A stretch of 64,000 bases of DNA, taken from an uncultured Chlamydiales bacterium. GTDB taxonomy: Bacteria; Chlamydiota; Chlamydiia; Chlamydiales; FEN-1388. Position 1 is the stretch's first letter; the number at the start of each line of letters is the position of its first letter. Position numbers and translations under genes: made by a program. The notes below the pieces were generated by a model, which did not search any database, was not told where the DNA came from, and saw nothing but the letters and a program-made list of their open reading frames with translations. The stretch is from contig CAWGYH010000005.1 of assembly GCA_963826935.1 (NCBI GenBank), positions 388,981-452,980 of the forward strand. The letters run 5' to 3'. Positions 1 to 64,000 of the stretch are shown here, piece by piece.

Positions 1-7397: not shown

Positions 7398-9209
7398 ATG
7401 GATGAAAATCGATTTTTGGGTGACTATAGACTGATAAAGCACATAGGCCACGGCTCTATGGGTTCAAGTTTTGTAGCAGAGCAGCGCTTTACTAAGAAAA
7501 AATATGTCCTCAAAGTGCTCCCTGAAGAGCTTTCTCAGGATCGAGCTTTTTTACAGCGCTTTGAAGAAGAGATTGCCATCATATCGCAGCTCGATCATCC
7601 CAATATCGTCAAAATCTACAATGTATCTTTTGCTCAGGGTGTCTACTTTTTAGTCTGCGACTGCATTGTAGACGATATGGGCGAGACTACAAACTTAAGT
7701 GAATTTTTCCGCCAGCGCGACAAAAAGCTTTCGCAGACTGAAGTGCTCTGCATTGCACAGCAGGTAGCATCGGCCCTAGACTATGGCCACACCTGTAAAG
7801 TGGCCCATCGCAACCTCAAGCTTAACAACATCGTTATTGGAGCAAGGCAGCAAGTTCCCGGCCCCCAAATTCAGGTAAAGATTAGCGACTGGGGTCTTTC
7901 CAAAATTATAGGCCTTGGTGCATGCCTCACACGGTCTTTTAAGGGCATGGCAGAAGCGCTTGGCATCGCAGCTGTCATCCAGAACCGCTTTCCTCAGCCG
8001 GCTGTAGACACCGCAAAGCTTATACCGCTCCATCAGTCGCTTATTCAAAACTTTGCCTTTTTGGCTCCCGAGCAAAAAAGGCTCGACATGCAATCAAGCG
8101 ATAGGACAGACACCTATAGCTTCGGCGTGCTTTTATACTATCTCCTTATGGGAGAGTACCCTGAAGGCTCATTTTTATACCCCTCATGCCGCTACGAAGA
8201 GTGCGCTATAGATTGGGATATGCTATTAAAAGAGTGTTTAAACCCAACCCCTCAGCTTCGTCCCTATCTTCTTGAAGAGCTTTTAGCAAAGGCGACAGTA
8301 TCAAAATTTACTGCTGCAGAGGCTCCCCCGCAGCCGCAACCGGCTCCTGTAGAAGAAAAGGTCCTCGTCGCAGCAGGAGTTCAAGAATCTGTTACTCAGA
8401 CAGAGCCGCAAAAACGCTCTCCTTGGGTACGCGAAGAGCGCATTGTCAAAGAATATGCTCCTGAAAAGCGGGAGCTGTCGCATCTGCAGCCGATTCATTC
8501 AGAAATGGTATCGATTCAAGGCGGCTACTACGAGCGCGGAAGCAATGCGGGATGCCGCGATGAGATGCCTCGTCATAAAGTTGAAGTGGCGGCCTTTGCT
8601 ATCGACATCCATCCTGTCACAAACGAGCAGTTTATGCGCTTTTTAGAGGTGATAGGCGGCGAAAAAGATAGCCAAAACCACGACATCATCCGCCTTCGCG
8701 AGTCGCGCATCAAAAAAAGTGCTGGCCGCATCAGCATAGAACCGGGCTACAACAAACACCCTGTCGTCGGCGTTACCTGGTATGGCGCTGTTGCCTATGC
8801 GCAGTGGATAGGAAAGCGCCTTCCAACAGAAGCTGAGTGGGAAGTTGCCTGCACCGGCAAGCTAGAACACCCTACCTACCCAACTGGCGAAGATATAGAA
8901 AAAACCGAAGCCAACTTCTTCAGCTCCGACACCACCGCAGTGATGAGCTATCCCCCAAATGCCTATGGCCTCTACGACATGGCCGGCAACGTCTACGAAT
9001 GGTGCCAAGACTGGTATGAATACAATTTCTACGAATCCTCTGCCCAAGAGCCCGACAACCCCAAGGGCCCACTCCAAGGCGTCTACCGCGTCCTCCGCGG
9101 CGGTTGCTGGAAAAGCCTAAAAGAGGACCTTCGCACTTCAAAGCGTCATCGCAATAATCCCGGAGTGGCCAACGGCACCTACGGTTTTCGCTGCGCAAGC
9201 GACGCCTAA
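7398..9209 (+). CDS. pkn1: Ser/Thr protein kinase fused to a C-terminal FGE-sulfatase (SUMF1-like) domain, Pkn1 architecture
   Basis: Kinase motifs: Gly loop IGHGSMGSSF, Lys in YVLKVL, catalytic loop AHRNLKLNN (Asn where HRD Asp is expected), DWG in place of DFG, and LAPEQ. C-terminal FGE domain: HPVTNEQF, HPVVGVTWYGAVAYAQW, RLPTEAEWE, YGLYDMAGNVYEWCQDWY, RVLRGG.W and YGFRCA. Confidence 0.85.
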   Translation: MDENRFLGDYRLIKHIGHGSMGSSFVAEQRFTKKKYVLKVLPEELSQDRAFLQRFEEEIAIISQLDHPNIVKIYNVSFAQGVYFLVCDCIVDDMGETTNLSEFFRQRDKKLSQTEVLCIAQQVASALDYGHTCKVAHRNLKLNNIVIGARQQVPGPQIQVKISDWGLSKIIGLGACLTRSFKGMAEALGIAAVIQNRFPQPAVDTAKLIPLHQSLIQNFAFLAPEQKRLDMQSSDRTDTYSFGVLLYYLLMGEYPEGSFLYPSCRYEECAIDWDMLLKECLNPTPQLRPYLLEELLAKATVSKFTAAEAPPQPQPAPVEEKVLVAAGVQESVTQTEPQKRSPWVREERIVKEYAPEKRELSHLQPIHSEMVSIQGGYYERGSNAGCRDEMPRHKVEVAAFAIDIHPVTNEQFMRFLEVIGGEKDSQNHDIIRLRESRIKKSAGRISIEPGYNKHPVVGVTWYGAVAYAQWIGKRLPTEAEWEVACTGKLEHPTYPTGEDIEKTEANFFSSDTTAVMSYPPNAYGLYDMAGNVYEWCQDWYEYNFYESSAQEPDNPKGPLQGVYRVLRGGCWKSLKEDLRTSKRHRNNPGVANGTYGFRCASDA

Positions 9210-9211
9210 AA

Positions 9212-9712
9212 AAAGGACATAAAGGACTATGGACCATCGTCCTTTATGAGGCTATGAATGATGCCACGCCCGAGAGGCTGTGAAAAAATACGTTTTCTTC
9301 GGCCGCAGGTCTTTGGAGTGCGGCGATTCTTCGCCGCTTTTGCTTCGGCACACACGTTAATCACAAGATCGCCCAAGTTCACAAAGTACCTCTATCGATT
9401 CTTGTAGATCTGTTTTGTACGCCTTAAGCGATAAGGAAGCAAAGGTGCGTGGTCGAAAATGAAAGCGACAAAAAATTGTCGCACTCCAAAGAGCTGCGCT
9501 CGAAGCTACCTTTTTTCACAGCCTCCGAAGTGGGGTGCTGGACCGTGAAGTCCAGCACCCCACTTCGGGGGTGCATTTTTTGACTTCATGTGGTTCCCGG
9601 AGCACCTCCCTATGGTCGGTGATCCGGGCTAATCGCCACCACACCCTTCGGGCGTGGCATCATTCACAGCTTCATAAAGGACGGTGGTCCATAGTCCTTT
9701 ATGTCCTTCAAA
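9212..9712. repeat. Nested composite of three palindromic element families (outer GGACATAAAGGAC arms, middle tgccacgcccgaRRgg arms, inner P250 copy B at 9276-9523)
   Basis: aaggacataaaggactatggaccatcgtcctttatga at 9214-9250 is mirrored by tcataaaggacggtggtccatagtcctttatgtcctt at ~9675-9711. gatgccacgcccgagagg is mirrored by cacccttcgggcgtggcatc. The P250 core sits between them. Confidence 0.85.
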
Positions 9713-9741
9713 AACCCTAAAAAAAACCTCTTCTTAATCTC

Positions 9742-9770
9742 TTGCTAAACTCCCCAAAATTTGGTATAAT
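9742..9770 (+). promoter_or_regulatory. Sigma-70-like promoter for the DUF721-gyrB-gyrA-tmk cluster
   Basis: TTGCTA (9742-9747), a 17-nt spacer, then an extended -10 TGgTATAAT (9762-9770). Confidence 0.5.
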
Positions 9771-9779
9771 TTTGTTAAT

Positions 9780-12642
<2,863 letters not shown>

Positions 12643-12653
12643 CGGAGACCTGT

Positions 12654-15194
12654 ATGACTACTTCCTATACTGAAGACGAAATGATTAGTCACTCGTAACG
12701 TCGAAGAAGAGTGAAGGAAAGCTACCTGCGCTATTCGATGTCGGTCATCATCTCTCGCGCACTTCCCGATGTGCGCGATGGGCTAAAGCCGTCCCAGCGA
12801 CGCATTCTTTTTGCGATGCGGCAGCTGAACCTTGGCCCTGGCGGCAAAACACCGTAAGTGCGCCAAAATTTCCGGCGATACGTCCGGTGATTACCACCCG
12901 CACGGCGAGATGGTGATCTACCCCACGCTTGTGCGTATGGCTCAAGACTGGGCGATGCGCTATACGCTTGTCGATGGCCAAGGAAACTTTGGCTCTATTG
13001 ACGGCGACCCACCAGCTGCTATGCGTTATACTGAAGCGCGCCTACCCATGCCTGCCATGCAGCTGATGGAAGATCTCGACAAAGAACTGTCGATATACGT
13101 TCCCAACTATGACGAGACAAAAAAAGAGCCTACGGTATTTCCTGCAAAATTCCCAAACCTGCTCTGCAATGGCTCCTCAGGTATTGCTGTCGGCATGGCG
13201 ACAAACATCCCTCCGCACAACTTCAACGAACTTATTAAAGCAACGCATGCTTCTCCTGGATGACCCCGCTCACTACTGTCGACGAGATCATGAAAGTGAT
13301 GCCGGGCCCTGACTTTCCGACAGGCGGCATCATCTGCGGCTATCGCGGCATCAAAGAGGCCTTTCACACAGGCCGGGGCAAGCTTACCCTTCGCGGCGTA
13401 ATACATGTAGAAGAGATTGATAATAGCGACCGCCAGCGTCTTGTGATTACGAGATTCCCTATAACGTCAACAAGGCATCGCTTATCGAGCAAATCGCCGA
13501 ACTGCATCCAGGAGAAGGTAATCACAGGCATATCTGACCTTCGCGACGAATCTGACAAAGATGGCTTGCGGATTGTCGTCGAGCTGAAGAAAGGTGAGAT
13601 CCCAGAAGTCATCATCAACCAGCTCTATAAGCATTGCGACCTTGAAGTGACCTTTGGCTGCAACATGCTGGCCCTTGACAAGGGCATGCCGCGCATGATG
13701 AACATCAAGCAGATGATCGTTGCCTGGATCGAGCACCGTATCGAGGTGATCCGCCGCCGTACGCGCTTTGAGCTGGCTAAAGCTGAAGCTCGCGCACACA
13801 TTCTTGAAGGCTACTTAAAGGCCATCGACCACCTCGAAGAGGTGGTTCGCCTCATCCGCGCAAGCTCATCTCGCGATGAAGCCAAAACCGGTCTTATGCA
13901 GACGTTCGAGTTTACCGAGCGCCAGGCAACTGCTATCCTAGACCTGCGCCTCTACCAACTTACCGGCCTTGAGCGCGACAAGATCACGAACGAATATAAC
14001 GCTCTTCTTGAAAAGATCCGCTACTATAAGGAGATCTTGGGCTCCGAGCAGAAGGTAAAAGACCTTATCAAAGAAGAACTTGTTGAAATTCAAAGATTTA
14101 ACAAGTCAGAGCGCAGAACCCAGATCATCGCAGCCGAAGCTGATATGGATATGGAAGATCTCATCCCGAACGAAAAAGTGGTGATTACGATCTCAAATGA
14201 CGACTACATCAAGCGCATGAGCACAAACCTCTTCCGCGAACAGCGAAGAGGCGGACAGGGGATTGCCGGCGTCGAGCTGAAAAAGCAAGATGACGCCATC
14301 AAGAGCGTCCACGTCGCATCAACGCATGACTATTTACTTGTCTTTACATCGCTTGGAAGGCTCTACTGGCTCAAAGTGTGGCAGATTCCGGATACGGGCA
14401 GAAGATCAAAGGGTAAACCCCTCATCAACCTGCTTGAAGATTTAAAACCGGGTGAAAAGATTGCGACGATCGTCCAGGTGTCAGAGTTTAGGCCGGATGT
14501 CTGCCTCTTCCTCTCTACTAAGCAGGGCGTGGTGAAAAAGATTTCCTTAGATGAGTTTTCAAACCCTCGCCGCAAGGGAATCATCGCCCTATCTATCGAC
14601 GAAGGGGACGAGCTTATCGCTGCCCGCCATGTGATGGCAGAGCAGGAGGTAATGCTCTTTACGAAAAACGGCATGGCAGTGCGCTTTGACGAAGCAGAAG
14701 TGCGCGCTATGGGCCGCACAGCACGCGGCGTTCGCGGCGTAACGCTTCGCGGCGATAATGACCGCGTCGTGGGCTGCGAAGTTGTTACACCAACTGACGT
14801 TATCTTAGTTGTATGCGAAAATGGCTTTGGCAAAAAGTCGCAGGTAGATGAGTTTAGAAAGTCGCACCGCGGCGGCGTGGGCGTTCGCTCCATAGTCACA
14901 AGCGACCGTAACGGCAACGTAGCCGGCGCACTTGCTGTGACCGACGCTGATGCTCTCCTTATGGTATCACAAGGCGGCCAGACGATCCGCATACGCCTAA
15001 GCGACGTGCGCATAATGGGCAGAAACACCCAGGGCGTTCGCCTAGCCAACCTGAAAGAGGACACGCTTGTTGCCATCCAAAAAATAGCTCGCATCGAAGG
15101 CGAAGAGGCTGTTGAAGCGCAAAATGGCGAGGATGTGCTGGCAGTGCCTGAAGCAGAACTTGAATCTGAATCTGTTAACGAGTCGGAAGAATGA
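12654..15194 (+). pseudogene. gyrA: DNA gyrase subunit A; the first ~850 nt carry about seven frame changes and the remaining ~560 codons are intact
   Basis: From ATG 12654, the motifs [56 protein letters not shown] (catalytic Tyr), [18 protein letters not shown] and PGPDFPTGG lie in different frames. From ~13505 a single ORF runs to 15194, with beta-pinwheel repeats and an acidic tail. Confidence 0.9.
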
Positions 15195-15817
15195 AAAAGG
15201 GACTCTTTGTAACCTTTGAAGGCGGCGAGGGTGCCGGTAAAAGCACCCTGGCCTGCCGTCTTCGCGATGCCTTAAAAGCTGACGGCTTTGAGGTGGTCTT
15301 TACCCGCGAGCCCGGCGGCACATCCTTTGGCGAAGAGCTAAGAAAGATGCTTTTACATTATAAAGGCGAAGTGGCAAGCCGTGCCGAGCTCTTTCTTTTT
15401 CTTTCTGCTCGCATCCAGCATATCGAAGAGGTGATAAAGCCGGCCCTAAGCAGGGGAGCGATAGTGCTGTGCGATCGCTTTACCGATTCAACTATAGCCT
15501 ATCAAGGCGAAGCGCGCGGCCTTGGCGTCGACTACGTAGCCTCCTGCTCAAGCCTTGCCCTTGGCGGCTTTGAACCGGATCTCACCTTTTATGTCGACAT
15601 TGACCCAAAGGCTGGCCTTCTTCGCACGCTCAAACGCCAATCAAACGAAAAATTTGACCGTTTAGAAAACGAGTCGCTCCAGTTCCACGAAAAGGTGCGC
15701 CGCGGCTTCCAAAAGCAAGCTGACGCTCATTCCAATCGCATTATCACGCTAGACGGCACCCAAACCCCCGAGGTCCTTTTCCAGCAGGCCTATCCCACCA
15801 TTAAAAATAAAATATAA
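15191..15817 (+). CDS. tmk: Thymidylate kinase
   Basis: P-loop FVTFEGGEGAGKST, TREPGGT and DRF.DST.AYQG motifs. A 4-nt ATGA overlap joins it to the gyrA stop. Confidence 0.92.
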   Translation: MKKGLFVTFEGGEGAGKSTLACRLRDALKADGFEVVFTREPGGTSFGEELRKMLLHYKGEVASRAELFLFLSARIQHIEEVIKPALSRGAIVLCDRFTDSTIAYQGEARGLGVDYVASCSSLALGGFEPDLTFYVDIDPKAGLLRTLKRQSNEKFDRLENESLQFHEKVRRGFQKQADAHSNRIITLDGTQTPEVLFQQAYPTIKNKI

Positions 15818-15830
15818 ATAGGATTCTTAT

Positions 15831-16238
15831 ATGAGCTATATAAGCGATTATTTAAACCCTTTGAGCTATCTGCCATGTGATGCAACTTTCATCGCTGAAG
15901 GGCTCACTATTATGAAAATGGGCTTAGATGCTACTGCAACAACCGATCTCGTACGGGTCGCTGCGTTTGTCACCGCAGGCGCATTCATCGGGAGCTGGAG
16001 CTTCACAACAGCTGCCGCCTGCTTTGCAGATTCAAAAAAACGAGCCGCCGGCTACTGTGCAATAGGCTTTGCAGGCCTAACTTTTTCTGTAGTAACACTA
16101 GACAGAGCCTGTGAATTTTTCCTTACTCGCGGCTGTATTTCAATCATTAACAAATATGGCAGCTCCCTTACCCGCACCTCGCCATGTCATCCCACACTTT
16201 ACCGAATCGTGAATGCTGCCTGCGGTCAGTGTACCTGA
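15831..16238 (+). CDS. Small Inc-like membrane protein
   Basis: A bilobed hydrophobic domain: VRVAAFVTAGAFIGSWSFTTAAACF, loop ADSKKR, then AAGYCAIGFAGLTFSVVTL. Confidence 0.5.
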   Translation: MSYISDYLNPLSYLPCDATFIAEGLTIMKMGLDATATTDLVRVAAFVTAGAFIGSWSFTTAAACFADSKKRAAGYCAIGFAGLTFSVVTLDRACEFFLTRGCISIINKYGSSLTRTSPCHPTLYRIVNAACGQCT

Positions 16239-16264
16239 TAATATTTCTTTTAATTTGAGCTATC

Positions 16265-17215
16265 AAATAGCATTTTTCAGTTCCGAAGAGGCTGTGAAAA
16301 ATGCCACGCCCGAAGGGTGTGGTGGCAAATAGCCCAGGCCGCCGAAGGCGTCCTGGGTATCTAGGCACAATAAAAATGCACGCCCGAGAGGCTGTGAAAA
16401 AATACGTTTTCTTCGGCCGCAGGTCTTTGGAGTGCGGCGATTCTTCGCCGCTTTTGCTTCGGCATACACGTTAATCACAAGATCGCCCAAGTTCACAAAG
16501 CACCTCTATCGATTCTTGTAGATCTGTTTTGTACGCCTTAAGCGATAAGGAAGCAAAGGTGCGTGGTCGAAAATGAAAGCGACAAAAAATTGTCGCACTC
16601 CAAAGAGCTGCGCTCGAAGCTACATTTTTTCACAGCCTCCGAAGGGTGTGCTGGAATCGATTGCTTTTCCAGCACACCCTTCGGGCGTGCATTTTTTACA
16701 AATATTAGGGCCCCAGAGCACCTCCCTCGGGTCGGTGATCTGGACTAATCGCCACCACACCCTTCGGGCGTGGCATTTTTCACAGCTCCTCCGGAACCAA
16801 TGGTGTCAACTTAAGAAAATTTATATTAGTTCTGAAAAGGTTGTGAAATATCATCTCTCCCTTCGGGAGAGAACTCGAGTTTGGACATTTGAAGGTTCGA
16901 CGGACACCGTTCTTGTATGCTTAACGTACATATTGGTGATCCATTCGGTCTCGGTCTCGGTCACGGTCTCCAGTGTACGAAGTATGCTTAGTTAAAGGCG
17001 AAGCTTCGCCTGCCTAGCGTCTACAGTCGAGACCGAGACCGTGACCGAGACCGAGACCGAGACCGAACGGTTTACCTCCAAGATGTTATGCGCAAGCTAC
17101 AAATGTCCAAACTCGAGCTCTCTCCCTTCGGGAGAGAAAAAACAGCGGCCAGAGCTGCTATAAAATTCTTTAAGTTGACACCATTGCCTCCGGAACTGAT
17201 GGCGCGGTCATAGCC
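16265..17215. repeat. ~1-kb intergenic block made entirely of nested palindromic elements (includes P250 copy C at 16390-16637 and a ~420-bp palindrome at ~16790-17215 with (GGTCTC)n/(GAGACC)n arms)
   Basis: gtgaaaaatgccacgcccgaagggtgtggtggc...ctaatcgccaccacacccttcgggcgtggcatttttcac brackets gcacgcccgagagg-P250-...cacccttcgggcgtgc. Then ctccggaaccaatggtgtcaacttaagaaaat is mirrored by attctttaagttgacaccattgcctccggaac, with inner pairs tctctcccttcgggagaga...gtttggacatttg / caaatgtccaaac...tctctcccttcgggagaga and ggtctcggtctcggtcacggtctc / gagaccgagaccgtgaccgagacc. Confidence 0.9.
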
Positions 17216-17297
17216 CTACGATGCTGTTGAAAATCAATCACTCTTCACAATAAAGCTTTTGCCTGATAGAGTGGCAATATCAAGTGAGGAGCATCCG

Positions 17298-18035
17298 ATG
17301 CGTATTGTAGAGCTGGTTTCAAAGGGCTTTTGGGTGGCAAAAAATAGCCCCTATCTCGTTCTTATGCAGTTTGTTTTTCTGTTTATTTCTAACATCGTGA
17401 TGTTTGTCTTTGCCCAGCAAGAGGAGAGCTCTGCCCCAAGCCTTACCATACAGGTGGCTCAGGGGATTGCCTTTTGGCTGCTGGCGGCTTTTATTCAGGC
17501 GGGAACTATCTTCTCAATAAGCTGCTTGATAAAAAATGACCAAAATTTAATGGCCAATTTTTTCCAAGGTGCCAAAAATCACTTTGCAAGCCTTCTCTGG
17601 GTTGGCTCAATCCTTGCTGTGATATATCTAGTAAGCGCCTTTGTAGCGATGTCGGTTACCTTCTTTTCTGCTATCATCAGCCCCTTCTTGTCTATGGTGA
17701 TGCTCCTCATTCTAGCGCCTCTTGGCATCTACTTTTTTGCCCCAATGCTGGTATTTGGCCCCTACGCGGTTGTCCTAAATAATGCCGGCTGGCTTGAGGC
17801 CATAAAAACGAGTCTCACCATAGCAAAGCGCCACTTTTGGACATTCCTTGCGACTTTGGCCCTCTTTGTGGGGGTTTGGTTCGGCCTTTCAGCCCTTCTT
17901 AAACTTGCTGCATCGCAAACAGTTTCAAGCTTTCTAGACAACCTGCTCTCTGCCTACCTCTTTATCGCGGCAACAGGTGCCTTTCTCAGCTTTTTCCTTG
18001 CTGAATCCGAAAAAAATATTGATAGCAGGGTGTGA
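17298..18035 (+). CDS. Polytopic membrane protein, function unknown
   Basis: ATG 17298 is preceded by gaggag. About 6 hydrophobic segments are present. The longer track ORF (17259) starts at TTG without an RBS. Confidence 0.6.
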   Translation: MRIVELVSKGFWVAKNSPYLVLMQFVFLFISNIVMFVFAQQEESSAPSLTIQVAQGIAFWLLAAFIQAGTIFSISCLIKNDQNLMANFFQGAKNHFASLLWVGSILAVIYLVSAFVAMSVTFFSAIISPFLSMVMLLILAPLGIYFFAPMLVFGPYAVVLNNAGWLEAIKTSLTIAKRHFWTFLATLALFVGVWFGLSALLKLAASQTVSSFLDNLLSAYLFIAATGAFLSFFLAESEKNIDSRV

Positions 18036-18037
18036 CC

Positions 18038-19804
18038 TCACTTTGCTGGAATAAGCTCCCGTAAAAAATCGGCAAAGTCTAATTCAGACTTCGCGATAAA
18101 CTCCAGGTAGAGGCGTGCATCTGGAATGCAAAACGGCTTTAGCCGTGCAAAGCGTGCAAGGATTGCATACATAACTGTTCTTGCCAGCAATAAGTTATCT
18201 CCCTCAAATGGCCATATTTCAAATATCTTTTTATGGGCAAAAGCGGCGATTAGCACAGGATCTGTTTTTGTTTCAATAAATGCCCGCAGTTTTTCTACAA
18301 ATAGCTTCATTTCTCCTTTAATTTTATCGGGCGCTACGTGATGAAAAGGGGTCTTCACAGTACTTGGCATATTTGAATACCTTTCAGAAGTACGATATAC
18401 GCTCCCATCTACAAGTTTCTGTTGCAGCTCTTCAATTCTTCCAACTGTTTTTTGAGTGTCTTGTATAAATGCATAGTCGCTATATATATATTTTACTTCA
18501 GTAAAGTTGATGGCCGTTTGATACCTTTTGAATAGTTCAGGATCGTGACTACGTATTATATCGTTATATTCTTTATCTCCCACCATCATACAACTTTCTG
18601 CCTCAGGCAGGAGGGAGACTACCGGTTCGTCGAGGAGCGATAGTTTATTCGTTTCTACCCAGGGCATCTGTTCATCTTGCAGGTAGTTCACAAACATCTT
18701 ATAGTCTTTGGCGGCCACTGCTGTATATGTAACATCATAATGTCTCGTATTAGAGTGAAACACTACAGGATCGTATCCACCAAAGCGAACGAGTGCTGCA
18801 TTCATCAAAAGAGCTGCAAGGTGGGTGGATATTTCTTGAAATGGGGAGATGCGCGCAATCTCCGTATGCAGCAAGCTTGCTATCTCTACGGCATCTCGTC
18901 CCTCCCTAACAAACTGAATAAACAACTCGGCAAGCAACTCCATTTCTTGGGCTATATTTTCGGAACGCACAAGACAGATAAAGCCCTGTTGATTCAGCTC
19001 TTTTTGATCCTTATCAAAATCCCCTCTTTCATAGGTATGGACTCCCGGCTTAATCCTTTTGGAAGCTAGGGATGGGGCGCTCACCTTTTCTGCTCCAGGC
19101 AAGTGAATACAGGTCTCGGATTTTCGATACATTTTTTCCAACGCTTCCGTGTTACCAATAGTTCCATGTGCAAGTATGTGAGAAACTTGATAAACAAATT
19201 CAATAAATGAACGTTTATTCTCCGGAATTTTGGCTAAAAACTCCTTTTCAACATATTGAAGAGCTGCCTTATAATTATCTTGATAATCACGACTTACAAG
19301 GATTCGTACTGCTCCCTCATTTTTATTGCTATTTTTATATGGTATGATACGTCCTATTGACGTTGGTTTTGTTGTTTCGTCAACAAATTTTAGGTCTTTC
19401 ATTGTTTTTGTTGTCTGCTTTACAACATCTGCACAATGATCTTTTGAAATGACTGGCGTGCCCTCAAGTGAACAGGCGCCGTCAGGCACATGCCTATACC
19501 CGGGATCGACAAATTGATACAAGTATTTTCCAAATAGGGTGTAGGCCGGGGCTGTGATATTTCCAACTGCCCGAATTACAGCAAAAACAGCATTTTGGGA
19601 GCTGTTCTGCGAGCTATTTTCGACTGCACTACCCGGCCAGGCCCCGCCTGCTTTTGAAAAAAAAGCGCCCCCAAATCCCAAAAGAGACGTTAGGCCCACT
19701 TTTGCAAATGAAGTAAAAACTCGTCCTGATAGTAAAGAGCAATTTCTTGGTTTTGGAATTGCTTGTGAATGTATTGTTCGATCTGTAATTTGTGTGACAG
19801 TCAT
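18038..19804 (-). CDS. Large protein with two internal repeats carrying degenerate Fic-like motifs (catalytic His absent)
   Basis: QEMELLAELFIQFVREGRDAVEIASLLHTEIARISPFQEISTHLAALLMNAALVRFGGYDPV and GEMKLFVEKLRAFIETKTDPVLIAAFAHKKIFEIWPFEGDNLLLARTVMYAILARFARLKP align to each other. Both also align to the Fic pattern H..i..IHPF.DGNGR..R.l.n..L...G.P, with the His replaced by Ser and Trp respectively. Confidence 0.5.
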   Translation of the reverse strand: MTVTQITDRTIHSQAIPKPRNCSLLSGRVFTSFAKVGLTSLLGFGGAFFSKAGGAWPGSAVENSSQNSSQNAVFAVIRAVGNITAPAYTLFGKYLYQFVDPGYRHVPDGACSLEGTPVISKDHCADVVKQTTKTMKDLKFVDETTKPTSIGRIIPYKNSNKNEGAVRILVSRDYQDNYKAALQYVEKEFLAKIPENKRSFIEFVYQVSHILAHGTIGNTEALEKMYRKSETCIHLPGAEKVSAPSLASKRIKPGVHTYERGDFDKDQKELNQQGFICLVRSENIAQEMELLAELFIQFVREGRDAVEIASLLHTEIARISPFQEISTHLAALLMNAALVRFGGYDPVVFHSNTRHYDVTYTAVAAKDYKMFVNYLQDEQMPWVETNKLSLLDEPVVSLLPEAESCMMVGDKEYNDIIRSHDPELFKRYQTAINFTEVKYIYSDYAFIQDTQKTVGRIEELQQKLVDGSVYRTSERYSNMPSTVKTPFHHVAPDKIKGEMKLFVEKLRAFIETKTDPVLIAAFAHKKIFEIWPFEGDNLLLARTVMYAILARFARLKPFCIPDARLYLEFIAKSELDFADFLRELIPAK

Positions 19805-19848
19805 ATTTCCTTCTATTTAAGCTGAGAGTATTTACCATAACTCAGATT

Positions 19849-21192
19849 TTACCTCAATAAGAAGTCGCGTGCTATGATAAGGTTAATATATGTCTCTTGA
19901 CCGGTGGGGTTTTTGTCGGGGTGATACTTGGCAGCAAGCTTGCGAAAAGCGCTTCCTATCTCATGAGCTGACGCACCCTCTGCTATATTGAGTCTGGCCA
20001 GCGCCTCATGCCGGCTAAGAGCAGGAGGCTCTCTATGCAAAGCGTTCATAAGATAGGGGACAAGCTTCGCATGGATTAAAGAAAAGGCTATAGACTGAAC
20101 AGACATGCTGACAAAAGCGTGGGTGGGTGCGGCTTTCGGGTCTTTATACATGAGATCGACAGCTTTAGCTATGCTTTGGCGAACAGCGCTTGCTGCAACG
20201 TAGGCAATAGCCGACTCTCCAACTGTTTGCATGCTCCATCCTGACAGTAAGCAGTTCATGCCAACAAAGACTGCGGCTTCGACGATGTGATGTATGGCAG
20301 GCAGCAATTGGAGCGTCGTTTTTTCATCTACGTTCAGGTAATCAAGTGCCGACATCCAACGATCTGCCCCCGGCATTACGGCTTGCGAAACAGAATTGAG
20401 AAAGCTATAAGGAGTGCCTATTAAGCCCCACAGGGCAATATCGCGCCCCAAATGAACAGCGGCAGTGGCCACCTTTTCCATGGCAAGGTAAGGCCCCTCC
20501 CTAGGCGTTTGGAGCGAAGGGAAATTTTGCAGGGCCCTTTCGCGGCTTTCTACAATATGGTTTGCAGATTGTACATAGTGGTTATTGGTAATAAAACGAA
20601 GAGCACTCGAAGCGTAGTCTGAAACCCTGCCTATTCTCCCGAGCAGCTGGCTTTCAATGTCTTGAATACGCACTTTCATACGCTGTTTTTTTTCCACAAC
20701 GGTTTGAACCAGCTCTTCGGGAGAAAGAGTTTTTTGATAAAGCTCGATACAGGCCTGAAGTGCCATGCGTGTATGAGCAGCATCGGAAAAATACCCCCGA
20801 AAAAAAAGATCCTTCACCGTGTAAAGAAAATCCTTTAACTTAAGTGCGCTCTGAACGGTATCTTGCTCGAAAAGCGGTTCATTAAGTATCAGCTGACATT
20901 GCCACTGGTCATAGAGCGACAAGCCTTCGGCCTTTTTAACAAGCTCGTCAAATTTCGCCCCGCAATGGCGTTTAACAACAAAACTCTTCTTAAATAGATC
21001 CAACTCCTTGCGCCAGCCTGCCTCTTTTTCGGCCTCTTTTTTGATAACCGAGTCAAAGAGTTCTGTAAGTACCGGGCCAAGGCCTCTCTTCACATGAGCA
21101 ATTATACTGCTCTGCCGCTTAGGTGCTTCTTTCCCGAGCAAGCTACGAAGTTCCTGGGCGAGAGTTGGCTCTCTTTTTTGGATTGCTGACAT
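19849..21192 (-). CDS. Membrane-associated protein with a C-terminal J domain
   Basis: The last ~60 aa, LSRHEALARLNIAEGASAHEIGSAFRKLAAKYHPDKNPTGQETYINLIIARDFLL, contain the HPD motif. Hydrophobic segments lie in the central and C-terminal part. Confidence 0.7.
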   Translation of the reverse strand: MSAIQKREPTLAQELRSLLGKEAPKRQSSIIAHVKRGLGPVLTELFDSVIKKEAEKEAGWRKELDLFKKSFVVKRHCGAKFDELVKKAEGLSLYDQWQCQLILNEPLFEQDTVQSALKLKDFLYTVKDLFFRGYFSDAAHTRMALQACIELYQKTLSPEELVQTVVEKKQRMKVRIQDIESQLLGRIGRVSDYASSALRFITNNHYVQSANHIVESRERALQNFPSLQTPREGPYLAMEKVATAAVHLGRDIALWGLIGTPYSFLNSVSQAVMPGADRWMSALDYLNVDEKTTLQLLPAIHHIVEAAVFVGMNCLLSGWSMQTVGESAIAYVAASAVRQSIAKAVDLMYKDPKAAPTHAFVSMSVQSIAFSLIHAKLVPYLMNALHREPPALSRHEALARLNIAEGASAHEIGSAFRKLAAKYHPDKNPTGQETYINLIIARDFLLR

Positions 21193-21380
21193 ATAAAACC
21201 GTCCTAAATAGGGGGCGAAAGTATATCACGACTAAGACTTTAGTGTAAGCTCCCTTGCATTTATGTAAAGTAAGCCAAAAACGACCCCATGCACGCCCTG
21301 CAATGGCTCATGTAATTTTGCTTGCGACTAAGTACAGCTTTTGCGATTCTGTTCTTACATCGCATATTTAGGAGGTGTAT

Positions 21381-21773
21381 ATGTCATTTACTTTAGAAAG
21401 TATTCGTCGAGATTTTGTAGCACAAAGTCCAGAAAAAGTGGCCGTGAAAATGGCACAAGGATTTATCGCTACTGCGGTTATTCACCTGGTTAGTGGTTCT
21501 GCAAGAAGAGTGATGTTTTTAGGAGCGGCTACAGCTGCATTTGGCACGCTCGTAAATGCGGTTGTGCAGCCAGTATTTCGCAATATCTTTAAAAATTCTC
21601 CTTTTATTGCAGATATAACTTCTTTTATCATCTCTGGTTCCGTGGCAATGACAGTTGCAATCTCAGTGGCCCCAGCGCTTGGAACAACTTTTGTCCTAAG
21701 TAACGCTGCCCTAGGAATACTTGCATCTTTCCTTATTAACCAAGGAGATACAATGTATGCACACGTATTCTAG
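21381..21773 (+). CDS. Small Inc-like membrane protein, tandem paralog 1
   Basis: RBS ggagg at 21371, then ATG 21381. Shares KMAQGF.ATAVIHL..G..R.V...GAATAAFGTLV.A.V.P.F and APA.GTTFV.SN..L..LA.FLINQ with the next gene. Confidence 0.65.
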   Translation: MSFTLESIRRDFVAQSPEKVAVKMAQGFIATAVIHLVSGSARRVMFLGAATAAFGTLVNAVVQPVFRNIFKNSPFIADITSFIISGSVAMTVAISVAPALGTTFVLSNAALGILASFLINQGDTMYAHVF

Positions 21774-22041
21774 AAAGGCATGAATAGTTCCCGCGCTAAT
21801 TATCGCACCCGCTTTAGCCGCCCTCACCGGCTGGATCCTCCGCAAAAGGTACGGCGAATTCGGCTGCAAGCCCTCCCGCACCATGCTCCCTCTAAAAGGC
21901 GCACACGAAATCGCCAACGTCTCCACCGACTTCTGAAAAAAATGGCCCCACGATTAACTCACAATGGATCATTTAATTCAGCTTGCGACAAAGTGCAACT
22001 TTTGCGATGCTGCTCATACATTATGAATTTAGGAGTTTTAT

Positions 22042-22431
22042 ATGGCAGTTGCTTTATATGATATTCGACCAGATTGTACACAGAGTCTATGTAAAATCGC
22101 CTTGAAAATGGCACAAGGGTTTTCCGCTACTGCGGTTATTCACCTGATTTGTGGTGCTACAAGAAGCGTGACACTATTTGGAGCGGCTACAGCGGCATTT
22201 GGCACACTTGTCGATGCAGCAGTGCGCCCAATATTTCAAAAGCTCTTTAGGGAATCTCGTTTTGTTGCAAATGTATCTACTCTTGCCGTCTCTTCTGCTG
22301 TGGCAGTTTCAGTTGCAGTTGCTGTGGCCCCAGCGGTTGGAACAACTTTTGTCGTAAGTAACGTTGTCCTATCAGTACTTGCATTTTTCCTTATTAACCA
22401 AAATGACAGAGTGGTGGCGCACGTATACTAG
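22042..22431 (+). CDS. Small Inc-like membrane protein, tandem paralog 2
   Basis: It is collinear with 21381-21773 over the whole length by eye. The ~70-nt upstream leader is also duplicated (gcttgcgacWaagtRcaRcttttgcgatKctg...tttaggag). Confidence 0.65.
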   Translation: MAVALYDIRPDCTQSLCKIALKMAQGFSATAVIHLICGATRSVTLFGAATAAFGTLVDAAVRPIFQKLFRESRFVANVSTLAVSSAVAVSVAVAVAPAVGTTFVVSNVVLSVLAFFLINQNDRVVAHVY

Positions 22432-22509
22432 ATGCGCATGATTACTAGTTCGACTTCGTGTTTTAACAGAGCGTAAATTTCTAAGTCTAGCCCAACTTTT
22501 TTGAGTATT

Positions 22510-22625
22510 TCGTCCTCCTATACGGAGGACGAGACGTTCAAACTCCAGGCACGCTGAAGGCGAGCGGTATAGTAAAGATTAAAAAACTCTCAAGCGTTCA
22601 CCTAAATTGCTCATAAAAATCATGC
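22510..22625. repeat. ~100-nt repeat family C100 (hairpin cgtcctcctatacggaggacg + caaactccaggcac...ctgaagRcg...gttatagtaaag...aagcgttcac)
   Basis: Copies lie at 22510-22625, ~29680-29765 (lacking the 5' hairpin) and 54322-54410. The tail cacctaaattgctcataaaaatcatgcc recurs at 23487-23520. Confidence 0.75.
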
Positions 22626-22988
22626 CTGTATGCGAATGTGGGGCACTTATTTGTAGTGATCGAATCAATCGAATCAGCTCAAATCAAGTGATTCAGCTAA
22701 ATCTTTTACGAAATTTTCCTGATAAAATCCGCCCTATTTTTCCAGCGGCAGCTGGAGGACAGCTTTAGCCCCGCCTGCAATGGAAGGCCGGTGAGGCCTG
22801 TAATGGAACGCGGGGTTCGGGCGCTCTACCTTGCAGAGAGCAGTGGTAACTGCGACACTGGCATGTTATTGCTCTATATGGACGTGGCATCCTAACCCCT
22901 TATCTCAAAAGGTCAATCTGGGTTGTTTTCCCAAAATATCTCTTTGTCATTAATTGCAAGATTTGTATAGAGTTCAATGTCATTTTTT

Positions 22989-23178
22989 GTGATCGGGGCC
23001 GGCCCTTTCGATCTTTCGATTCTTGTTGTTATGAACCAAGTTTAAAATCCAAATTTTTCAGGTCGAAGCATGCATCTCCCATTTGACTGCCTGAGCTGAA
23101 GAGCGGTCAGGCTTACGGCGTCGCAAAGCGACCTCCTGAAAAATCAAAATCGAAAGACCGAAAGGGCCGGCCCCAACC
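22989..23178. repeat. Inverted pair of GGGCCGGCCC-core elements
   Basis: gatcggggccggccctttcgatctttcgattc is mirrored by aaatcgaaagaccgaaagggccggcccc. Further copies lie at 23466-23490, 23897-23965, 25287-25307, 26894-26937 (tandem) and 58151-58175 (degenerate). Confidence 0.85.
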
Positions 23179-23521
23179 ACCAACCACCAACCAATCAGGG
23201 AGAGGTTGAGGTTGTCAACAAAAACAAGGGCATCTTTTTGTAAAATTTCGCAAAAAGATGGCCTTGTTTTTGCAGTTTTCTGTAAAAAGATGGGGTTGTT
23301 TTTGGGCATGGGGTCACAGTTTGCAAGAACAGGATCATTCTTTAACTAAGGGTGCGTGCATTGTGCATATCTTCCAAGTTATGCCGCACAGCCCTTTTTA
23401 TTACGCTTTTAAGCATTCCTAATGATTCCGAACCGGTTGAGAGCCCGAGCATTGACTATTTCTTATGATCGGGGCCGGCCCCGATCACTCGAATTGCTTA
23501 TAAAATCATGCCCAATACCGT

Positions 23522-23800
23522 TCATTTAAGCTCTCGATCTAAACATTGAAACACAGCTTGTGTTGCGACTTGAAGCCTGTGTCCATCGTTTTGGATTTGT
23601 GTATTCAAGTTTCTGATACCAACTAAATTTATATCGATATTTACATAGTTCACTCTGGACGGGTTGGAAGCTGCATGAGAGAGCGATGCACCTTGTATAG
23701 CTATAGCTTGATTTAAAATAGATTCATTGAGCTGTCGCCGTGCATCGCTGTATGCGGCATACTGTTGTTTACATCTATAATTATCTGTCGGTACTGACAT
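23522..23800 (-). CDS. Small hypothetical protein (92 aa)
   Basis: RBS ggggag, then ATG at 23800 (second ATG of the track ORF). No recognisable domain. Confidence 0.4.
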   Translation of the reverse strand: MSVPTDNYRCKQQYAAYSDARRQLNESILNQAIAIQGASLSHAASNPSRVNYVNIDINLVGIRNLNTQIQNDGHRLQVATQAVFQCLDRELK

Positions 23801-23977
23801 ATACATCTCCCCTTTATTTTGTTATATCTTATAAAAGCATATATGGTTAAGCTAAGGCGGTCAAGAAAAAATGCCGATGCGTGCTTAATGAATGATCATG
23901 ATCGGGGCCGGCCCTTTCGACTGAAAAATCAGAATCGAAAGATCAAAAAGGCCGGCCCCAACCATATTAGAAAAAAA

Positions 23978-25066
23978 CTAGCTTTTTGACCTGACCACCT
24001 TCTTGGCAATATTAGCAGCACAAAAACGAGAGATATTATATTCACCGCAATTATGTAATTGAAGTAACTCTAAATGATTGTCGCCAAACCGTACAGCAAG
24101 TTGAGGATCTTTGTCATCTATAGAACCGTTAGAGATATGAGCAGTACGCAGACTAGGTGGCGTATTGACTAATAGGGCTGTAAAGTTTGTAGTTTCACCT
24201 CTACCACTAAGTTCCAAATTTTCAAGATGAGTGGCATTTTGTAAGCACTTAAACTTAGTGTTTCTCACAGAATCGCTTGATAGTTGAAGATGTAAATGAC
24301 GAAGCATAGGCATAGTATTTACGATATTGCTCAATTGCTCGCTGCCAGAAATCCAACATCTTAAACGTGTTATATTGGTTTTCCCTAGTTCAGGTTTACA
24401 GTCCCATAATAATACGTCGAGTGTATCAAGTGAAGTAAGAGATTTCATTTTTGTTATAAGTGTGCCTAAATCAGCTGCCATAAATCCTTTAGCTATTTTT
24501 TCAACTCGAAGTGATCTAATAGGCAGCAGTGTAAGTAATTCTTCGCGCTCATGAGTTAAAAATGGCAAATCGGGTCTTTGTTTATAACATTCGTCCTGAG
24601 AAATGACAAAACAAAATTTATCTTTTGCAAATTCCTGGGCAACAAGTTCAGCAATTTCTTTATTATTTTTTAAAATCGCGATAAGCTTTTGTTGTGTACG
24701 GCGATCTCCATACCAATATTTTACTATCAATTGCAAAGGTGAAGGCTGTTGTGCGAATGTTTGTTCAATCTCTGCAGTCATTTGTTGCTTTTCTAACTCA
24801 TAAATTTGCTTGCGGACAGATGAAAGTGCTTCGCTGTCAGCATGAGTAAAATGAGAGCGAAGGGTTTGGTAAAAAGCACGTAGCTTGCTTTCTGTGTTAT
24901 CAATACCGCATGATATGCGACCTTCAAGTTCCAAAAGTTGGGGAATATTCATTGTCTTGATTTGTTCTTCTGATGGAACTTTTTGAGCAGGTGCTTCTTC
25001 TTTTGTTGCGATTAATTGTAGCGGTACTAGTCTTAATTCAACGCTTGAGGAACTTGAGGACATATA
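23978..25066 (-). CDS. Leucine-rich-repeat (RNI-like) protein
   Basis: The C-terminal half has repeated L..L.L / L..L.L....i units (LTSLDTLDVLLWDC, LRHLHLQLSS, THLENLELSG, LRTAHISNGS, LELLQLHNCG). The start is placed at ATG 25066 (MSSSSSSVEL), preceded by ggag. Confidence 0.65.
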   Translation of the reverse strand, partial: YMSSSSSSVELRLVPLQLIATKEEAPAQKVPSEEQIKTMNIPQLLELEGRISCGIDNTESKLRAFYQTLRSHFTHADSEALSSVRKQIYELEKQQMTAEIEQTFAQQPSPLQLIVKYWYGDRRTQQKLIAILKNNKEIAELVAQEFAKDKFCFVISQDECYKQRPDLPFLTHEREELLTLLPIRSLRVEKIAKGFMAADLGTLITKMKSLTSLDTLDVLLWDCKPELGKTNITRLRCWISGSEQLSNIVNTMPMLRHLHLQLSSDSVRNTKFKCLQNATHLENLELSGRGETTNFTALLVNTPPSLRTAHISNGSIDDKDPQLAVRFGDNHLELLQLHNCGEYNISRFCAANIAKKVVRSKS

Positions 25067-25421
25067 TACTCCAAAATGAAAGTGTAAAAAGACAGAATAA
25101 TAGCAAATAGGCAATTTATAGAGTATAGCAAAACGGGGTCAGGCCTAGCCCCAGTTTACAAGTTATCTAAAATCGCATTCATATCTTACTGAACTTAAGA
25201 TAGATATAACGAGCTTACGGTTACCCTAACTGGTGCTCTGACTCGTTTTAGGTATGCCCAGAACGTCCATCAACCGCTCTTGAATTGATTAGGGCCGGCC
25301 CTTTCACTTTCACCTGTGACTCGTTTGACCCCATTTTTTGACCCCCGTTTTGTTTTGAAATTGGTTTGTATTAAAATAAGTATGTTTGTACAATAACTTC
25401 TAAATTAAGGAACAAATCAGT

Positions 25422-26474
25422 ATGATTCCATCTGCAACAGCTCGGACCTGTGGTCCATCAAACCCTTCTCTTAATCCTTCTAAAAACGTGGTCGGTCCGA
25501 TCCTTGATCAGACACTTAAAAAACAAGAACTTACGGCACCGGAGCGCTTAGCGTATCATCTCTGTTTAGAGATTAAGGAAGGAAAGGGCCTACTATCCCC
25601 AACGATAGATGCTGTTGACGATAAAGATAAAGTTCATCTTCCTTCTTTAGAAGAACTTGATCCTTTATTTGATCGCCTTGTTTCCCTAGCCTCAGCAACT
25701 AATGGTATCGAATGGCAAATCGCGCACGACCTGAATGATCCTACCCTATTTGGCGCTCTTGTTGAGTGGAGAAAGGAAGTAGAAATGAAACGCGAGGAAA
25801 AGGGGCAAGCTAAATTGCCCGTAAAGTATCATTCAGCACTATCGGGTACATACACTGTTTCAAATGGCTGTGCCAGACATAACATAAAAGTCATTGATAA
25901 TAATGGCGAGCTTTGCATGAGAAATCCATGGGAAATTGCTTTAGAAAGTAATTTACCAGCAGATTTTACAAGGGCCAAACAACTACAACCAAACCCTCCA
26001 AAAACCATCCTATTATCTATAATAAATCACCAAATTGTTCGTGCCATGCAATGGACGTTTAACGATCATGCAAAACTCAGTGTTGAAACTCGAAATTTTG
26101 GAGTACTTCATTGTCTAGTTGAGAGGGCCGCTCCAACTGCTTTTACCGACTCAGGCCCCAATAACATTAATGCTTTGGTTCTCAAAAATTTTGGTAAAAA
26201 TGCAGCCGTAACTTTTGAAGAAGATCCCGAACTACCCACTGCCACAAGCGATCAGATAGCGAGAACAAACCAACAAATCATTGAGATAATGCATTTGACC
26301 CCAGAAGCTGACATCCCCAACGCTCTTGAAACAGCAAATTTTGGTGTTGCCAAGTCTTTAATAACGGCCGCTTCCAAAGAAACACTCTCTGGCGAGTATG
26401 GATCCTTAGCACTTCGGCTTGCAGAAGAAGCAGAAGAGCAGGAGCTGGTTGAAGCGCTTAGAAGAAATCTATAA
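25422..26474 (+). CDS. Hypothetical protein (350 aa)
   Basis: Long ORF with RBS aaggaa upstream. No motif recognised. Confidence 0.55.
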   Translation: MIPSATARTCGPSNPSLNPSKNVVGPILDQTLKKQELTAPERLAYHLCLEIKEGKGLLSPTIDAVDDKDKVHLPSLEELDPLFDRLVSLASATNGIEWQIAHDLNDPTLFGALVEWRKEVEMKREEKGQAKLPVKYHSALSGTYTVSNGCARHNIKVIDNNGELCMRNPWEIALESNLPADFTRAKQLQPNPPKTILLSIINHQIVRAMQWTFNDHAKLSVETRNFGVLHCLVERAAPTAFTDSGPNNINALVLKNFGKNAAVTFEEDPELPTATSDQIARTNQQIIEIMHLTPEADIPNALETANFGVAKSLITAASKETLSGEYGSLALRLAEEAEEQELVEALRRNL

Positions 26475-26501
26475 GGTATAGGCTTAGAGGATAGGAAATT
26501 C

Positions 26502-26547
26502 AAGCATGCGTCCTTCTTCCTCCCGGGGGGAAGAGGGACGCATGCTT
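26502..26547 (+). terminator. GC-rich hairpin 28 nt after the stop of 25422-26474
   Basis: aagcatgcgtccttcttcctccc gggg ggaagagggacgcatgctt. No clear U-tract follows, so terminator function is tentative. Confidence 0.35.
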
Positions 26548-26619
26548 ATCTTCGCTTACGGAAACGGGGTCAGTCCTAGAATGTTGATTTAAGCTCTTTT
26601 TCACATAATAACTTTGCTA

Positions 26620-26876
26620 CAAGATTTGTCCTTGATTGAAGTGCTGTTTTAGAGCCCTGTTGAGGGCGACTGTCTTTAGCCCATAGCGACTGATAGGGAG
26701 CTATGGGTAACAAGAAAACATTCTAGGGAGCCCTTAAGGGCGACTGAACCCCCGCGCACGAAGTCAGTCGCCCTGACGGGCTCTTGATTTTTTTCGCCCA
26801 ACCCATAGCTTCCTCTAGTCGCTATGGGCTATAGGCAGTCGCCCTCAAACGGGCTCAAAAACAAAGGACAAATCTT
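26620..26876. repeat. ~255-bp multi-level palindrome
   Basis: Mirrored pairs: aagatttgtcctt / aaggacaaatctt; gagccctgttgagggcgactg..agcccatagcgact / agtcgctatgggct..cagtcgccctcaaacgggctc; and the inner pair gggcgactgaac / gaagtcagtcgccc. Confidence 0.85.
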
Positions 26877-26966
26877 ACAGAATACTTATTGTAAAAGGGG
26901 CCGGCCCCGATCACGAAAGGGCCGGCCCCGATCACTGTAAAATACACCCTGTTTTTCCAAAACATC

Positions 26967-27239
26967 TTATTTGACCAAACGTTTTATCTTACTCCAATCA
27001 CTTTCTTTGAACTCTAGTTTCAAGCCAATTCTCATGATCTCCTCATACTGTTCTTGTGAAATTAGGATATTATAAAAAGATATGGTTGCTACAATTTCTT
27101 CAAATGCTAATCCCCATTCTAAGTGCGTTATAAATTCAATCAATAACTCTTCATCATGAGAAGAGAGATGTCCTTTCAATATTGGTAGAAGAGCCATAAG
27201 TTCTTGTTCAATAATTTGAAGTTCTTTTGATAAATTCAT
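26967..27239 (-). CDS. MafI-like immunity protein, type B paralog
   Basis: 90 aa. LIEFITHLEWGLAFEEIVATISFYNILISQEQYEEIMRIGLKLEF.ESDWSKIK fits the fi.hgE.GlA.e.l...l.e..i.Is.e.Y..i..iG..m pattern of MafI-family proteins (from memory). Confidence 0.65.
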   Translation of the reverse strand: MNLSKELQIIEQELMALLPILKGHLSSHDEELLIEFITHLEWGLAFEEIVATISFYNILISQEQYEEIMRIGLKLEFKESDWSKIKRLVK

Positions 27240-27262
27240 ACGTGTTTCTTTTGCCTCGCTCC

Positions 27263-27535
27263 TTACTTATCAATAATTAATTCTTTAAGCGGAAGCCAAT
27301 AGCTTTCTTGATGATTCATATCAGTACCAATTTTTTCTATCAGTTCATAAGATTCTTTTGTGATAGGAATGTCATATTCATAGAGCTGATCTACAAGGGT
27401 TTCATAAGCTACGCCTGATTCACCATACATGATACACTCATCAATAAACTTTATATTATGTTCAGGTAATCCTGATTTATTGCTCTCAAAAAGAGATCTA
27501 ACCATTTTTTCAAATGAATCATCGATTTCTTGCAT
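27263..27535 (-). CDS. MafI-like immunity protein, type A paralog (cognate position to the EndoU tip)
   Basis: 90 aa with DDSFEKMVRSLFESNKSGL...FIDECIMYGESGVAYETLVDQLYEYDIPITKESYELIEKIG. It lies 21 nt downstream of the EndoU-like ORF. Confidence 0.7.
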   Translation of the reverse strand: MQEIDDSFEKMVRSLFESNKSGLPEHNIKFIDECIMYGESGVAYETLVDQLYEYDIPITKESYELIEKIGTDMNHQESYWLPLKELIIDK

Positions 27536-27556
27536 CTTTTCTCACCATATAAAAAT

Positions 27557-27835
27557 TTAAGGAATAGGATATGCGGTAATTATCCCTTCACCGCCAGGCT
27601 CAATGATTGCCCGAATATTTATACCTTCTCGTGCCGCCTCTGCACAAAATCTAATGGGTTTACCACGTTTAGTAAATTGGGATCCAGCTTGACCTGTTTC
27701 CTGTATCCATTTAACGCTTGGATCTGTCACAATATCTGAAATATAATGCATAATTTTATCACGGCTCCAAGATGCAGGAAACGGTGTTTTACTCGGCACT
27801 CCAGGCCAAAGATGACCCCCTTTGCCGATCGGCAT
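27557..27835 (-). CDS. Orphan EndoU-family RNase toxin C-terminal domain (no delivery or repeat region attached)
   Basis: GGHLWPG...KTPFPASWSRDKIMHYISDIVTDP...GINIRAIIEPGGEGIITAYPIP matches the bacterial EndoU toxin pattern (K..FP..W....I...isdv..dp ... G..I.V.i.p.g.I.TAyP) from memory. Confidence 0.7.
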   Translation of the reverse strand: MPIGKGGHLWPGVPSKTPFPASWSRDKIMHYISDIVTDPSVKWIQETGQAGSQFTKRGKPIRFCAEAAREGINIRAIIEPGGEGIITAYPIP

Positions 27836-27902
27836 CCTTGTTACTTCACCATTCTATGTGTCGTTATATTACTATTTATATATTTAATTAAAGCTTTTTG
27901 AA

Positions 27903-28187
27903 TCAATGGTCACCCCTTTTGATCAAATGCTTTATCTTATTCCAATCGTTTTCTTCAAACTCCATTTTTAAACCAACTTTTATAATATCCGCATACTGTT
28001 CTTGTGAAATTGGGATTTTATGTAACTTTATAGTTTCGACAATTTCTTCATATGCCAATCCACACTCACAATGTGTGATAAACTCTCGCAATAGCTTTTC
28101 GTCATCTGTGGTTATATACTCTTTCAAGATAGGTAATAACGCGAGAAGTTCTTGTTCAAGGAGTTGAAGTTCATCTGATAAATTCAT
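27903..28187 (-). CDS. MafI-like immunity protein, type B paralog
   Basis: 94 aa, collinear by eye with 26967-27239 (MNLSDELQLLEQELLALLPILK...FITHCECGLAYEEIVETI...ISQEQYADIIKVGLKMEF). Confidence 0.65.
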   Translation of the reverse strand: MNLSDELQLLEQELLALLPILKEYITTDDEKLLREFITHCECGLAYEEIVETIKLHKIPISQEQYADIIKVGLKMEFEENDWNKIKHLIKRGDH

Positions 28188-28229
28188 ACAATAAACCTTT
28201 TATCATGATTAAGTGATAGGAAAAGCTGA

Positions 28230-28337
28230 ATTGGGGCCTGACATTCGCACATTCAACCAAAAGATGTTGACACTTAGCCTGTTATATGTGGCAATAACAC
28301 TCAAATGTCCGAATTCCAAGCTTGACCCCATTTTTGA
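28230..28337. repeat. ~106-nt element (attggggcctgacattcg...aaatgtccgaattccaagcttgacccc)
   Basis: Nearly identical to 38418-38523. Related hairpins lie at 46826-46883. Confidence 0.85.
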
Positions 28338-28374
28338 TTCATTTTATCATCATTTCTTGTCTGAGCGATTGTTT

Positions 28375-28842
28375 TTATATCTCTTCAGGAAGATTTTTTG
28401 GGTGAAGCCAAACAGCAATAAGCTCTTCTCGGTTTATTGTAGCAACGGAGTTGGGAGCAAATTCAATAAGTAGTTTATCTTTTGTCTCTGGATTTCCGAG
28501 ACAGACCCATCCTTCTTTCCTATTTATATAAATTGGCCATCTACGATCTTCATTTAATCTGTAGGAGATGCCTAAGACGGGTGGTTTATCTAGTAAAGCC
28601 ACTAGACTACCAGCTTTATAACCGTAAGGAAATTGATCTGTTTTTTTGTATGCTATTAATGGACATAAGCCCCATGCATACATGATTTTTCCTTCGTGAT
28701 CTATTTCTAATTGCAGGTCGTTAATCATAATCGATGAATCTCCACTTCCATTGAGTGGCTCTACATCGAATGAAAAATCTTCAGCTTGATAAACGAGAGA
28801 AAAAAATAGGTCATTTTGTGGCTCTTGAATGGTAAATTTCAT
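28375..28842 (-). CDS. Hypothetical protein in immunity-gene position downstream of the Rhs stub
   Basis: 155-aa ORF starting 21 nt after the stub stop. No recognised motif. Confidence 0.5.
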   Translation of the reverse strand: MKFTIQEPQNDLFFSLVYQAEDFSFDVEPLNGSGDSSIMINDLQLEIDHEGKIMYAWGLCPLIAYKKTDQFPYGYKAGSLVALLDKPPVLGISYRLNEDRRWPIYINRKEGWVCLGNPETKDKLLIEFAPNSVATINREELIAVWLHPKNLPEEI

Positions 28843-28863
28843 GTGCGGTCTAGATAGTCTCTC

Positions 28864-29358
28864 CTATTCAAGAGGGTGATCTGAGTCATCGCTGCTTGCC
28901 TGAAAGTCGTTGTCAAAAGCAAGGGCCCCAAGGGAGTCCGGGCAAAACATAGCCTGGTAGGCGTGAGTTACCTCTAAGGGACATAAGTATGGCACTTCAT
29001 TTGTAGCAAGATCCTTCTTTACATACTTGATGCGAGCAGGTTCAAACACTTCTAAGAAATGATGGTGCAAAAAGTTCCAGCCGTTGCGTAAGTTGCCCTC
29101 TTCAAGGCTTGAGCTTGCGTAGCAATGGCCAAGGACATATGCGTCTGGACCGCCTGAGACAATGTCGTCAGAGTTATATTCGCAAAAATCCCCTGTAATT
29201 ACGTTTACGCAGCCATTTACGACGGCTGACGGAAGGGATGTAAGGTTAACAAGTGAGGGGACAGCGTTGTCATCTACTTCTGAGGGTATTGCATGACGTT
29301 CGGCTGCAAGGGGTTGCAGTAGATAAATCGAGAGTAAAAATATGACGACTCTATACAT
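28864..29358 (-). pseudogene. Rhs N-terminal stub (signal peptide + first 164 codons), a duplicate of the rhs1 5' end
   Basis: Nearly identical by eye (about 10 differences in 164 aa) to the first 164 aa of 48031-53757. Similarity ends exactly at ...DHPLE, where TAT in rhs1 is TAG here. More than 100 nt of upstream DNA (ggtgtcacctaatatcgttattacttaagtattaagcaagga...) is also duplicated. Confidence 0.85.
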
Positions 29359-29524
29359 GGTGTCACCTAATATCGTTATTACTTAAGTATTAAGCAAGGA
29401 GCAGATGCGATAAGGACTGCAGTGTCGATAGGTGTAGGGTTAATTCATACAAAAGACGGGTAATTTTTGCAATGTAAAAATAAATCTGAGTAAAGCCTTA
29501 AAGATTCTTAAGATTTTTAAGGCG

Positions 29525-29657
29525 AAGCTTTTTGGAGTGACTCACATAAGTTGAGTCTTTCTCTAGGCCGATTTATCGGCCGTCTGTGTGTGCAAAACGG
29601 CCGATAAATTGGCCTTAAAGAAAGACTCAACTTATATGAGTCACTCCAAAGAGCTTC
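29525..29657. repeat. ~130-bp near-perfect hairpin
   Basis: gaagctttttggagtgactcacataagttgagtctttct.taggccgatttatcggccg is mirrored by cggccgataaattggcc.taaagaaagactcaacttatatgagtcactccaaagagcttc. Confidence 0.85.
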
Positions 29658-29862
29658 ACTCATTTTTTATGCAAATGACGCCAATGTCCAAACTCCAGGC
29701 ACTCTGAAGGCGTATGTTATAGTAAAAATTAAATTATCAAATGTTCACTTGGATTGCTCATAATTGAGAGAGTCGTTCATCCAAAGCATGTGTTACATGC
29801 TTTGCGTGGGAGATAGGACAGGCAGCTTAATAAACTGCCTGTCCATGGTTTGAATTGAATTA

Positions 29863-30357
29863 TTACTGTTTTTGTGCCCTTTCAGCTTTTTGCGCAGGGT
29901 TGGTTTGTTCTAAGTGTCTTATTAATGTTATTAGATTACCCCTAAAATTTTCAAAAGAGGTTGCAAGAACAGGGGATTGTGCTTCAATGTGCTCTGCTAA
30001 AGCTGTTGCCTCTTGTAGATCAGAAGAGTATGCCCGTTCTGCATCTATTCTAGTTACTGCCATAGTTATAGATTTTGCTAGATTATTAGTAGCTGTATGC
30101 AGCCCTTCTACTGTGTCTAGCAAAGCGGTACTATTGATAACAAGATTGTCAATTCTTGCATCTTGCACTTCAGGTTTGGCATCTTGAGGAAGAGCTTCAC
30201 CTTCGACAACGAGTTGATTAACTCGTGCCTGTGTACTATTTTCCTCGGGCAACGCAGCCGAAAGGGGATTAGCGGATTTTTCTGAAGAGCCCGTTGGCTC
30301 ATTTGCTAGGCGATAGCCCTGTAAAACACCACGTACTGGATCTAAATAACCACTCAT
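29863..30357 (-). CDS. Hypothetical protein (164 aa)
   Basis: RBS aggagg, then ATG 30357. It is helical and Ala/Glu/Gln-rich. The overlapping + strand ORF 29855-30187 lacks an RBS. Confidence 0.5.
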   Translation of the reverse strand: MSGYLDPVRGVLQGYRLANEPTGSSEKSANPLSAALPEENSTQARVNQLVVEGEALPQDAKPEVQDARIDNLVINSTALLDTVEGLHTATNNLAKSITMAVTRIDAERAYSSDLQEATALAEHIEAQSPVLATSFENFRGNLITLIRHLEQTNPAQKAERAQKQ

Positions 30358-30543
30358 ATACAACCTCCTAATTATTAAATAATATTAACAAAATCGCAAT
30401 AAGTTTGTAGCAATGATATAGAACCTTGATATTGTTTACAACAAAATAAATTTGTAATAAAAAGAAGTTGAAAAAATCAATAGCATTTTACTTTACACTT
30501 TACATTCTTCTCTGAATTATTAGCTAAGACGCAAATCGGCGTT

Positions 30544-30825
30544 TTGCCACAAGAAATACCGTCTGCGCTCAGAAAAACGATTGAAGAAAAACTCCTTATA
30601 CTCGAACAGCTTATCCAAACTCCAAATGAACTTCTTAAGCTCTTCCGAGAAAAAGAATATGACAAACTTTCTCAAAGATTAAAAAGATTATCACTCGAGA
30701 TTCATCCTGATACTGTACAAAAAAAAGGCGGCACTACAGAAGAGATCCAAAGAGCCGCCGACAACTTTAGTGAAATCCTGCAGCCGCTTCGTGATTCTCT
30801 TTCCAAATTTCGGAATGTTTGTTAG
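30544..30825 (+). CDS. Possible small J-domain-like protein
   Basis: KLSQRLKRLSLEIHPDTVQKKGGTTEEIQRAADNFSEILQPL contains HPD in a J-domain-like context. The only start is TTG and no RBS is evident. Confidence 0.3.
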   Translation: MPQEIPSALRKTIEEKLLILEQLIQTPNELLKLFREKEYDKLSQRLKRLSLEIHPDTVQKKGGTTEEIQRAADNFSEILQPLRDSLSKFRNVC

Positions 30826-30851
30826 TGAGATCTAAGTTGAGGTGACCGGCC

Positions 30852-32198
30852 TCATTCGTGGGAGGGGTAGAGTTTTTTTAGTGCAGCAAGGTGTCTTGCA
30901 ATGAACTTGCTATTAGGTTCAGATATTTGGGCTTTTTTAAAACACGCATAGGCTTTTGCATAATCTGGCTTTTCGCCTTCGACACCTAAAAAGTAAATTT
31001 CCCCAAGGATTGATAAGAGATAGCCATAATCTGGAAGAATCGAGACGGCCTTTTCTAAAAGGGCACGGGCTTTTTTCATATCCTCACAAACACCCTTTCC
31101 GCCAAGCCGAAGGAGATCACCATAATGTGTCAAGGCGTAAGGATTTTCAGGTTCAAGTGCAAGCGCCTCCTCTAGAAGTTCTTGAGCGCGACGTTCGTCA
31201 AGGATAGGATCATAATTTAAGAGCGCTTGTGCAAGTCTAATCTTTACGGCGACAGAATCATCAAAAAACTGAAGTTTTTCTAAAAGCTCTAAACCTCGTT
31301 GAGGGTCTTGTGAAACGCCCTCAAAGTTCCCGAGCAAAAGTCGAGCAAGACCATCGAGGGTAATAGGATTATCTTTTTCAAACTGATAAGAGGCTTCAAA
31401 GAGTTCCCATGAGCGTTTTGGATCATAGGGTATTCCATCTTCTTTGCGGACTAAAAGATCTGCAAGTCCAGCCATAACAAAAGGATCGGAGGGATCAAGC
31501 TCGTAGGCTTTACTTAATAATCTATAGGCCTGCTTTGCATCTCGGGGAAAGTTTGTAGCTCCTGTTCGGTATAAGTCGCCCAGGGAAAAATGAGGTGCTG
31601 GATCTTCTGGGTCTATAGCTATACCACGCTGTAGATAATGGTATGCAGCGCGAGCGTCTTTTGGAACTTCTGGGGCGCCTTTACGTAAAATCTCGCCAAG
31701 TTGGGCAAGCACAAACTCATAGTCAGGCTTACATCGAATAGCCTCCAAATAGTACTCATAGGCCTTTTTAGTGTTTCCAGATGAAAGAGAAATCGTCCCA
31801 AGTCTTGAATAGGCGTATGCATACCCAGGAGCAATTTCAAGTGCGCGATGAAATAAGGATATAGTGCGTGCTTCGTCTTGTCCAATCGCCTTTCCGCGGG
31901 GGTCCCAATAGGTAAGATCTGCAAAGATAACAAAAGCTTGGAGGTTATCTCTACAGGGTGCTAAAAATGGTTTATTGAAGATAAATTCCTGCTGAATCAT
32001 TCGCAGAAGGTCATAAAGGCATGCAAGCTCTCTATTTCTTGCCCAATCAGGAATTCGTTCAATTTCGATGAGATAGTTCAGGATGTCACTTTCAAGGTCT
32101 TCAGAGTTCTTGAGATTTAGGGCGATATCCGTAACGGAAATTTTCTCCCCCAAAAGTGCATATAGGTCATCGCTGTATACATTTTCATCTATAGACAT
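30852..32198 (-). CDS. TPR / Sel1-like repeat protein
   Basis: 448 aa with ~10 tandem ~36-40 aa helical repeats (A..yy..Ai...Pd...a...LG.ly..G...vp.D...A). Confidence 0.7.
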   Translation of the reverse strand: MSIDENVYSDDLYALLGEKISVTDIALNLKNSEDLESDILNYLIEIERIPDWARNRELACLYDLLRMIQQEFIFNKPFLAPCRDNLQAFVIFADLTYWDPRGKAIGQDEARTISLFHRALEIAPGYAYAYSRLGTISLSSGNTKKAYEYYLEAIRCKPDYEFVLAQLGEILRKGAPEVPKDARAAYHYLQRGIAIDPEDPAPHFSLGDLYRTGATNFPRDAKQAYRLLSKAYELDPSDPFVMAGLADLLVRKEDGIPYDPKRSWELFEASYQFEKDNPITLDGLARLLLGNFEGVSQDPQRGLELLEKLQFFDDSVAVKIRLAQALLNYDPILDERRAQELLEEALALEPENPYALTHYGDLLRLGGKGVCEDMKKARALLEKAVSILPDYGYLLSILGEIYFLGVEGEKPDYAKAYACFKKAQISEPNSKFIARHLAALKKLYPSHE

Positions 32199-32403
32199 GG
32201 TTTAAGAGTGCCACATAAGCACATGAAAGTCAACTTTGAGGTAGCTTGAATATTAGAGCTCCTTTAGGATGGTTAAGAAATTGGTGTCGAGATTAGTGTC
32301 GGGTCTAATATTCTGACATCCACAAATTATGCTTCACAATATTGCCTGAGGACGCTTTTCACTTCCTCTCATGTATCGTTTTTAAAGTTTAAGAAAATGC
32401 CCA

Positions 32404-32433
32404 TTGACAATTTAGTGCATTATGCACTAAAAG
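32404..32433 (+). promoter_or_regulatory. Putative promoter with an embedded perfect 19-bp palindromic operator
   Basis: TTGACA (32404-32409), an 18-nt spacer, then TAAAAG (32428-32433). TTAGTGCAT-T-ATGCACTAA (32412-32430) is a perfect 9+1+9 inverted repeat filling the spacer. Confidence 0.5.
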
Positions 32434-32437
32434 TGTT

Positions 32438-32532
32438 GGTGTTGGGCCGAAGTATCTTGGTTCTCGAATATCACTCGGGTGTCTCCGACATTTGTTGGGG
32501 CCCTACCAAGATACAGTTATACGCCCAACAAT
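32438..32532 (+). ncRNA. Y-RNA-like ncRNA candidate 1
   Basis: The terminal stem GTTGGGC (32441-47) pairs with GCCCAAC (32523-29). An asymmetric internal loop (CGAA vs AGTTATAC) follows. The inner stem GTATCTTGGT (32452-61) pairs with ACCAAGATAC (32505-14). A 43-nt internal module closes the structure. The 5' end TGGGCCGAAG resembles the vertebrate Y RNA 5' end GGCUGGUCCGAAG (from memory). It lies directly upstream of rsr. Confidence 0.6.
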
Positions 32533-32545
32533 TATTATGCGTTTC

Positions 32546-32640
32546 GGCTGGGCCGGAACAGATGGTTTATCGGAATTTGAAAGCTCCATCCAATGGAGCT
32601 CAAGTCAACCATTTGTAACTACTATGCCCAGCCATTTTTT
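32546..32640 (+). ncRNA. Y-RNA-like ncRNA candidate 2
   Basis: The terminal stem GGCTGGGC (32546-53) pairs with GCCCAGCC (32626-33) and is followed by A+T6. An internal loop (CGGAA vs TAACTACTAT) follows. The inner stem CAGATGGTT (32559-67) pairs with AACCATTTG (32607-15). An internal hairpin agctccat-ccaa-tggagct is present. The architecture matches candidate 1. Confidence 0.6.
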
Positions 32641-32654
32641 AAGGAGCGTTAATT

Positions 32655-34262
32655 ATGAGCTATACTAAAATTTCAAGCCTATTAGAACATCTAAAATGGC
32701 TCAAGCCACAACCTACCCCCTTGCCAAATCAGATAGCCAATAACGCGGGTGGCTATTATTACAAAATCGATGAATGGGACCAATTAGACCGTTTTCTTAT
32801 TCTTGGAAGTGAATTGGGAACATACTATGTAGCACCTGTAAAATTGACATTAGATAATACACAAGTGATTCAAAACTTGTTACGTATAGATGGAATAAGA
32901 GTTGTAAATAGAATAGTTGAAGTTAGCGCCGCCAATCGAGCACCAAAAAACGATTCAGCGCTTTTTGCTCTAGCCTTAGCTGCCTCTTGCGAAGATCTTA
33001 AAACGCGACAGGCTGCACTATTAGCGCTTCCCAAGGTAGCACGTACAGGAACCTATCTTTTACAATTTGCAGAATATATAAATAATTTACGTGGATGGGG
33101 CCGATCTTTACGCAAGGCGATAGCTAATTGGTTTCTTAATATGCCAGTAGAAGACCTTAGCTTACAGGCTGTTAAATATTATAAACGCGAAGGGTGGTCA
33201 TTATGTGATTTATTGCGTCTATCGCACCCTAAGTGCAAAGAGGATGAAGAGAGACGCGCACTATTTCAATGGATAGTAAAACCAGAAGATGCAACTGCTA
33301 TCAAAAACGCAAGAAGCTTACGTTTAATCGATGGAAAGTACTGTGCCAAAGATGCAACCACAAATCTTGAGATGGCAAATATTGTGCGAAAATATTCACT
33401 ACCTCGAGAAGCGCTGCCCACACCAGCTCTTAACAGCCCAGAAGTATGGGATGCGCTGCTTGTTGACATGCCAATGACAGCAATGATTCGCAATCTTGGC
33501 AAAATGACTAAAGTTGGCTTATTGCAACCTTTTGGCGCGGCGTCTGATTATGTAGCAAAGAGATTACATGACAAAGAACAACTACGCTATGCGCGAATAA
33601 GCCCTTTCCAGCTTTTGCTAGCTCTTCGAGTATATGCTCGTGGTTCTGGGGAGCTAGGCTCGTTGCAATGGACACCAGTAGCCTCTATAGTGCAAGCTCT
33701 TGATAAAGCGTTTGAATCCTCATTTGCTGATGTCAAACCAACAAACAAGCGAATACTTGTAGGTATTGACGTCTCTGGTTCAATGTGTTCTAGTACATGT
33801 GCAGGATCTCCAATTCTTCGCCCTGTTGAAGCTGCAGCTGCAGTGGCCACATTTTTTGTTCGCACCGAAACAAGAGCGCATGTTATGGCATTTGATACTC
33901 AAGCGTATGAGTTTGCCATCACACCAAATCAGCGGCTTGATGATATTACAGAAGCATGTAAACGTTGGGGAGGAGGGACAAATCTTGCCTTGCCAATTAC
34001 CTATGCCATTGAACGCCGTTTAGAAGTCGATGCTTTTGTCATCTTGACTGACAATGAAACTTGGGCTGGCAATCGACATGCTGTTCAGGCTTTAGATGAG
34101 TATCGTCAGCGTATCAACCCCGAAGTAAAGCTTGTAGTAATGGCAACAGCTGCAAATGAAGGTGCGGTATGCGATCCACGTGATCCTCTCTCGTTGGGCA
34201 TTGCTGGATTTGATGCAGCTGCACCCCAAGTTGTTTTAGAGTTCATAAAGGGATCTTGCTAA
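32655..34262 (+). CDS. rsr: Ro60 ortholog (TROVE domain + C-terminal vWA)
   Basis: RBS aaggag. The N-terminal region NNAGGYYYKIDEWDQLDRFLILGSE.GTYY and ...VSAANRAPKNDSALFALALAA are TROVE-like. The vWA MIDAS motif is VGIDVSGSM, followed later by GGGTN...ILTDNETW. Confidence 0.85.
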   Translation: MSYTKISSLLEHLKWLKPQPTPLPNQIANNAGGYYYKIDEWDQLDRFLILGSELGTYYVAPVKLTLDNTQVIQNLLRIDGIRVVNRIVEVSAANRAPKNDSALFALALAASCEDLKTRQAALLALPKVARTGTYLLQFAEYINNLRGWGRSLRKAIANWFLNMPVEDLSLQAVKYYKREGWSLCDLLRLSHPKCKEDEERRALFQWIVKPEDATAIKNARSLRLIDGKYCAKDATTNLEMANIVRKYSLPREALPTPALNSPEVWDALLVDMPMTAMIRNLGKMTKVGLLQPFGAASDYVAKRLHDKEQLRYARISPFQLLLALRVYARGSGELGSLQWTPVASIVQALDKAFESSFADVKPTNKRILVGIDVSGSMCSSTCAGSPILRPVEAAAAVATFFVRTETRAHVMAFDTQAYEFAITPNQRLDDITEACKRWGGGTNLALPITYAIERRLEVDAFVILTDNETWAGNRHAVQALDEYRQRINPEVKLVVMATAANEGAVCDPRDPLSLGIAGFDAAAPQVVLEFIKGSC

Positions 34263-34267
34263 TAGGA

Positions 34268-34501
34268 ATGACCCCTGATGAACTTAAGATAATCGGTGAG
34301 AAATTATTTGGATCTTGGGGTTGGCAAACAAAATTAGCCAAAGCCTTACGAGTTGACGGCAGCACTGTGCGTCGCTGGATTTCTGGCACAACAACGATTC
34401 CTGGGCCTGTAACCGTGGCCCTTGAGTTACTTTTACAAAGGGAAGAGTATGACACCAAAAGAGTTTCATCAACTACTTCAGACATCTCAAGTGAGGCATA
34501 A
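34268..34501 (+). CDS. Small XRE-like helix-turn-helix protein
   Basis: MTPDELKIIGEKLFGSWGWQTKLAKALRVDGSTVRRWISGTTTIPGPVTVALELL is a typical HTH (..aLgvs..TVrRWesG...ip.p). It overlaps the rsr stop region and the predicted rtcB start. Confidence 0.55.
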   Translation: MTPDELKIIGEKLFGSWGWQTKLAKALRVDGSTVRRWISGTTTIPGPVTVALELLLQREEYDTKRVSSTTSDISSEA

Positions 34502-35864
34502 GGAGTTTGAAGACGCTTGGAAGGTATATAAAAGTGAAGGCCCTGAAGCTGCGATCACTTTTGTAAAAAACATCCAAGAGGCTCTTGCTACCTTACGAAA
34601 TACTGCACGCTTACATGAAACACCTGTTTCATATCAGGTCTATGGCCGTGAGTGCATCGATGAAGGCGCCATTAAACAAATGAACGGAGCAATGCGCCTT
34701 CCTGTTGCCCTTGCAGGATCTTTGATGCCTGATGCGCATCACGGATATGGATTACCTATAGGGGGAGTGTTGGCAACAGAAAATGCCGTTGTCCCGTACG
34801 CTGTTGGAGTGGATATAGCTTGTCGTATGATGCTTACTGTCTACCCCGCTGAAGGAAAAATGCTCCAAATGCAAAATTCACCTGAATTTCAGCATTTAAA
34901 GAAAGCTTTGATTGACAATACGCTGTTTGGAGCAGGTGGTAATGGTGTTCATGAGGGTAAGATAGATCACCCCATTCTTGATGAGTCACACTGGAAAAGT
35001 ACTCCCTTACTTTGGTCTCTACGCTTTACAGCAACTCGTCAAATAGGGACAAGTGGAACCGGCAATCACTTTGTGGAGTGGGGGGAACTTGATATAGTAG
35101 AAGAGAATAATCCTCTAAAACTAAAGATAGGAAAATACCTAGCCTTGCTGTCACACAGTGGATCCCGCGGGGTGGGGTTCAAGATAGCAGATTACTATAC
35201 AAAACTTGCAATGAGTCAATTATCCACTCTTGATGATGAGGTAAAGCACCTTGCATGGTTAGGATTAGATACAGAAGCCGGGCAAGAATATTGGGAAGCT
35301 ATGGATCTTGCGGGTCGATTTGCCTCAGCAAATCACCACGTCATCCATGAACGCATCGCTCGTGCAGCTGGATTAACTCCAATTGCCACCGTAGAAAATC
35401 ACCATAATTTCGCATGGCGTGAAAAGATTATGGTAAACGATTGTGAGGTAGAAGCCATAGTCCACCGAAAGGGAGCAACACCTGCAGGGCAAGGAGTTCT
35501 GGGGGTGATTCCTGGAACAATGGCAGACCTTGGGTATGTAGTAGTTGGCAAGGGCTGTAAAGAATCATTACAGTCAGCATCTCATGGCTCGGGTCGCAAG
35601 ATGAGCCGTACTAATGCAATAAAAACAATTACGCAAGAGCAGCATAACGAATATCTTGCAAAGCACGGAATCACGCTCATTGGCGGCGGCCTAGATGAAT
35701 CTCCAGAAGCCTATAAACCAATTACAAAGGTGATCGAAGCTCAACGTGAACTTGTTGATATCATAGGCAGTTTCCAGCCGCGCATAGTTCGCATGGCCGA
35801 TGATTCAGCAAAAAGATCTTTTAAGCCAGCGCCAGCAGGTGTTGTAGATGCTGAAGGGGATTAG
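34449..35864 (+). CDS. rtcB: RNA 3'-phosphate/2',3'-cyclic-phosphate to 5'-OH ligase RtcB
   Basis: MPDAHHGYGLPIGGV, GVDIACRM, GTSGTGNHF, SHSGSRGVG, NHHNFAW, HRKGATP, IPG.M and SASHGSGR motifs. The start is placed at ATG 34449 (RBS gggaagag); the track ORF starts at 34422. Confidence 0.9.
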   Translation: MTPKEFHQLLQTSQVRHKEFEDAWKVYKSEGPEAAITFVKNIQEALATLRNTARLHETPVSYQVYGRECIDEGAIKQMNGAMRLPVALAGSLMPDAHHGYGLPIGGVLATENAVVPYAVGVDIACRMMLTVYPAEGKMLQMQNSPEFQHLKKALIDNTLFGAGGNGVHEGKIDHPILDESHWKSTPLLWSLRFTATRQIGTSGTGNHFVEWGELDIVEENNPLKLKIGKYLALLSHSGSRGVGFKIADYYTKLAMSQLSTLDDEVKHLAWLGLDTEAGQEYWEAMDLAGRFASANHHVIHERIARAAGLTPIATVENHHNFAWREKIMVNDCEVEAIVHRKGATPAGQGVLGVIPGTMADLGYVVVGKGCKESLQSASHGSGRKMSRTNAIKTITQEQHNEYLAKHGITLIGGGLDESPEAYKPITKVIEAQRELVDIIGSFQPRIVRMADDSAKRSFKPAPAGVVDAEGD

Positions 35865-35893
35865 GGGGCCATGATTTTTAAGAAGGTGATGCT

Positions 35894-36682
35894 ATGCAGA
35901 AAGTAATCAAAATAGGAATTGCCGCGATTTTGTGCCTTAGCGCAATTATTGCAGTATTAAGCCTTCCTCCAATGGCGCAGGATGAAGCATACCATAATTT
36001 TGCAGATACACGAACGATGTTTAGGGTACACTATTTCTGCGATGTGGTAAGCAACTTTTTATTTATCCTATTTGGGATCATGGGACTTCAATACTTGCAG
36101 GGAGGAAGAAAAGTGTTTCTAGGCATACCAAGCCCCGTCGAATGGTGGCTGTGGGTCATATTTTTCCTGGGGGCCATTTTGATAGGGTTAGGCTCAGGCT
36201 ATTACCACTTAAATCCAAATAACAACACACTTGTATGGGATAGACTGCCTATGACCATTTCTTTTATGTCTCTGTTCTCAATTGTTATTTCAGAGCGCTT
36301 TGGGGCAAAATTGGGCGTACTCCTTGCTCCTCTTCTACTTACGATTGGTATTGGCAGTGTGCTTTTTTGGGATTATACAGAATCTTTGGGAAAAGGGGAT
36401 TTACGCCCATATATCTTGGTCCAGTTTCTTCCTCTTATTATCATCCCCTTGATTTTATGGCTTTTTCCAAACCCGGTTCAAGGCTTGCGTTACCTTTGCT
36501 ATACTCTTTGCTGGTACGTGCTTGCCAAAGTGTTTGAACATTTTGACAATGTAATATTTTCTCTTACATATAACATTGTTAGTGGCCACACGCTCAAGCA
36601 CCTTGCGGCTGCAATGGGGGTATATTCCATGCTGCTTTATGTAAACGCAAAACGTATCTACATTCATCGTTACAATGTTTAG
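35894..36682 (+). CDS. Alkaline-ceramidase-like (YPC1/YDC1 superfamily) 7-TM membrane protein
   Basis: YHNFADTR...DVVSNFLFILFG, GSGYYHLNP.N..LVWDRLPM and GHTLKHL motifs resemble the bacterial ceramidase-like family (from memory). Confidence 0.5.
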   Translation: MQKVIKIGIAAILCLSAIIAVLSLPPMAQDEAYHNFADTRTMFRVHYFCDVVSNFLFILFGIMGLQYLQGGRKVFLGIPSPVEWWLWVIFFLGAILIGLGSGYYHLNPNNNTLVWDRLPMTISFMSLFSIVISERFGAKLGVLLAPLLLTIGIGSVLFWDYTESLGKGDLRPYILVQFLPLIIIPLILWLFPNPVQGLRYLCYTLCWYVLAKVFEHFDNVIFSLTYNIVSGHTLKHLAAAMGVYSMLLYVNAKRIYIHRYNV

Positions 36683-36774
36683 TTTGGTCGAATGATTTTA
36701 AGATGGTCCTGAGTGTAATAGATTTCACCTTTTTGACCAATAATCAGACGTTGTGGTCCAACTGTTCTAGAACC

Positions 36775-37079
36775 CTACTTATCGACAATCAATTCCTTAA
36801 GTGGCAGCCAGTAACTTTCATCGAAACTCATATCCATACCTATTTTTCACTCAATTCGTATGATTCCTTTGAAATGGGTGAGCCGTATTCATAAAGTTGC
36901 ACACAAATAGTCTCGTACGCCTCGCCTGATTCTCCGCAGCGGATTAAATCAGCTATATATACAATATCATGGTCTTCTAGTCCTGATTTATTCATCTCAA
37001 ATAGACGTCTCACCATTTTTTCAAAAGAATCATCTTTTAGTAGCTCTTTCATAAAATCTGTCAGCCTATATTGAAACAA
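36775..37079 (-). pseudogene. MafI-like immunity gene, type A, interrupted at a homopolymer
   Basis: The ORF 36840-37079 stops after ...ESYELSEK. The -1 frame continues as KIGMDMSFDESYWLPLKELIVDK* to 36775. The switch lies in the T5 run 36843-36847 (A5 on the coding strand). Confidence 0.7.
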
Positions 37080-37089
37080 TAACTATCAG

Positions 37090-37368
37090 TTATATTTTTA
37101 TTATTAATTCTTTAAGGGAAAGCCAGTAGCTTTCTTCATGTTTCATAGCCATGCCTATTTCAACCGCAAGTTCATATGATTCTTTTGTGATTGGGATTCT
37201 GTATTCATACAGGAGCGGGACTAATGCTTCATAGGCAACGCCTGGTTCGCCATATACGATGCATTCATCAATAAACTTTTTATCATCTTGAGTTAAATTT
37301 GATTTATTGGTCTCAAAAAGTTGTCTAACAGCTTTTACAAATGAATCGTATGTGAAATTGATTTCCAT
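37090..37368 (-). CDS. MafI-like immunity protein, type A paralog
   Basis: FIDECIVYGEPGVAYEALVPLLYEYRIPITKESYELAVEIG...YWLSLKELI. Confidence 0.7.
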   Translation of the reverse strand: MEINFTYDSFVKAVRQLFETNKSNLTQDDKKFIDECIVYGEPGVAYEALVPLLYEYRIPITKESYELAVEIGMAMKHEESYWLSLKELIIKI

Positions 37369-37382
37369 AATGTACCTCCATT

Positions 37383-37514
37383 TTAAGGTATAGGGTGTCC
37401 TGTGATAATGCCTTCACCACCTGGTTCAATTATAACACGTATAGTTATCCCGTCTCTTGCCCCTTCAGCAAGATATCTTAGGCATTGCCCAGAATATTTA
37501 CGCACTTGTGGTTT
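37383..37514 (-). pseudogene. EndoU toxin C-terminal remnant (last ~43 codons only)
   Basis: It reads KPQVRKYSGQCLRYLAEGARDGITIRVIIEPGGEGIITGHPIP* after an in-frame stop. It lies upstream of MafI gene 37090-37368, in the same order as 27557/27263. Confidence 0.7.
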
Positions 37515-37557
37515 TCAAGAAAGAATTGGGGTTTGCCCGTTATCTATGTCGATCTTC

Positions 37558-37830
37558 TTATAAAATTAATTCCTTAAACCGTAACCACTTTCTTTCTTTT
37601 AGGTTCAAGATTTGCCCTACTTCTGCCATCAGATGATAAGATTCTTTAGTTATACGGGAATCATATTCATAGAGCTGATCACACAAATTTTCAAATGCAA
37701 TACCAGATTCTCCATGCTTGATTAGGTCTTCAATAGAATCAATATCATCTTGAGTTAAGAGAGATTTATTAGCTTCGAAAAGATGTTTTATCATATTTTC
37801 TAATATATGAGGTTGTTTTAACATAGTCAC
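37558..37830 (-). CDS. MafI-like immunity protein, type A paralog
   Basis: SIEDLIKHGESGIAFENLCDQLYEYDSRITKESYHLMAEVG...WLRFKELI. Confidence 0.7.
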   Translation of the reverse strand: MTMLKQPHILENMIKHLFEANKSLLTQDDIDSIEDLIKHGESGIAFENLCDQLYEYDSRITKESYHLMAEVGQILNLKERKWLRFKELIL

Positions 37831-37933
37831 TATTAAATCACTTTTTAAAATTGGGGTCAGGCATCACACTTCCAATTTGCCCAAATTGGAAGTTCTTTTG
37901 ATAAATTCATACGTGTTTCCTTTGCCTCGCTCC

Positions 37934-38206
37934 TTACTTATCGACAATCAATTCCTTAAGTGGCAACCAATAATTTTCATCAAAATTGTTATTCTGCCCA
38001 ATTTTTTCACTCAGGTCATAGGATTCTTTTGTAATTGGTGAGTCATGTTCATAGAGTTGAACACATAAAGTTTCATAGGCAACCCCCGATTCACCATATA
38101 TGATACACTCATCAATAAATTTTATATCGTCTTTAGTTAATCCTGATTTATTGGTCTCTAAAAGGAGTCTAACTTCTTTTTCAAATGAATCATCTGTAAT
38201 ATTCAT
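37934..38206 (-). CDS. MafI-like immunity protein, type A paralog
   Basis: DDSFEKEVRLLLETNKSGL...FIDECIIYGESGVAYETLCVQLYEHDSPITKESYDLSEKIG...YWLPLKELIVDK. Confidence 0.7.
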   Translation of the reverse strand: MNITDDSFEKEVRLLLETNKSGLTKDDIKFIDECIIYGESGVAYETLCVQLYEHDSPITKESYDLSEKIGQNNNFDENYWLPLKELIVDK

Positions 38207-38245
38207 AGTTAATCTCGGTAAAAAAAGTTAACAAAGTCGAGTCCA

Positions 38246-38417
38246 TTATGGAATAGGATGGGCAGTGATAATTCCTTCGCCCTCCAGGTTCAATTATAAC
38301 ACGTATGTTTATGCCATCTCTTACCCCTTCGGCAAGATATCGCATATTTGGAAATTGCGATCTACCCTTCCCTGTTTGTGTAACCACTTGATATTTGGAT
38401 CCGTTGCAATATCTGTA
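38246..38417 (-). pseudogene. EndoU toxin C-terminal remnant with a frameshift, 5'-truncated by a repeat element
   Basis: ...RYLAEGVRDGINIRVIIEPGG then +1 nt (ggagggcgaagg), after which GEGIITAHPIP* is out of frame. The upstream end abuts repeat 38418-38523. Confidence 0.7.
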
Positions 38418-38523
38418 ATTGGGGCCTGACATTCGGACATTCCAAAAGATGCTGACACTTAGCCTGCTATATGTGGCAATAACACTCAAATGTCCCAATT
38501 CCAAGCTTGACCCCGTTTTTGAC
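38418..38523. repeat. ~106-nt element, second copy of 28230-28337
   Basis: attggggcctgacattcggacattcc...ctatatgtggcaataacactcaaatgtcccaattccaagcttgaccccgttttt. Confidence 0.85.
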
Positions 38524-38544
38524 TCCGTTTTCATAGCAAACAGC

Positions 38545-39189
38545 CTACATACTCGACCTTTCAGCGGCTCTTTTTTGCCTATATTCAGCGCGCTTGATAG
38601 GTAGATCAGGGTCTACTTTAATATAGTTTTTGTCGATAGCATATCTTGTACTACAGATTGCATCATCGCCACTACTAACTAAAAGGCCGCCCTCTTTTTG
38701 AAATTGTTCGACACCCCCTGTATAGCCAATTTTATATGACCGTGATACACCACTGACAGCATCATAACCAATCATAGGATACTTTAGATGCTTTTTAAAC
38801 TTGCGTTTTAATTTGTTGAACAAAACAAGGCTATCTTTATTTTCATATTTAACATTTTCAACATACCACTCAGTTTTGATGGCAATATAACCTTTCCATA
38901 ACATTGCATCTTTCTCCTTAGGAGATACTACTTGAATCCATCCCTCCATAGGTAGATTTACTTCGCTAACTGGAATACCTTCTTTAACTGCTTTGTCAGT
39001 TAAGAAAAAATCCCAACAGACCTGTTTATTTATGACAGAAAGCAATAAGGGAAGGGGTAATTCTTGCACTATGGCATCTTTTTTGCCCTCAGCTAATACT
39101 GCATGTAAGTTGAGCGAAGTTATTATACCATTTATGATCTCCAGAAACTCATTGGGCTTTGCAAAAAAATACAATCCACGGGTTGCCAT
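38545..39189 (-). CDS. Hypothetical protein in immunity position downstream of a decayed rhs tip
   Basis: 214-aa ORF, 68 nt downstream of the toxin-remnant stop. No motif recognised. Confidence 0.5.
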   Translation of the reverse strand: MATRGLYFFAKPNEFLEIINGIITSLNLHAVLAEGKKDAIVQELPLPLLLSVINKQVCWDFFLTDKAVKEGIPVSEVNLPMEGWIQVVSPKEKDAMLWKGYIAIKTEWYVENVKYENKDSLVLFNKLKRKFKKHLKYPMIGYDAVSGVSRSYKIGYTGGVEQFQKEGGLLVSSGDDAICSTRYAIDKNYIKVDPDLPIKRAEYRQKRAAERSSM

Positions 39190-39257
39190 TTTACACCTTT
39201 TAGTTAACTAATGCTTAAAGAAATTATATCACTTGTTTTGAAAATTTAATTACACTT

Positions 39258-39728
39258 TTAGTCATTGTAAGGTACAAATTCCACCTCTTCGCCTAACGTC
39301 TTTAAATCTATTTTTGCTCGCCTTTCTCGAGCAACAGGTTTCTCAGCTTTTGTTTGTTAACCAACTTGAACATTATACTCACTGCCATCCTTGCGAACAA
39401 AAGTAGCATCAGCTTTTCTATATGATTTTTCACCATTTTTTCGTCTTGATGACTTTCTCTGGCTTCTCACCTTCTCCTGTATGTTTATGACCTAATGCTT
39501 TTTTCCTTTCAATGACTTTTTGTATTTTTTCTCTATGTTTCTGCCTTCCTTCGCATCCAGGGCGGTTTGGATTGAAATAAGATTTTGGATTCCAGAATAG
39601 TGAACCTTTGCCTTTTGTGGCCCACTTTATCACACGAAGTAGATGAGGCCGGTTTCAGGATGGGTTATTGGGCCTGTTTCGGATGCAAGCTGGGATAGGT
39701 AATCGTAGGTGAAGCCGCGAGTTGTTGT
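39258..39728 (-). pseudogene. Decayed orphan rhs core-tip + C-terminal toxin cassette
   Basis: 39630-39728 reads TTTRGFTYDYLSQLASETGPITHPETGLIYFV*. This joins an rhs1-like core segment (rhs1: RTFSYDFLSQLTSETGP) directly to the core-end motif (rhs1: DPETGLVYFGRRYY). The downstream toxin-like reading (..NGEKSYRKADATFVRKDGSEYNVQVG*QTKAEKPVARE..VEFVPYND*) needs a frameshift and contains a stop. Confidence 0.6.
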
Positions 39729-39967
39729 TCAGGTTTGGAGGATTAGGAGGTTACCCGCGCCAATCAAGTAAAAGAGCGTTTTCATTGAAATTCTTAATTT
39801 TCTTAAATCAGGTTTTGGGTTTTTTATCTCAGACTATACCCCTATTGTAACGTCAATGGACGTTGGGCTCGTTAGAAGATGGCAGCGTTTCCTTCTTAAG
39901 TTTTTACAAAAATTAGCCACACTAAGTATACTCTGTTTTCGATATCAAAAATAATGAGGTCGCATTT

Positions 39968-40822
39968 ATGAAAAATCTTATCTTCGCAGCTATAGTTTCT
40001 TTTCAAGCCTTTTCGTTGTTTGCAGCTGATGTCATCCCGGACGAACAACTAAAGGCATTTAATGAGCTTAAGAGGGAATCTCAGGGCACTTTTACCCTGC
40101 CACAGTCCCATTCCAAGATTAAAATTCCGCGTAATCATGAGCTGATCCTTGGCCAAGATGCTAAAAAGTATGACACGATTTGTGGGAATTTTTTTAATGA
40201 TGCTGTAGAAGCTGTCTTACTTCCACAAGACGACAATGGGGAAGTGTTTTTTGAGAATTATACGGATGGATATGTGTCTTTAGATGACTGGAATATAGTT
40301 GATGCAGCAGCCATGCTTCGCGAGCTGAGCGAAAGTACAGAATATCACAATAAGGAGAGAGTAAAGAGAGGTCTTCCCGAAATGCATGTGATAGGCTGGT
40401 GCAAAGAGCCTACGCTTGATTCCGAGACAAAAACAGTCTATTGGGCAATCGATCTTCAATCCGGAACCAACACGTTTGTAAATTCTGTGGCGTTACGCTT
40501 AAACCGTTTTGGCTATGAAAAATTGATTTGGGTTACGAGCAAACCCATCTTTCTTTCACACAATGAGCTGCAGCTTGCCCTTAAGTCACACCATTTTGAA
40601 AAGGGATTTCGATATGAAGATTACATGCATGGCGACAAAATTGCTCAATATGGAATAGCCACACTTGTTGCTGCAACCATAGGCTCAAAAGTGATAAAAG
40701 CTGGTCTACTTACAGGGCTATTTCTCTTTTGTAAGAAGTTTGCATTTATGATCATTGCCGCTATAGTGGCGCTCTTTTATAAACTCAAAGCCTTTTTCAA
40801 GCCAAAGCCAGAACGAGTTTAA
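39968..40822 (+). CDS. DUF2167-like membrane-anchored protein
   Basis: A signal peptide, then YTDGYVSLDDWN..DAAAMLRELSESTEYHNKERVKRGLPEMHVIGW...P.LD...K.VYWA and VNS.ALRL.R.G, then C-terminal TM segments. The pattern matches DUF2167 as I remember it. Confidence 0.55.
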   Translation: MKNLIFAAIVSFQAFSLFAADVIPDEQLKAFNELKRESQGTFTLPQSHSKIKIPRNHELILGQDAKKYDTICGNFFNDAVEAVLLPQDDNGEVFFENYTDGYVSLDDWNIVDAAAMLRELSESTEYHNKERVKRGLPEMHVIGWCKEPTLDSETKTVYWAIDLQSGTNTFVNSVALRLNRFGYEKLIWVTSKPIFLSHNELQLALKSHHFEKGFRYEDYMHGDKIAQYGIATLVAATIGSKVIKAGLLTGLFLFCKKFAFMIIAAIVALFYKLKAFFKPKPERV

Positions 40823-40893
40823 CTCGGGCCAGGCTAAAACCCTTTTGTAAATGCCCTTCTAGCTTTACTTTACAAGCTTGGGTCTTGTGAATT

Positions 40894-41733
40894 CTATTTA
40901 CAAAAGAACTTCCAGAATGGCTTCTTAGGAGGGCGACTTCTTCCTAGCAGGAAGTCATTCCATTCATTGCCCGCAAATTCACAATTGCCGCTCTTGATTG
41001 TAACGTGTGAGAAACCGAAGACGATTTGAACCAACTCTTTCCAGAGTTCAGCCATTTTTTCCAGTTTCTCTTTATCTTTAATTTCTTCATCTCGTTTTTC
41101 TAATGCCAAAGACACTACACCGTTATTTATGTCAACAAACCTTATAAACAACCCCATTAGTGTTCCCTTTATTAATTCAGGGGATTGAATAAAAAATCCG
41201 TGATAATTTGGATAAGGAAGCTCTTCGGGTTTTATTTCTTCCCCGCCATAATATCGAAAAACGATATTATAGCCTTTTTCTTTGAATTTTTCTTTCCAAA
41301 AAGCAGGTGTGGGAATCGCATGCGAAGGAAAGAACGCACTAATTTCATCGGGGTTTACCCAAGGTTGAAATGTTGTTTTAATGAGTTTTTCCGTTTGAAT
41401 AGTGAAGGATTCAGCAACAATATCAAAAAATCTAGATGCAGTTATCCTGATCCCGACTCCTTTATCTGTTTCTAATGGCTCTATGGATTCAACGCAAAAA
41501 TAATTACCATCCAGCAGATCTAAAGAGCCTATTTCGAGTATTCCTGAAGGTATGATCTTAAATGGTTGAATATGATGCTCTGAATAGGCATTGTAGTTGC
41601 CTTTTGTGGTATAGCCAACAGTTAGAGACATTGGATTAGTTTCAACGTGCAAAATATGCCCATCTTCAAAGTGTCCATTATCAGAAAACCATCGATCTAT
41701 CTCTTCGTACGTACGCAAAATTGTCATGGGCAT
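40894..41733 (-). CDS. Hypothetical cytoplasmic protein (last gene of the rhs1-downstream run)
   Basis: 279-aa ORF, co-directional, 13 nt downstream of the preceding gene. Confidence 0.5.
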   Translation of the reverse strand: MPMTILRTYEEIDRWFSDNGHFEDGHILHVETNPMSLTVGYTTKGNYNAYSEHHIQPFKIIPSGILEIGSLDLLDGNYFCVESIEPLETDKGVGIRITASRFFDIVAESFTIQTEKLIKTTFQPWVNPDEISAFFPSHAIPTPAFWKEKFKEKGYNIVFRYYGGEEIKPEELPYPNYHGFFIQSPELIKGTLMGLFIRFVDINNGVVSLALEKRDEEIKDKEKLEKMAELWKELVQIVFGFSHVTIKSGNCEFAGNEWNDFLLGRSRPPKKPFWKFFCK

Positions 41734-41746
41734 CTCCTGGTTTCAT

Positions 41747-42763
41747 TTACGGCCTAGGTGCTACAGGCTTGACATCCTCATAAGCAATGTTGGAGTTAGT
41801 TTGAGGTAGCTGGAGTATTAAAGTTCCCTTAGGATGTTGATTTTGATCTAAGTCAAAAGAAAAATCGGTTACTTTCTTTGTAAGGACGGTAATAGTATTT
41901 GCGAGAACTAGGGTGCCATACTTACCCTCTTTTTGTGTCATGGAGCCTGAAATTTTTGTGCAGGGCACTTTGTGTTTCCATTCTGTGCCCATAAGATATT
42001 CCCCAACACGTTCGATTTCATAGGTGGTCTCTGGCGAAAGAGGCTCAATCTTAACGACTAAAAGGTCATCAGAAATTCTCTTTTCCGCGGTTGCTTTTAC
42101 TGAAGCTGAAGCAAGGGTATTAATAGTGTATCCCTCTTGCATGTCCATCCCTTTAGCGCGAAAGAACTCGCGTTCTTCGAGCTGTTTTGTGTTGGCAAGC
42201 AAATTTTTCCAGACAGGACAGGAGTTGTCGCCATTTTTTGGAAGACAGTGCGTCATAAACAGAGTTAACCCTTGTTCTGAATTAAGACCAACCCATGCTG
42301 CATGCATTCGTGTCCCATTAGGTCGCAAGCCCTCTATCGCAAGGACGGGATACTTGCCCCAATTTAATTTTTTCAATTTGAACTCTTTAACTTGCAATTG
42401 GGCGAAGGTTTGCTCGAGTTCGGCTTCCAATGAAAATGTATCAGGACCTGTTTGAACCATTTCATATGAATGGCTAAGTGAGATCAGCTCTGATTTAATC
42501 TGCTCTACGTCTGTTTCACAGATTGCGATATCTTCCTTTGTTCCCCAAATAGTGCGCTCTTCAACCTCAGCTAAAATATAGTTAGATGGAATTGCGGGTT
42601 CAATAGCAGGGTACTCAACCCAGTCTTCTGGAATAAGCTCTTGAATGCGTAAAGTATTTTGTGCTGCAGATAAGAATCTTATGGAAAACAGCGTCAAAGC
42701 CAATAGACAAAAATAGATGGTTGGTTTTCTCAGCATTGCATTAATCTCCTCAAATAGTTTCAT
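41747..42763 (-). CDS. Secreted hypothetical protein
   Basis: Signal peptide ...IYFCLLALTLFSIRFLSAAQ. 338 aa. Confidence 0.55.
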   Translation of the reverse strand: MKLFEEINAMLRKPTIYFCLLALTLFSIRFLSAAQNTLRIQELIPEDWVEYPAIEPAIPSNYILAEVEERTIWGTKEDIAICETDVEQIKSELISLSHSYEMVQTGPDTFSLEAELEQTFAQLQVKEFKLKKLNWGKYPVLAIEGLRPNGTRMHAAWVGLNSEQGLTLFMTHCLPKNGDNSCPVWKNLLANTKQLEEREFFRAKGMDMQEGYTINTLASASVKATAEKRISDDLLVVKIEPLSPETTYEIERVGEYLMGTEWKHKVPCTKISGSMTQKEGKYGTLVLANTITVLTKKVTDFSFDLDQNQHPKGTLILQLPQTNSNIAYEDVKPVAPRP

Positions 42764-42918
42764 ATAAAAAAATTGTTAAATTCCCTTTTCCTACGAATTC
42801 ACGGTCCTTCTACCCATCTGACTTCTGAGCTTTGGCTGCTTCAAGTTGTTTCAATGCATCCTCATAAGTCTCTTCTAGTACAAATCATTTTTACCTCCTT
42901 AATTTTCAGAGTAATAGG

Positions 42919-43566
42919 TCAGAAAGAGACATTGGATCCCTCAACATAGCCAATTGTCAAGTCCGCTACTTGTTTCTCAATGGCTTCTGCATATGATTCT
43001 TCTAAGATTAAACGAAGAGCTTGGGTTTTTGGATCGACTTGATAATAATGGAATTTTTCATCATAGAAAGCGATTTCTGATAAATAAGGTGGCTGGGGGC
43101 GGTTAACGTTCTTATCCCAATAGACAATTTTGATTCCAAGTTGCTTAAGGTTGGGTGAGTCTAATTTCTGTCTTGGAAATTTGCGTTTTGTTTCTTCAAA
43201 GTAGGTTTGGGATAGCGGATCTTGTTGGATAGTGGCCAAAAATTTTTCTACAAGAGCTACTGCCCGGGTTCTTCCCTGTTGAAGACCCTCAGATGAATAA
43301 CATCTTAGCCATATTCCATACCTGAGATGTTTAGAAGGCTCAGTAAAATCGCCGATGTGAATCAGTTCACAGTTGTTTTTTTTACCATATTCCGTAGCGA
43401 TATCATCTAATCGTTGATATAAAGCTGATTCATATTTAGGACCCGAATATTTAGGCTCTCTGAATTTGATGAATAAAATGAACATTAGAAAGCATAGTGC
43501 TATAGCTCCAATGATTTTAAACAATGTTAAAAAGACAGCATTCAAATGACTAAAAAGATTTTTCAT
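42919..43566 (-). CDS. Membrane-anchored protein, paralog of 46892-47464 (pair member B2)
   Basis: The start is placed at ATG 43566 (RBS agga). Shares LQQGR..A....F....Q.DP...Y, I.I.(F/Y)WD..VNRP.PPYL..I.FY...FHY...DP.TQ.LRL and E.YA.A with 46892-47464. Confidence 0.65.
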   Translation of the reverse strand: MKNLFSHLNAVFLTLFKIIGAIALCFLMFILFIKFREPKYSGPKYESALYQRLDDIATEYGKKNNCELIHIGDFTEPSKHLRYGIWLRCYSSEGLQQGRTRAVALVEKFLATIQQDPLSQTYFEETKRKFPRQKLDSPNLKQLGIKIVYWDKNVNRPQPPYLSEIAFYDEKFHYYQVDPKTQALRLILEESYAEAIEKQVADLTIGYVEGSNVSF

Positions 43567-44089
43567 TTTCAACAATCCTTTTTGCTTCTTCAAGTGTTTC
43601 AGAGTGCATTAAAATCTTTTTATCGTCTCTTTCATATGCTGTTCTTTTTTTAAGCATTGTATATTCGATCATATTTTGATAAAGTTCAAATGAATATAAA
43701 ACGTTAGGGGTTTTTATTGGGTGAAATAATTCATCACGTATCCAGAAAGAAATGGAAACTCTTGAAGGTGGAAAAGGGTACTCAGCTAAAAATGGTCTGA
43801 GGGCAGTGTTAGAATTGATGTTATTTAATAAAAGCTGAGTGCTGTTCACAATAATTTGTCTCGCTTCCTTCAGAGAAAGCGATTTTTGCAAGCAAAAATT
43901 AATGGAGACGTTCCTTACCCCATGCATTCCGCCTAAGCCTACTGCGCTAAGTTTTGCATTATAGGTCTTTTCGATTTCATCTTGCGTTTCTTGAACGATG
44001 AGATGAATATTTTCGTCTATTGGATCTCGTTTATTATTGCATGCACACAATCCAAAACAAATAAGTAGTGTGAAGATTTGAATTTTCAT
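43550..44089 (-). CDS. Probable lipoprotein, paralog of 47454-48020 (pair member A2)
   Basis: MKIQIFTLLICFGLCAC is lipobox-like. Shares ..L.(E/K)AR......S....N....RPFL..(Y/F)P with 47454-48020. Confidence 0.6.
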   Translation of the reverse strand: MKIQIFTLLICFGLCACNNKRDPIDENIHLIVQETQDEIEKTYNAKLSAVGLGGMHGVRNVSINFCLQKSLSLKEARQIIVNSTQLLLNNINSNTALRPFLAEYPFPPSRVSISFWIRDELFHPIKTPNVLYSFELYQNMIEYTMLKKRTAYERDDKKILMHSETLEEAKRIVENEKSF

Positions 44090-44195
44090 AGTTAAGGACA
44101 TGTAGCGTACATGATTCATTATTGAGCCTGACCCGCTTTTGACCTGCTTTCCTTCTAGCTTGTTTAAAATGGAAGTGTGAGGTCGATTTCTAAAT

Positions 44196-44639
44196 TCAGT
44201 CTATGCCAAAGAATTTCCTTACCAGTGGAGCGAGATAAAAGCCTTCTTTTGTTATATAATTTTTCATTTTCTCTTTGCTTTCCAATTCTTTTACCATTGG
44301 AACCAAAATTTTCGTAAATAATTGGCCTAAGATTATTTTTCTTTCATCATCACTAAGGTTGTTATCCAAATCAAATGCTTCATTATATTCTGTTGGCTGT
44401 CTTCTAAATACATTTCCAATATCTCTGAGTAATTCCTTACTTTTCGTGTAATTATTTCCTAAAATTTTGTGTATATAAAATTTTATATTCAGGTAGTAGA
44501 GATTGGAATAATTCGACCTTTGTAAGTCAAGGGTTATAATACAGACAGGTGTTTCCTTAAACCACCCTCCATGTAGATATTCAAATCCATTAATAACAGC
44601 CAAACCGCCAAACATTTTCTTAAACTCTTTATTGTCCAT
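44196..44639 (-). CDS. Putative immunity protein (DUF4304-like) for the REase-fold toxin tip
   Basis: ATG 44639 lies 2 nt after the stop of 44642-44845. The family call is from vague recollection only. Confidence 0.45.
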   Translation of the reverse strand: MDNKEFKKMFGGLAVINGFEYLHGGWFKETPVCIITLDLQRSNYSNLYYLNIKFYIHKILGNNYTKSKELLRDIGNVFRRQPTEYNEAFDLDNNLSDDERKIILGQLFTKILVPMVKELESKEKMKNYITKEGFYLAPLVRKFFGID

Positions 44640-44641
44640 AG

Positions 44642-44845
44642 CTAATATGTATCCAATTGTGTATCCCAATCGCCTCCATGTAGAGGATGATTATCCATTT
44701 CTTTTTTGTATACTTCAAGTTTTTTCTTTCCCTTCGCAATCTGTGCGGGATTATATGGTTTTAACTCATGAATAGTCTTCGTTTCAAAATTAATGTAATC
44801 TATCCTCTTTCCGGTTAGAGTGCGATATTCTTTTTGATAATTCAT
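44642..44845 (-). CDS. Orphan restriction-endonuclease-fold toxin tip (67 aa)
   Basis: GKRIDYINFETKTIHELKPYN gives a D...E.K (PD-(D/E)xK-like) motif typical of Tox-REase tips. It starts in an ATGA overlap with the end of the MafI-like gene. Confidence 0.5.
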   Translation of the reverse strand: MNYQKEYRTLTGKRIDYINFETKTIHELKPYNPAQIAKGKKKLEVYKKEMDNHPLHGGDWDTQLDTY

Positions 44846-45138
44846 GGGGTCCTTTCCTTAAGTGGCAACCAATAATTTTCATTAAAATTCTTATTCAGCC
44901 CAATTTTTTCACTCAGATCATACGATTCTTTTGTAATTGGTGAGTCATGTTCATATAGTTGAATACACAGAGTCTCATACGCAACGCCTGATTCACCATA
45001 TGCTATTAATTCTTCAATAGAATCTATATCGTCATTTGTGAATCCTGATTTGTTGGCCTCAAACAGGTATCTCACCATTTTTTCAAAAGAATCATCAGTT
45101 TCTTCTCCTAAGGGAGTGGAAATCCAGTCTGACCCCAT
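44842..45138 (-). CDS. MafI-like immunity protein, type A paralog with a replaced C-terminal end
   Basis: DDSFEKMVRYLFEANKSGF...IEELIAYGESGVAYETLCIQLYEHDSPITKESYDLSEKIG...YWLPLKE, then RTP* instead of LIVDK*. Confidence 0.65.
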   Translation of the reverse strand: MGSDWISTPLGEETDDSFEKMVRYLFEANKSGFTNDDIDSIEELIAYGESGVAYETLCIQLYEHDSPITKESYDLSEKIGLNKNFNENYWLPLKERTP

Positions 45139-45201
45139 TTTGGCTGAGCCTATTTTAAAATCTCTTCTAAATGAATTAGTTGGGGCCGTGAATGCAGTGG
45201 T

Positions 45202-46053
45202 TTATATATTAATTCTTTGATTGTTATCGTCCTTCTTTACATTTGTATTTTTTTTACTATGCTTTAGTGCGTCTGCTCCCCAGAAGTACCTAAGAGTTCC
45301 GATCGGTGAATCAGGTTCGCATCGCTGTATTGTTATACTTGCTTGGCCGCCTATTTCATTCATTACTGTCGCATTTATGTTAGCCACAATTGTCCCATCA
45401 GCGCTTGCCTTCATGCCTTTCGCAAGTTGCGAATCACAGCTCTCTGATTTCACGAATAATTGCTCATTGGGTTTGAATCCTTTGCCAGTTAGAATAAAAC
45501 GATTTGCATCACGGGTTTCCATTATTAAACAAACATACGCACCATCCTCCCAGCTAAATTCGATAGGATTTGGTGTAATTACCGAAGCAATGCACGAATT
45601 TTTATCTTGGGACAACATTGCATAATAGGCTGGCTCACCGTTGATGAATTCTCCGAAGGTCTGAATGTAAAATTCAACATATTTCCTATTTTTTGTGGAA
45701 TATAATGTCCCTTTATATGATACAATGAATTTATCTAAAATGCTTTTATTGCCAATAGCGTCTAGTACATAAAGGGTGTATATTTCTCCTGGTCTGAAAT
45801 TTTTGAATTCAAGTAAATATAGTGGACTATCAATTTGAATTTCTGTATCTGATTGCAATATTGATGCAAGTTCATCGGCAGAAATTTTCTTAAATTCCAG
45901 CTTTGGCCCTTCAGAATTTTCATTATACACTGCGGCAGAGATGGAAGCTCTTATTGTTTCATCTTCAGTTTTCGGTCGGATACAACCACTAACCAGTAGC
46001 ATCAAAAGTAATGATCGCACAACAAAAATGAACATATTAGAAATTCCTGTCAT
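45202..46053 (-). CDS. Lipoprotein, function unknown
   Basis: Lipobox LLMLLVSGC. 283 aa. Confidence 0.6.
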   Translation of the reverse strand: MTGISNMFIFVVRSLLLMLLVSGCIRPKTEDETIRASISAAVYNENSEGPKLEFKKISADELASILQSDTEIQIDSPLYLLEFKNFRPGEIYTLYVLDAIGNKSILDKFIVSYKGTLYSTKNRKYVEFYIQTFGEFINGEPAYYAMLSQDKNSCIASVITPNPIEFSWEDGAYVCLIMETRDANRFILTGKGFKPNEQLFVKSESCDSQLAKGMKASADGTIVANINATVMNEIGGQASITIQRCEPDSPIGTLRYFWGADALKHSKKNTNVKKDDNNQRINI

Positions 46054-46093
46054 ATATTAGTTTTTTTTACATTTTATCATAAAAATATCGAGT

Positions 46094-46759
46094 TTATGAT
46101 TTCATTCTTAGAAATTTATGCCTAGCTTTTATTAATTTATCAAGGATCATTTTTTGGGACTCTTCCGAACTTCCACTTCCTTTTCCATGGAATGATTCAT
46201 AGAATAGGGGTACTTGGGCACTAATTACTACGAGAGCATCATCACAAAATGACAATAAATAACCTCTTAATGAGTTACAAATTTGGCCAGTATCTGCATT
46301 GCTATAGGTCGCGCCTTCAGGAATTTCTATAAAGGCAAAATATGCATTTCCAATAGCGTCTATTGTCTCTATTTTTTCACTGATTATCGTAATGTTTGGA
46401 AAATCTTTAACGATAGGATGAAGGACCGCGTTGAAAAAAAAGGCACGATAAAATGAAACTCTGCTATGTCCAGGGACAGTTTTCCAGCGCTCTTCGAGTG
46501 GTTTATTCCATATAACGACTTCATATCTTAACAAATCACCTGAATCATTTAGAAATGAAAGAATATAAAATTCTCTTTGTGGACGCACTGCGGTAACTTC
46601 CATGTTATTTGTCATATCAGGAACAGTAACGCTAAAATCATCTGTATAATACGTCCCATCTTTTATATATCCAACCTTGGAAGTGCGGATGCAGGAAATC
46701 AAACTCAAGCAACATGCTGTAAGGAGCACAATGAATGAGATTCGTCCACTCGTATACAT
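46094..46759 (-). CDS. Lipoprotein, function unknown
   Basis: Lipobox CLSLISC. 221 aa. Confidence 0.6.
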   Translation of the reverse strand: MYTSGRISFIVLLTACCLSLISCIRTSKVGYIKDGTYYTDDFSVTVPDMTNNMEVTAVRPQREFYILSFLNDSGDLLRYEVVIWNKPLEERWKTVPGHSRVSFYRAFFFNAVLHPIVKDFPNITIISEKIETIDAIGNAYFAFIEIPEGATYSNADTGQICNSLRGYLLSFCDDALVVISAQVPLFYESFHGKGSGSSEESQKMILDKLIKARHKFLRMKS

Positions 46760-46891
46760 AACTTACCCTTCGGGTTGGATTTGTGATGATTTGGTAGTTT
46801 CAATCATTTTCTCAGCTTTACCGGAAATGGGGTCAGATTGAATATTCGGACATTTTGAAATGTCTGAATGTCCAGCCCCAATTATAATATT

Positions 46892-47464
46892 TCATAATTT
46901 GGCCACTGCATCTGCATAGGGTTCATGGTATACCAAACGAAGGCTTTGTGTTTCAGGGTCTGCCTCGAAGTAGTGAAAGACTCCATTATAAAAAAGTATT
47001 TGAGCGAGATAAGGCGGCTTTGGCCTATTCACATCGTGATCCCAAAAAGCAATTCTTACGGACATATTGTGAAGGTCTGGGGGTTCTCCAAAATGACGTT
47101 TGATTGTGCCCATTTCATAATCATAATAAGCTAGTATGGCTGGATCGTGCTGTAACATTGTTGAAAAATCACAAACTATAGGCAGAGCGATAGATCTTCC
47201 CTGTTGTAGTGAGGTGGATTTAGTACTTGTAAAAACCAAGTGATAGTCTGTAGATTTATACGGAGTTACATCGCTTATAAGGCCGCTATCGATTAGATCA
47301 GAATCAAGTATGAATTTTAAATGATATTTTCCAGCTTCAGATTGCCCGTATTTTGTTAAGGCAACATGTTTTGCATCAAAAATTCGTTGTGCTTCTGGTC
47401 TTTGGCAAGATGTCAGAAAAAAAACTAAAGACATTAATAGATGTATAATAAACCTATTTTCCAT
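46892..47464 (-). CDS. Lipoprotein, paralog of 42919-43566 (pair member B1)
   Basis: The start is placed at the internal ATG (MENRFIIHLLMSLVFFLTSC, lipobox FLTSC). The longer track ORF would overlap the upstream gene by 122 nt. Confidence 0.65.
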   Translation of the reverse strand: MENRFIIHLLMSLVFFLTSCQRPEAQRIFDAKHVALTKYGQSEAGKYHLKFILDSDLIDSGLISDVTPYKSTDYHLVFTSTKSTSLQQGRSIALPIVCDFSTMLQHDPAILAYYDYEMGTIKRHFGEPPDLHNMSVRIAFWDHDVNRPKPPYLAQILFYNGVFHYFEADPETQSLRLVYHEPYADAVAKL

Positions 47465-48020
47465 CTGGCACATCCTTTTTACTTTTGAGGTATAGCTGAT
47501 TGCCCATAGCGAAGGGTTCTTTGTACAGTATTTTTTCTTTTCCTTCTGCACATGTTTTATATACGATATATCCATTGCAATTTTCTACGGTGCTAATATA
47601 AGGTTCCTGTAAATAGTAACCTCTGCCATCGCTAAACTCTATAGATAGGTCAAAATTCTTATCAGTAAGTGGGAAGTTGTGTAAAAAAGGGCGTATTCGT
47701 TTTTCAGTATTAAATGGAATCAGATGCATTTCGTAAATGGAAAAGAAAAGTGAGCGAGCCTTATCAATAGAAGTTAATTGAAAACTTTTTGTTACATAGG
47801 AGAAACACATCATGCGAATAGTAGGATACCATTCCCTACTTGAAGAGGAGGACATATAAAACCCTTCTTCATTTAACCTGCAATTAATGTTTTCGATAAT
47901 TTTGTCAGCAATGATAAGATCTGGCCTCTGCTCTTCCACATTTGATAAACTATCTGAAGGTCTTGAGCTACACGAGGAAGTCGCGATCAACAAAATGAAT
48001 AAATATAATTTTTTCATCAA
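47454..48020 (-). CDS. Probable lipoprotein immediately downstream of rhs1 (candidate immunity; pair member A1)
   Basis: MMKKLYLFILLIATSSC. It starts 10 nt after the rhs1 stop. Confidence 0.6.
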   Translation of the reverse strand: MMKKLYLFILLIATSSCSSRPSDSLSNVEEQRPDLIIADKIIENINCRLNEEGFYMSSSSSREWYPTIRMMCFSYVTKSFQLTSIDKARSLFFSIYEMHLIPFNTEKRIRPFLHNFPLTDKNFDLSIEFSDGRGYYLQEPYISTVENCNGYIVYKTCAEGKEKILYKEPFAMGNQLYLKSKKDVPDGK

Positions 48021-48030
48021 TAATCCATTA

Positions 48031-51000
48031 TTATTTATGGTTCAAGGCTATTTGTTCAAGTACCTTCGAATATTCATTACTTAAACATCCATGCTGAGAG
48101 CAGGGGATACGTATGGTACCTACCATCTGTAAATTCCCTTTTCCTAAAATTCCATTATACGTCATGCCCAATGGATCGGAAATAACCGATACAAAGTCTG
48201 ACCAGCCAGAATGATTGGCGGTACCATGGAAGCCATGTTTGTTATTAAATATTTTAGTAGAAGCAATGCTTTCTATGAATAAGCGTTTTCGCTGTTCAGG
48301 TTCAAGCATACGCGAAGCCAGATAAGTTGTTTGACCACCATTACTATGAGGTACAATGAGTGTATAGGCGTTTTCGCCGTGAGATTTGGCTTTGGTTGCA
48401 AGTTGCTCTAAAGCTCCAGCAACCACATTTTCATTTTCCGTTGATCCTCCTATCATGTTATAAGCAGCTTTTAGCACATCCATAAGCAAACCTCGCGTTG
48501 GTGTATATATAAGATACATGTCCGGATGGTTTCCTCCAAAGTAATCTTTAAGACCATTCGTATTTTCGACTGCTTCCTCATAATCGCAATTAAGCCCAGT
48601 TGACACAGCTGCAGCAACGCAATTTTTTGATGTTGGGTTGCCATCGGCAACTTTATAGAGTCCGGCTGGCTTACGTTTCTTTGTAGAGGCCCCCCTGGCT
48701 TTACGAAGTTTGTCTTCAACACTATCATTCCATGATCCAAAATGAAAACTATGATGTACAACTAGCTCGAAAGTTCTGCAACATACATATTTTAACCCAT
48801 CCTTCGCACTGCGTACTCCGTCTGACAACAAATCACGCAAGCGATCGGTAACATTTCGATCAGCTGTTTCATTGTCAAGAAGCCCGTAGGGATCGAAACG
48901 GGTCATGGGACTATTGAGGCAGTAAGCATAAAGGTTTGGGCCGGCTTTTAGGCCCAAGGGATCTTGGGTGAGCCATTTGCCAAGGCTGGGGTCGTAGTAG
49001 CGGCGGCCAAAGTAGACTAGGCCCGTTTCGGGATCTACTCGTTTGCTCGAGAAGCGCCAAGGGCTTAGAGGATTTTCTGGGGTCGTTTCTTGGCCGAAGG
49101 CGTCGTAGTGATAAGTTTCTACGGGGGTGCCGTTGGTGTTTAGGAGAAGGGTTATGTTGCCTTGGCGGTCGTGTAGGGGAATATAGGTGGTGCCATTTAA
49201 CTCTAGGGCTACGCTTGCGCTGATTTCGGCGCCGAGGCCTTCGCCTAGGGCGCGAAGTTCGGTGATACTGTTGGCACTATCTAGCGTGCCGATTTCGTTG
49301 TCTTGGGCGTAGAGGTAGCGTTCGGTACTGTTTTCTTGAGGGCAATGCTTTGTTAGGCGGCGGTTAAAGGCGTCGTAGCTGTAAGTATAACGCTTATCTC
49401 CCGCTCTTACTTCTATGAGGCGATCGAGGGCGTCGTACTTGTAGGTGGTGCTGTCTTGGCTTAGGCGGTTGCCTCTTTTGTCGTAGCTATAGGCGTGCTT
49501 GCTGTCTGATAGAACGGAGTGGAGGCTGTTGACGTTGTATGTCGCATCATCCTTTTGGAGGCGATTGAAGAGAGAGTCGTAGTTGTAGGTATGGCGTACC
49601 GGGCCTGTTTCTGAGGTAAGCTGCGATAGGAAGTCGTAGCTGAAGGTGCGGTTTGAGGAGCTGCCCAGGGCTTTTGTGTCTAGGGTGAGGAGGTTGCCTA
49701 CAGCATCAAAGCTGCTTTTTTGCTCAAATTGGGCATGGAAGATGTTGGTATTGCGGCCCAGTTTATCGTGGTTGAAGGTGAGGGTGCCGGCTGATTCCGG
49801 AAGGGCTGTTTTTTTGGCAAAGCCTGAAAGGTCACGCTCAAGGGTTTGATGTTTGTAAAGTTCTTTGCCGCTAGCATCCAGTCGTTGGATAGAGTCGAGG
49901 AAGGCAGAGTGGCTGTAGGCTACTTTTGAGCTGTCCGGGAGGGTAAGCTCTTTTACTCTTCCAGCTTTGTCGTAGGTATAAGTAACCGTGAGGCCGGTTT
50001 CTAGGGTTTCTGAGGTAAGCTCGCCAAAGCTGTTGTAGCTGCGGGTGGTTTTTTTACCTGTAGAGTTGTTTGTGACTTCTAGGATTCTGTCGGAGGCGTC
50101 GTAGCTATAGCTATAGTCTATGCTGTGGTCATCTGAGTAAAAGTGCTGAAGCCTGCCCTTTTTGTCGTAGGTGTGGCTGAGGATGGTGCCGTCGGCATGG
50201 GTGATGGTTTCCAGCTCGCCCTGGCGGTTGTAGACATAGCTCGTAGTTTTTTCTTCCGGGGTATTTGCGGCCTCTTTAATGGATGTGAGGTGGTTGTTGC
50301 TGTAGTAAAATAGAGTAACTATATTTTTAACACTATTCTCTGAGATGGCGTTTTCATCTATTCTTACGCAGTTATTGGCCTCGTCGTAAAAAAGCTCCTT
50401 TTTGGCAATAAGTTGATGCATAGGATCGTAGCGGTGCACTTCGGAAAGGTTGGCGCGGGCATCATATATCTCTTCTAGAGTACAGCCTCGGGCATCAATA
50501 GTTTCTTTGCGAAGGACCGTTTGGCCATGTTTATTTATATGATCGTGATAATATCGAAAGAAGGTTTTATTGCCTTCTGCATCGGTGTGTTCTTCCACAA
50601 GGCCGTGAGCGTTGTAGCGTGCCTCTGACCTTGCCTCTTGGCCGTCGATGCTCGAGATGCTGCTGGTTTGATTGTCGGCAACATCATAGCCATAGAGTTT
50701 GAAGGAGCGAAGCTCAGATGTATGGTCAAAGAGTTTTTCTTGCACAAGGCGATGGTGGGGGTCATATTCGTAACTTTTTGCTATATAGCCTTCAGCATCA
50801 AGGTGGGTGCGCGCTTCACGCATGCGTCCGTGGGAGTCGTAGGTGAAGGTTGTTTTTCTCTCTTCTTGTTCTTTGGATATTTGCCTTCCTGCTTCATCGT
50901 AGCGAAAGGTTACCTTTTCTCCCGTTGGCCCTATTGTCATCACTGGGTGGAAGCTGTTGTAAGCTAGTTCTTGTCGGGCTAAAAGCTCTCTATCCATAAA

Positions 51001-53757
51001 TAGGTGGGATGTCAGTTGCCGATCACACCAGTCGTAGGAGATGCAAGTATCAGCGCCATTTGGGGCTATCTCTTTGATGAGGTTGCCCTTTATATCGTAA
51101 AAATAGTGCTTTGATGAGCCATCGGCAAACTCTTGGTCTGTGATTTTGCCAATAGCGTTGTAGGTGGTTTTTGACACTTCTCCAACTTCGTTCCTTTCAG
51201 TTACTTTGGAGCTTAGGTTTTGATAGGAGTAAGTTTTTGAAGGGGTCTGTTTATTTCCAAGATGGTCGTAGATATCGGGATAGGTAATTTTTGTGATGCG
51301 GTTTAGGGAATCATATTCATAGCGCGTGGCGTTGCCTTGGGCATCTTTTTCACAAATTTTACGATGCAGGGCATCATATTCATATTCGCGAGTAAGTACA
51401 AGCCCATTTGTGTGAGTTTCTCTCTCTTTTACGAGGCGGCCTATTTTATCGTAGTCATAACTTACGCTTACATCATCTCGCGGGCCAGTTTTTTTCTTAA
51501 TGCGGCCTGCTATGTCATACTCAATAAAGACTTCTCGTCCGGTATGGTCCTTGGTATAGAGTATGCGGCCAATGTCGTCGTAGCGATAAGAGGAGCATGT
51601 GGAGTTTTTTTCGCGATCCTTCACCTCTTGTCGCTCTACTAAGCCCTGTTTATTGTAGTAATTTATTGTAGTTCGTAGCCATTTTCTCTTTTTAGTTTTG
51701 ATGTCAAAGTAAAACTCTAGGATCTCTTTCGGCTCGCCAAAGTTGGGACTTTCTTGCCTTGGGGTAATCCACGTCATATGGCGCTCTGTAACCTTATCCC
51801 AGTTCTCTTTTTGTTTTGAGCTGCCATCATCGACAATACTTTCAATAAGCAGCCCGCTTTCATCATACGTAAAAAACTCACGCTTTCGCACATCATAACC
51901 ATCGCAGGTAAACTTGGCTTTGAGTAGGTTGCTGCCTTTATAGTACTCGTAGTAGGTGTAGTTGCCCTTGGGGTCGCATTCGCTAAGTTTTAGGTTAAAG
52001 CCGTCGTCTGAGTAGGTATAGCGCGTCACCTGCTTGTCGCAGGTTTTACTTTTAGGGTGGACGTCGCCTGAATTTTTTGTGATGCGGGCAAGCAAGATAT
52101 CTTGCAAGACATTGCCTCGGCCATCATATTTGTACTTACGTACAAGACGTGTTTTGCCATGCTCGTCTTTGACGATATGGGCGCGAAGGTGGCCTTCGGT
52201 GTATGAGCCATTATCGCCCCAGATAAACTCCTCTTCCATAAGAAGCTTGTTATGGCTGTCAGATTTTTTTATGCGGATAAGGCGTTTGTCTTTATTCCAG
52301 TAGTAGCGGGTGATGTTTTTGTAGGCGTCGTAGACCTTGGCGTGGCCTGCCCCATGATCGCCTTTATAGTAGTGATACTCATGGGTGATTATATCTTCGT
52401 TATTGGGGCCAACGGGGGCGTGTTGGGTGCGTACGCGGTTTTGTAGAAACTTGTTGGATTTTCCGTAGTATTTGGTGAGGATATAGGAACCATCGTCACT
52501 ATATTTTTTCTTTACACGCCTTTTGTGATGGGCATCTTCTTTGCAGTAGGTAAAGTGGGTGTTGGGATGTCCCTGCCGGGCGATTTTTGATACGCTGTAG
52601 GTGCCATGCAGATGGCTGCCTTTTAGCTTTTCAAATGAGTATATATGCTCGCGCTCATCTGATGTTGTGACGTGAAGCGATGGGTTTTTTGCAAACTGCT
52701 CATCGGACTTTTGTTCAAATTTTATTTCGTTAAGTTTGCGGGAGAACTTTTTATTGTGAGTGGTTATTTCAATGATTTCGTGCTTATCGTTATAGCGGTA
52801 GAGGCGAACGTTGCCGCTTGGCAGCAGTTCTTTATGGAGCTGGTAGTCGCGGTAGTATTCGGCATGCTGTTTATTCTCATGCCTCATCTCTTTTGCCTTC
52901 CACTGGCGCTCGTAGACGCGCTTGGTGCCATCACCGAGCGTTACGTAAAAGCGATCTTCCTTTTTGCTCCAGGCAAGTTTTATGTTTTTGACGTTAGTTT
53001 GGCCGGATAACTGACCGTGGGTGATGTTTGTGACACCGGAGTTTTTGGTGACAAGCTTAAAGTGGCGAGAAAATTGGTTTTTATGGTTTTCGTCATACTC
53101 GCTTTTAAAGAGCAGCCTGCCGCCTGAGGGGTCATAAAGGGAGAGGAAGATGGGATCAGCTCCAGAGATGCCGCCGCGCTCGCGGTCGTTTCTGCGGTTT
53201 TTTGCATCTCGACGATCGTCCATACCTTTTTCTACAACATCGTGCTTGAGGCCGCCGTGTAGATATTCAAGAGGGTGATCTGAGTTATCGCTGCTTGCCT
53301 GAAAGTCGTTATCGAAAGCAAGGGCCGCAAGGGAGTCCGGGCAAAACATAGCCTGGTAGGCGTAAGTTACCTCGAAGGGACATAAATATGGCACTTCATT
53401 TGTCGCAAGATCCTTCTTTACATACTTGATGCGAGCAGGCTCAAATACTTCTAAGAAATGATGGTGCAAAAAGTTCCAGCCGTCGCCTAAGTTGCCCTCT
53501 TCAAGGCTTGAGCTTGCGTAGCTATGGCCAAGGACATATGGGTCTGGACCGCCTGAGACAATGTCGTCAGAGTTATATTCGCAAAAATCCCCTGTAATTA
53601 CGTTTACGCAGCCATTTACGACGGCTGATGGAAGGGATGTAAGGTTGACAAGTGAGGGGACGGCGTTGTCATCTACTTCTGAGGGTATTTCATGACGTTC
53701 GGCTGCAAGGGGTTGCAGTAGATAAATCGAGAGTAAAAATATGACGACTCTATACAT
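48031..53757 (-). CDS. Rhs/YD-repeat polymorphic toxin with Sec signal peptide and an alpha/beta-hydrolase-like C-terminal domain (rhs1)
   Basis: 1908 aa. Signal peptide MYRVVIFLLSIYLLQPLAA. There are dozens of YD repeats (Y.YD..G.l). The core end is GRRYYDPSLGKWLTQDPLGLKAGPNLYAYCLNSPMTRFDPYGL. The ~282-aa tip (48031-48879) contains TLIVPHSNGG, DPLG and SQHG. Confidence 0.9.
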   Translation of the reverse strand: MYRVVIFLLSIYLLQPLAAERHEIPSEVDDNAVPSLVNLTSLPSAVVNGCVNVITGDFCEYNSDDIVSGGPDPYVLGHSYASSSLEEGNLGDGWNFLHHHFLEVFEPARIKYVKKDLATNEVPYLCPFEVTYAYQAMFCPDSLAALAFDNDFQASSDNSDHPLEYLHGGLKHDVVEKGMDDRRDAKNRRNDRERGGISGADPIFLSLYDPSGGRLLFKSEYDENHKNQFSRHFKLVTKNSGVTNITHGQLSGQTNVKNIKLAWSKKEDRFYVTLGDGTKRVYERQWKAKEMRHENKQHAEYYRDYQLHKELLPSGNVRLYRYNDKHEIIEITTHNKKFSRKLNEIKFEQKSDEQFAKNPSLHVTTSDEREHIYSFEKLKGSHLHGTYSVSKIARQGHPNTHFTYCKEDAHHKRRVKKKYSDDGSYILTKYYGKSNKFLQNRVRTQHAPVGPNNEDIITHEYHYYKGDHGAGHAKVYDAYKNITRYYWNKDKRLIRIKKSDSHNKLLMEEEFIWGDNGSYTEGHLRAHIVKDEHGKTRLVRKYKYDGRGNVLQDILLARITKNSGDVHPKSKTCDKQVTRYTYSDDGFNLKLSECDPKGNYTYYEYYKGSNLLKAKFTCDGYDVRKREFFTYDESGLLIESIVDDGSSKQKENWDKVTERHMTWITPRQESPNFGEPKEILEFYFDIKTKKRKWLRTTINYYNKQGLVERQEVKDREKNSTCSSYRYDDIGRILYTKDHTGREVFIEYDIAGRIKKKTGPRDDVSVSYDYDKIGRLVKERETHTNGLVLTREYEYDALHRKICEKDAQGNATRYEYDSLNRITKITYPDIYDHLGNKQTPSKTYSYQNLSSKVTERNEVGEVSKTTYNAIGKITDQEFADGSSKHYFYDIKGNLIKEIAPNGADTCISYDWCDRQLTSHLFMDRELLARQELAYNSFHPVMTIGPTGEKVTFRYDEAGRQISKEQEERKTTFTYDSHGRMREARTHLDAEGYIAKSYEYDPHHRLVQEKLFDHTSELRSFKLYGYDVADNQTSSISSIDGQEARSEARYNAHGLVEEHTDAEGNKTFFRYYHDHINKHGQTVLRKETIDARGCTLEEIYDARANLSEVHRYDPMHQLIAKKELFYDEANNCVRIDENAISENSVKNIVTLFYYSNNHLTSIKEAANTPEEKTTSYVYNRQGELETITHADGTILSHTYDKKGRLQHFYSDDHSIDYSYSYDASDRILEVTNNSTGKKTTRSYNSFGELTSETLETGLTVTYTYDKAGRVKELTLPDSSKVAYSHSAFLDSIQRLDASGKELYKHQTLERDLSGFAKKTALPESAGTLTFNHDKLGRNTNIFHAQFEQKSSFDAVGNLLTLDTKALGSSSNRTFSYDFLSQLTSETGPVRHTYNYDSLFNRLQKDDATYNVNSLHSVLSDSKHAYSYDKRGNRLSQDSTTYKYDALDRLIEVRAGDKRYTYSYDAFNRRLTKHCPQENSTERYLYAQDNEIGTLDSANSITELRALGEGLGAEISASVALELNGTTYIPLHDRQGNITLLLNTNGTPVETYHYDAFGQETTPENPLSPWRFSSKRVDPETGLVYFGRRYYDPSLGKWLTQDPLGLKAGPNLYAYCLNSPMTRFDPYGLLDNETADRNVTDRLRDLLSDGVRSAKDGLKYVCCRTFELVVHHSFHFGSWNDSVEDKLRKARGASTKKRKPAGLYKVADGNPTSKNCVAAAVSTGLNCDYEEAVENTNGLKDYFGGNHPDMYLIYTPTRGLLMDVLKAAYNMIGGSTENENVVAGALEQLATKAKSHGENAYTLIVPHSNGGQTTYLASRMLEPEQRKRLFIESIASTKIFNNKHGFHGTANHSGWSDFVSVISDPLGMTYNGILGKGNLQMVGTIRIPCSQHGCLSNEYSKVLEQIALNHK

Positions 53758-54076
53758 GGTGTCACCTAATATCGTTATTACTTAAGTATTAAGCAAGGAT
53801 CAGATGCGATAAGGACTGCGGTGTCGAAGTAAGAGAGTTAATTCATATAAGAGAGAGGCAATATTTGCAAACAAAAAGCAGTGTTCAAAATGCAGGAAAT
53901 TCATTGCACTTTCGATAAAAAAACAAGGAAGGCGTCACCGGTTGGGCAGAGGTATGGCGAAGCAGGCTACGAGTCATCTCGCACTATGCTTCCTTAAAGA
54001 GGTGCACATGAAATTGTCGACTCCACCGAATTCTGAGCCTAGCCCGACTCGGTTGGATTTCGTCTTCTGTATAGAG

Positions 54077-54325
54077 GATGTGAAAAAATGCGTTTTTTTC
54101 GACCGCAGGTCTTTGGAGTGCTGCGATTGTTCGCAGCTTTAAGTTCTGCACATACCTTAATTGCGAGATCGATCAAGCTCACAAAACACCTCTACCGATT
54201 TATGTAGATCTGTTTTGTAAGCTTGGGCGGTAAGGCAGTAAAGGTGTGTGGTCGGAGTAAAAGCTGCGAAGCATCGCAGCACTCCAAAGACCTGCGGTCG
54301 AAAAAAACGCATTTTTTCATCGCCT
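54077..54325. repeat. P250 long-palindrome element, copy D
   Basis: ggatgtgaaaaaatgcgtttttttcgaccgcaggtctttggagtgctgcga...tcgcagcactccaaagacctgcggtcgaaaaaaacgcattttttcatc. It is followed by a C100 family copy. Confidence 0.9.
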
Positions 54326-54513
54326 CCTATACGGAGGACGAAACGTGCAAACTCCAGGCACCTGAAGACGTGCGTTATAGTAAAGGGTAACTCCCAAGCG
54401 TTCATTTTGAATAAGTGGTCTTCTGTGACAAATTTTAGCCTTTGAGATTATTTCTTAAGAAACGTATTATCGATTGCTTATGCTATTTTTTAATTTTAAA
54501 AAAGGTGTTTTAT

Positions 54514-54966
54514 ATGAGAGGCTATAAAGAAGAATCAAATTTCATGTTGGCTGCTTTATGCGGGATTTTAACTGCCCTTGCTCTTGTAGCTATGTGGGCC
54601 TATATAACATATTTTGTCAATTTCCAAGTCGGCTGGATGGCTGTGGCAGTAGGCTATATTATCGGCTATGTCATCCGCATCATTGGTAAGGGGACTACGC
54701 TCGGTTTTGGAGTGCTTGGTGCTGCTCTATCTTTGCTTACATGCATTGCCGGCAACCTATTTTTCATCATCATATGTCTTTCCAATGATGAGCATATCCC
54801 AGTCCTGGAGGTACTGAAAACAATCGATTTTTCTAGCCTTATAAGCTTTTATGTACAAACATTCCACGCAGTTGATCTTATGTTTTATGGCATTGCTTTA
54901 TACGAAGGCTTCAAGCTAAGCATTATCCAGTTTGAGCAAGAAGATGCTGTGGGGGCAGCGGTGTAA
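54514..54966 (+). CDS. Small 4-TM membrane protein
   Basis: ATG 54514 (MRGYKEE) is preceded by aaggtg. Four hydrophobic segments are present. Confidence 0.55.
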   Translation: MRGYKEESNFMLAALCGILTALALVAMWAYITYFVNFQVGWMAVAVGYIIGYVIRIIGKGTTLGFGVLGAALSLLTCIAGNLFFIIICLSNDEHIPVLEVLKTIDFSSLISFYVQTFHAVDLMFYGIALYEGFKLSIIQFEQEDAVGAAV

Positions 54967-54967
54967 A

Positions 54968-55033
54968 GAAAACGGGTCGGGCATCACACTTCCAATTTAA
55001 GTAAATTGGAAGTGTGATGCCCGACCCGTTTTC
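54968..55033. terminator. Perfect 31-bp-stem hairpin (family H) between convergent genes
   Basis: gaaaacgggtcgggcatcacacttccaattt-aagt-aaattggaagtgtgatgcccgacccgttttc, followed by a T-rich tract. Confidence 0.6.
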
Positions 55034-55108
55034 TTTTCTGCCCCTACCCACATAATGCTCTAAAGCTAATGTGGGCAGGGTAATGTTGCTAATGCTTCTT
55101 AAAAGCTG

Positions 55109-55306
55109 TTATTTTACGACTGTCGGGGATGCATCCATACGTGCCATTAGATCATCGGATCTTTTGTCAAGTTGATTTTGTTTTTCTTTGATCCCAGATT
55201 GGGTAATGGGGCATTGCTTGACTTGTTTGTAGGCAAGAATCAACTCGTTAATCTGTTTTGTCCATGCTGGATATAGCTCTATCATAGCTGTGAGAGCATC
55301 CAGCAT
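55109..55306 (-). CDS. Coiled-coil protein fragment (probable C-terminal part of a split gene)
   Basis: Its frame is open upstream to ~55431 without a start codon (..EKRRQQDAKARIIQSQTKIDAYEVTRQEGLQEMLDAL...). Confidence 0.4.
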   Translation of the reverse strand: MLDALTAMIELYPAWTKQINELILAYKQVKQCPITQSGIKEKQNQLDKRSDDLMARMDASPTVVK

Positions 55307-55344
55307 CTCCTGAAGGCCTTCTTGGCGGGTAACCTCATATGCGT

Positions 55345-55608
55345 CTATTTTTGTTTGGGATTGGATGATCCTAGCTTTTGCATCTTGCTGTCGCCTTTTT
55401 TCTCTGCTGCAGCAACTTTTTGCTTAGCGATAGATAACTCATTAATTTTATCTTCGAGCTCTTGCTGTTCTGCAATTGTCATATGATTTGCCTGCATAGA
55501 CTGCCCTTTTGAAGGAATTTTAGCTCTGGTTACTGGTCCAGCCTGACTATTTTGGTCTTGTTTTTGGCGGGATCCAAAAAGTCCCCTTAAACCTGTTACT
55601 GCTGACAT
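55345..55608 (-). CDS. Coiled-coil protein fragment (probable N-terminal part of a split gene)
   Basis: 87 aa. One extra A in the A6 run (T6 at 55396-55401 on the + strand) would fuse it in frame to 55109-55306. Confidence 0.45.
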   Translation of the reverse strand: MSAVTGLRGLFGSRQKQDQNSQAGPVTRAKIPSKGQSMQANHMTIAEQQELEDKINELSIAKQKVAAAEKKGDSKMQKLGSSNPKQK

Positions 55609-55847
55609 AACATCCTCCTTTTGTTAGGCAATGGGGGAAAATTCACCATTGCGCCTTTATTTGTATCACAGATTGTCAAGATTATAGCAAAAAAGTCCTT
55701 TTTCGGCAAGAGATTTGAAATATTTATTTGTTTCTATGTGGAGTGTAGGTTTTAAGAGAGTAATTGTCTGATTTTGAGAGTCAAAAAACATGACACTTGA
55801 CAATGTAAATCAAATATTTTAATATAAGGATTGGGAAGGAGGGATCC

Positions 55848-64000: not shown

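Follow-up and report, generated by a model that had tools for sequence, protein, structure and literature searches.

To our knowledge, the enterobacterial RtcR/sigma-54 operon is the only bacterial Ro60/Y-RNA system whose activation is understood. The RNA repair operon of Salmonella Typhimurium, rsr-yrlBA-rtcBA, was reportedly described by Chen et al. in 2013; it holds a Ro60 orthologue, two Y RNAs, and RtcB together on one strand and is presumed to act in RNA surveillance and repair. It is controlled by RtcR and sigma-54 (Hughes et al. 2020, PMC7790460). The Y RNAs YrlA/YrlB and Yrn1/Yrn2 are encoded within 2 kb 5' of rsr, with at least one hairpin-type Y RNA per species (PMC4201824). A Ro-binding GNCGAA-type motif, located where the basal helix meets the internal loop, was tied to Rsr binding by Chen et al. 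(2014, PMC4201824). In addition, the RtcB-centred ribosome repair module RtcB2-PrfH acts as indirect immunity against RNase toxins (PMC9304027, PMC9223846).

The locus analyzed here lies in a 64,000-nucleotide stretch of DNA from an uncultured Chlamydiales bacterium (the window). The segment at 32404-35864 (plus strand) is a genuine, compact operon for RNA quality control and repair, and it has a predicted repressor-operator switch of its own that had not been recognised before. It is packed as a single operon in the order Y RNA, Y RNA, rsr, HTH gene, and rtcB, and it was protein-identical in two independent Logan assemblies. All of these elements were found where the initial annotation had placed them, and its gene and RNA identifications proved correct by Pfam, covariance model, and structure model; its description of the host as chlamydia-like was consistent with the best relatives of DnaA, which came from Chlamydiae (49%) and Simkaniaceae (44%) MAGs. 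The rsr gene (32655-34262, plus strand) encodes a Ro60 orthologue with a TROVE ring followed by a vWA domain containing the MIDAS motif DVSGS; the Pfam matches to TROVE (7e-42) and vWA_Ro60 (2e-47) were both far over the cut-off, the ribosome-binding site AAGGAG lies 7 nt 5' of the gene, and a search of genome contigs identified 129 relatives. The rtcB gene (ATG at 34449, end at 35864, plus strand) encodes a 3'-phosphate/2',3'-cyclic-phosphate to 5'-OH RNA ligase (Pfam RtcB, 2e-76) with an N-terminal extension of ~55 aa. Its catalytic motifs, DAHHGYG, DIAC, GTGNHF, HSGSRG, HHN, and HGSGR, align with those of PDB RtcBs (2epg, P. horikoshii RtcB), so that the metal-binding Cys/His residues and the GMP-accepting His are kept relative to solved RtcBs, and its nearest relatives are in Chlamydiae (64-69% identity).

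The control region and gene content differ from those of the Salmonella operon. None of the window ORFs that were scanned contains an RtcA domain, no RtcR (CARF-AAA+-HTH) sigma-54 activator gene flanks the operon, and no sigma-54-type promoter match (TGGCAC-N5-TTGCW) was found upstream of it. The window has instead a predicted XRE-type repressor and a palindrome in a sigma-70-like promoter, and the Y RNAs come first and have no tRNA-like domain. Compared with RtcB2-PrfH, the window has no PrfH, and its RtcB belongs to a different clade.

Both Y RNAs are of the short hairpin type and adjoin rsr, lying within 220 nt 5' of it on the same strand, and both have a basal helix. Y RNA 1 (32439-32531, plus strand; 30.4 bits and E 7e-4 with covariance model R1; fold z-score -3.2) has the Ro-binding-like motif GCCGAAG, of the GNCGAA(N)G type, and no tRNA-like arm; Y RNA 2 (32545-32634, plus strand; 21.5 bits and E 0.037; fold z-score -5.8) has the variant GCCGGAA. 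Model R1 was trained without the window, on Rsr-linked hairpins from other genomes only, and in both strands of the 64-kb window it detected exactly these two sites. In 80 loci, the density of the Y-RNA motif, which was defined after inspection of some of the loci on which it was scored, was 27 times higher in the 1.2 kb 5' of rsr than elsewhere. Covariation was found at 6 of the 9 basal-helix pairs, a statistic that is partly circular because the training hairpins were chosen for complementary ends. A tRNA-like module of the YrlA subclass was found in neither hairpin by ARAGORN, and Rfam gave no tRNA-like match; thus, unlike the YrlA/YrlB and Yrn1/Yrn2 pairs, both copies lack T-arm/D-arm mimicry. 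Their apical regions also lack the GGTTCGAATCC and GTAGCTCAG elements present in relatives. At the gathering score, Rfam matched neither hairpin, a null result that is uninformative because even clear YrlA-type copies in related loci escape Rfam; a weak match of Y RNA 2 to nematode sbRNA, a Y-RNA homologue, was obtained (E 0.097). Past the basal helix of Y RNA 2 comes ATTTTTT, a run resembling a leaky terminator or a signal for the 3' end.

The operon begins with a sigma-70-like promoter, comprising a -35 element, TTGACA (32404-32409, plus strand), whose first base is the start of the segment noted originally, and, 17 nt past it, the hexamer CTAAAA (32427-32432, plus strand), a putative -10 element. 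In related loci, TTGACA- or TTGC-type hexamers are found 5' of the palindrome at equal spacing, and CTAAAT or CTATAT occupies the -10 position. The predicted operator is a perfect palindrome, TAGTGCA-TTA-TGCACTA (32413-32429), which overlaps the promoter spacer and the -10 element and lies 9-10 nt 5' of the first Y RNA; this spacing is conserved across related loci, and Y RNA 1 starts 10 nt past the operator here as in L243, L248, and L249. TAGTGCA-N3-TGCACTA occurs at a single site in the whole window. The exact palindrome was present in 26 of the 249 loci retrieved, all 26 of which have the HTH gene, and at L004/L244, where rtcB is a separate unit, there is a second operator ahead of rtcB.

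The HTH gene (34268-34501, plus strand; 77 aa) starts 6 nt beyond the rsr stop codon and overlaps the start of rtcB by 53 nt, and the gene call was supported by independent assemblies. Of 80 related rsr loci, 20 have this gene after rsr; the palindrome is present 5' of rsr in 19 of these 20 and in none of the 60 loci that lack the HTH gene. All Pfam matches of the protein (HTH_3, YdaS, and Cro) were under the cut-off, and sequence likeness to its best PDB match, lambda Cro, is negligible (E 0.15). The AlphaFold2 model (pLDDT 89) has a four-helix XRE-type, lambda-repressor-like fold, with Foldseek neighbours including HigA2, Aca2, P22 c2, and 434 Cro (TM 0.6-0.79) and C.Kpn2I, none of them matching at E 0.001 or better. 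The family comprises 75 clusters, none of them named, with an invariant core; this 58-aa core, which takes in an N-terminal helix and a WGWQ motif outside the minimal HTH, is up to 83% identical where Rsr is 69% identical. As with the XRE/Cro autorepressors of mobile modules (the HigA2 antitoxin, Aca2, the C-proteins of restriction-modification systems, and P22 c2), the gene lies inside the operon that it presumably controls and the palindrome overlaps the core promoter; the cargo, however, is an RNA-repair RNP rather than a toxin, an anti-CRISPR, or a restriction enzyme. The co-occurrence of the HTH gene and the palindrome, together with the position of the latter in the promoter, suggests an autorepressed cassette, and co-occurrence and predicted fold point to the HTH protein as the repressor of its own operon via the palindrome. 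The earlier proposal that an XRE-type HTH protein controls the module is strengthened to this extent.

The operon is a member of a horizontally spread Ro60/Y-RNA cassette family. The initial annotation had presented the unit as new, which was overstated, since an equivalent rsr-HTH-rtcB operon occurs at L248, with identities of 68%, 80%, and 69%, respectively. In related loci, RtcB is encoded downstream, upstream, or divergently, is replaced by a Pnkp-type enzyme (a kinase-phosphatase-ligase at L249), or has no counterpart. Both the ligase swap at L249 and the gene order at L248 fit a repair role of the cassette. The predicted repressor/operator control is found again in Chlamydiae, in Legionella, and in a large number of alphaproteobacteria, and many alphaproteobacterial relatives have Y RNAs with T-arm/D-arm mimicry, unlike the window copies. 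The comparison points to the linkage of the HTH gene and the palindrome as the new element, that is, to small-repressor control unlike the RtcR/sigma-54 control of Salmonella. Because the cassette has its own regulator, it could dispense with the enterobacterial RtcR/sigma-54 system, an arrangement that suits a mobile module.

The initial annotation also placed the module between two EndoU/MafI arrays and near Rhs genes; this position was borne out, and the EndoU pieces proved to be remnants. Seven ORFs of ~90 aa pass the NCBIfam MafI model NF033691 (31.4-60.6 bits; cut-off, 31), and an eighth is partial. The left array (26967-29358, minus strand) contains MafI genes at 26967-27239, 27263-27535, and 27903-28187; an EndoU C-terminal remnant at 27557-27835 (Pfam EndoU_bacteria, profile positions 64-128 of 129), which starts with GGH and has no counterpart of the KHILFGE motif present in the intact domain at L247, a Rhs/Maf-type locus; and a 164-aa copy of the Rhs1 N terminus at 28864-29358. 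The copy, with which the array begins, shares 94.5% identity with residues 1-164 of Rhs1 and is a sign of rhs-mediated rearrangement. The right array (36840-38534, minus strand) contains MafI genes at 36840-37079 (partial), 37090-37368, 37558-37830, and 37934-38206 and degraded EndoU remnants at about 37389-37481 and 38190-38534, both frameshifted. All three EndoU remnants in the window are truncated or frameshifted; no complete PF14436 EndoU domain with both catalytic His motifs was found there, the first catalytic histidine motif being absent. The arrays resemble L247 in their MafI genes (NF033691) and EndoU tip fragments, 63-70% identical to their L247 counterparts; in contrast to L247, the tips are orphan and truncated, and the two full-length Rhs proteins of the window (48031-53757, minus strand, and 58433-63658, plus strand) have C-terminal domains other than EndoU. 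Toxin-related accessory DNA makes up ~40% of the window.

We consider it probable that 32404-35864 is one self-contained operon, consisting of promoter/operator, Y RNA 1, Y RNA 2, rsr, HTH gene, and rtcB, and that its position among toxin arrays is incidental. Judging from the fixed 9-10-nt spacing, transcription from a sigma-70-type promoter would start at the first nucleotide of Y RNA 1 or close to it. The hairpin Y RNAs would be cut out or terminated, as the stem and U-run at the end of Y RNA 2 suggest, and read-through would yield an rsr-HTH-rtcB mRNA, with translational coupling of the three genes made plausible by the 6-nt gap and 53-nt overlap. A dimer of the XRE/Cro-type protein bound to TAGTGCA-N3-TGCACTA would shut off its own operon. 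The established properties of these families would assign the handling of misfolded or damaged RNAs to Rsr and the Y RNAs and the resealing of 2',3'-cyclic-phosphate/5'-OH breaks to RtcB.

Other readings of the same features were weighed. The two hairpins could form a structured leader or attenuator of the rsr mRNA rather than stable Ro-bound Y RNAs, in keeping with their location in the 5' leader, the resemblance of the Y RNA 2 end to an intrinsic terminator, and the absence of a tRNA-like arm and of an Rfam Y_RNA match. This is improbable, however, given that the hairpins bear the GNCGAA-type motif linked to Rsr binding, that YrlB and Yrn2 are documented hairpin-type second Y RNAs (PMC4201824), that the two-helix, asymmetric-loop design is common to Rsr-linked RNAs of dozens of genomes, and that an independent covariance model detects both hairpins. 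Another reading retains the anatomy and makes the HTH protein a signal-responsive sensor rather than a plain autorepressor, a compact RtcR analogue that RNA damage would release from the operator, for instance through its binding to RNA fragments, unbound Y RNA, Rsr, or RtcB. The extreme conservation of its core, extra helix and WGWQ motif included, suggests an additional interaction surface, and Aca2, a binder of RNA as well as DNA, is among its closest structural neighbours. Furthermore, other rsr/rtcB operons are induced by damage (PMC7790460). We regard a sensor as a tentative possibility, as the protein shows no ligand-binding domain, there is no evident partner gene, and negative autoregulation alone accounts for the architecture.

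EndoU cleavage produces RNA ends with a 2',3'-cyclic phosphate and a 5'-OH, a pair that RtcB seals. This premise of the initial annotation holds as established biochemistry, and RtcB repair of EndoU damage is biochemically plausible. The annotation had gone on to propose, from the juxtaposition, that the module is a generic RNA-repair back-up against RNase toxins, complementing MafI. On this model, the module would be kept in the island because incoming Rhs-delivered EndoU cuts tRNA or rRNA and RtcB, with Rsr and the Y RNAs, reseals it. Elsewhere, RtcB1 repairs toxin-cleaved tRNAs in vitro, and reversal of ColE3/CdiA-CT damage by RtcB2-PrfH has been demonstrated experimentally in vivo (PMC9304027); the module does sit between two MafI arrays, and the L249 cassette lies 3.5 kb from a HicA RNase toxin. 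The linkage is not conserved, however: Rhs, EndoU, and MafI were found near rsr/rtcB in none of 160 loci (within 10 kb, many loci being short contigs) and near the HTH gene in none of five Pfam-annotated contexts, including two from Parachlamydiales, one of them Parachlamydia. In the reverse comparison, no rsr/rtcB lay near the intact Rhs-EndoU/MafI genes of L247, the sole informative locus. Co-occurrence with EndoU/MafI in relatives, set beforehand as the test of the proposal, was thus absent at neighbourhood scale. In addition, the EndoU pieces of the window are truncated ahead of the first catalytic histidine motif, the single operator leaves toxin and immunity genes outside the regulon, and adjacency is cheap where ~40% of the DNA is toxin-related. 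We therefore judge back-up immunity unlikely. Dedicated functional coupling of the module with the toxin arrays is not indicated; the location of the module is probably incidental and is best explained by accessory DNA co-residing in an rhs-rich, rearrangement-prone region. A broader scheme, in which the HTH gene and TAGTGCA-N3-TGCACTA define an uncharacterised class of mobile Ro60/Y-RNA cassettes with interchangeable ligases (RtcB/Pnkp), the repressor is a compact RNA-damage sensor, and the cassette serves this chlamydia-like genome as a broad-spectrum back-up immunity against Rhs-exchanged tRNase toxins, seems very doubtful.

Appealing as it is, the idea of toxin defence is not favoured by the genomic evidence presented here. 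What the locus appears to offer is a different and very simple control logic for a bacterial Ro60/Y-RNA system, with a 58-aa conserved repressor core and a predicted 17-bp operator just ahead of the first Y RNA. Through the HTH protein and its predicted operator, the conditions and reasons for which bacteria use Ro60 RNPs become directly testable. The HTH gene and palindrome also form a signature by which further cassettes of this kind can be located together with their Y RNAs, which are currently overlooked by Rfam.

The genes assigned to the module in the initial annotation (rsr, HTH, and rtcB) were borne out by the ORF map and domain searches, all on the forward strand. The Ro60 ortholog gene rsr (32655-34262) had matches to the TROVE domain (7e-42) and the Ro60-specific vWA domain (2e-47); the HTH gene starts at the ATG at 34268 and encodes 77 aa (34268-34501); and the RNA ligase gene rtcB runs from the ATG at 34449 to 35864 and encodes 471 aa with a Pfam RtcB match of 2e-76, the last two starts being set from homologs and two independent gene calls. 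Only 6 nt separate the rsr stop from the HTH start, and the HTH gene and rtcB overlap by 53 nt. Metal-binding and GMP-histidine motifs were kept in RtcB, as judged by alignment with solved RtcBs, and Pfam matches of the small ORF between rsr and rtcB to HTH_3, YdaS, and Cro were weak, each below cut-off. Because identical module proteins recur in two unrelated Logan assemblies, the locus is not an assembly artefact. PADLOC returned zero matches among the module and island proteins, and the module was therefore not classed as a known anti-phage system. A ceramidase-like membrane gene downstream (35894-36682) was rejected as an operon member, as it was conserved in no relative; an ImmA/IrrE-type partner protease for the HTH protein was also considered, and the module encodes none.

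The main addition to the initial annotation is the regulator together with its operator. In 20 of the 80 rsr loci examined by tblastn, the small HTH gene immediately follows rsr, and its identity among related loci reaches 83% where that of Rsr is 69%. Its family, whose 75 protein clusters all lack a name, has a core of 58 aa that hardly varies. The AlphaFold2 model (pLDDT 89) has a four-helix XRE-type fold, and the closest structures were HigA2, Aca2, P22 c2, and C.Kpn2I (TM 0.6-0.79), each of which represses its own promoter as a dimer. A PDB sequence profile search yielded only lambda Cro (E 0.15). Two phage protein families of unknown function, phrog_3626 (1e-12) and phrog_12690 (4e-11), matched the protein; it also has distant relatives (40-49% identity), all unannotated, in Xanthomonas OP2-like, Mannheimia, and Edwardsiella phages, which suggests that the HTH protein descends from a phage Cro-like regulator.

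Upstream regions of the loci with an HTH gene had in common a TTGACA followed by a perfect palindrome, TAGTGCA-N3-TGCACTA. With up to 2 mismatches allowed, the palindrome preceded rsr in 19 of 20 HTH loci versus 0 of 60 loci without the HTH gene, and the one HTH locus lacking it had no upstream DNA at all. The exact palindrome was present in 26 of the 249 loci fetched, all 26 being HTH loci. In the window, this predicted operator occurs as a single site (32413-32429), between a -35 element, TTGACA (32404-32409, forward strand), and a -10-like CTAAAA (32427-32432, forward strand), both read from the sequence. A generic promoter and terminator scan did no better than chance and failed to pick up the operon promoter, and neither a sigma-54 promoter nor an RtcR gene was present. 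The operator ends 9-10 nt before the first Y-RNA match in the window and in three other HTH loci (L243, L248, and L249), and given this constant distance, transcription of the operon probably starts at the 5' end of the Y RNA. A second operator precedes rtcB where rtcB is a separate unit (Parachlamydiales loci L004 and L244), and the operator adjoins a divergent rtcB paralog in loci L001 and L003; RtcB is thus part of the predicted regulon even outside the operon. The palindrome distribution and the XRE-type model support the earlier claim that an XRE-type HTH protein controls the module, and we infer an autorepressed cassette in which this protein binds and represses its own operon. No description of an XRE-type repressor/operator pair defining a cassette family, or of transcription starting at the Y RNA in such cassettes, was found in the literature. 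Burroughs and Aravind, whose 2016 study (NAR 44:8525) is the key computational treatment of RNA-repair systems in conflicts, reportedly hold that RNA repair counters RNase toxins. Operons of Rsr, Y RNA, and RtcB are already known (PMC7790460, PMC4201824), as is the idea of RNA repair as a counter to RNase toxins (PMC9304027).

The 220 nt upstream of rsr contain two long hairpins with fold z-scores of -3.2 and -5.8. They share one design, in which a basal helix of 8-9 bp leads into an asymmetric internal loop starting CCGAAG/CCGGAA, and a second helix is followed by UUCUCG/UUAUCG. At gathering score, Rfam had no match in the window, and in E-value mode the sole match was a weak one between nematode sbRNA, which is homologous to Y RNA, and the second hairpin (E 0.097). 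Since Rfam at gathering score also missed clear tRNA-like YrlA-type copies in related loci, its silence was taken as uninformative and a separate model was built. The motif GGSYCG-N6-13-KDTTHYCD, derived after some of the same loci had been inspected, was 27 times denser in the same-strand 1.2 kb upstream of rsr than elsewhere (80 rsr loci of other genomes). An alignment of 29 short hairpins from these 80 loci showed compensatory changes at 6 of 9 basal-helix pairs, the hairpins having been picked for complementary ends. The covariance model built from this alignment, with the window left out, had exactly two matches across both strands of the whole window: Y RNA 1 (32439-32531, forward strand; 30.4 bits, E 7e-4) and Y RNA 2 (32545-32634, forward strand; 21.5 bits, E 0.037). 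GCCGAAG in Y RNA 1 fits the motif GNCGAAN0-1G, which Chen et al. linked to Rsr binding (PMC4201824). ARAGORN detected no tRNA-like element, and neither copy has a tRNA-like arm; both are similar to YrlB and Yrn2, second Y RNAs of the hairpin type (PMC4201824). A third motif match at 26125, inside an ORF and without a covariance-model match, was taken as chance. At 32626-32640, the GC-rich basal helix at the end of the last Y RNA before rsr is followed by a T run (GCCCAGCCATTTTTT), and a similar arrangement occurs in L004 (~3815-3830) and in another fetched locus, L011; the T run may act as a leaky terminator setting how much Y RNA is made relative to rsr mRNA.

In the surroundings of the module, seven paralogs of ~90 aa score above the cut-off of the NCBIfam MafI model, and there is an eighth, partial one; they alternate with three EndoU remnants. 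Aligned with the intact Rhs-EndoU protein of another MAG (L247), which has MafI genes adjoining, the best remnant begins at GGH and is missing the KHILFGE histidine motif that comes before it; both other remnants are frameshifted. A copy of residues 1-164 of Rhs1, 94.5% identical, stands at the start of the left array, which marks this array as a decayed rhs locus. Two long inverted repeats, without further copies in the window, lie at its outer edges (26645-26863, 47-nt arms, 89% complementarity, 125-nt loop; 29524-29657, 51-nt arms, 86% complementarity, 32-nt loop). Full Rhs genes occur twice, at 48-54 kb and 58-64 kb, and neither has an EndoU tip. Past the DPxGL motif (48031-48900, reverse strand; 62700-63658, forward strand), the tips had no Pfam match; the Rhs1 tip has an HSNGG motif reminiscent of a lipase/esterase serine. 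A long series of ORFs without annotation lies downstream of Rhs1; among them are a DUF4304 protein and another MafI gene (44842-45138).

The initial annotation had linked the module to these EndoU/MafI cassettes as a generic RNA-repair back-up. The end chemistry that it invoked for EndoU and RtcB is sound. Reversal of toxin damage by an RtcB has been documented in the case of RtcB2-PrfH, and RtcB1 repairs tRNA in vitro (PMC9304027). The linkage did not extend to other genomes: none of Rhs, MafI, or EndoU occurred within 10 kb of rsr/rtcB in 160 loci (tblastn with all window ORFs plus the MafI HMM), a test of neighborhoods in which many loci were short contigs. Nor did Rhs, MafI, or EndoU appear in any of five HTH-cassette contexts annotated with Pfam. 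In the reverse direction, the sole MafI relative on a long contig (n = 1, found by protein search) adjoins an intact Rhs-EndoU gene with no rsr/rtcB nearby, and a search for related loci with a single MafI protein found no relative. As the window contains the operator only once, no toxin/immunity gene is part of the module's predicted regulon. Repair of toxin damage by the module is possible, but the juxtaposition of module and toxins that prompted the proposal is, among the sequences compared, confined to this genome, where most of the region is accessory DNA.

DnaA points to a deep-branching member of the Chlamydiota. In an otherwise intact dnaA-dciA-gyrB-gyrA-tmk origin region, where GC rises to 0.50-0.52, gyrB (within 10138-15194, forward strand) is broken up into five or more consecutive ORFs with HATPase_c, DNA_gyraseB, Toprim, and other pieces, and gyrA into two (12832-13263 and 13260-15194); either the broken genes are pseudogenes of an additional gyrase copy, or the breaks are local assembly indel errors. 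Effector-like proteins are encoded at 7398-9209, 18038-19804, 19849-21192, and 30852-32198: one joins a Ser/Thr kinase to an FGE-sulfatase domain, another has a Fic domain, a third carries a DnaJ domain at its C terminus, and the fourth is a TPR/Sel1 protein, whose gene is divergent from the repair operon. We take them to be of the kind associated with intracellular bacteria.

Gene order and partner enzymes vary among the HTH cassettes. L248, whose bacterium codes for an ATP/ADP translocase as well, has the window's order, rsr-HTH-rtcB, with 68%, 80%, and 69% identity, respectively; in Parachlamydia (L243) and Parachlamydiales (L244) the order is rtcB-Y-rsr-HTH; and Legionella donaldsonii has rsr-HTH only. 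As a separate observation, in "Chlamydiales bacterium 38-26" (L082, 7933-9882), two other genes precede a close RtcB homolog, one encoding an RNA-ligase-like protein containing EKLDGEN and the other a putative HD-domain-like protein. In a Rhodospirillaceae MAG (L249), rsr-HTH is followed by a Pnkp-type kinase-phosphatase-ligase fusion (10201-12429) in place of RtcB; such an exchange of one RNA end-healing/sealing enzyme for another supports an RNA-repair role of the cassette. Hosts of the HTH cassette (L001-L024 and L243-L249) include Parachlamydiales, Legionella donaldsonii, and Rhodospirillales-type MAGs, and also free-living Hyphomonadaceae and Methylobacteriaceae, a distribution that suggests horizontal spread, possibly among bacteria with common protist hosts.

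What the first reader, a model, noticed from the sequence alone, without database searches (positions are those of the whole stretch)
32438..32640. Two tandem Y-RNA-like genes immediately upstream of the Ro60 ortholog
Both candidates (32438-32532 and 32546-32640) have the same architecture. A 7-8 bp terminal stem is formed by the 5' and 3' ends (GTTGGGC/GCCCAAC and GGCTGGGC/GCCCAGCC). Next comes an asymmetric internal loop (CGAA or CGGAA opposite 8-10 nt). Then comes a 9-10 bp inner stem and a ~40-nt apical module. Their 5' ends (GGCTGGGCCGGAA, GTTGGGCCGAAG) resemble the conserved GGCUGGUCCGAAG start of vertebrate Y RNAs (from memory), which is the Ro60-binding stem. Candidate 2 ends in a T6 tract. 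Bacterial rsr genes are known to be accompanied by Y RNAs (Deinococcus, Salmonella YrlA/B). I am not aware of such RNAs being described for chlamydia-like organisms. The track ORF 32397-32618 over this region is most likely spurious.
Basis: partly seen in the sequence, partly recalled or inferred. Interest (0 to 1): 0.8.

Follow-up and report, generated by a model that had tools for sequence, protein, structure and literature searches.

The report
Two bacterial Y RNAs before rsr
Two small structured RNA genes just upstream of a Ro60 (Rsr) gene in a chlamydia-like bacterium are real members of the known bacterial Y RNA family. This extends a known RNA-protein partnership to a new lineage and is not a new kind of system.

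Summary

I built a covariance model only from short elements next to rsr in 12 other taxa. In the 64-kb window, both strands, it finds exactly these two elements (E about 1e-4 each). In 80 rsr loci plus the window it gives 88 hits, all on the rsr strand. Of these, 82 lie upstream of rsr (median 321 nt), and 16 of 18 base pairs show compensatory changes. It finds nothing in 169 kb of control dnaA loci.

The downstream gene is a strong Ro60/Rsr ortholog (PDB 2NVO, E 1e-109), followed by rtcB.

Neither RNA has the tRNA-like domain of YrlA. Rfam RF02553 and RF00019 give no hit. Both hit the nematode Y-homolog family RF01656 below threshold. They are therefore the short YrlB/Yrn2-like kind.

New context: both RNAs are transcribed from a sigma70-like promoter that carries a conserved palindrome, TAGTGCA-N3-TGCACTA. 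The palindrome co-occurs almost perfectly with a small uncharacterised Cro-like HTH gene just after rsr, which is a likely autorepressor.

Verdict: a new member of a known kind, of moderate interest. Expression and Rsr binding remain untested.

The parts
32404..32409 (+). -35 box TTGACA of the promoter that drives the Y RNAs
   Evidence: A TTGAC/TTGCA box sits at the same offset upstream of the palindrome in 20+ related loci. The generic promoter scan did not call this promoter, because its -10 is weak.
32413..32429 (+). Palindromic operator TAGTGCA-TTA-TGCACTA, lying in the promoter spacer and overlapping the -10
   Evidence: There is one exact copy in the window. The same palindrome is present in 24 of the 27 rsr loci that encode the small HTH, and absent from 132 loci without that HTH. 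An R1 Y RNA hit follows 8-12 nt later in 22 of 34 cases; the gap in the window is 9 nt.
32428..32433 (+). Putative -10 box TAAAAG. The predicted transcription start is about 32439-32441, which is the 5' end of Y1.
   Evidence: This is inferred from the 18-nt spacing to the -35 box and from TAAATT/TAATTT/TAAATA at the same place in relatives. It has not been shown experimentally.
32440..32530 (+). Y RNA 1 (about 91 nt). It has an 8-bp terminal stem, a CGAA/8-nt internal loop, a 10-bp inner stem and a 43-nt apical module. The motifs are GGGCCGAAG and GGUUCUCG.
   Evidence: Fold. R1 hit at 34.9 bits, E 8.4e-5. It carries an exact GNCGAAN0-1G motif (GCCGAAG). Its 5' part resembles the first Y RNAs of L001 and L008.
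32546..32640 (+). Y RNA 2 (88 nt plus A-U6). It is a long hairpin with an 8-bp terminal stem, a CGGA/9-nt loop, a 10-bp inner stem and an apical 8-bp hairpin with a CCA loop. The terminal stem followed by T6 (32635-32640) looks like a terminator.
   Evidence: Fold z-score -5.8. R1 hit at 33.9 bits, E 1.3e-4. RF01656 at 25 bits. A T run of 5 or more after the stem recurs in 15 of 101 family members, all in the HTH-type clade, including the Parachlamydia MAG L241.
32641..32646 (+). Shine-Dalgarno AAGGAG of rsr
   Evidence: Read directly from the sequence. It lies 8 nt before the ATG at 32655.
32655..34262 (+). rsr, the Ro60 ortholog (535 aa; TROVE plus vWA_Ro60 domains)
   Evidence: Pfam PF05731 and PF25045. 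PDB matches: 2NVO, D. radiodurans Rsr, E 1e-109; 1YVP, Xenopus Ro60, E 1e-98; 9NEN, human RO60.
34268..34501 (+). Small Cro/YdaS-like HTH protein (77 aa); the inferred repressor of the operator
   Evidence: Weak Pfam hits to YdaS_toxin, HTH_3 and P22_Cro. It is conserved directly after rsr in 27 of 160 loci and co-occurs with the palindrome. Its homologs are annotated as hypothetical.
34449..35864 (+). rtcB RNA ligase gene. The likely start is ATG 34449; the listed ORF starts at TTG 34422.
   Evidence: Pfam PF01139, E 2e-76. The Parachlamydiales relatives L004 and L241 carry a 69%-identical rtcB in the same cassette, in a different order.

Best explanation
The two elements are genes for bacterial Y RNAs, the small non-coding RNA partners of the ring-shaped Ro60 ortholog Rsr encoded 15 nt downstream.

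The likely sequence of events is as follows.
1. A sigma70-type promoter (-35 at 32404, -10 at 32428) starts transcription at about 32440, which is the first base of the Y1 terminal stem.
2. The transcript runs through Y1 and Y2.
3. The GC-rich terminal stem of Y2 followed by U6 stops some of the polymerases. That would give a defined 3' end and an excess of Y RNA.
4. Read-through yields the rsr-HTH-rtcB mRNA. No other promoter fits in the 15 nt before rsr.
5. Y1 is released from the precursor by processing.
6. Each RNA then binds Rsr through the conserved basal module: the terminal stem, the GGGCCGRA strand with its internal loop, and the GGUUAYCG inner stem.
7. The variable apical modules are free to gate the Rsr cavity or to tether a partner enzyme. 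That partner is PNPase in Deinococcus and Salmonella.
8. The promoter is probably repressed by the small Cro-like HTH protein encoded after rsr, which would bind the palindrome TAGTGCA-N3-TGCACTA that overlaps the -10.

Shown here: the structure, family membership, covariation, linkage to rsr, and the co-occurrence of the operator with the HTH gene.

Inferred: expression, the transcription start site, termination and processing, Rsr binding, repression, and the partner enzyme.
For: - Fold and thermodynamic z-scores.
- Model R1, built from 12 elements of other taxa, shows covariation that no shuffle reaches (0 of 500).
- R1 finds only these two sites in 128 kb of searched window sequence.
- R1 gives 88 hits in 80 rsr loci plus the window. 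All 88 are on the rsr strand. 82 lie upstream, 78 of them within 1 kb, and none lies inside rsr.
- Of all pair cells, 93.7% are paired, against 36-46% when the partners are slid. 16 of 18 pairs show compensatory changes.
- R1 gives 0 hits at E<=1 in 169 kb of dnaA control loci.
- G-U pairs and stronger folding on the plus strand give the orientation.
- The Rsr ortholog is strong.
- Other Chlamydiota (Parachlamydiales L004, Parachlamydia sp. L241) and Legionella donaldsonii (L244) have the same operator, Y RNA and gene layout.
- HTH and palindrome contingency over 160 loci: both 24, HTH only 3, palindrome only 1, neither 132.
- The gap between operator and Y RNA is fixed at 8-12 nt.
- Chen et al. 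2014 (PMC4201824) define the family. Y RNAs lie within 4 kb of rsr on the same strand and carry the GNCGAAN0-1G motif. There are several per species, and they are processed from a precursor upstream of rsr in M. smegmatis.
Against: - There are no expression or binding data for this organism.
- Neither RNA reaches an Rfam gathering score.
- Y2 carries GCCGGAAC, not the exact GNCGAAN0-1G motif. Only 28 of 88 family members have the exact motif, and 28 have GCCGGAG.
- There is no tRNA-like (YrlA) Y RNA in the window. Chen et al. found one in every species they characterised.
- The apical modules could not be tested by covariation, because no Rsr closer than 70% identity was found.
- The terminator scan did not call Y2, because its 'loop' far exceeds 8 nt.
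- The -10 box is weak.
Confidence: 0.85

Rival explanations
1. The elements act mainly in cis, as a structured leader or attenuator of the rsr-HTH-rtcB mRNA, and not as free small RNAs. The Y2 stem plus U6 would be a regulated terminator, and Rsr binding to the leader would feed back on its own expression.
For: Y2 ends 15 nt before the rsr start codon, with no room for a promoter in between. A terminal stem plus T run directly before a gene recurs in L241 (before both rtcB and rsr), L004 and L244.
Against: This reading is not exclusive of the Y RNA reading. Known bacterial Y RNAs are cut out of such precursors (PMC4201824). In many loci the same RNA lies hundreds of nt from rsr, or downstream of it. 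A predicted pairing that would hide the Shine-Dalgarno sequence is not significant (13.8% of shuffles do as well) and is not conserved.
Confidence: 0.1
2. The elements are decayed relics of Y RNA genes. For example, Y1 could be a YrlA that has lost its tRNA-like domain. They would no longer be expressed or functional.
For: No T-loop or D-loop is present. The Y1 segment UCACUCGGGUGUCUCCGAC resembles the stretch that leads into the T-arm in YrlA-type relatives such as L015 2776-2907. The R1 scores of 34-35 bits are in the lower half of the family.
Against: Both basal modules are fully paired and carry the conserved motifs. The promoter, operator, rsr, HTH and rtcB are all intact. Short Y RNAs without a tRNA-like domain make up most family members: 47 of 88 are 80 nt or shorter.
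Confidence: 0.04
3. The region encodes the 73-aa protein of ORF 32397-32618, and the hairpins are incidental.
For: An ATG-initiated ORF spans the region.
Against: The ORF has no Pfam hit and no tblastn match in 160 rsr loci, although the underlying RNA motifs are conserved there. Its variation is compensatory in the stems, not synonymous. The ORF starts upstream of the conserved -35 box.
Confidence: 0.01

Closest known systems
Short bacterial Y RNAs: S. Typhimurium YrlB, M. smegmatis YrlB, D. radiodurans Yrn2 (Chen et al. 2013, 2014; PMC4201824)
   Same: They are encoded next to rsr on the same strand, with several per locus. The 5' and 3' ends pair into a stem that carries the GNCGAA-type motif. 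They lack a full tRNA-like domain. [quoted passage not shown] In M. smegmatis they also lie upstream of rsr and are processed from a single precursor.
   Different: Sequence similarity is confined to the basal module. Chen et al. could not find YrlB relatives outside Salmonella by BLAST. In the window the RNAs are the first products of a sigma70-like promoter that carries a Cro-like operator, whereas in Salmonella they lie within a sigma54/RtcR operon. Y2 ends in a U6 tract.
YrlA (Rfam RF02553), the tRNA-mimicking bacterial Y RNA
   Same: The basal Rsr-binding module is the same (GGGCCGRA ... GGUUAUCG ... CAUGCCC), as are the genomic context and the association with rtcB. YrlA-type members sit beside short members in many of the related loci.
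   Different: The window RNAs have no T-arm, D-arm or acceptor-like stem. RF02553 gives no hit at E<=10 in the window, while it scores 46 bits on the control locus L001.
Metazoan Y RNAs (RF00019) and nematode stem-bulge RNAs (RF01656)
   Same: The basal stem has a GGNCCGRAG 5' strand, an internal loop and a GGUUAUC inner stem. The partner protein is Ro60. The 3' end has an oligo-U tail. Both window RNAs give their best Rfam match to RF01656.
   Different: The scores are below the gathering threshold (25.0 and 20.7 bits against 38), and RF00019 gives no hit. Metazoan Y RNAs are Pol III transcripts of stand-alone genes. The window RNAs are the 5' part of a bacterial operon transcript.
The rsr-yrlBA-rtcBA RNA repair operon of Salmonella (RtcR/sigma54; PMC7790460, PMC4987338)
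   Same: It combines Rsr, Y RNAs and the RtcB ligase in one transcription unit.
   Different: The gene order differs: here the Y RNAs come first. The window has no rtcA and no rtcR next to the cassette. Control appears to come from a small Cro-like HTH and a 17-bp palindrome in a sigma70-type promoter, not from RtcR and sigma54.

Membership tests
Bacterial Y RNA (Chen et al. 2014) | Encoded within about 4 kb of the Ro60/Rsr gene, on the same strand | tested here: met
   Y1 and Y2 end 124 nt and 15-21 nt before the rsr ATG, on the plus strand. Across the family, 88 of 88 hits are on the rsr strand.
Bacterial Y RNA (Chen et al. 2014) | GNCGAAN0-1G motif near the 5' end | tested here: met
   Y1 has GCCGAAG at 32446-32452, an exact match. 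Y2 has GCCGGAAC, a variant. Among the 88 family members, 28 have the exact motif and 28 have GCCGGAG.
Bacterial Y RNA (Chen et al. 2014) | The 5' and 3' ends pair into a basal stem with an internal loop, and the structure is conserved | tested here: met
   Of all pair cells, 93.7% are paired; 16 of 18 pairs have compensatory changes; 0 of 500 shuffles reach the observed values.
Bacterial Y RNA (Chen et al. 2014) | Bound by Rsr and dependent on it for stable accumulation | not testable with these tools
   This needs Rsr immunoprecipitation and Northern blots or RNA-seq.
YrlA (Rfam RF02553) | tRNA-like domain (T-arm, D-arm, acceptor-like stem) | tested here: not met
   RF02553 gives no hit at E<=10. 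The window has no T-loop/D-loop motif pair and no tRNA gene. The positive control L001 scores 46 bits.
YrlB/Yrn2-type short Y RNA | [quoted passage not shown] | tested here: inconclusive
   Y2 fits: it has an apical 8-bp stem with a CCA loop, and the centroid fold agrees with the MFE fold. The apical part of Y1 is poorly defined (MFE frequency 5%). No close relatives are available for covariation.
Metazoan Y RNA (Rfam RF00019) | Match to the family covariance model | tested here: not met
   There is no match at E<=10 in 32200-32700.
Nematode sbRNA ceN72-3_ceN74-2 (Rfam RF01656) | Score at or above the gathering threshold of 38 bits | tested here: not met
   The scores are 25.0 bits (E 0.0068) and 20.7 bits (E 0.094), over the full model length. 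This is a resemblance, not membership.
Intrinsic terminator | GC-rich stem directly followed by a U run | tested here: inconclusive
   The Y2 terminal stem has 8 bp, 7 of them G-C, and is followed by A and U6. The stem encloses 72 nt, so the consensus scan does not call it. The feature recurs in relatives.

The most novel reading that the evidence does not exclude
The Y RNA-rsr-HTH(-rtcB) unit may be a self-regulated cassette that moves horizontally and is shared by amoeba-associated and other bacteria: Chlamydiota, Legionella, and Rhodospirillales- or Odyssella-like alphaproteobacteria.

In this reading a previously uncharacterised Cro-like repressor controls promoters that fire directly into Y RNAs. 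The Y RNAs double as leaky terminators that set the ratio of Y RNA to Rsr or RtcB. In this chlamydial lineage Rsr would work with short Y RNAs only and without any tRNA mimic, which would be an exception to the pattern reported for characterised species.
Probability: 0.3. Interest if true: 0.55.

Novelty: new member of a known kind. Interest (0 to 1): 0.4.

Why it matters
Bacterial Y RNAs are known to accompany Rsr in hundreds of species, so finding them here is expected and not surprising. The value lies in four details.
- They extend the Ro60-Y RNA partnership to chlamydia-like organisms, for which I found no published description.
- The short, non-tRNA-like Y RNAs were reported to have 'eluded bioinformatic discovery'. 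They can in fact be captured by a simple covariance model of the basal module, which gave 88 hits in 80 rsr loci plus the window.
- This locus appears to lack a YrlA-type tRNA mimic.
- A conserved operator and a small Cro-like regulator suggest a control circuit for the Rsr/RtcB RNA repair genes that differs from the RtcR/sigma54 circuit and can be tested.

Tried and rejected
- Rfam at gathering thresholds over the whole window gave nothing. This silence says little, because rsr loci used as positive controls also gave only tRNA hits at gathering.
- The full-leader fold predicts that 32539-32545 pairs with the rsr Shine-Dalgarno region 32643-32649. I rejected this. 13.8% of shuffled flanks pair as well, and L004, L241, L244 and L007 show no equivalent.
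- I looked for closer Rsr relatives, to test covariation in the apical modules of Y1 and Y2. Genome and metagenome scans found nothing above 70% identity.
- I looked for a YrlA elsewhere in the window, using ARAGORN, T-loop/D-loop motifs, R1 and RF02553. None was found.
- A GC-content anomaly as a sign of recent transfer: the cassette is only mildly richer in GC than its flanks (0.41-0.455 against 0.34-0.42). This is not conclusive.
- The supplementary species tables of Chen 2014 and the Burroughs and Aravind 2016 survey of RNA repair systems could not be read. Prior mention of chlamydial Y RNAs or of the HTH partner therefore cannot be excluded.
- The generic sigma70 scan did not call the conserved promoter. 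It proposed a weaker site at 32313-32340 that is not conserved.

Full report
**What is there.**
The region 32400-32660 holds two adjacent elements on the plus strand.
- Y1 (32440-32530) has an 8-bp terminal stem (UGUUGGGC/GCCCAACA). Its asymmetric internal loop is CGAA opposite AGUUAUAC. A 10-bp inner stem (GUAUCUUGGU/ACCAAGAUAC) and a 43-nt apical part follow.
- Y2 (32546-32633) has an 8-bp terminal stem (GGCUGGGC/GCCCAGCC) and an internal loop of CGGA opposite 9 nt. It also has a 10-bp inner stem and an apical 8-bp hairpin with a CCA loop. An A and T6 (32635-32640) follow the terminal stem.
- The rsr Shine-Dalgarno AAGGAG (32641) and ATG (32655) come next.

The minimum-free-energy folds reproduce this architecture. 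The z-scores are -3.7 and -5.8, and 0 of 200 shuffles fold as well. The reverse strand folds less well.

**Surroundings.**
- ORF 32655-34262 is a Ro60/Rsr ortholog. It has the TROVE and vWA_Ro60 domains. It matches D. radiodurans Rsr 2NVO (E 1e-109), Xenopus Ro60 1YVP and human RO60 9NEN.
- A 77-aa ORF with a weak Cro/YdaS/HTH_3 signature follows at 34268-34501.
- rtcB follows (34449-35864), and then a ceramidase-like membrane protein.
- Upstream, on the other strand, lies a TPR/Sel1 protein.
- The housekeeping genes in the window match chlamydial-type models. YidC matches PRK01001 above its cutoff, and DnaA matches PRK12422. The nearest DnaA loci are a Chlamydiae MAG (49% identity) and a Simkaniaceae MAG (44%). 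The host is therefore a chlamydia-like organism with no close sequenced representative in the collections.

**Is it more than chance, and what family is it?**
Rfam at gathering thresholds finds nothing in the window. At permissive thresholds both elements give their best match, over the full model length, to RF01656. That is a nematode stem-bulge RNA family, the nematode homologs of Y RNAs. The scores of 25.0 and 20.7 bits are below the gathering score of 38. RF00019 (Y_RNA) and RF02553 (YrlA) do not match.

I fetched 80 rsr loci from reference genomes. A plain motif scan showed GGGCCGRA-N7-8-GGTTAYCG recurring beside rsr on its strand. From 12 short elements of other taxa I built alignment A1, which contains no window sequence. 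The stated two-helix structure showed clear covariation on it: 92.6% of cells paired, and 0 of 500 shuffles reached the observed score. I then built covariance model R1 from A1.

Results with R1:
- In the whole window, both strands, R1 finds exactly two sites, 32439-32531 and 32545-32634 (E 8.4e-5 and 1.3e-4).
- Over the 80 loci plus the window it gives 88 hits at E<=0.01, all on the rsr strand.
- 82 hits are upstream of rsr (median distance 321 nt, 78 within 1 kb), 6 are downstream and none is inside the gene. 49 of the 81 sources have at least one hit, and many have 2-4.
- On the 88-sequence alignment, 93.7% of pair cells are paired. That falls to 36-46% when the partners are slid by 1-3 columns. 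16 of 18 pairs carry compensatory changes.
- A negative control of 169 kb of dnaA loci gives no hit at E<=1.
- The consensus is nnnnCGGGCCGnAG-nnnnTGGGTTATCG...CCCAnnnnCACnnACATGCCCGnnnn.

This is the bacterial Y RNA family of Chen et al. 2014 (PMC4201824). Its members lie within 4 kb of rsr on the same strand, carry a GNCGAAN0-1G motif near the 5' end, and occur several per species.

**Which kind of Y RNA?**
Related loci contain three size classes:
- minimal hairpins of 60-80 nt (47 of 88);
- intermediate forms, some with a lone T-arm (24 of 88);
- forms of 120-145 nt with T-loop and D-loop motifs, which is YrlA (15 of 88).

RF02553 recognises the long form in control locus L001 at 46 bits. 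The window has no tRNA gene, no T-loop/D-loop pair and no RF02553 match. Y1 and Y2 are therefore of the short YrlB/Yrn2-like kind. [quoted passage not shown] Y1 is less well defined and may be a reduced derivative of a longer form. Its 5' half resembles the first Y RNA of L001 and L008.

The apical modules could not be tested. The closest Rsr found in genomes or metagenomes is only 70% identical.

**How the RNAs are made (inferred).**
Just upstream of Y1 lies TTGACA (32404), an 18-nt spacer and TAAAAG (32428). A perfect palindrome, TAGTGCA-TTA-TGCACTA (32413-32429), fills the spacer and overlaps the -10.
- The same promoter and palindrome occur in relatives from several phyla.
- Of 34 palindromes, 22 are followed by an R1 hit after 8-12 nt; the gap in the window is 9 nt. 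Most of the other palindromes are followed by weaker Y-like sequences at the same spacing. The Y RNA 5' end is therefore most likely the transcription start.
- The palindrome co-occurs with the small HTH gene that follows rsr. Over 160 rsr loci the counts are: both 24, HTH only 3, palindrome only 1, neither 132. Of the three HTH-only loci, two are cut short upstream and one has a palindrome with one mismatch. The palindrome-only contig ends just after rsr.
- Homologs of the HTH are annotated as hypothetical. They include proteins from Legionella donaldsonii and a Parachlamydia MAG.
- Because the site overlaps the -10, I infer that the HTH is an autorepressor. This is not shown.

The Y2 terminal stem plus U6 looks like a leaky terminator. 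Only 15 nt separate it from the rsr ATG, so rsr must be read through from the same promoter. T runs after the terminal stem recur in 15 of 101 family members, all in this HTH-type clade. In the Parachlamydia MAG L241 a Y RNA plus T7 precedes rtcB, and another precedes rsr.

**How the RNAs act (by homology).**
In Xenopus and Deinococcus, Ro60/Rsr binds the conserved basal helix of Y RNA, mainly its 5' strand. The rest of the RNA gates the ring or tethers PNPase (PMC4201824 and the work cited there). The window RNAs conserve that basal module and vary elsewhere, so the same division of labour is the most likely reading. Which partner the apical modules recruit is unknown.

**Rivals.**
- A purely cis-acting leader or attenuator is possible, but it does not exclude the Y RNA reading. 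A predicted helix that would hide the Shine-Dalgarno sequence is neither significant nor conserved.
- Decayed relics are unlikely, because the stems and motifs are intact and so is the rest of the cassette.
- The overlapping 73-aa ORF has no homologs and starts upstream of the -35 box.

**Novelty.**
This is a new member of a known kind. I found no paper that links Y RNA or TROVE proteins with Chlamydiae. I could not read the species tables of Chen 2014 or the 2016 comparative survey of RNA repair systems.

Three points would interest a specialist:
- the apparent absence of a tRNA-mimic Y RNA at this locus;
- the Cro-like regulator and operator, in place of RtcR/sigma54;
- the scatter of the closest Rsr relatives (61-70% identity) across Alphaproteobacteria, Bdellovibrionales, Parachlamydiales and Gammaproteobacteria, which suggests horizontal movement of the cassette. 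The GC profile does not settle this.

Noticed in passing
window 32404-32433 and 34268-34501: A conserved 17-bp palindrome, TAGTGCA-N3-TGCACTA, sits inside a sigma70-like promoter. It co-occurs almost perfectly with a small uncharacterised Cro/YdaS-like HTH gene just after rsr: both 24, HTH only 3, palindrome only 1, neither 132. This is probably a dedicated autorepressor of Y RNA/rsr/rtcB cassettes.
   Followed up: yes
window 12832-15194: gyrA is split between two frames near 13260. Residues 53-188 of the profile are in ORF 12832-13263 and residues 196-799 are in ORF 13260-15194. This is a frameshift, either real or a sequencing error.
   Followed up: partly
window 16280-17195: A stretch of about 0.9 kb is made of nested inverted repeats, with arms of 26-66 nt that are 82-100% complementary. 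It includes GACCGA-type short repeats. It is apparently non-coding, and its nature is unknown.
   Followed up: no
L078 (Chondromyces apiculatus) 600-2850 and 5300-7150: rsr is flanked by more than 25 tRNA genes, interleaved with Y-like GGGCCGGA...GGTTATC elements. This is a large mixed array of tRNAs and Y RNAs.
   Followed up: no
L242/L243 5001-7700: An HTH homolog sits beside a short TROVE-only protein (337 aa, no vWA domain) and an HSP70/MreB-like gene. An R1 hit (7582-7673, minus strand) lies upstream of the TROVE gene on its strand. This is a variant architecture.
   Followed up: no
L001 2760-2890 and the equivalent places in L002, L003, L005, L006, L161, L162: A further conserved Y-like element (GCGGGTCGAAGAAGTTCGTTTATCG...ATATCCGCA) and a following hairpin lie between the YrlA-type RNA and rsr. 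R1 does not detect them.
   Followed up: no
L241 (Parachlamydia sp. MAG) 1663-3369; L004 823-3001: In Parachlamydiales the same parts are arranged as operator, Y RNA plus T7, rtcB, (degenerate) operator, Y RNA plus T7, rsr, HTH. Each gene is therefore preceded by its own Y RNA and terminator-like unit.
   Followed up: partly

Follow-up and report, generated by a model that had tools for sequence, protein, structure and literature searches.

How does a large Rhs toxin that begins with a Sec signal peptide leave a chlamydial cell, and which cell is it meant for? The question is raised by a 64 kb stretch of DNA (the window), in which a toxin and immunity island occupies about 26.9-64 kb. Packed into some 37 kb are two Rhs toxins of full length, one truncated copy, orphan tips of toxins and 10 or more immunity-type genes; GC content drops by steps, from 0.475/0.452 in the shells through 0.41 in the toxins to 0.34-0.38 in the immunity genes. 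We read the locus as two Sec-dependent Rhs polymorphic toxin-immunity modules, probably deployed in antagonism between chlamydial strains or species sharing a host cell. The architecture, both toxin-immunity types and their occurrence in chlamydiae were already catalogued in 2012 by Zhang, de Souza, Anantharaman, Iyer & Aravind (PMC3482391; hereafter Zhang 2012).

The source genome is an uncultured soil Chlamydiales. Its housekeeping genes are of the chlamydial type and their closest relatives lie in Chlamydiales: YidC matches the chlamydial-type NCBIfam model PRK01001 with 802 bits (cut-off 670), its nearest relatives being encoded in uncultured Chlamydiales MAGs (73-79% amino acid identity), with a Parachlamydiales MAG at 57%. 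Pom porins and a T3SS sctQ-kinase-secretin cluster are present at related chlamydial Rhs loci. Rfam and tRNA scans across the 64-kb window gave no matches.

Architecture of rhs1

The intact Rhs polymorphic toxin gene rhs1 (48031..53757, minus strand; 1908 aa), delimited by its ORF, Pfam and its relatives, encodes in order a signal peptide, a DUF6531 plug, a YD shell and an alpha/beta-hydrolase C-terminal toxin. Pfam recovered RHS_repeat (E 1.7e-63) and DUF6531 and no other domain, and the same was found for rhs2 (RHS_repeat E 1.6e-59), which bears out the preliminary description of two genuine Rhs genes, both being long ORFs. The 95 relatives of rhs1 include closest members that are 42-61% identical over the full length; rhs2 is a paralogue (32% identity, about 1430 aa aligned). 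Scanning species-representative genomes with rhs1 returned a single relative, from a Verrucomicrobiae MAG (31% identity), which also carries a signal peptide.

Signal peptides were called by a simple hydropathy and charge rule combined with conservation across the family. That of rhs1 (53701..53757, minus strand; aa 1-19) is MYRVVIFLLSIYLLQPLAA, with ERHE following the predicted cleavage site. The segment has one basic residue, an uncharged stretch of 16 residues and a peak 10-residue hydropathy of 2.95, compared with <0.5 for the window's cytoplasmic proteins on the same measure, so that the in-frame signal attributed to rhs1 earlier holds under this rule. Signal-peptide-like N-termini occur in 42 of the 44 rhs1-family members scored by the rule, and the predicted mature N-terminus after the Rhs signal is acidic. 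A lipoprotein (SPII) signal was rejected, as the lipobox is absent in most members and rhs1 has LAA before the predicted cut and E after it.

The DUF6531 domain (53410..53607, minus strand; aa 51-116), located by Pfam and composed of beta structure in the AF2 model, is read as the N-terminal plug of the shell. The YD-repeat shell itself (48883..53148, minus strand; aa about 204-1625), about 1500-1600 aa in length, was delineated by the AF2 model, Foldseek and the motif at its end, and its multiple RHS/YD repeats are seen by Pfam as well. An AF2 model of aa 20-760 (pLDDT 80) consists almost entirely of beta-hairpins and displays the DUF6531 plug, a disordered insert and a continuous YD shell. 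The best Foldseek match of the shell is the T6SS effector RhsA (7q97, E 1.5e-22), followed by TLP, teneurins and TcB/TcC. The shell ends in DPLGL-x18-DPYGL (48880-48963, minus strand; aa 1599-1626), and rhs2 carries DPLGF-x18-DLYGL at aa 1469-1496; both genes thereby contain the aspartyl autoprotease motif of the Rhs core (PxxxxDPxGL and its DPxG partner further upstream), at which toxin cleavage is predicted.

The C-terminal toxin of rhs1 (48034..48882, minus strand; aa 1626-1908, 283 aa) is an alpha/beta-hydrolase with the residues Ser1805 (HSNGG), Asp1854 and His1889, which are invariant across the 8 sequences of an alignment made from full-length matches. A word-index homologue search with the toxin domain alone gave zero matches, though full-length relatives share the domain, and Pfam searches of the isolated rhs1 and rhs2 toxin tips at E up to 10 returned nothing meaningful. 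The AF2 model of the domain (pLDDT 80.8) matched esterases, lipases and cutinases in Foldseek with probability 1.0, these being generic matches at TM 0.35-0.46. The fold and the HSxG, D and H residues agree with Tox-AB hydrolase2, an assignment by motif only. Across the family, the C-terminal toxin varies on bodies that are 42-61% identical, with EndoU, barnase, Ntox50, REase-9 and several GxSxG hydrolases represented.

rhs2, its reading frame and its toxin

The second toxin gene, rhs2 (58345/58433-63658, plus strand), has its signal codons out of frame with its body. The in-frame ORF spans 58433..63658 and encodes 1741 aa. Upstream, an ATG at 58345, preceded by GGAG (58331-58334) and a promoter-like site (58291-58318), opens a frame different from that of the body, and shortening or lengthening a T8 homopolymer (58365..58372, plus strand) to T7 or T10 restores the rhs2 frame. 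The joined product, MISNFIYFF(F)AALLVFISSLEC..., aligns from residue 1-2 onward with residue 1 of the relatives P0025-P0027. Among the 16 closest orthologues in the rhs2 clade, nearly all have a signal peptide as judged by eye; in this clade it is followed by LSKQPxCVIGEVAPC, for which the window's counterpart is LGSQAMSVIGEVAPC. The earlier proposal that rhs2 regains a signal peptide once the T8 tract is corrected is thus supported by the joined frames and by the orthologues, and both Rhs proteins are, as had been claimed, built for Sec export.

The T8 frameshift may be real, marking a recent pseudogene or a slipped-strand phase-variable gene in its OFF state, or it may be a homopolymer assembly error. 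We hold a real frameshift to be possible, and only tentatively so. As assembled, the frame opened by the Shine-Dalgarno-bearing ATG 58345 runs for 42 codons before a stop, and the body's first in-frame ATG (58433) has neither a Shine-Dalgarno sequence nor a signal peptide; moreover, the window contains other decayed Rhs pieces, and most of its other 8-mers sit in ORFs that are still open. Against this, the remaining 5.2 kb of rhs2 is unbroken, with motifs and the neighbouring Imm53 gene intact, and homopolymers in the 64 kb never exceed 8. The sequence evidently comes from a metagenome assembly with long contigs, the one that includes the window measuring at least 1.118 Mb; contigs of 0.4-2.3 Mb with long-read-style names occur in several related Chlamydiales MAGs, one related MAG has both an Rhs gene and a Pom gene broken into two parts, and in the window gyrB and the 5' part of gyrA are full of frame breaks. 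Public runs from four soil metagenomes yielded sparse contigs of 151-223 nt, and the T8 run lies outside every public read and contig found.

The C-terminal region of rhs2 (62918..63655, plus strand; aa 1496-1741) ends in an Ntox24-like toxin domain (63254-63655, plus strand; roughly the last 134 aa). A phmmer search with this region retrieved 33 relatives, and 20 of the 34 aligned sequences match Pfam Ntox24 (PF15529, best E 3.4e-7), with no match from the window copy itself. The alignment has conserved histidines, and the toxin is probably a nuclease. Directly after rhs2 lies an Imm53 immunity gene (63689..64000, plus strand; cut by the window end; no signal peptide), identified by PF15580 with E 6.1e-26 and 90.5 bits against a cut-off of 25. 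The Ntox24-Imm53 pairing is listed in Zhang 2012 (PMC3482391).

Candidate cognate and orphan immunity genes

Immediately downstream of rhs1 are two lipoprotein genes on the same strand, the candidate cognate immunity genes A (47454..48020, minus strand; MMKKLYLFILLIATSSC...) and B (46892..47473, minus strand; …LMSLVFFLTSC…, start likely Met35 or Met38). Homologues of A (35-40% identity) adjoin the 3' end of same-toxin Rhs genes at the related loci L002, L003 and L084, where homologues of B (34-42%) adjoin A in turn; every Rhs gene with an rhs1-type toxin domain is followed by this conserved pair. Adjacent genes are predicted to confer protection against both toxins, the lipoprotein pair against that of rhs1 and Imm53 against that of rhs2. 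Since the lipoproteins that would cover the rhs1 hydrolase sit in the envelope, the probable targets of this enzyme are lipids of the membrane or envelope, reached from the periplasm.

The same-strand array continues beyond the cognate pair, all on the minus strand. Two further lipoprotein ORFs with lipobox-like N-termini (46094..46759 and 45202..46053), the latter with weak matches within the arrays of L087 and L085, are followed by an orphan immunity gene (44842..45138) that is 67% identical to the gene adjoining the EndoU-tipped Rhs P0003 in L089 and whose EndoU-associated family has six more copies in the window. Next is a DUF4304 gene (44196..44669; Pfam E 4e-7), 45% identical to the gene adjoining the Tox-REase-9-tipped Rhs P0134 in L091. 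An orphan second A+B pair (43550..44119, a lipoprotein, and 42919..43593, membrane-anchored), paralogous to 47454 and 46892, is 50% and 52% identical to the pair downstream of Rhs P0013 in L087, the toxin domain of which is of a GxSxG type differing from that of rhs1. The array closes with two genes known by homology matches only (41747..42763 and 40894..41733), with a 34% match downstream of an Rhs gene in L085 and a 38% match in L088.

Orphan cassettes and a partial rhs1 copy lie further from rhs1, likewise on the minus strand. A duplicate of the rhs1 5' end (28864..29472), with a 164-aa ORF for the signal peptide and DUF6531, is 94.7% identical over 608 nt to 53264-53870, including 113 nt of upstream region. 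A first orphan block (26967..28187) combines an EndoU toxin fragment (27557..27835; EndoU_bacteria E 1.1e-9) with small immunity-family genes (27263..27535, 26967..27239 and 27903..28187) recognized by paralogy. A second block (36793..38534), defined by tblastn and ORFs, contains a degenerate EndoU-like fragment (38190..38534), matched by tblastn to the C-terminal end of P0003, together with the EndoU-associated immunity family in four tandem copies, matched in the same way to 44842.

Relation to known delivery systems

The preliminary description took Rhs proteins to be normally delivered by T6SS, by Tc injectors or at the Gram-positive wall, which would turn signal peptides into an exception. 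This premise does not hold: the Sec/'T2SS' class, marked by a signal peptide only and with RHS among its repeats, is the most prevalent polymorphic-toxin route in Zhang 2012 (PMC3482391). The proteins described here share with that class the signal peptide, RHS repeats, variable C-terminal toxin, immunity gene and orphan cassettes, and the catalogue covers EndoU, barnase, REase-9, Ntox24/Imm53 and the HSxG-D-H hydrolase, with chlamydiae in the phyletic lists for Ntox24/Imm53 and for 'Tox-AB hydrolase2' (PMC3482391). They differ in toxin domains too divergent for Pfam models, in the long shell (about 1600 aa) and in the two-lipoprotein immunity pair of the rhs1 hydrolase, Tox-AB hydrolase2 being paired with Imm-SUKH in Zhang 2012. 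Rhs-like proteins were also noted earlier as a large Parachlamydiales orthogroup (PMC6171736).

Two other observations, that neither Rhs protein has a PAAR, VgrG or TcB head and that the window lacks secretion partner genes, stand and can be extended. Pfam found no PAAR, VgrG, SpvB/TcdB or NHL domain in rhs1 or rhs2, and neither Pfam nor the AF2 model of rhs1 aa 20-760 displays a T6SS-effector head (PAAR/prePAAR, VgrG fusion or VgrG-binding clade domain). Among roughly 60 window ORFs, Pfam and NCBIfam detected no T6SS, Tc or two-partner genes. PAAR, VgrG, TcA/TcB and TpsB genes were likewise absent within 10 kb of nine related loci from several MAGs, and in neither scope are the Rhs genes linked to vgrG, hcp, tss or genes for Eag chaperones. 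We know of no T6SS described in Chlamydiae, and literature searches turned up none. T6SS and Tc cargo is, to our knowledge, loaded in the cytoplasm and has no Sec signal, whereas signal-like N-termini run throughout this family; a protein that is loaded onto a T6SS in the cytoplasm would hardly be expected to begin with a cleavable Sec signal, and a T6SS reading was rejected on signal peptide and on gene context in the window and at the nine loci.

The T6SS Rhs effectors (P. protegens RhsA 7q97, Photorhabdus Tre23 7pq5, A. baumannii Tse15 8uxt and RhsP 8h8b) nevertheless provide the best sequence and fold matches to the shell, and share the C-terminal aspartyl autoprotease motif, the encapsulated polymorphic toxin and the downstream immunity gene. 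They differ in having prePAAR/PAAR, VgrG-fusion or clade domains in place of the Sec signal, in the nearby vgrG, hcp, tss and chaperone genes and in a shell about 500 aa shorter. PAAR-less T6SS Rhs effectors exist, with 8h8b RhsP and 8uxt Tse15 among the structural matches, and, on a contig measuring at least 1.118 Mb, the gene search covered 64 kb; a dedicated apparatus elsewhere in the genome (a PAAR-less-adaptor T6SS, a TcA-like injector or a contractile injection system), with an N-terminus that is not a cleaved Sec signal, can be framed on these grounds. We consider it highly improbable, given a signal-like segment in nearly every member across rhs1 and rhs2 clades that are about 30% identical, the acidic mature end that follows it, the established cytoplasmic loading of T6SS and Tc cargo and the absence of such genes at the nine loci.

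Bacterial teneurin-like proteins (TLPs; Raoelijaona et al. 2026, PMC13018210; PDB 9ifo, 9pt5), for which surface exposure and a part in cell-cell interaction have been proposed, are likewise targeted to Sec and combine a plugged YD shell and its autoproteolytic RHS motif with a polymorphic toxin and immunity genes. They are defined by an FN-plug, an NHL propeller and a YD-shell, 96% have a TIP domain, those of Gram-negatives are predicted lipoproteins (SPII), and Chlamydiota is not among the six phyla reported (PMC13018210). The chlamydial proteins, by contrast, look like SPI substrates; of the TLP superfold the YD-shell is present, the model has no propeller, and neither the Pfam search of rhs1 and rhs2 nor the precomputed Pfam annotations of close relatives contain NHL, TEN_NHL or adhesin domains. 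A TLP reading was rejected, no NHL or TIP domains having been detected in these annotations or in the model.

The Tc BC cocoon (TcdB2-TccC3 4o9x/6h6e; YenB-YenC2 4igl) also comprises a large YD shell and an autoproteolytically freed toxin of roughly 30 kDa, and in the size of shell (about 1600 aa) and rhs1 toxin (283 aa) our proteins lie nearer to it than to T6SS Rhs. The TcB-type SpvB domain, the beta-propeller gate and a TcA gene in the window are all missing here, and Tc subunits, unlike rhs1 and rhs2, have no signal peptide; their targets are eukaryotic cells.

Bacillus subtilis WapA (see also PMC12704120) is a Sec-dependent YD-repeat toxin that mediates contact-dependent inhibition without a T6SS. 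The chlamydial proteins resemble it in signal peptide, YD repeats, C-terminal nuclease-type toxin and immunity gene. WapA is anchored to the Gram-positive wall by wall-binding repeats, whereas the product of a diderm must cross the outer membrane. For the rhs1 toxin a further parallel lies in the Tle/Tli pairs, T6SS lipase effectors with periplasmic or lipoprotein immunity. Both combine a Ser-Asp-His hydrolase with envelope lipoprotein immunity, implying action on the periplasmic side; the rhs1 system differs in its two-gene immunity pair, in the lack of T6SS delivery and in its generic esterase matches in Foldseek, and Pfam searches at E up to 10 matched it to no family, those of Tle effectors (DUF2235 and DUF3274) included.

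Targets and proposed course of events

The preliminary description had left two options standing, action on co-resident bacteria and action on the host; the immunity genes tilt the balance towards bacterial targets and away from the host. Immunity genes are needed for self-protection during export, and cognate immunity alone is therefore no proof of a bacterial target. Orphan immunity genes, whose counterparts in related chlamydial MAGs adjoin Rhs toxins of the EndoU, REase-9 and further hydrolase types, provide the stronger argument.

If the Rhs proteins were instead host-directed effectors, a lipase and a nuclease would pass into the eukaryotic host after Sec export and release in the inclusion, serving for example membrane remodelling or exit, with the immunity genes for self-protection only. 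The obligate intracellular phylum, the esterase/lipase fold of the rhs1 toxin, the delivery of Tc toxins into eukaryotic cells by YD shells and the presence of Fic-domain genes, a class often encoding effectors, close to Rhs genes in L002 and L085 as well as at 18038..19804 of the window are compatible with this idea, and Zhang 2012 discusses host-directed toxin domains of amoeba symbionts. We regard it as unlikely: the mark of host-directed versions in that work is the absence of immunity genes (PMC3482391), and rhs1 and rhs2 both have adjacent immunity; self-protection cannot explain orphan immunity genes that match other chlamydiae's toxins; and the repertoire of EndoU, barnase, REase-9, Ntox24 and Ntox50 is a classic interbacterial set. 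Counterpoints to antagonism between chlamydiae are that two membranes of the target cell stand in the way of a nuclease-type toxin and no translocation domain is visible, that obligate intracellular life limits meetings with competitors, that rhs2 carries a frameshift as assembled and that the Foldseek matches of the hydrolase are generic.

For the antagonism that we favour, the following course of events is proposed. The precursor would pass through SecYEG by means of its cleavable N-terminal signal peptide, a feature seen in the sequence and conserved throughout the family. In the periplasm, the roughly 1600-aa YD shell would fold round the C-terminal toxin, the DUF6531 plug would close it, and the aspartyl-protease motif DPxG-x18-D(P/L)YGL would free the toxin inside, as suggested by the motif and by solved Rhs, Tc and TLP structures. 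Producer and kin would be protected by the envelope lipoprotein pair against the rhs1 hydrolase and by cytoplasmic Imm53 against the Ntox24-like toxin of rhs2. The loaded shell may then exit or be displayed, for which chlamydial type II secretion, vesicles and lysis are candidate routes, and could pass its toxin to bacteria nearby. Low-GC cassettes may be the form in which toxin tips and immunity genes are swapped, and orphan immunity genes could build up as protection against the toxins of other chlamydiae.

A bolder reading treats the Sec-signal Rhs family of PVC bacteria and chlamydiae, with its unusually long shell of ~1600 aa and no recognisable adaptor, as a delivery vehicle that needs no partner: once exported by Sec and released in a shared inclusion, the shell would dock onto neighbouring chlamydiae and inject its lipase or nuclease, with no need for a T6SS, TcA or CdiB-type machine. 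This we put forward as speculation with a low chance of being right. If true, orphan-immunity arrays would be the traces of an arms race between environmental chlamydiae that co-infect a host (superinfection exclusion), and the very common Sec-only Rhs class of diderms would gain its first defined mechanism.

Full toxin-immunity systems in endosymbionts have been called 'relatively rare' (PMC3482391). Here, an obligate intracellular lineage maintains a large, actively shuffled arsenal, which implies frequent contact and conflict between chlamydial strains within shared hosts. With its uniform signal peptide, lack of adaptors and matched toxin-immunity pairs, the family suits study of how Sec-only Rhs toxins of diderm bacteria exit the producer and enter their targets. 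Orphan immunity in the family extends to a Barstar gene at L089, and barnase tips are known among its toxins.

Architecture of the Rhs Proteins

The two Rhs genes are divergently oriented, with rhs1 (48031..53757, minus strand) encoding 1908 aa and rhs2 (58433..63658, plus strand, as the in-frame ORF) encoding 1741 aa. Pfam matched both to RHS_repeat (E 1.7e-63 and 1.6e-59, respectively) and, near the N-terminus, to DUF6531, with no other family in either protein. The two are paralogues sharing 32% identity across ~1430 residues, so that the similarity begins immediately after DUF6531 and persists to where the Rhs core ends. A bipartite autoprotease motif closes each core (DPLGL-x18-DPYGL, aa 1599-1626, in rhs1; DPLGF-x18-DLYGL, aa 1469-1496, in rhs2), and the C-terminal regions that follow, of 283 and 246 aa, respectively, are mutually unrelated.

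In an AlphaFold2 model (35-sequence alignment, pLDDT 80, pTM 0.79), rhs1 aa 20-760 form a small β domain corresponding to DUF6531, then a disordered acidic insert (~aa 110-200), and then unbroken β-hairpins. Foldseek matched this model to Rhs shells, the best being T6SS RhsA (7q97, E 1.5e-22); next in rank were a bacterial teneurin-like protein (9ifo), teneurins, and TcB/TcC. Judged from the model and these matches, the "extra" N-terminal 600 aa of rhs1 are further shell, with no PAAR, VgrG, propeller, or adhesin module. The preliminary description, which had found no PAAR or TcB-like heads on the two proteins, is thus corroborated by the Pfam content of both and by the rhs1 model.

Signal Peptides and the Reading Frame of rhs2

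The N-terminus of rhs1 reads MYRVVIFLLSIYLLQPLAA followed directly by ERHE. Using a simple rule that demands a peak 10-residue hydropathy of ≥2.0 and an uncharged stretch of ≥12 residues, signal-peptide-like N-termini were recognized in 42 of the 44 rhs1-family proteins, an internal arginine being the only cause of failure in the other two; cytoplasmic proteins of the window have peak hydropathies of <0.5. Translated from its first in-frame ATG (58433), rhs2 lacks a signal peptide. An upstream ATG at 58345, preceded by a promoter-like site (58291-58318) and a GGAG (58331-58334), opens a frame that differs from that of the rhs2 body and reaches a stop after 42 codons. Between the two ATGs lies a T8 run (58365-58372, plus strand), and T7 or T10 in its place fuses the frames to give MISNFIYFF(F)AALLVFISSLECGQPLGSQAMSVIGEVAPC..., the first residues of which align to residue 1 of relatives. 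A dedicated search retrieved a clade of rhs2 orthologues (46-59% identity), nearly all of which have a signal peptide and, behind it, LSKQPxCVIGEVAPC. The stretch from the T run to ATG 58433 is therefore homologous coding sequence, and the rhs2 signal peptide is thus ancestral. Hydropathy, frame joining, and orthologue N-termini all agree with the earlier reading of signal peptides in frame in rhs1 and after correction of the T8 tract in rhs2.

The frameshift itself may be genuine or an assembly artefact. In favor of an artefact, the source resembles an assembly of long metagenomic contigs (that of the window measures at least 1.118 Mb), a related MAG has split Rhs and Pom genes, gyrB and gyrA (in its 5′ part) abound in frame breaks, and the 64-kb window contains no homopolymer longer than 8; against an artefact, most other 8-mer runs lie within ORFs that are still open. 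None of the public reads found covers the T8 tract.

Several observations touch on sequence quality more broadly. A census of A/T runs across the whole window counted 122 6-mers, 34 7-mers, 14 8-mers, and none of 9 or more; the abrupt limit may stem from base calling or polishing, or may represent selection against longer runs. At 10129-13320 (GC 0.52), the reading frames of gyrB and of gyrA in its 5′ third fall into ~12 segments of 30-180 codons each; the 3′-terminal 1.9 kb of gyrA is intact, as are tmk and the adjoining pkn gene. Either this gyrase copy is decaying or the long-read consensus is poor at this place, and the frame breaks affect the trust to be placed in single frameshifts across the window. 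On a related 1.25-Mb Chlamydiales contig (locus L084), the Rhs gene at 10001-15766 yields two products (1456 and 458 aa) instead of one, as does the Pom porin gene at 20789-21641 (153 and 141 aa), which suggests that long-read MAGs of this lineage contain frameshift errors or decayed genes.

Toxin Domains and Candidate Cognate Immunity Genes

The toxin domains of rhs1 and rhs2 and their adjoining immunity genes are absent from the preliminary description. The rhs1 toxin domain has no Pfam match; its AlphaFold2 model (pLDDT 80.8) adopts an α/β-hydrolase fold resembling esterases, lipases, and cutinases (probability 1.0, TM 0.35-0.46). Eight sequences share an invariant Ser1805 (within HSNGG), Asp1854, and His1889, which fit the "Tox-AB hydrolase2" motif set (HSxG, D, H) listed for RHS toxins, chlamydiae included (Zhang et al., PMC3482391). 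A lipoprotein gene (47454..48020, minus strand) starts 10 bases after rhs1 and is followed by a second (46892..47473, minus strand). Homologues of the pair, in conserved order, stand behind every Rhs relative with an rhs1-type toxin domain (loci L002, L003, and L084; 34-42% identity). Because this candidate immunity is located in the envelope, the rhs1 hydrolase is predicted to work from the periplasmic side.

For the rhs2 toxin domain, phmmer run against all 1.84 billion representatives retrieved 33 relatives. Pfam Ntox24 is matched by 20 of the 34 aligned sequences, the window copy itself having no Pfam match. The gene directly 3′ of rhs2, truncated where the window ends, encodes Imm53 (E 6.1e-26); Ntox24 and Imm53 are a catalogued pair whose phyletic list includes chlamydiae (PMC3482391).

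Orphan Immunity Genes and Signs of Cassette Exchange

The two Rhs genes belong to a wider island of toxin and immunity genes. Downstream of rhs1 and on the same strand is an array (40.9-48.0 kb) that includes counterparts of genes behind other Rhs proteins: an orphan gene with 67% identity to one behind the EndoU-tipped Rhs of locus L089, a DUF4304 gene with 45% identity to one behind a REase-9-tipped Rhs (L091), and a second lipoprotein pair with 50-52% identity to that behind a different hydrolase-tipped Rhs (L087). The EndoU-associated immunity family (~90 aa) has seven copies in the window, namely 44842..45138 and six more, with tandem copies at 26967-28187 and 36793-38534 being 55-82% identical to the first. 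No full-length EndoU toxin is present in the window; its EndoU sequences are an orphan fragment (27557..27835, PF14436, E 1e-9) and a second, degenerate fragment at 38190..38534.

The 5′ end of rhs1 is duplicated (28864-29472 versus 53264-53870; 608 nt, 94.7% identity), the copy comprising the first 494 nt of the gene (164 codons, covering signal peptide and DUF6531) and 113 nt of upstream promoter region. Since it stops abruptly and gives way to unrelated small ORFs and orphan EndoU cassettes, the duplicate is the remnant of a rearranged third Rhs locus. GC content steps down from 0.475 and 0.452 in the shells to 0.41 in the toxins and 0.34-0.38 in the immunity genes. Orphan cassettes, partial duplicate, and GC gradient are classic signs of Rhs cassette exchange.

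An orphan Barstar gene (16312-16701 of L089) lies in the array behind the EndoU-tipped Rhs of that locus, and barnase tips occur in other members of the Rhs family (P0012, P0014, P0016, and P0019); this Barstar follows the same orphan-immunity logic as the window.

Delivery and Likely Targets

Pfam and NCBIfam scans of ~60 window ORFs identified no T6SS, Tc, or two-partner components, as noted previously for this window, and the gene calls in the 10-kb surroundings of nine related Rhs genes, drawn from several MAGs, include none. Genes upstream of Rhs vary between related loci. Fic-domain proteins are encoded in the window (18038-19804, minus strand) and directly upstream of Rhs in L002 (7785-9923) and L085 (7708-9054); Fic and Rhs may form a recurrent neighbourhood of effector-type genes.

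Tested for membership of known systems, rhs1 and rhs2 fall outside T6SS Rhs proteins, Tc BC components, and the recently characterized bacterial teneurin-like proteins (TLPs). The last are Sec-targeted YD-shell toxins whose definition requires an NHL propeller and a TIP domain, with Chlamydiota not among the reported phyla (PMC13018210); rhs1 and rhs2 differ in that Pfam and the rhs1 model show no NHL propeller, and a TIP domain is probably lacking too. They do qualify as generic Sec-class Rhs polymorphic toxins. That Sec/"T2SS" class, with a signal peptide only and RHS among its repeats, is the most prevalent polymorphic-toxin trafficking route (Zhang et al. 2012, PMC3482391). Of the earlier interpretation, the Sec-type N-termini without heads or partners stand, but not the premise that would make a signal peptide on RHS proteins unusual. 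Sec-class architecture, Ntox24/Imm53, and the HSxG hydrolase in chlamydiae were already catalogued in 2012 (PMC3482391), where Simkania, Odyssella, and Rickettsia bellii, with their complete toxin-immunity systems, are called "relatively rare examples" among endosymbionts. "Rhs-like hypothetical proteins" also form a large Parachlamydiales orthogroup (Taylor-Brown et al. 2018, PMC6171736).

The sequence itself shows a Sec signal, a shell, an autoprotease motif, the folds and motifs of the toxins, and both adjoining and orphan immunity genes. In the mechanism we propose, the precursor would be translocated by Sec and cleaved by signal peptidase, the shell would fold round the toxin in the periplasm, and autoproteolysis would free the toxin inside it. 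The lipoproteins would protect against the rhs1 toxin and cytoplasmic Imm53 against that of rhs2. Candidates for outer-membrane passage are type II secretion, vesicles, and lysis. By analogy, rhs1 and rhs2 would resemble WapA or a TLP in their mode of action, with the difference that the producer is diderm.

The two toxins probably serve conflict between chlamydiae. We favor this over attack on the host, which appears unlikely, because the orphan immunity genes match toxins of Rhs relatives in other chlamydial genomes and make little sense other than as protection from non-self toxins. Delivery by a hidden T6SS or Tc route is very improbable, since the conserved cleavable Sec signal is at odds with cytoplasmic loading. 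What gives the locus real value is the question of how Sec-only Rhs toxins of diderm bacteria are delivered, for which this uniform, adaptor-less Rhs family with matched toxin-immunity pairs would be a good model.

Host Genome and Other Features of the Window

The description of the genome as chlamydia-like is upheld by several markers. Chlamydial-type NCBIfam models are the best matches for DnaA and YidC, the latter passing PRK01001 at 802 bits (cut-off 670). Scanning species-representative genomes with YidC retrieved several uncultured soil "Chlamydiales bacterium" MAGs at 73-79% identity, one of these relatives being labelled Verrucomicrobia, and a Parachlamydiales MAG at 57%. Pom porins and a T3SS sctQ-kinase-secretin cluster are present at loci of the Rhs relatives. 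The few public reads matching the window originate from soil metagenomes.

An rsr gene (Ro60-like RNA-binding protein, E 6.6e-141) is paired with rtcB at 32655-35864. Such operons are usually accompanied by Y-RNA-like genes; Rfam at gathering thresholds returned no RNA family in the whole window. An intact ORF within a GC-rich block (7398-9209) encodes a Ser/Thr protein kinase whose C-terminal region matches formylglycine-generating-enzyme-like (EgtB/GldK/PvdO-type) families. A dispersed intergenic repeat of ~250-410 bp (72-92% identity) occurs at 1117-1363, 9265-9671, 16379-16787, and 54073-54327, with two copies flanking the gyrB-gyrA-tmk block and one between rhs1 and rhs2; since it matches itself in both orientations, it appears palindromic or MITE-like.
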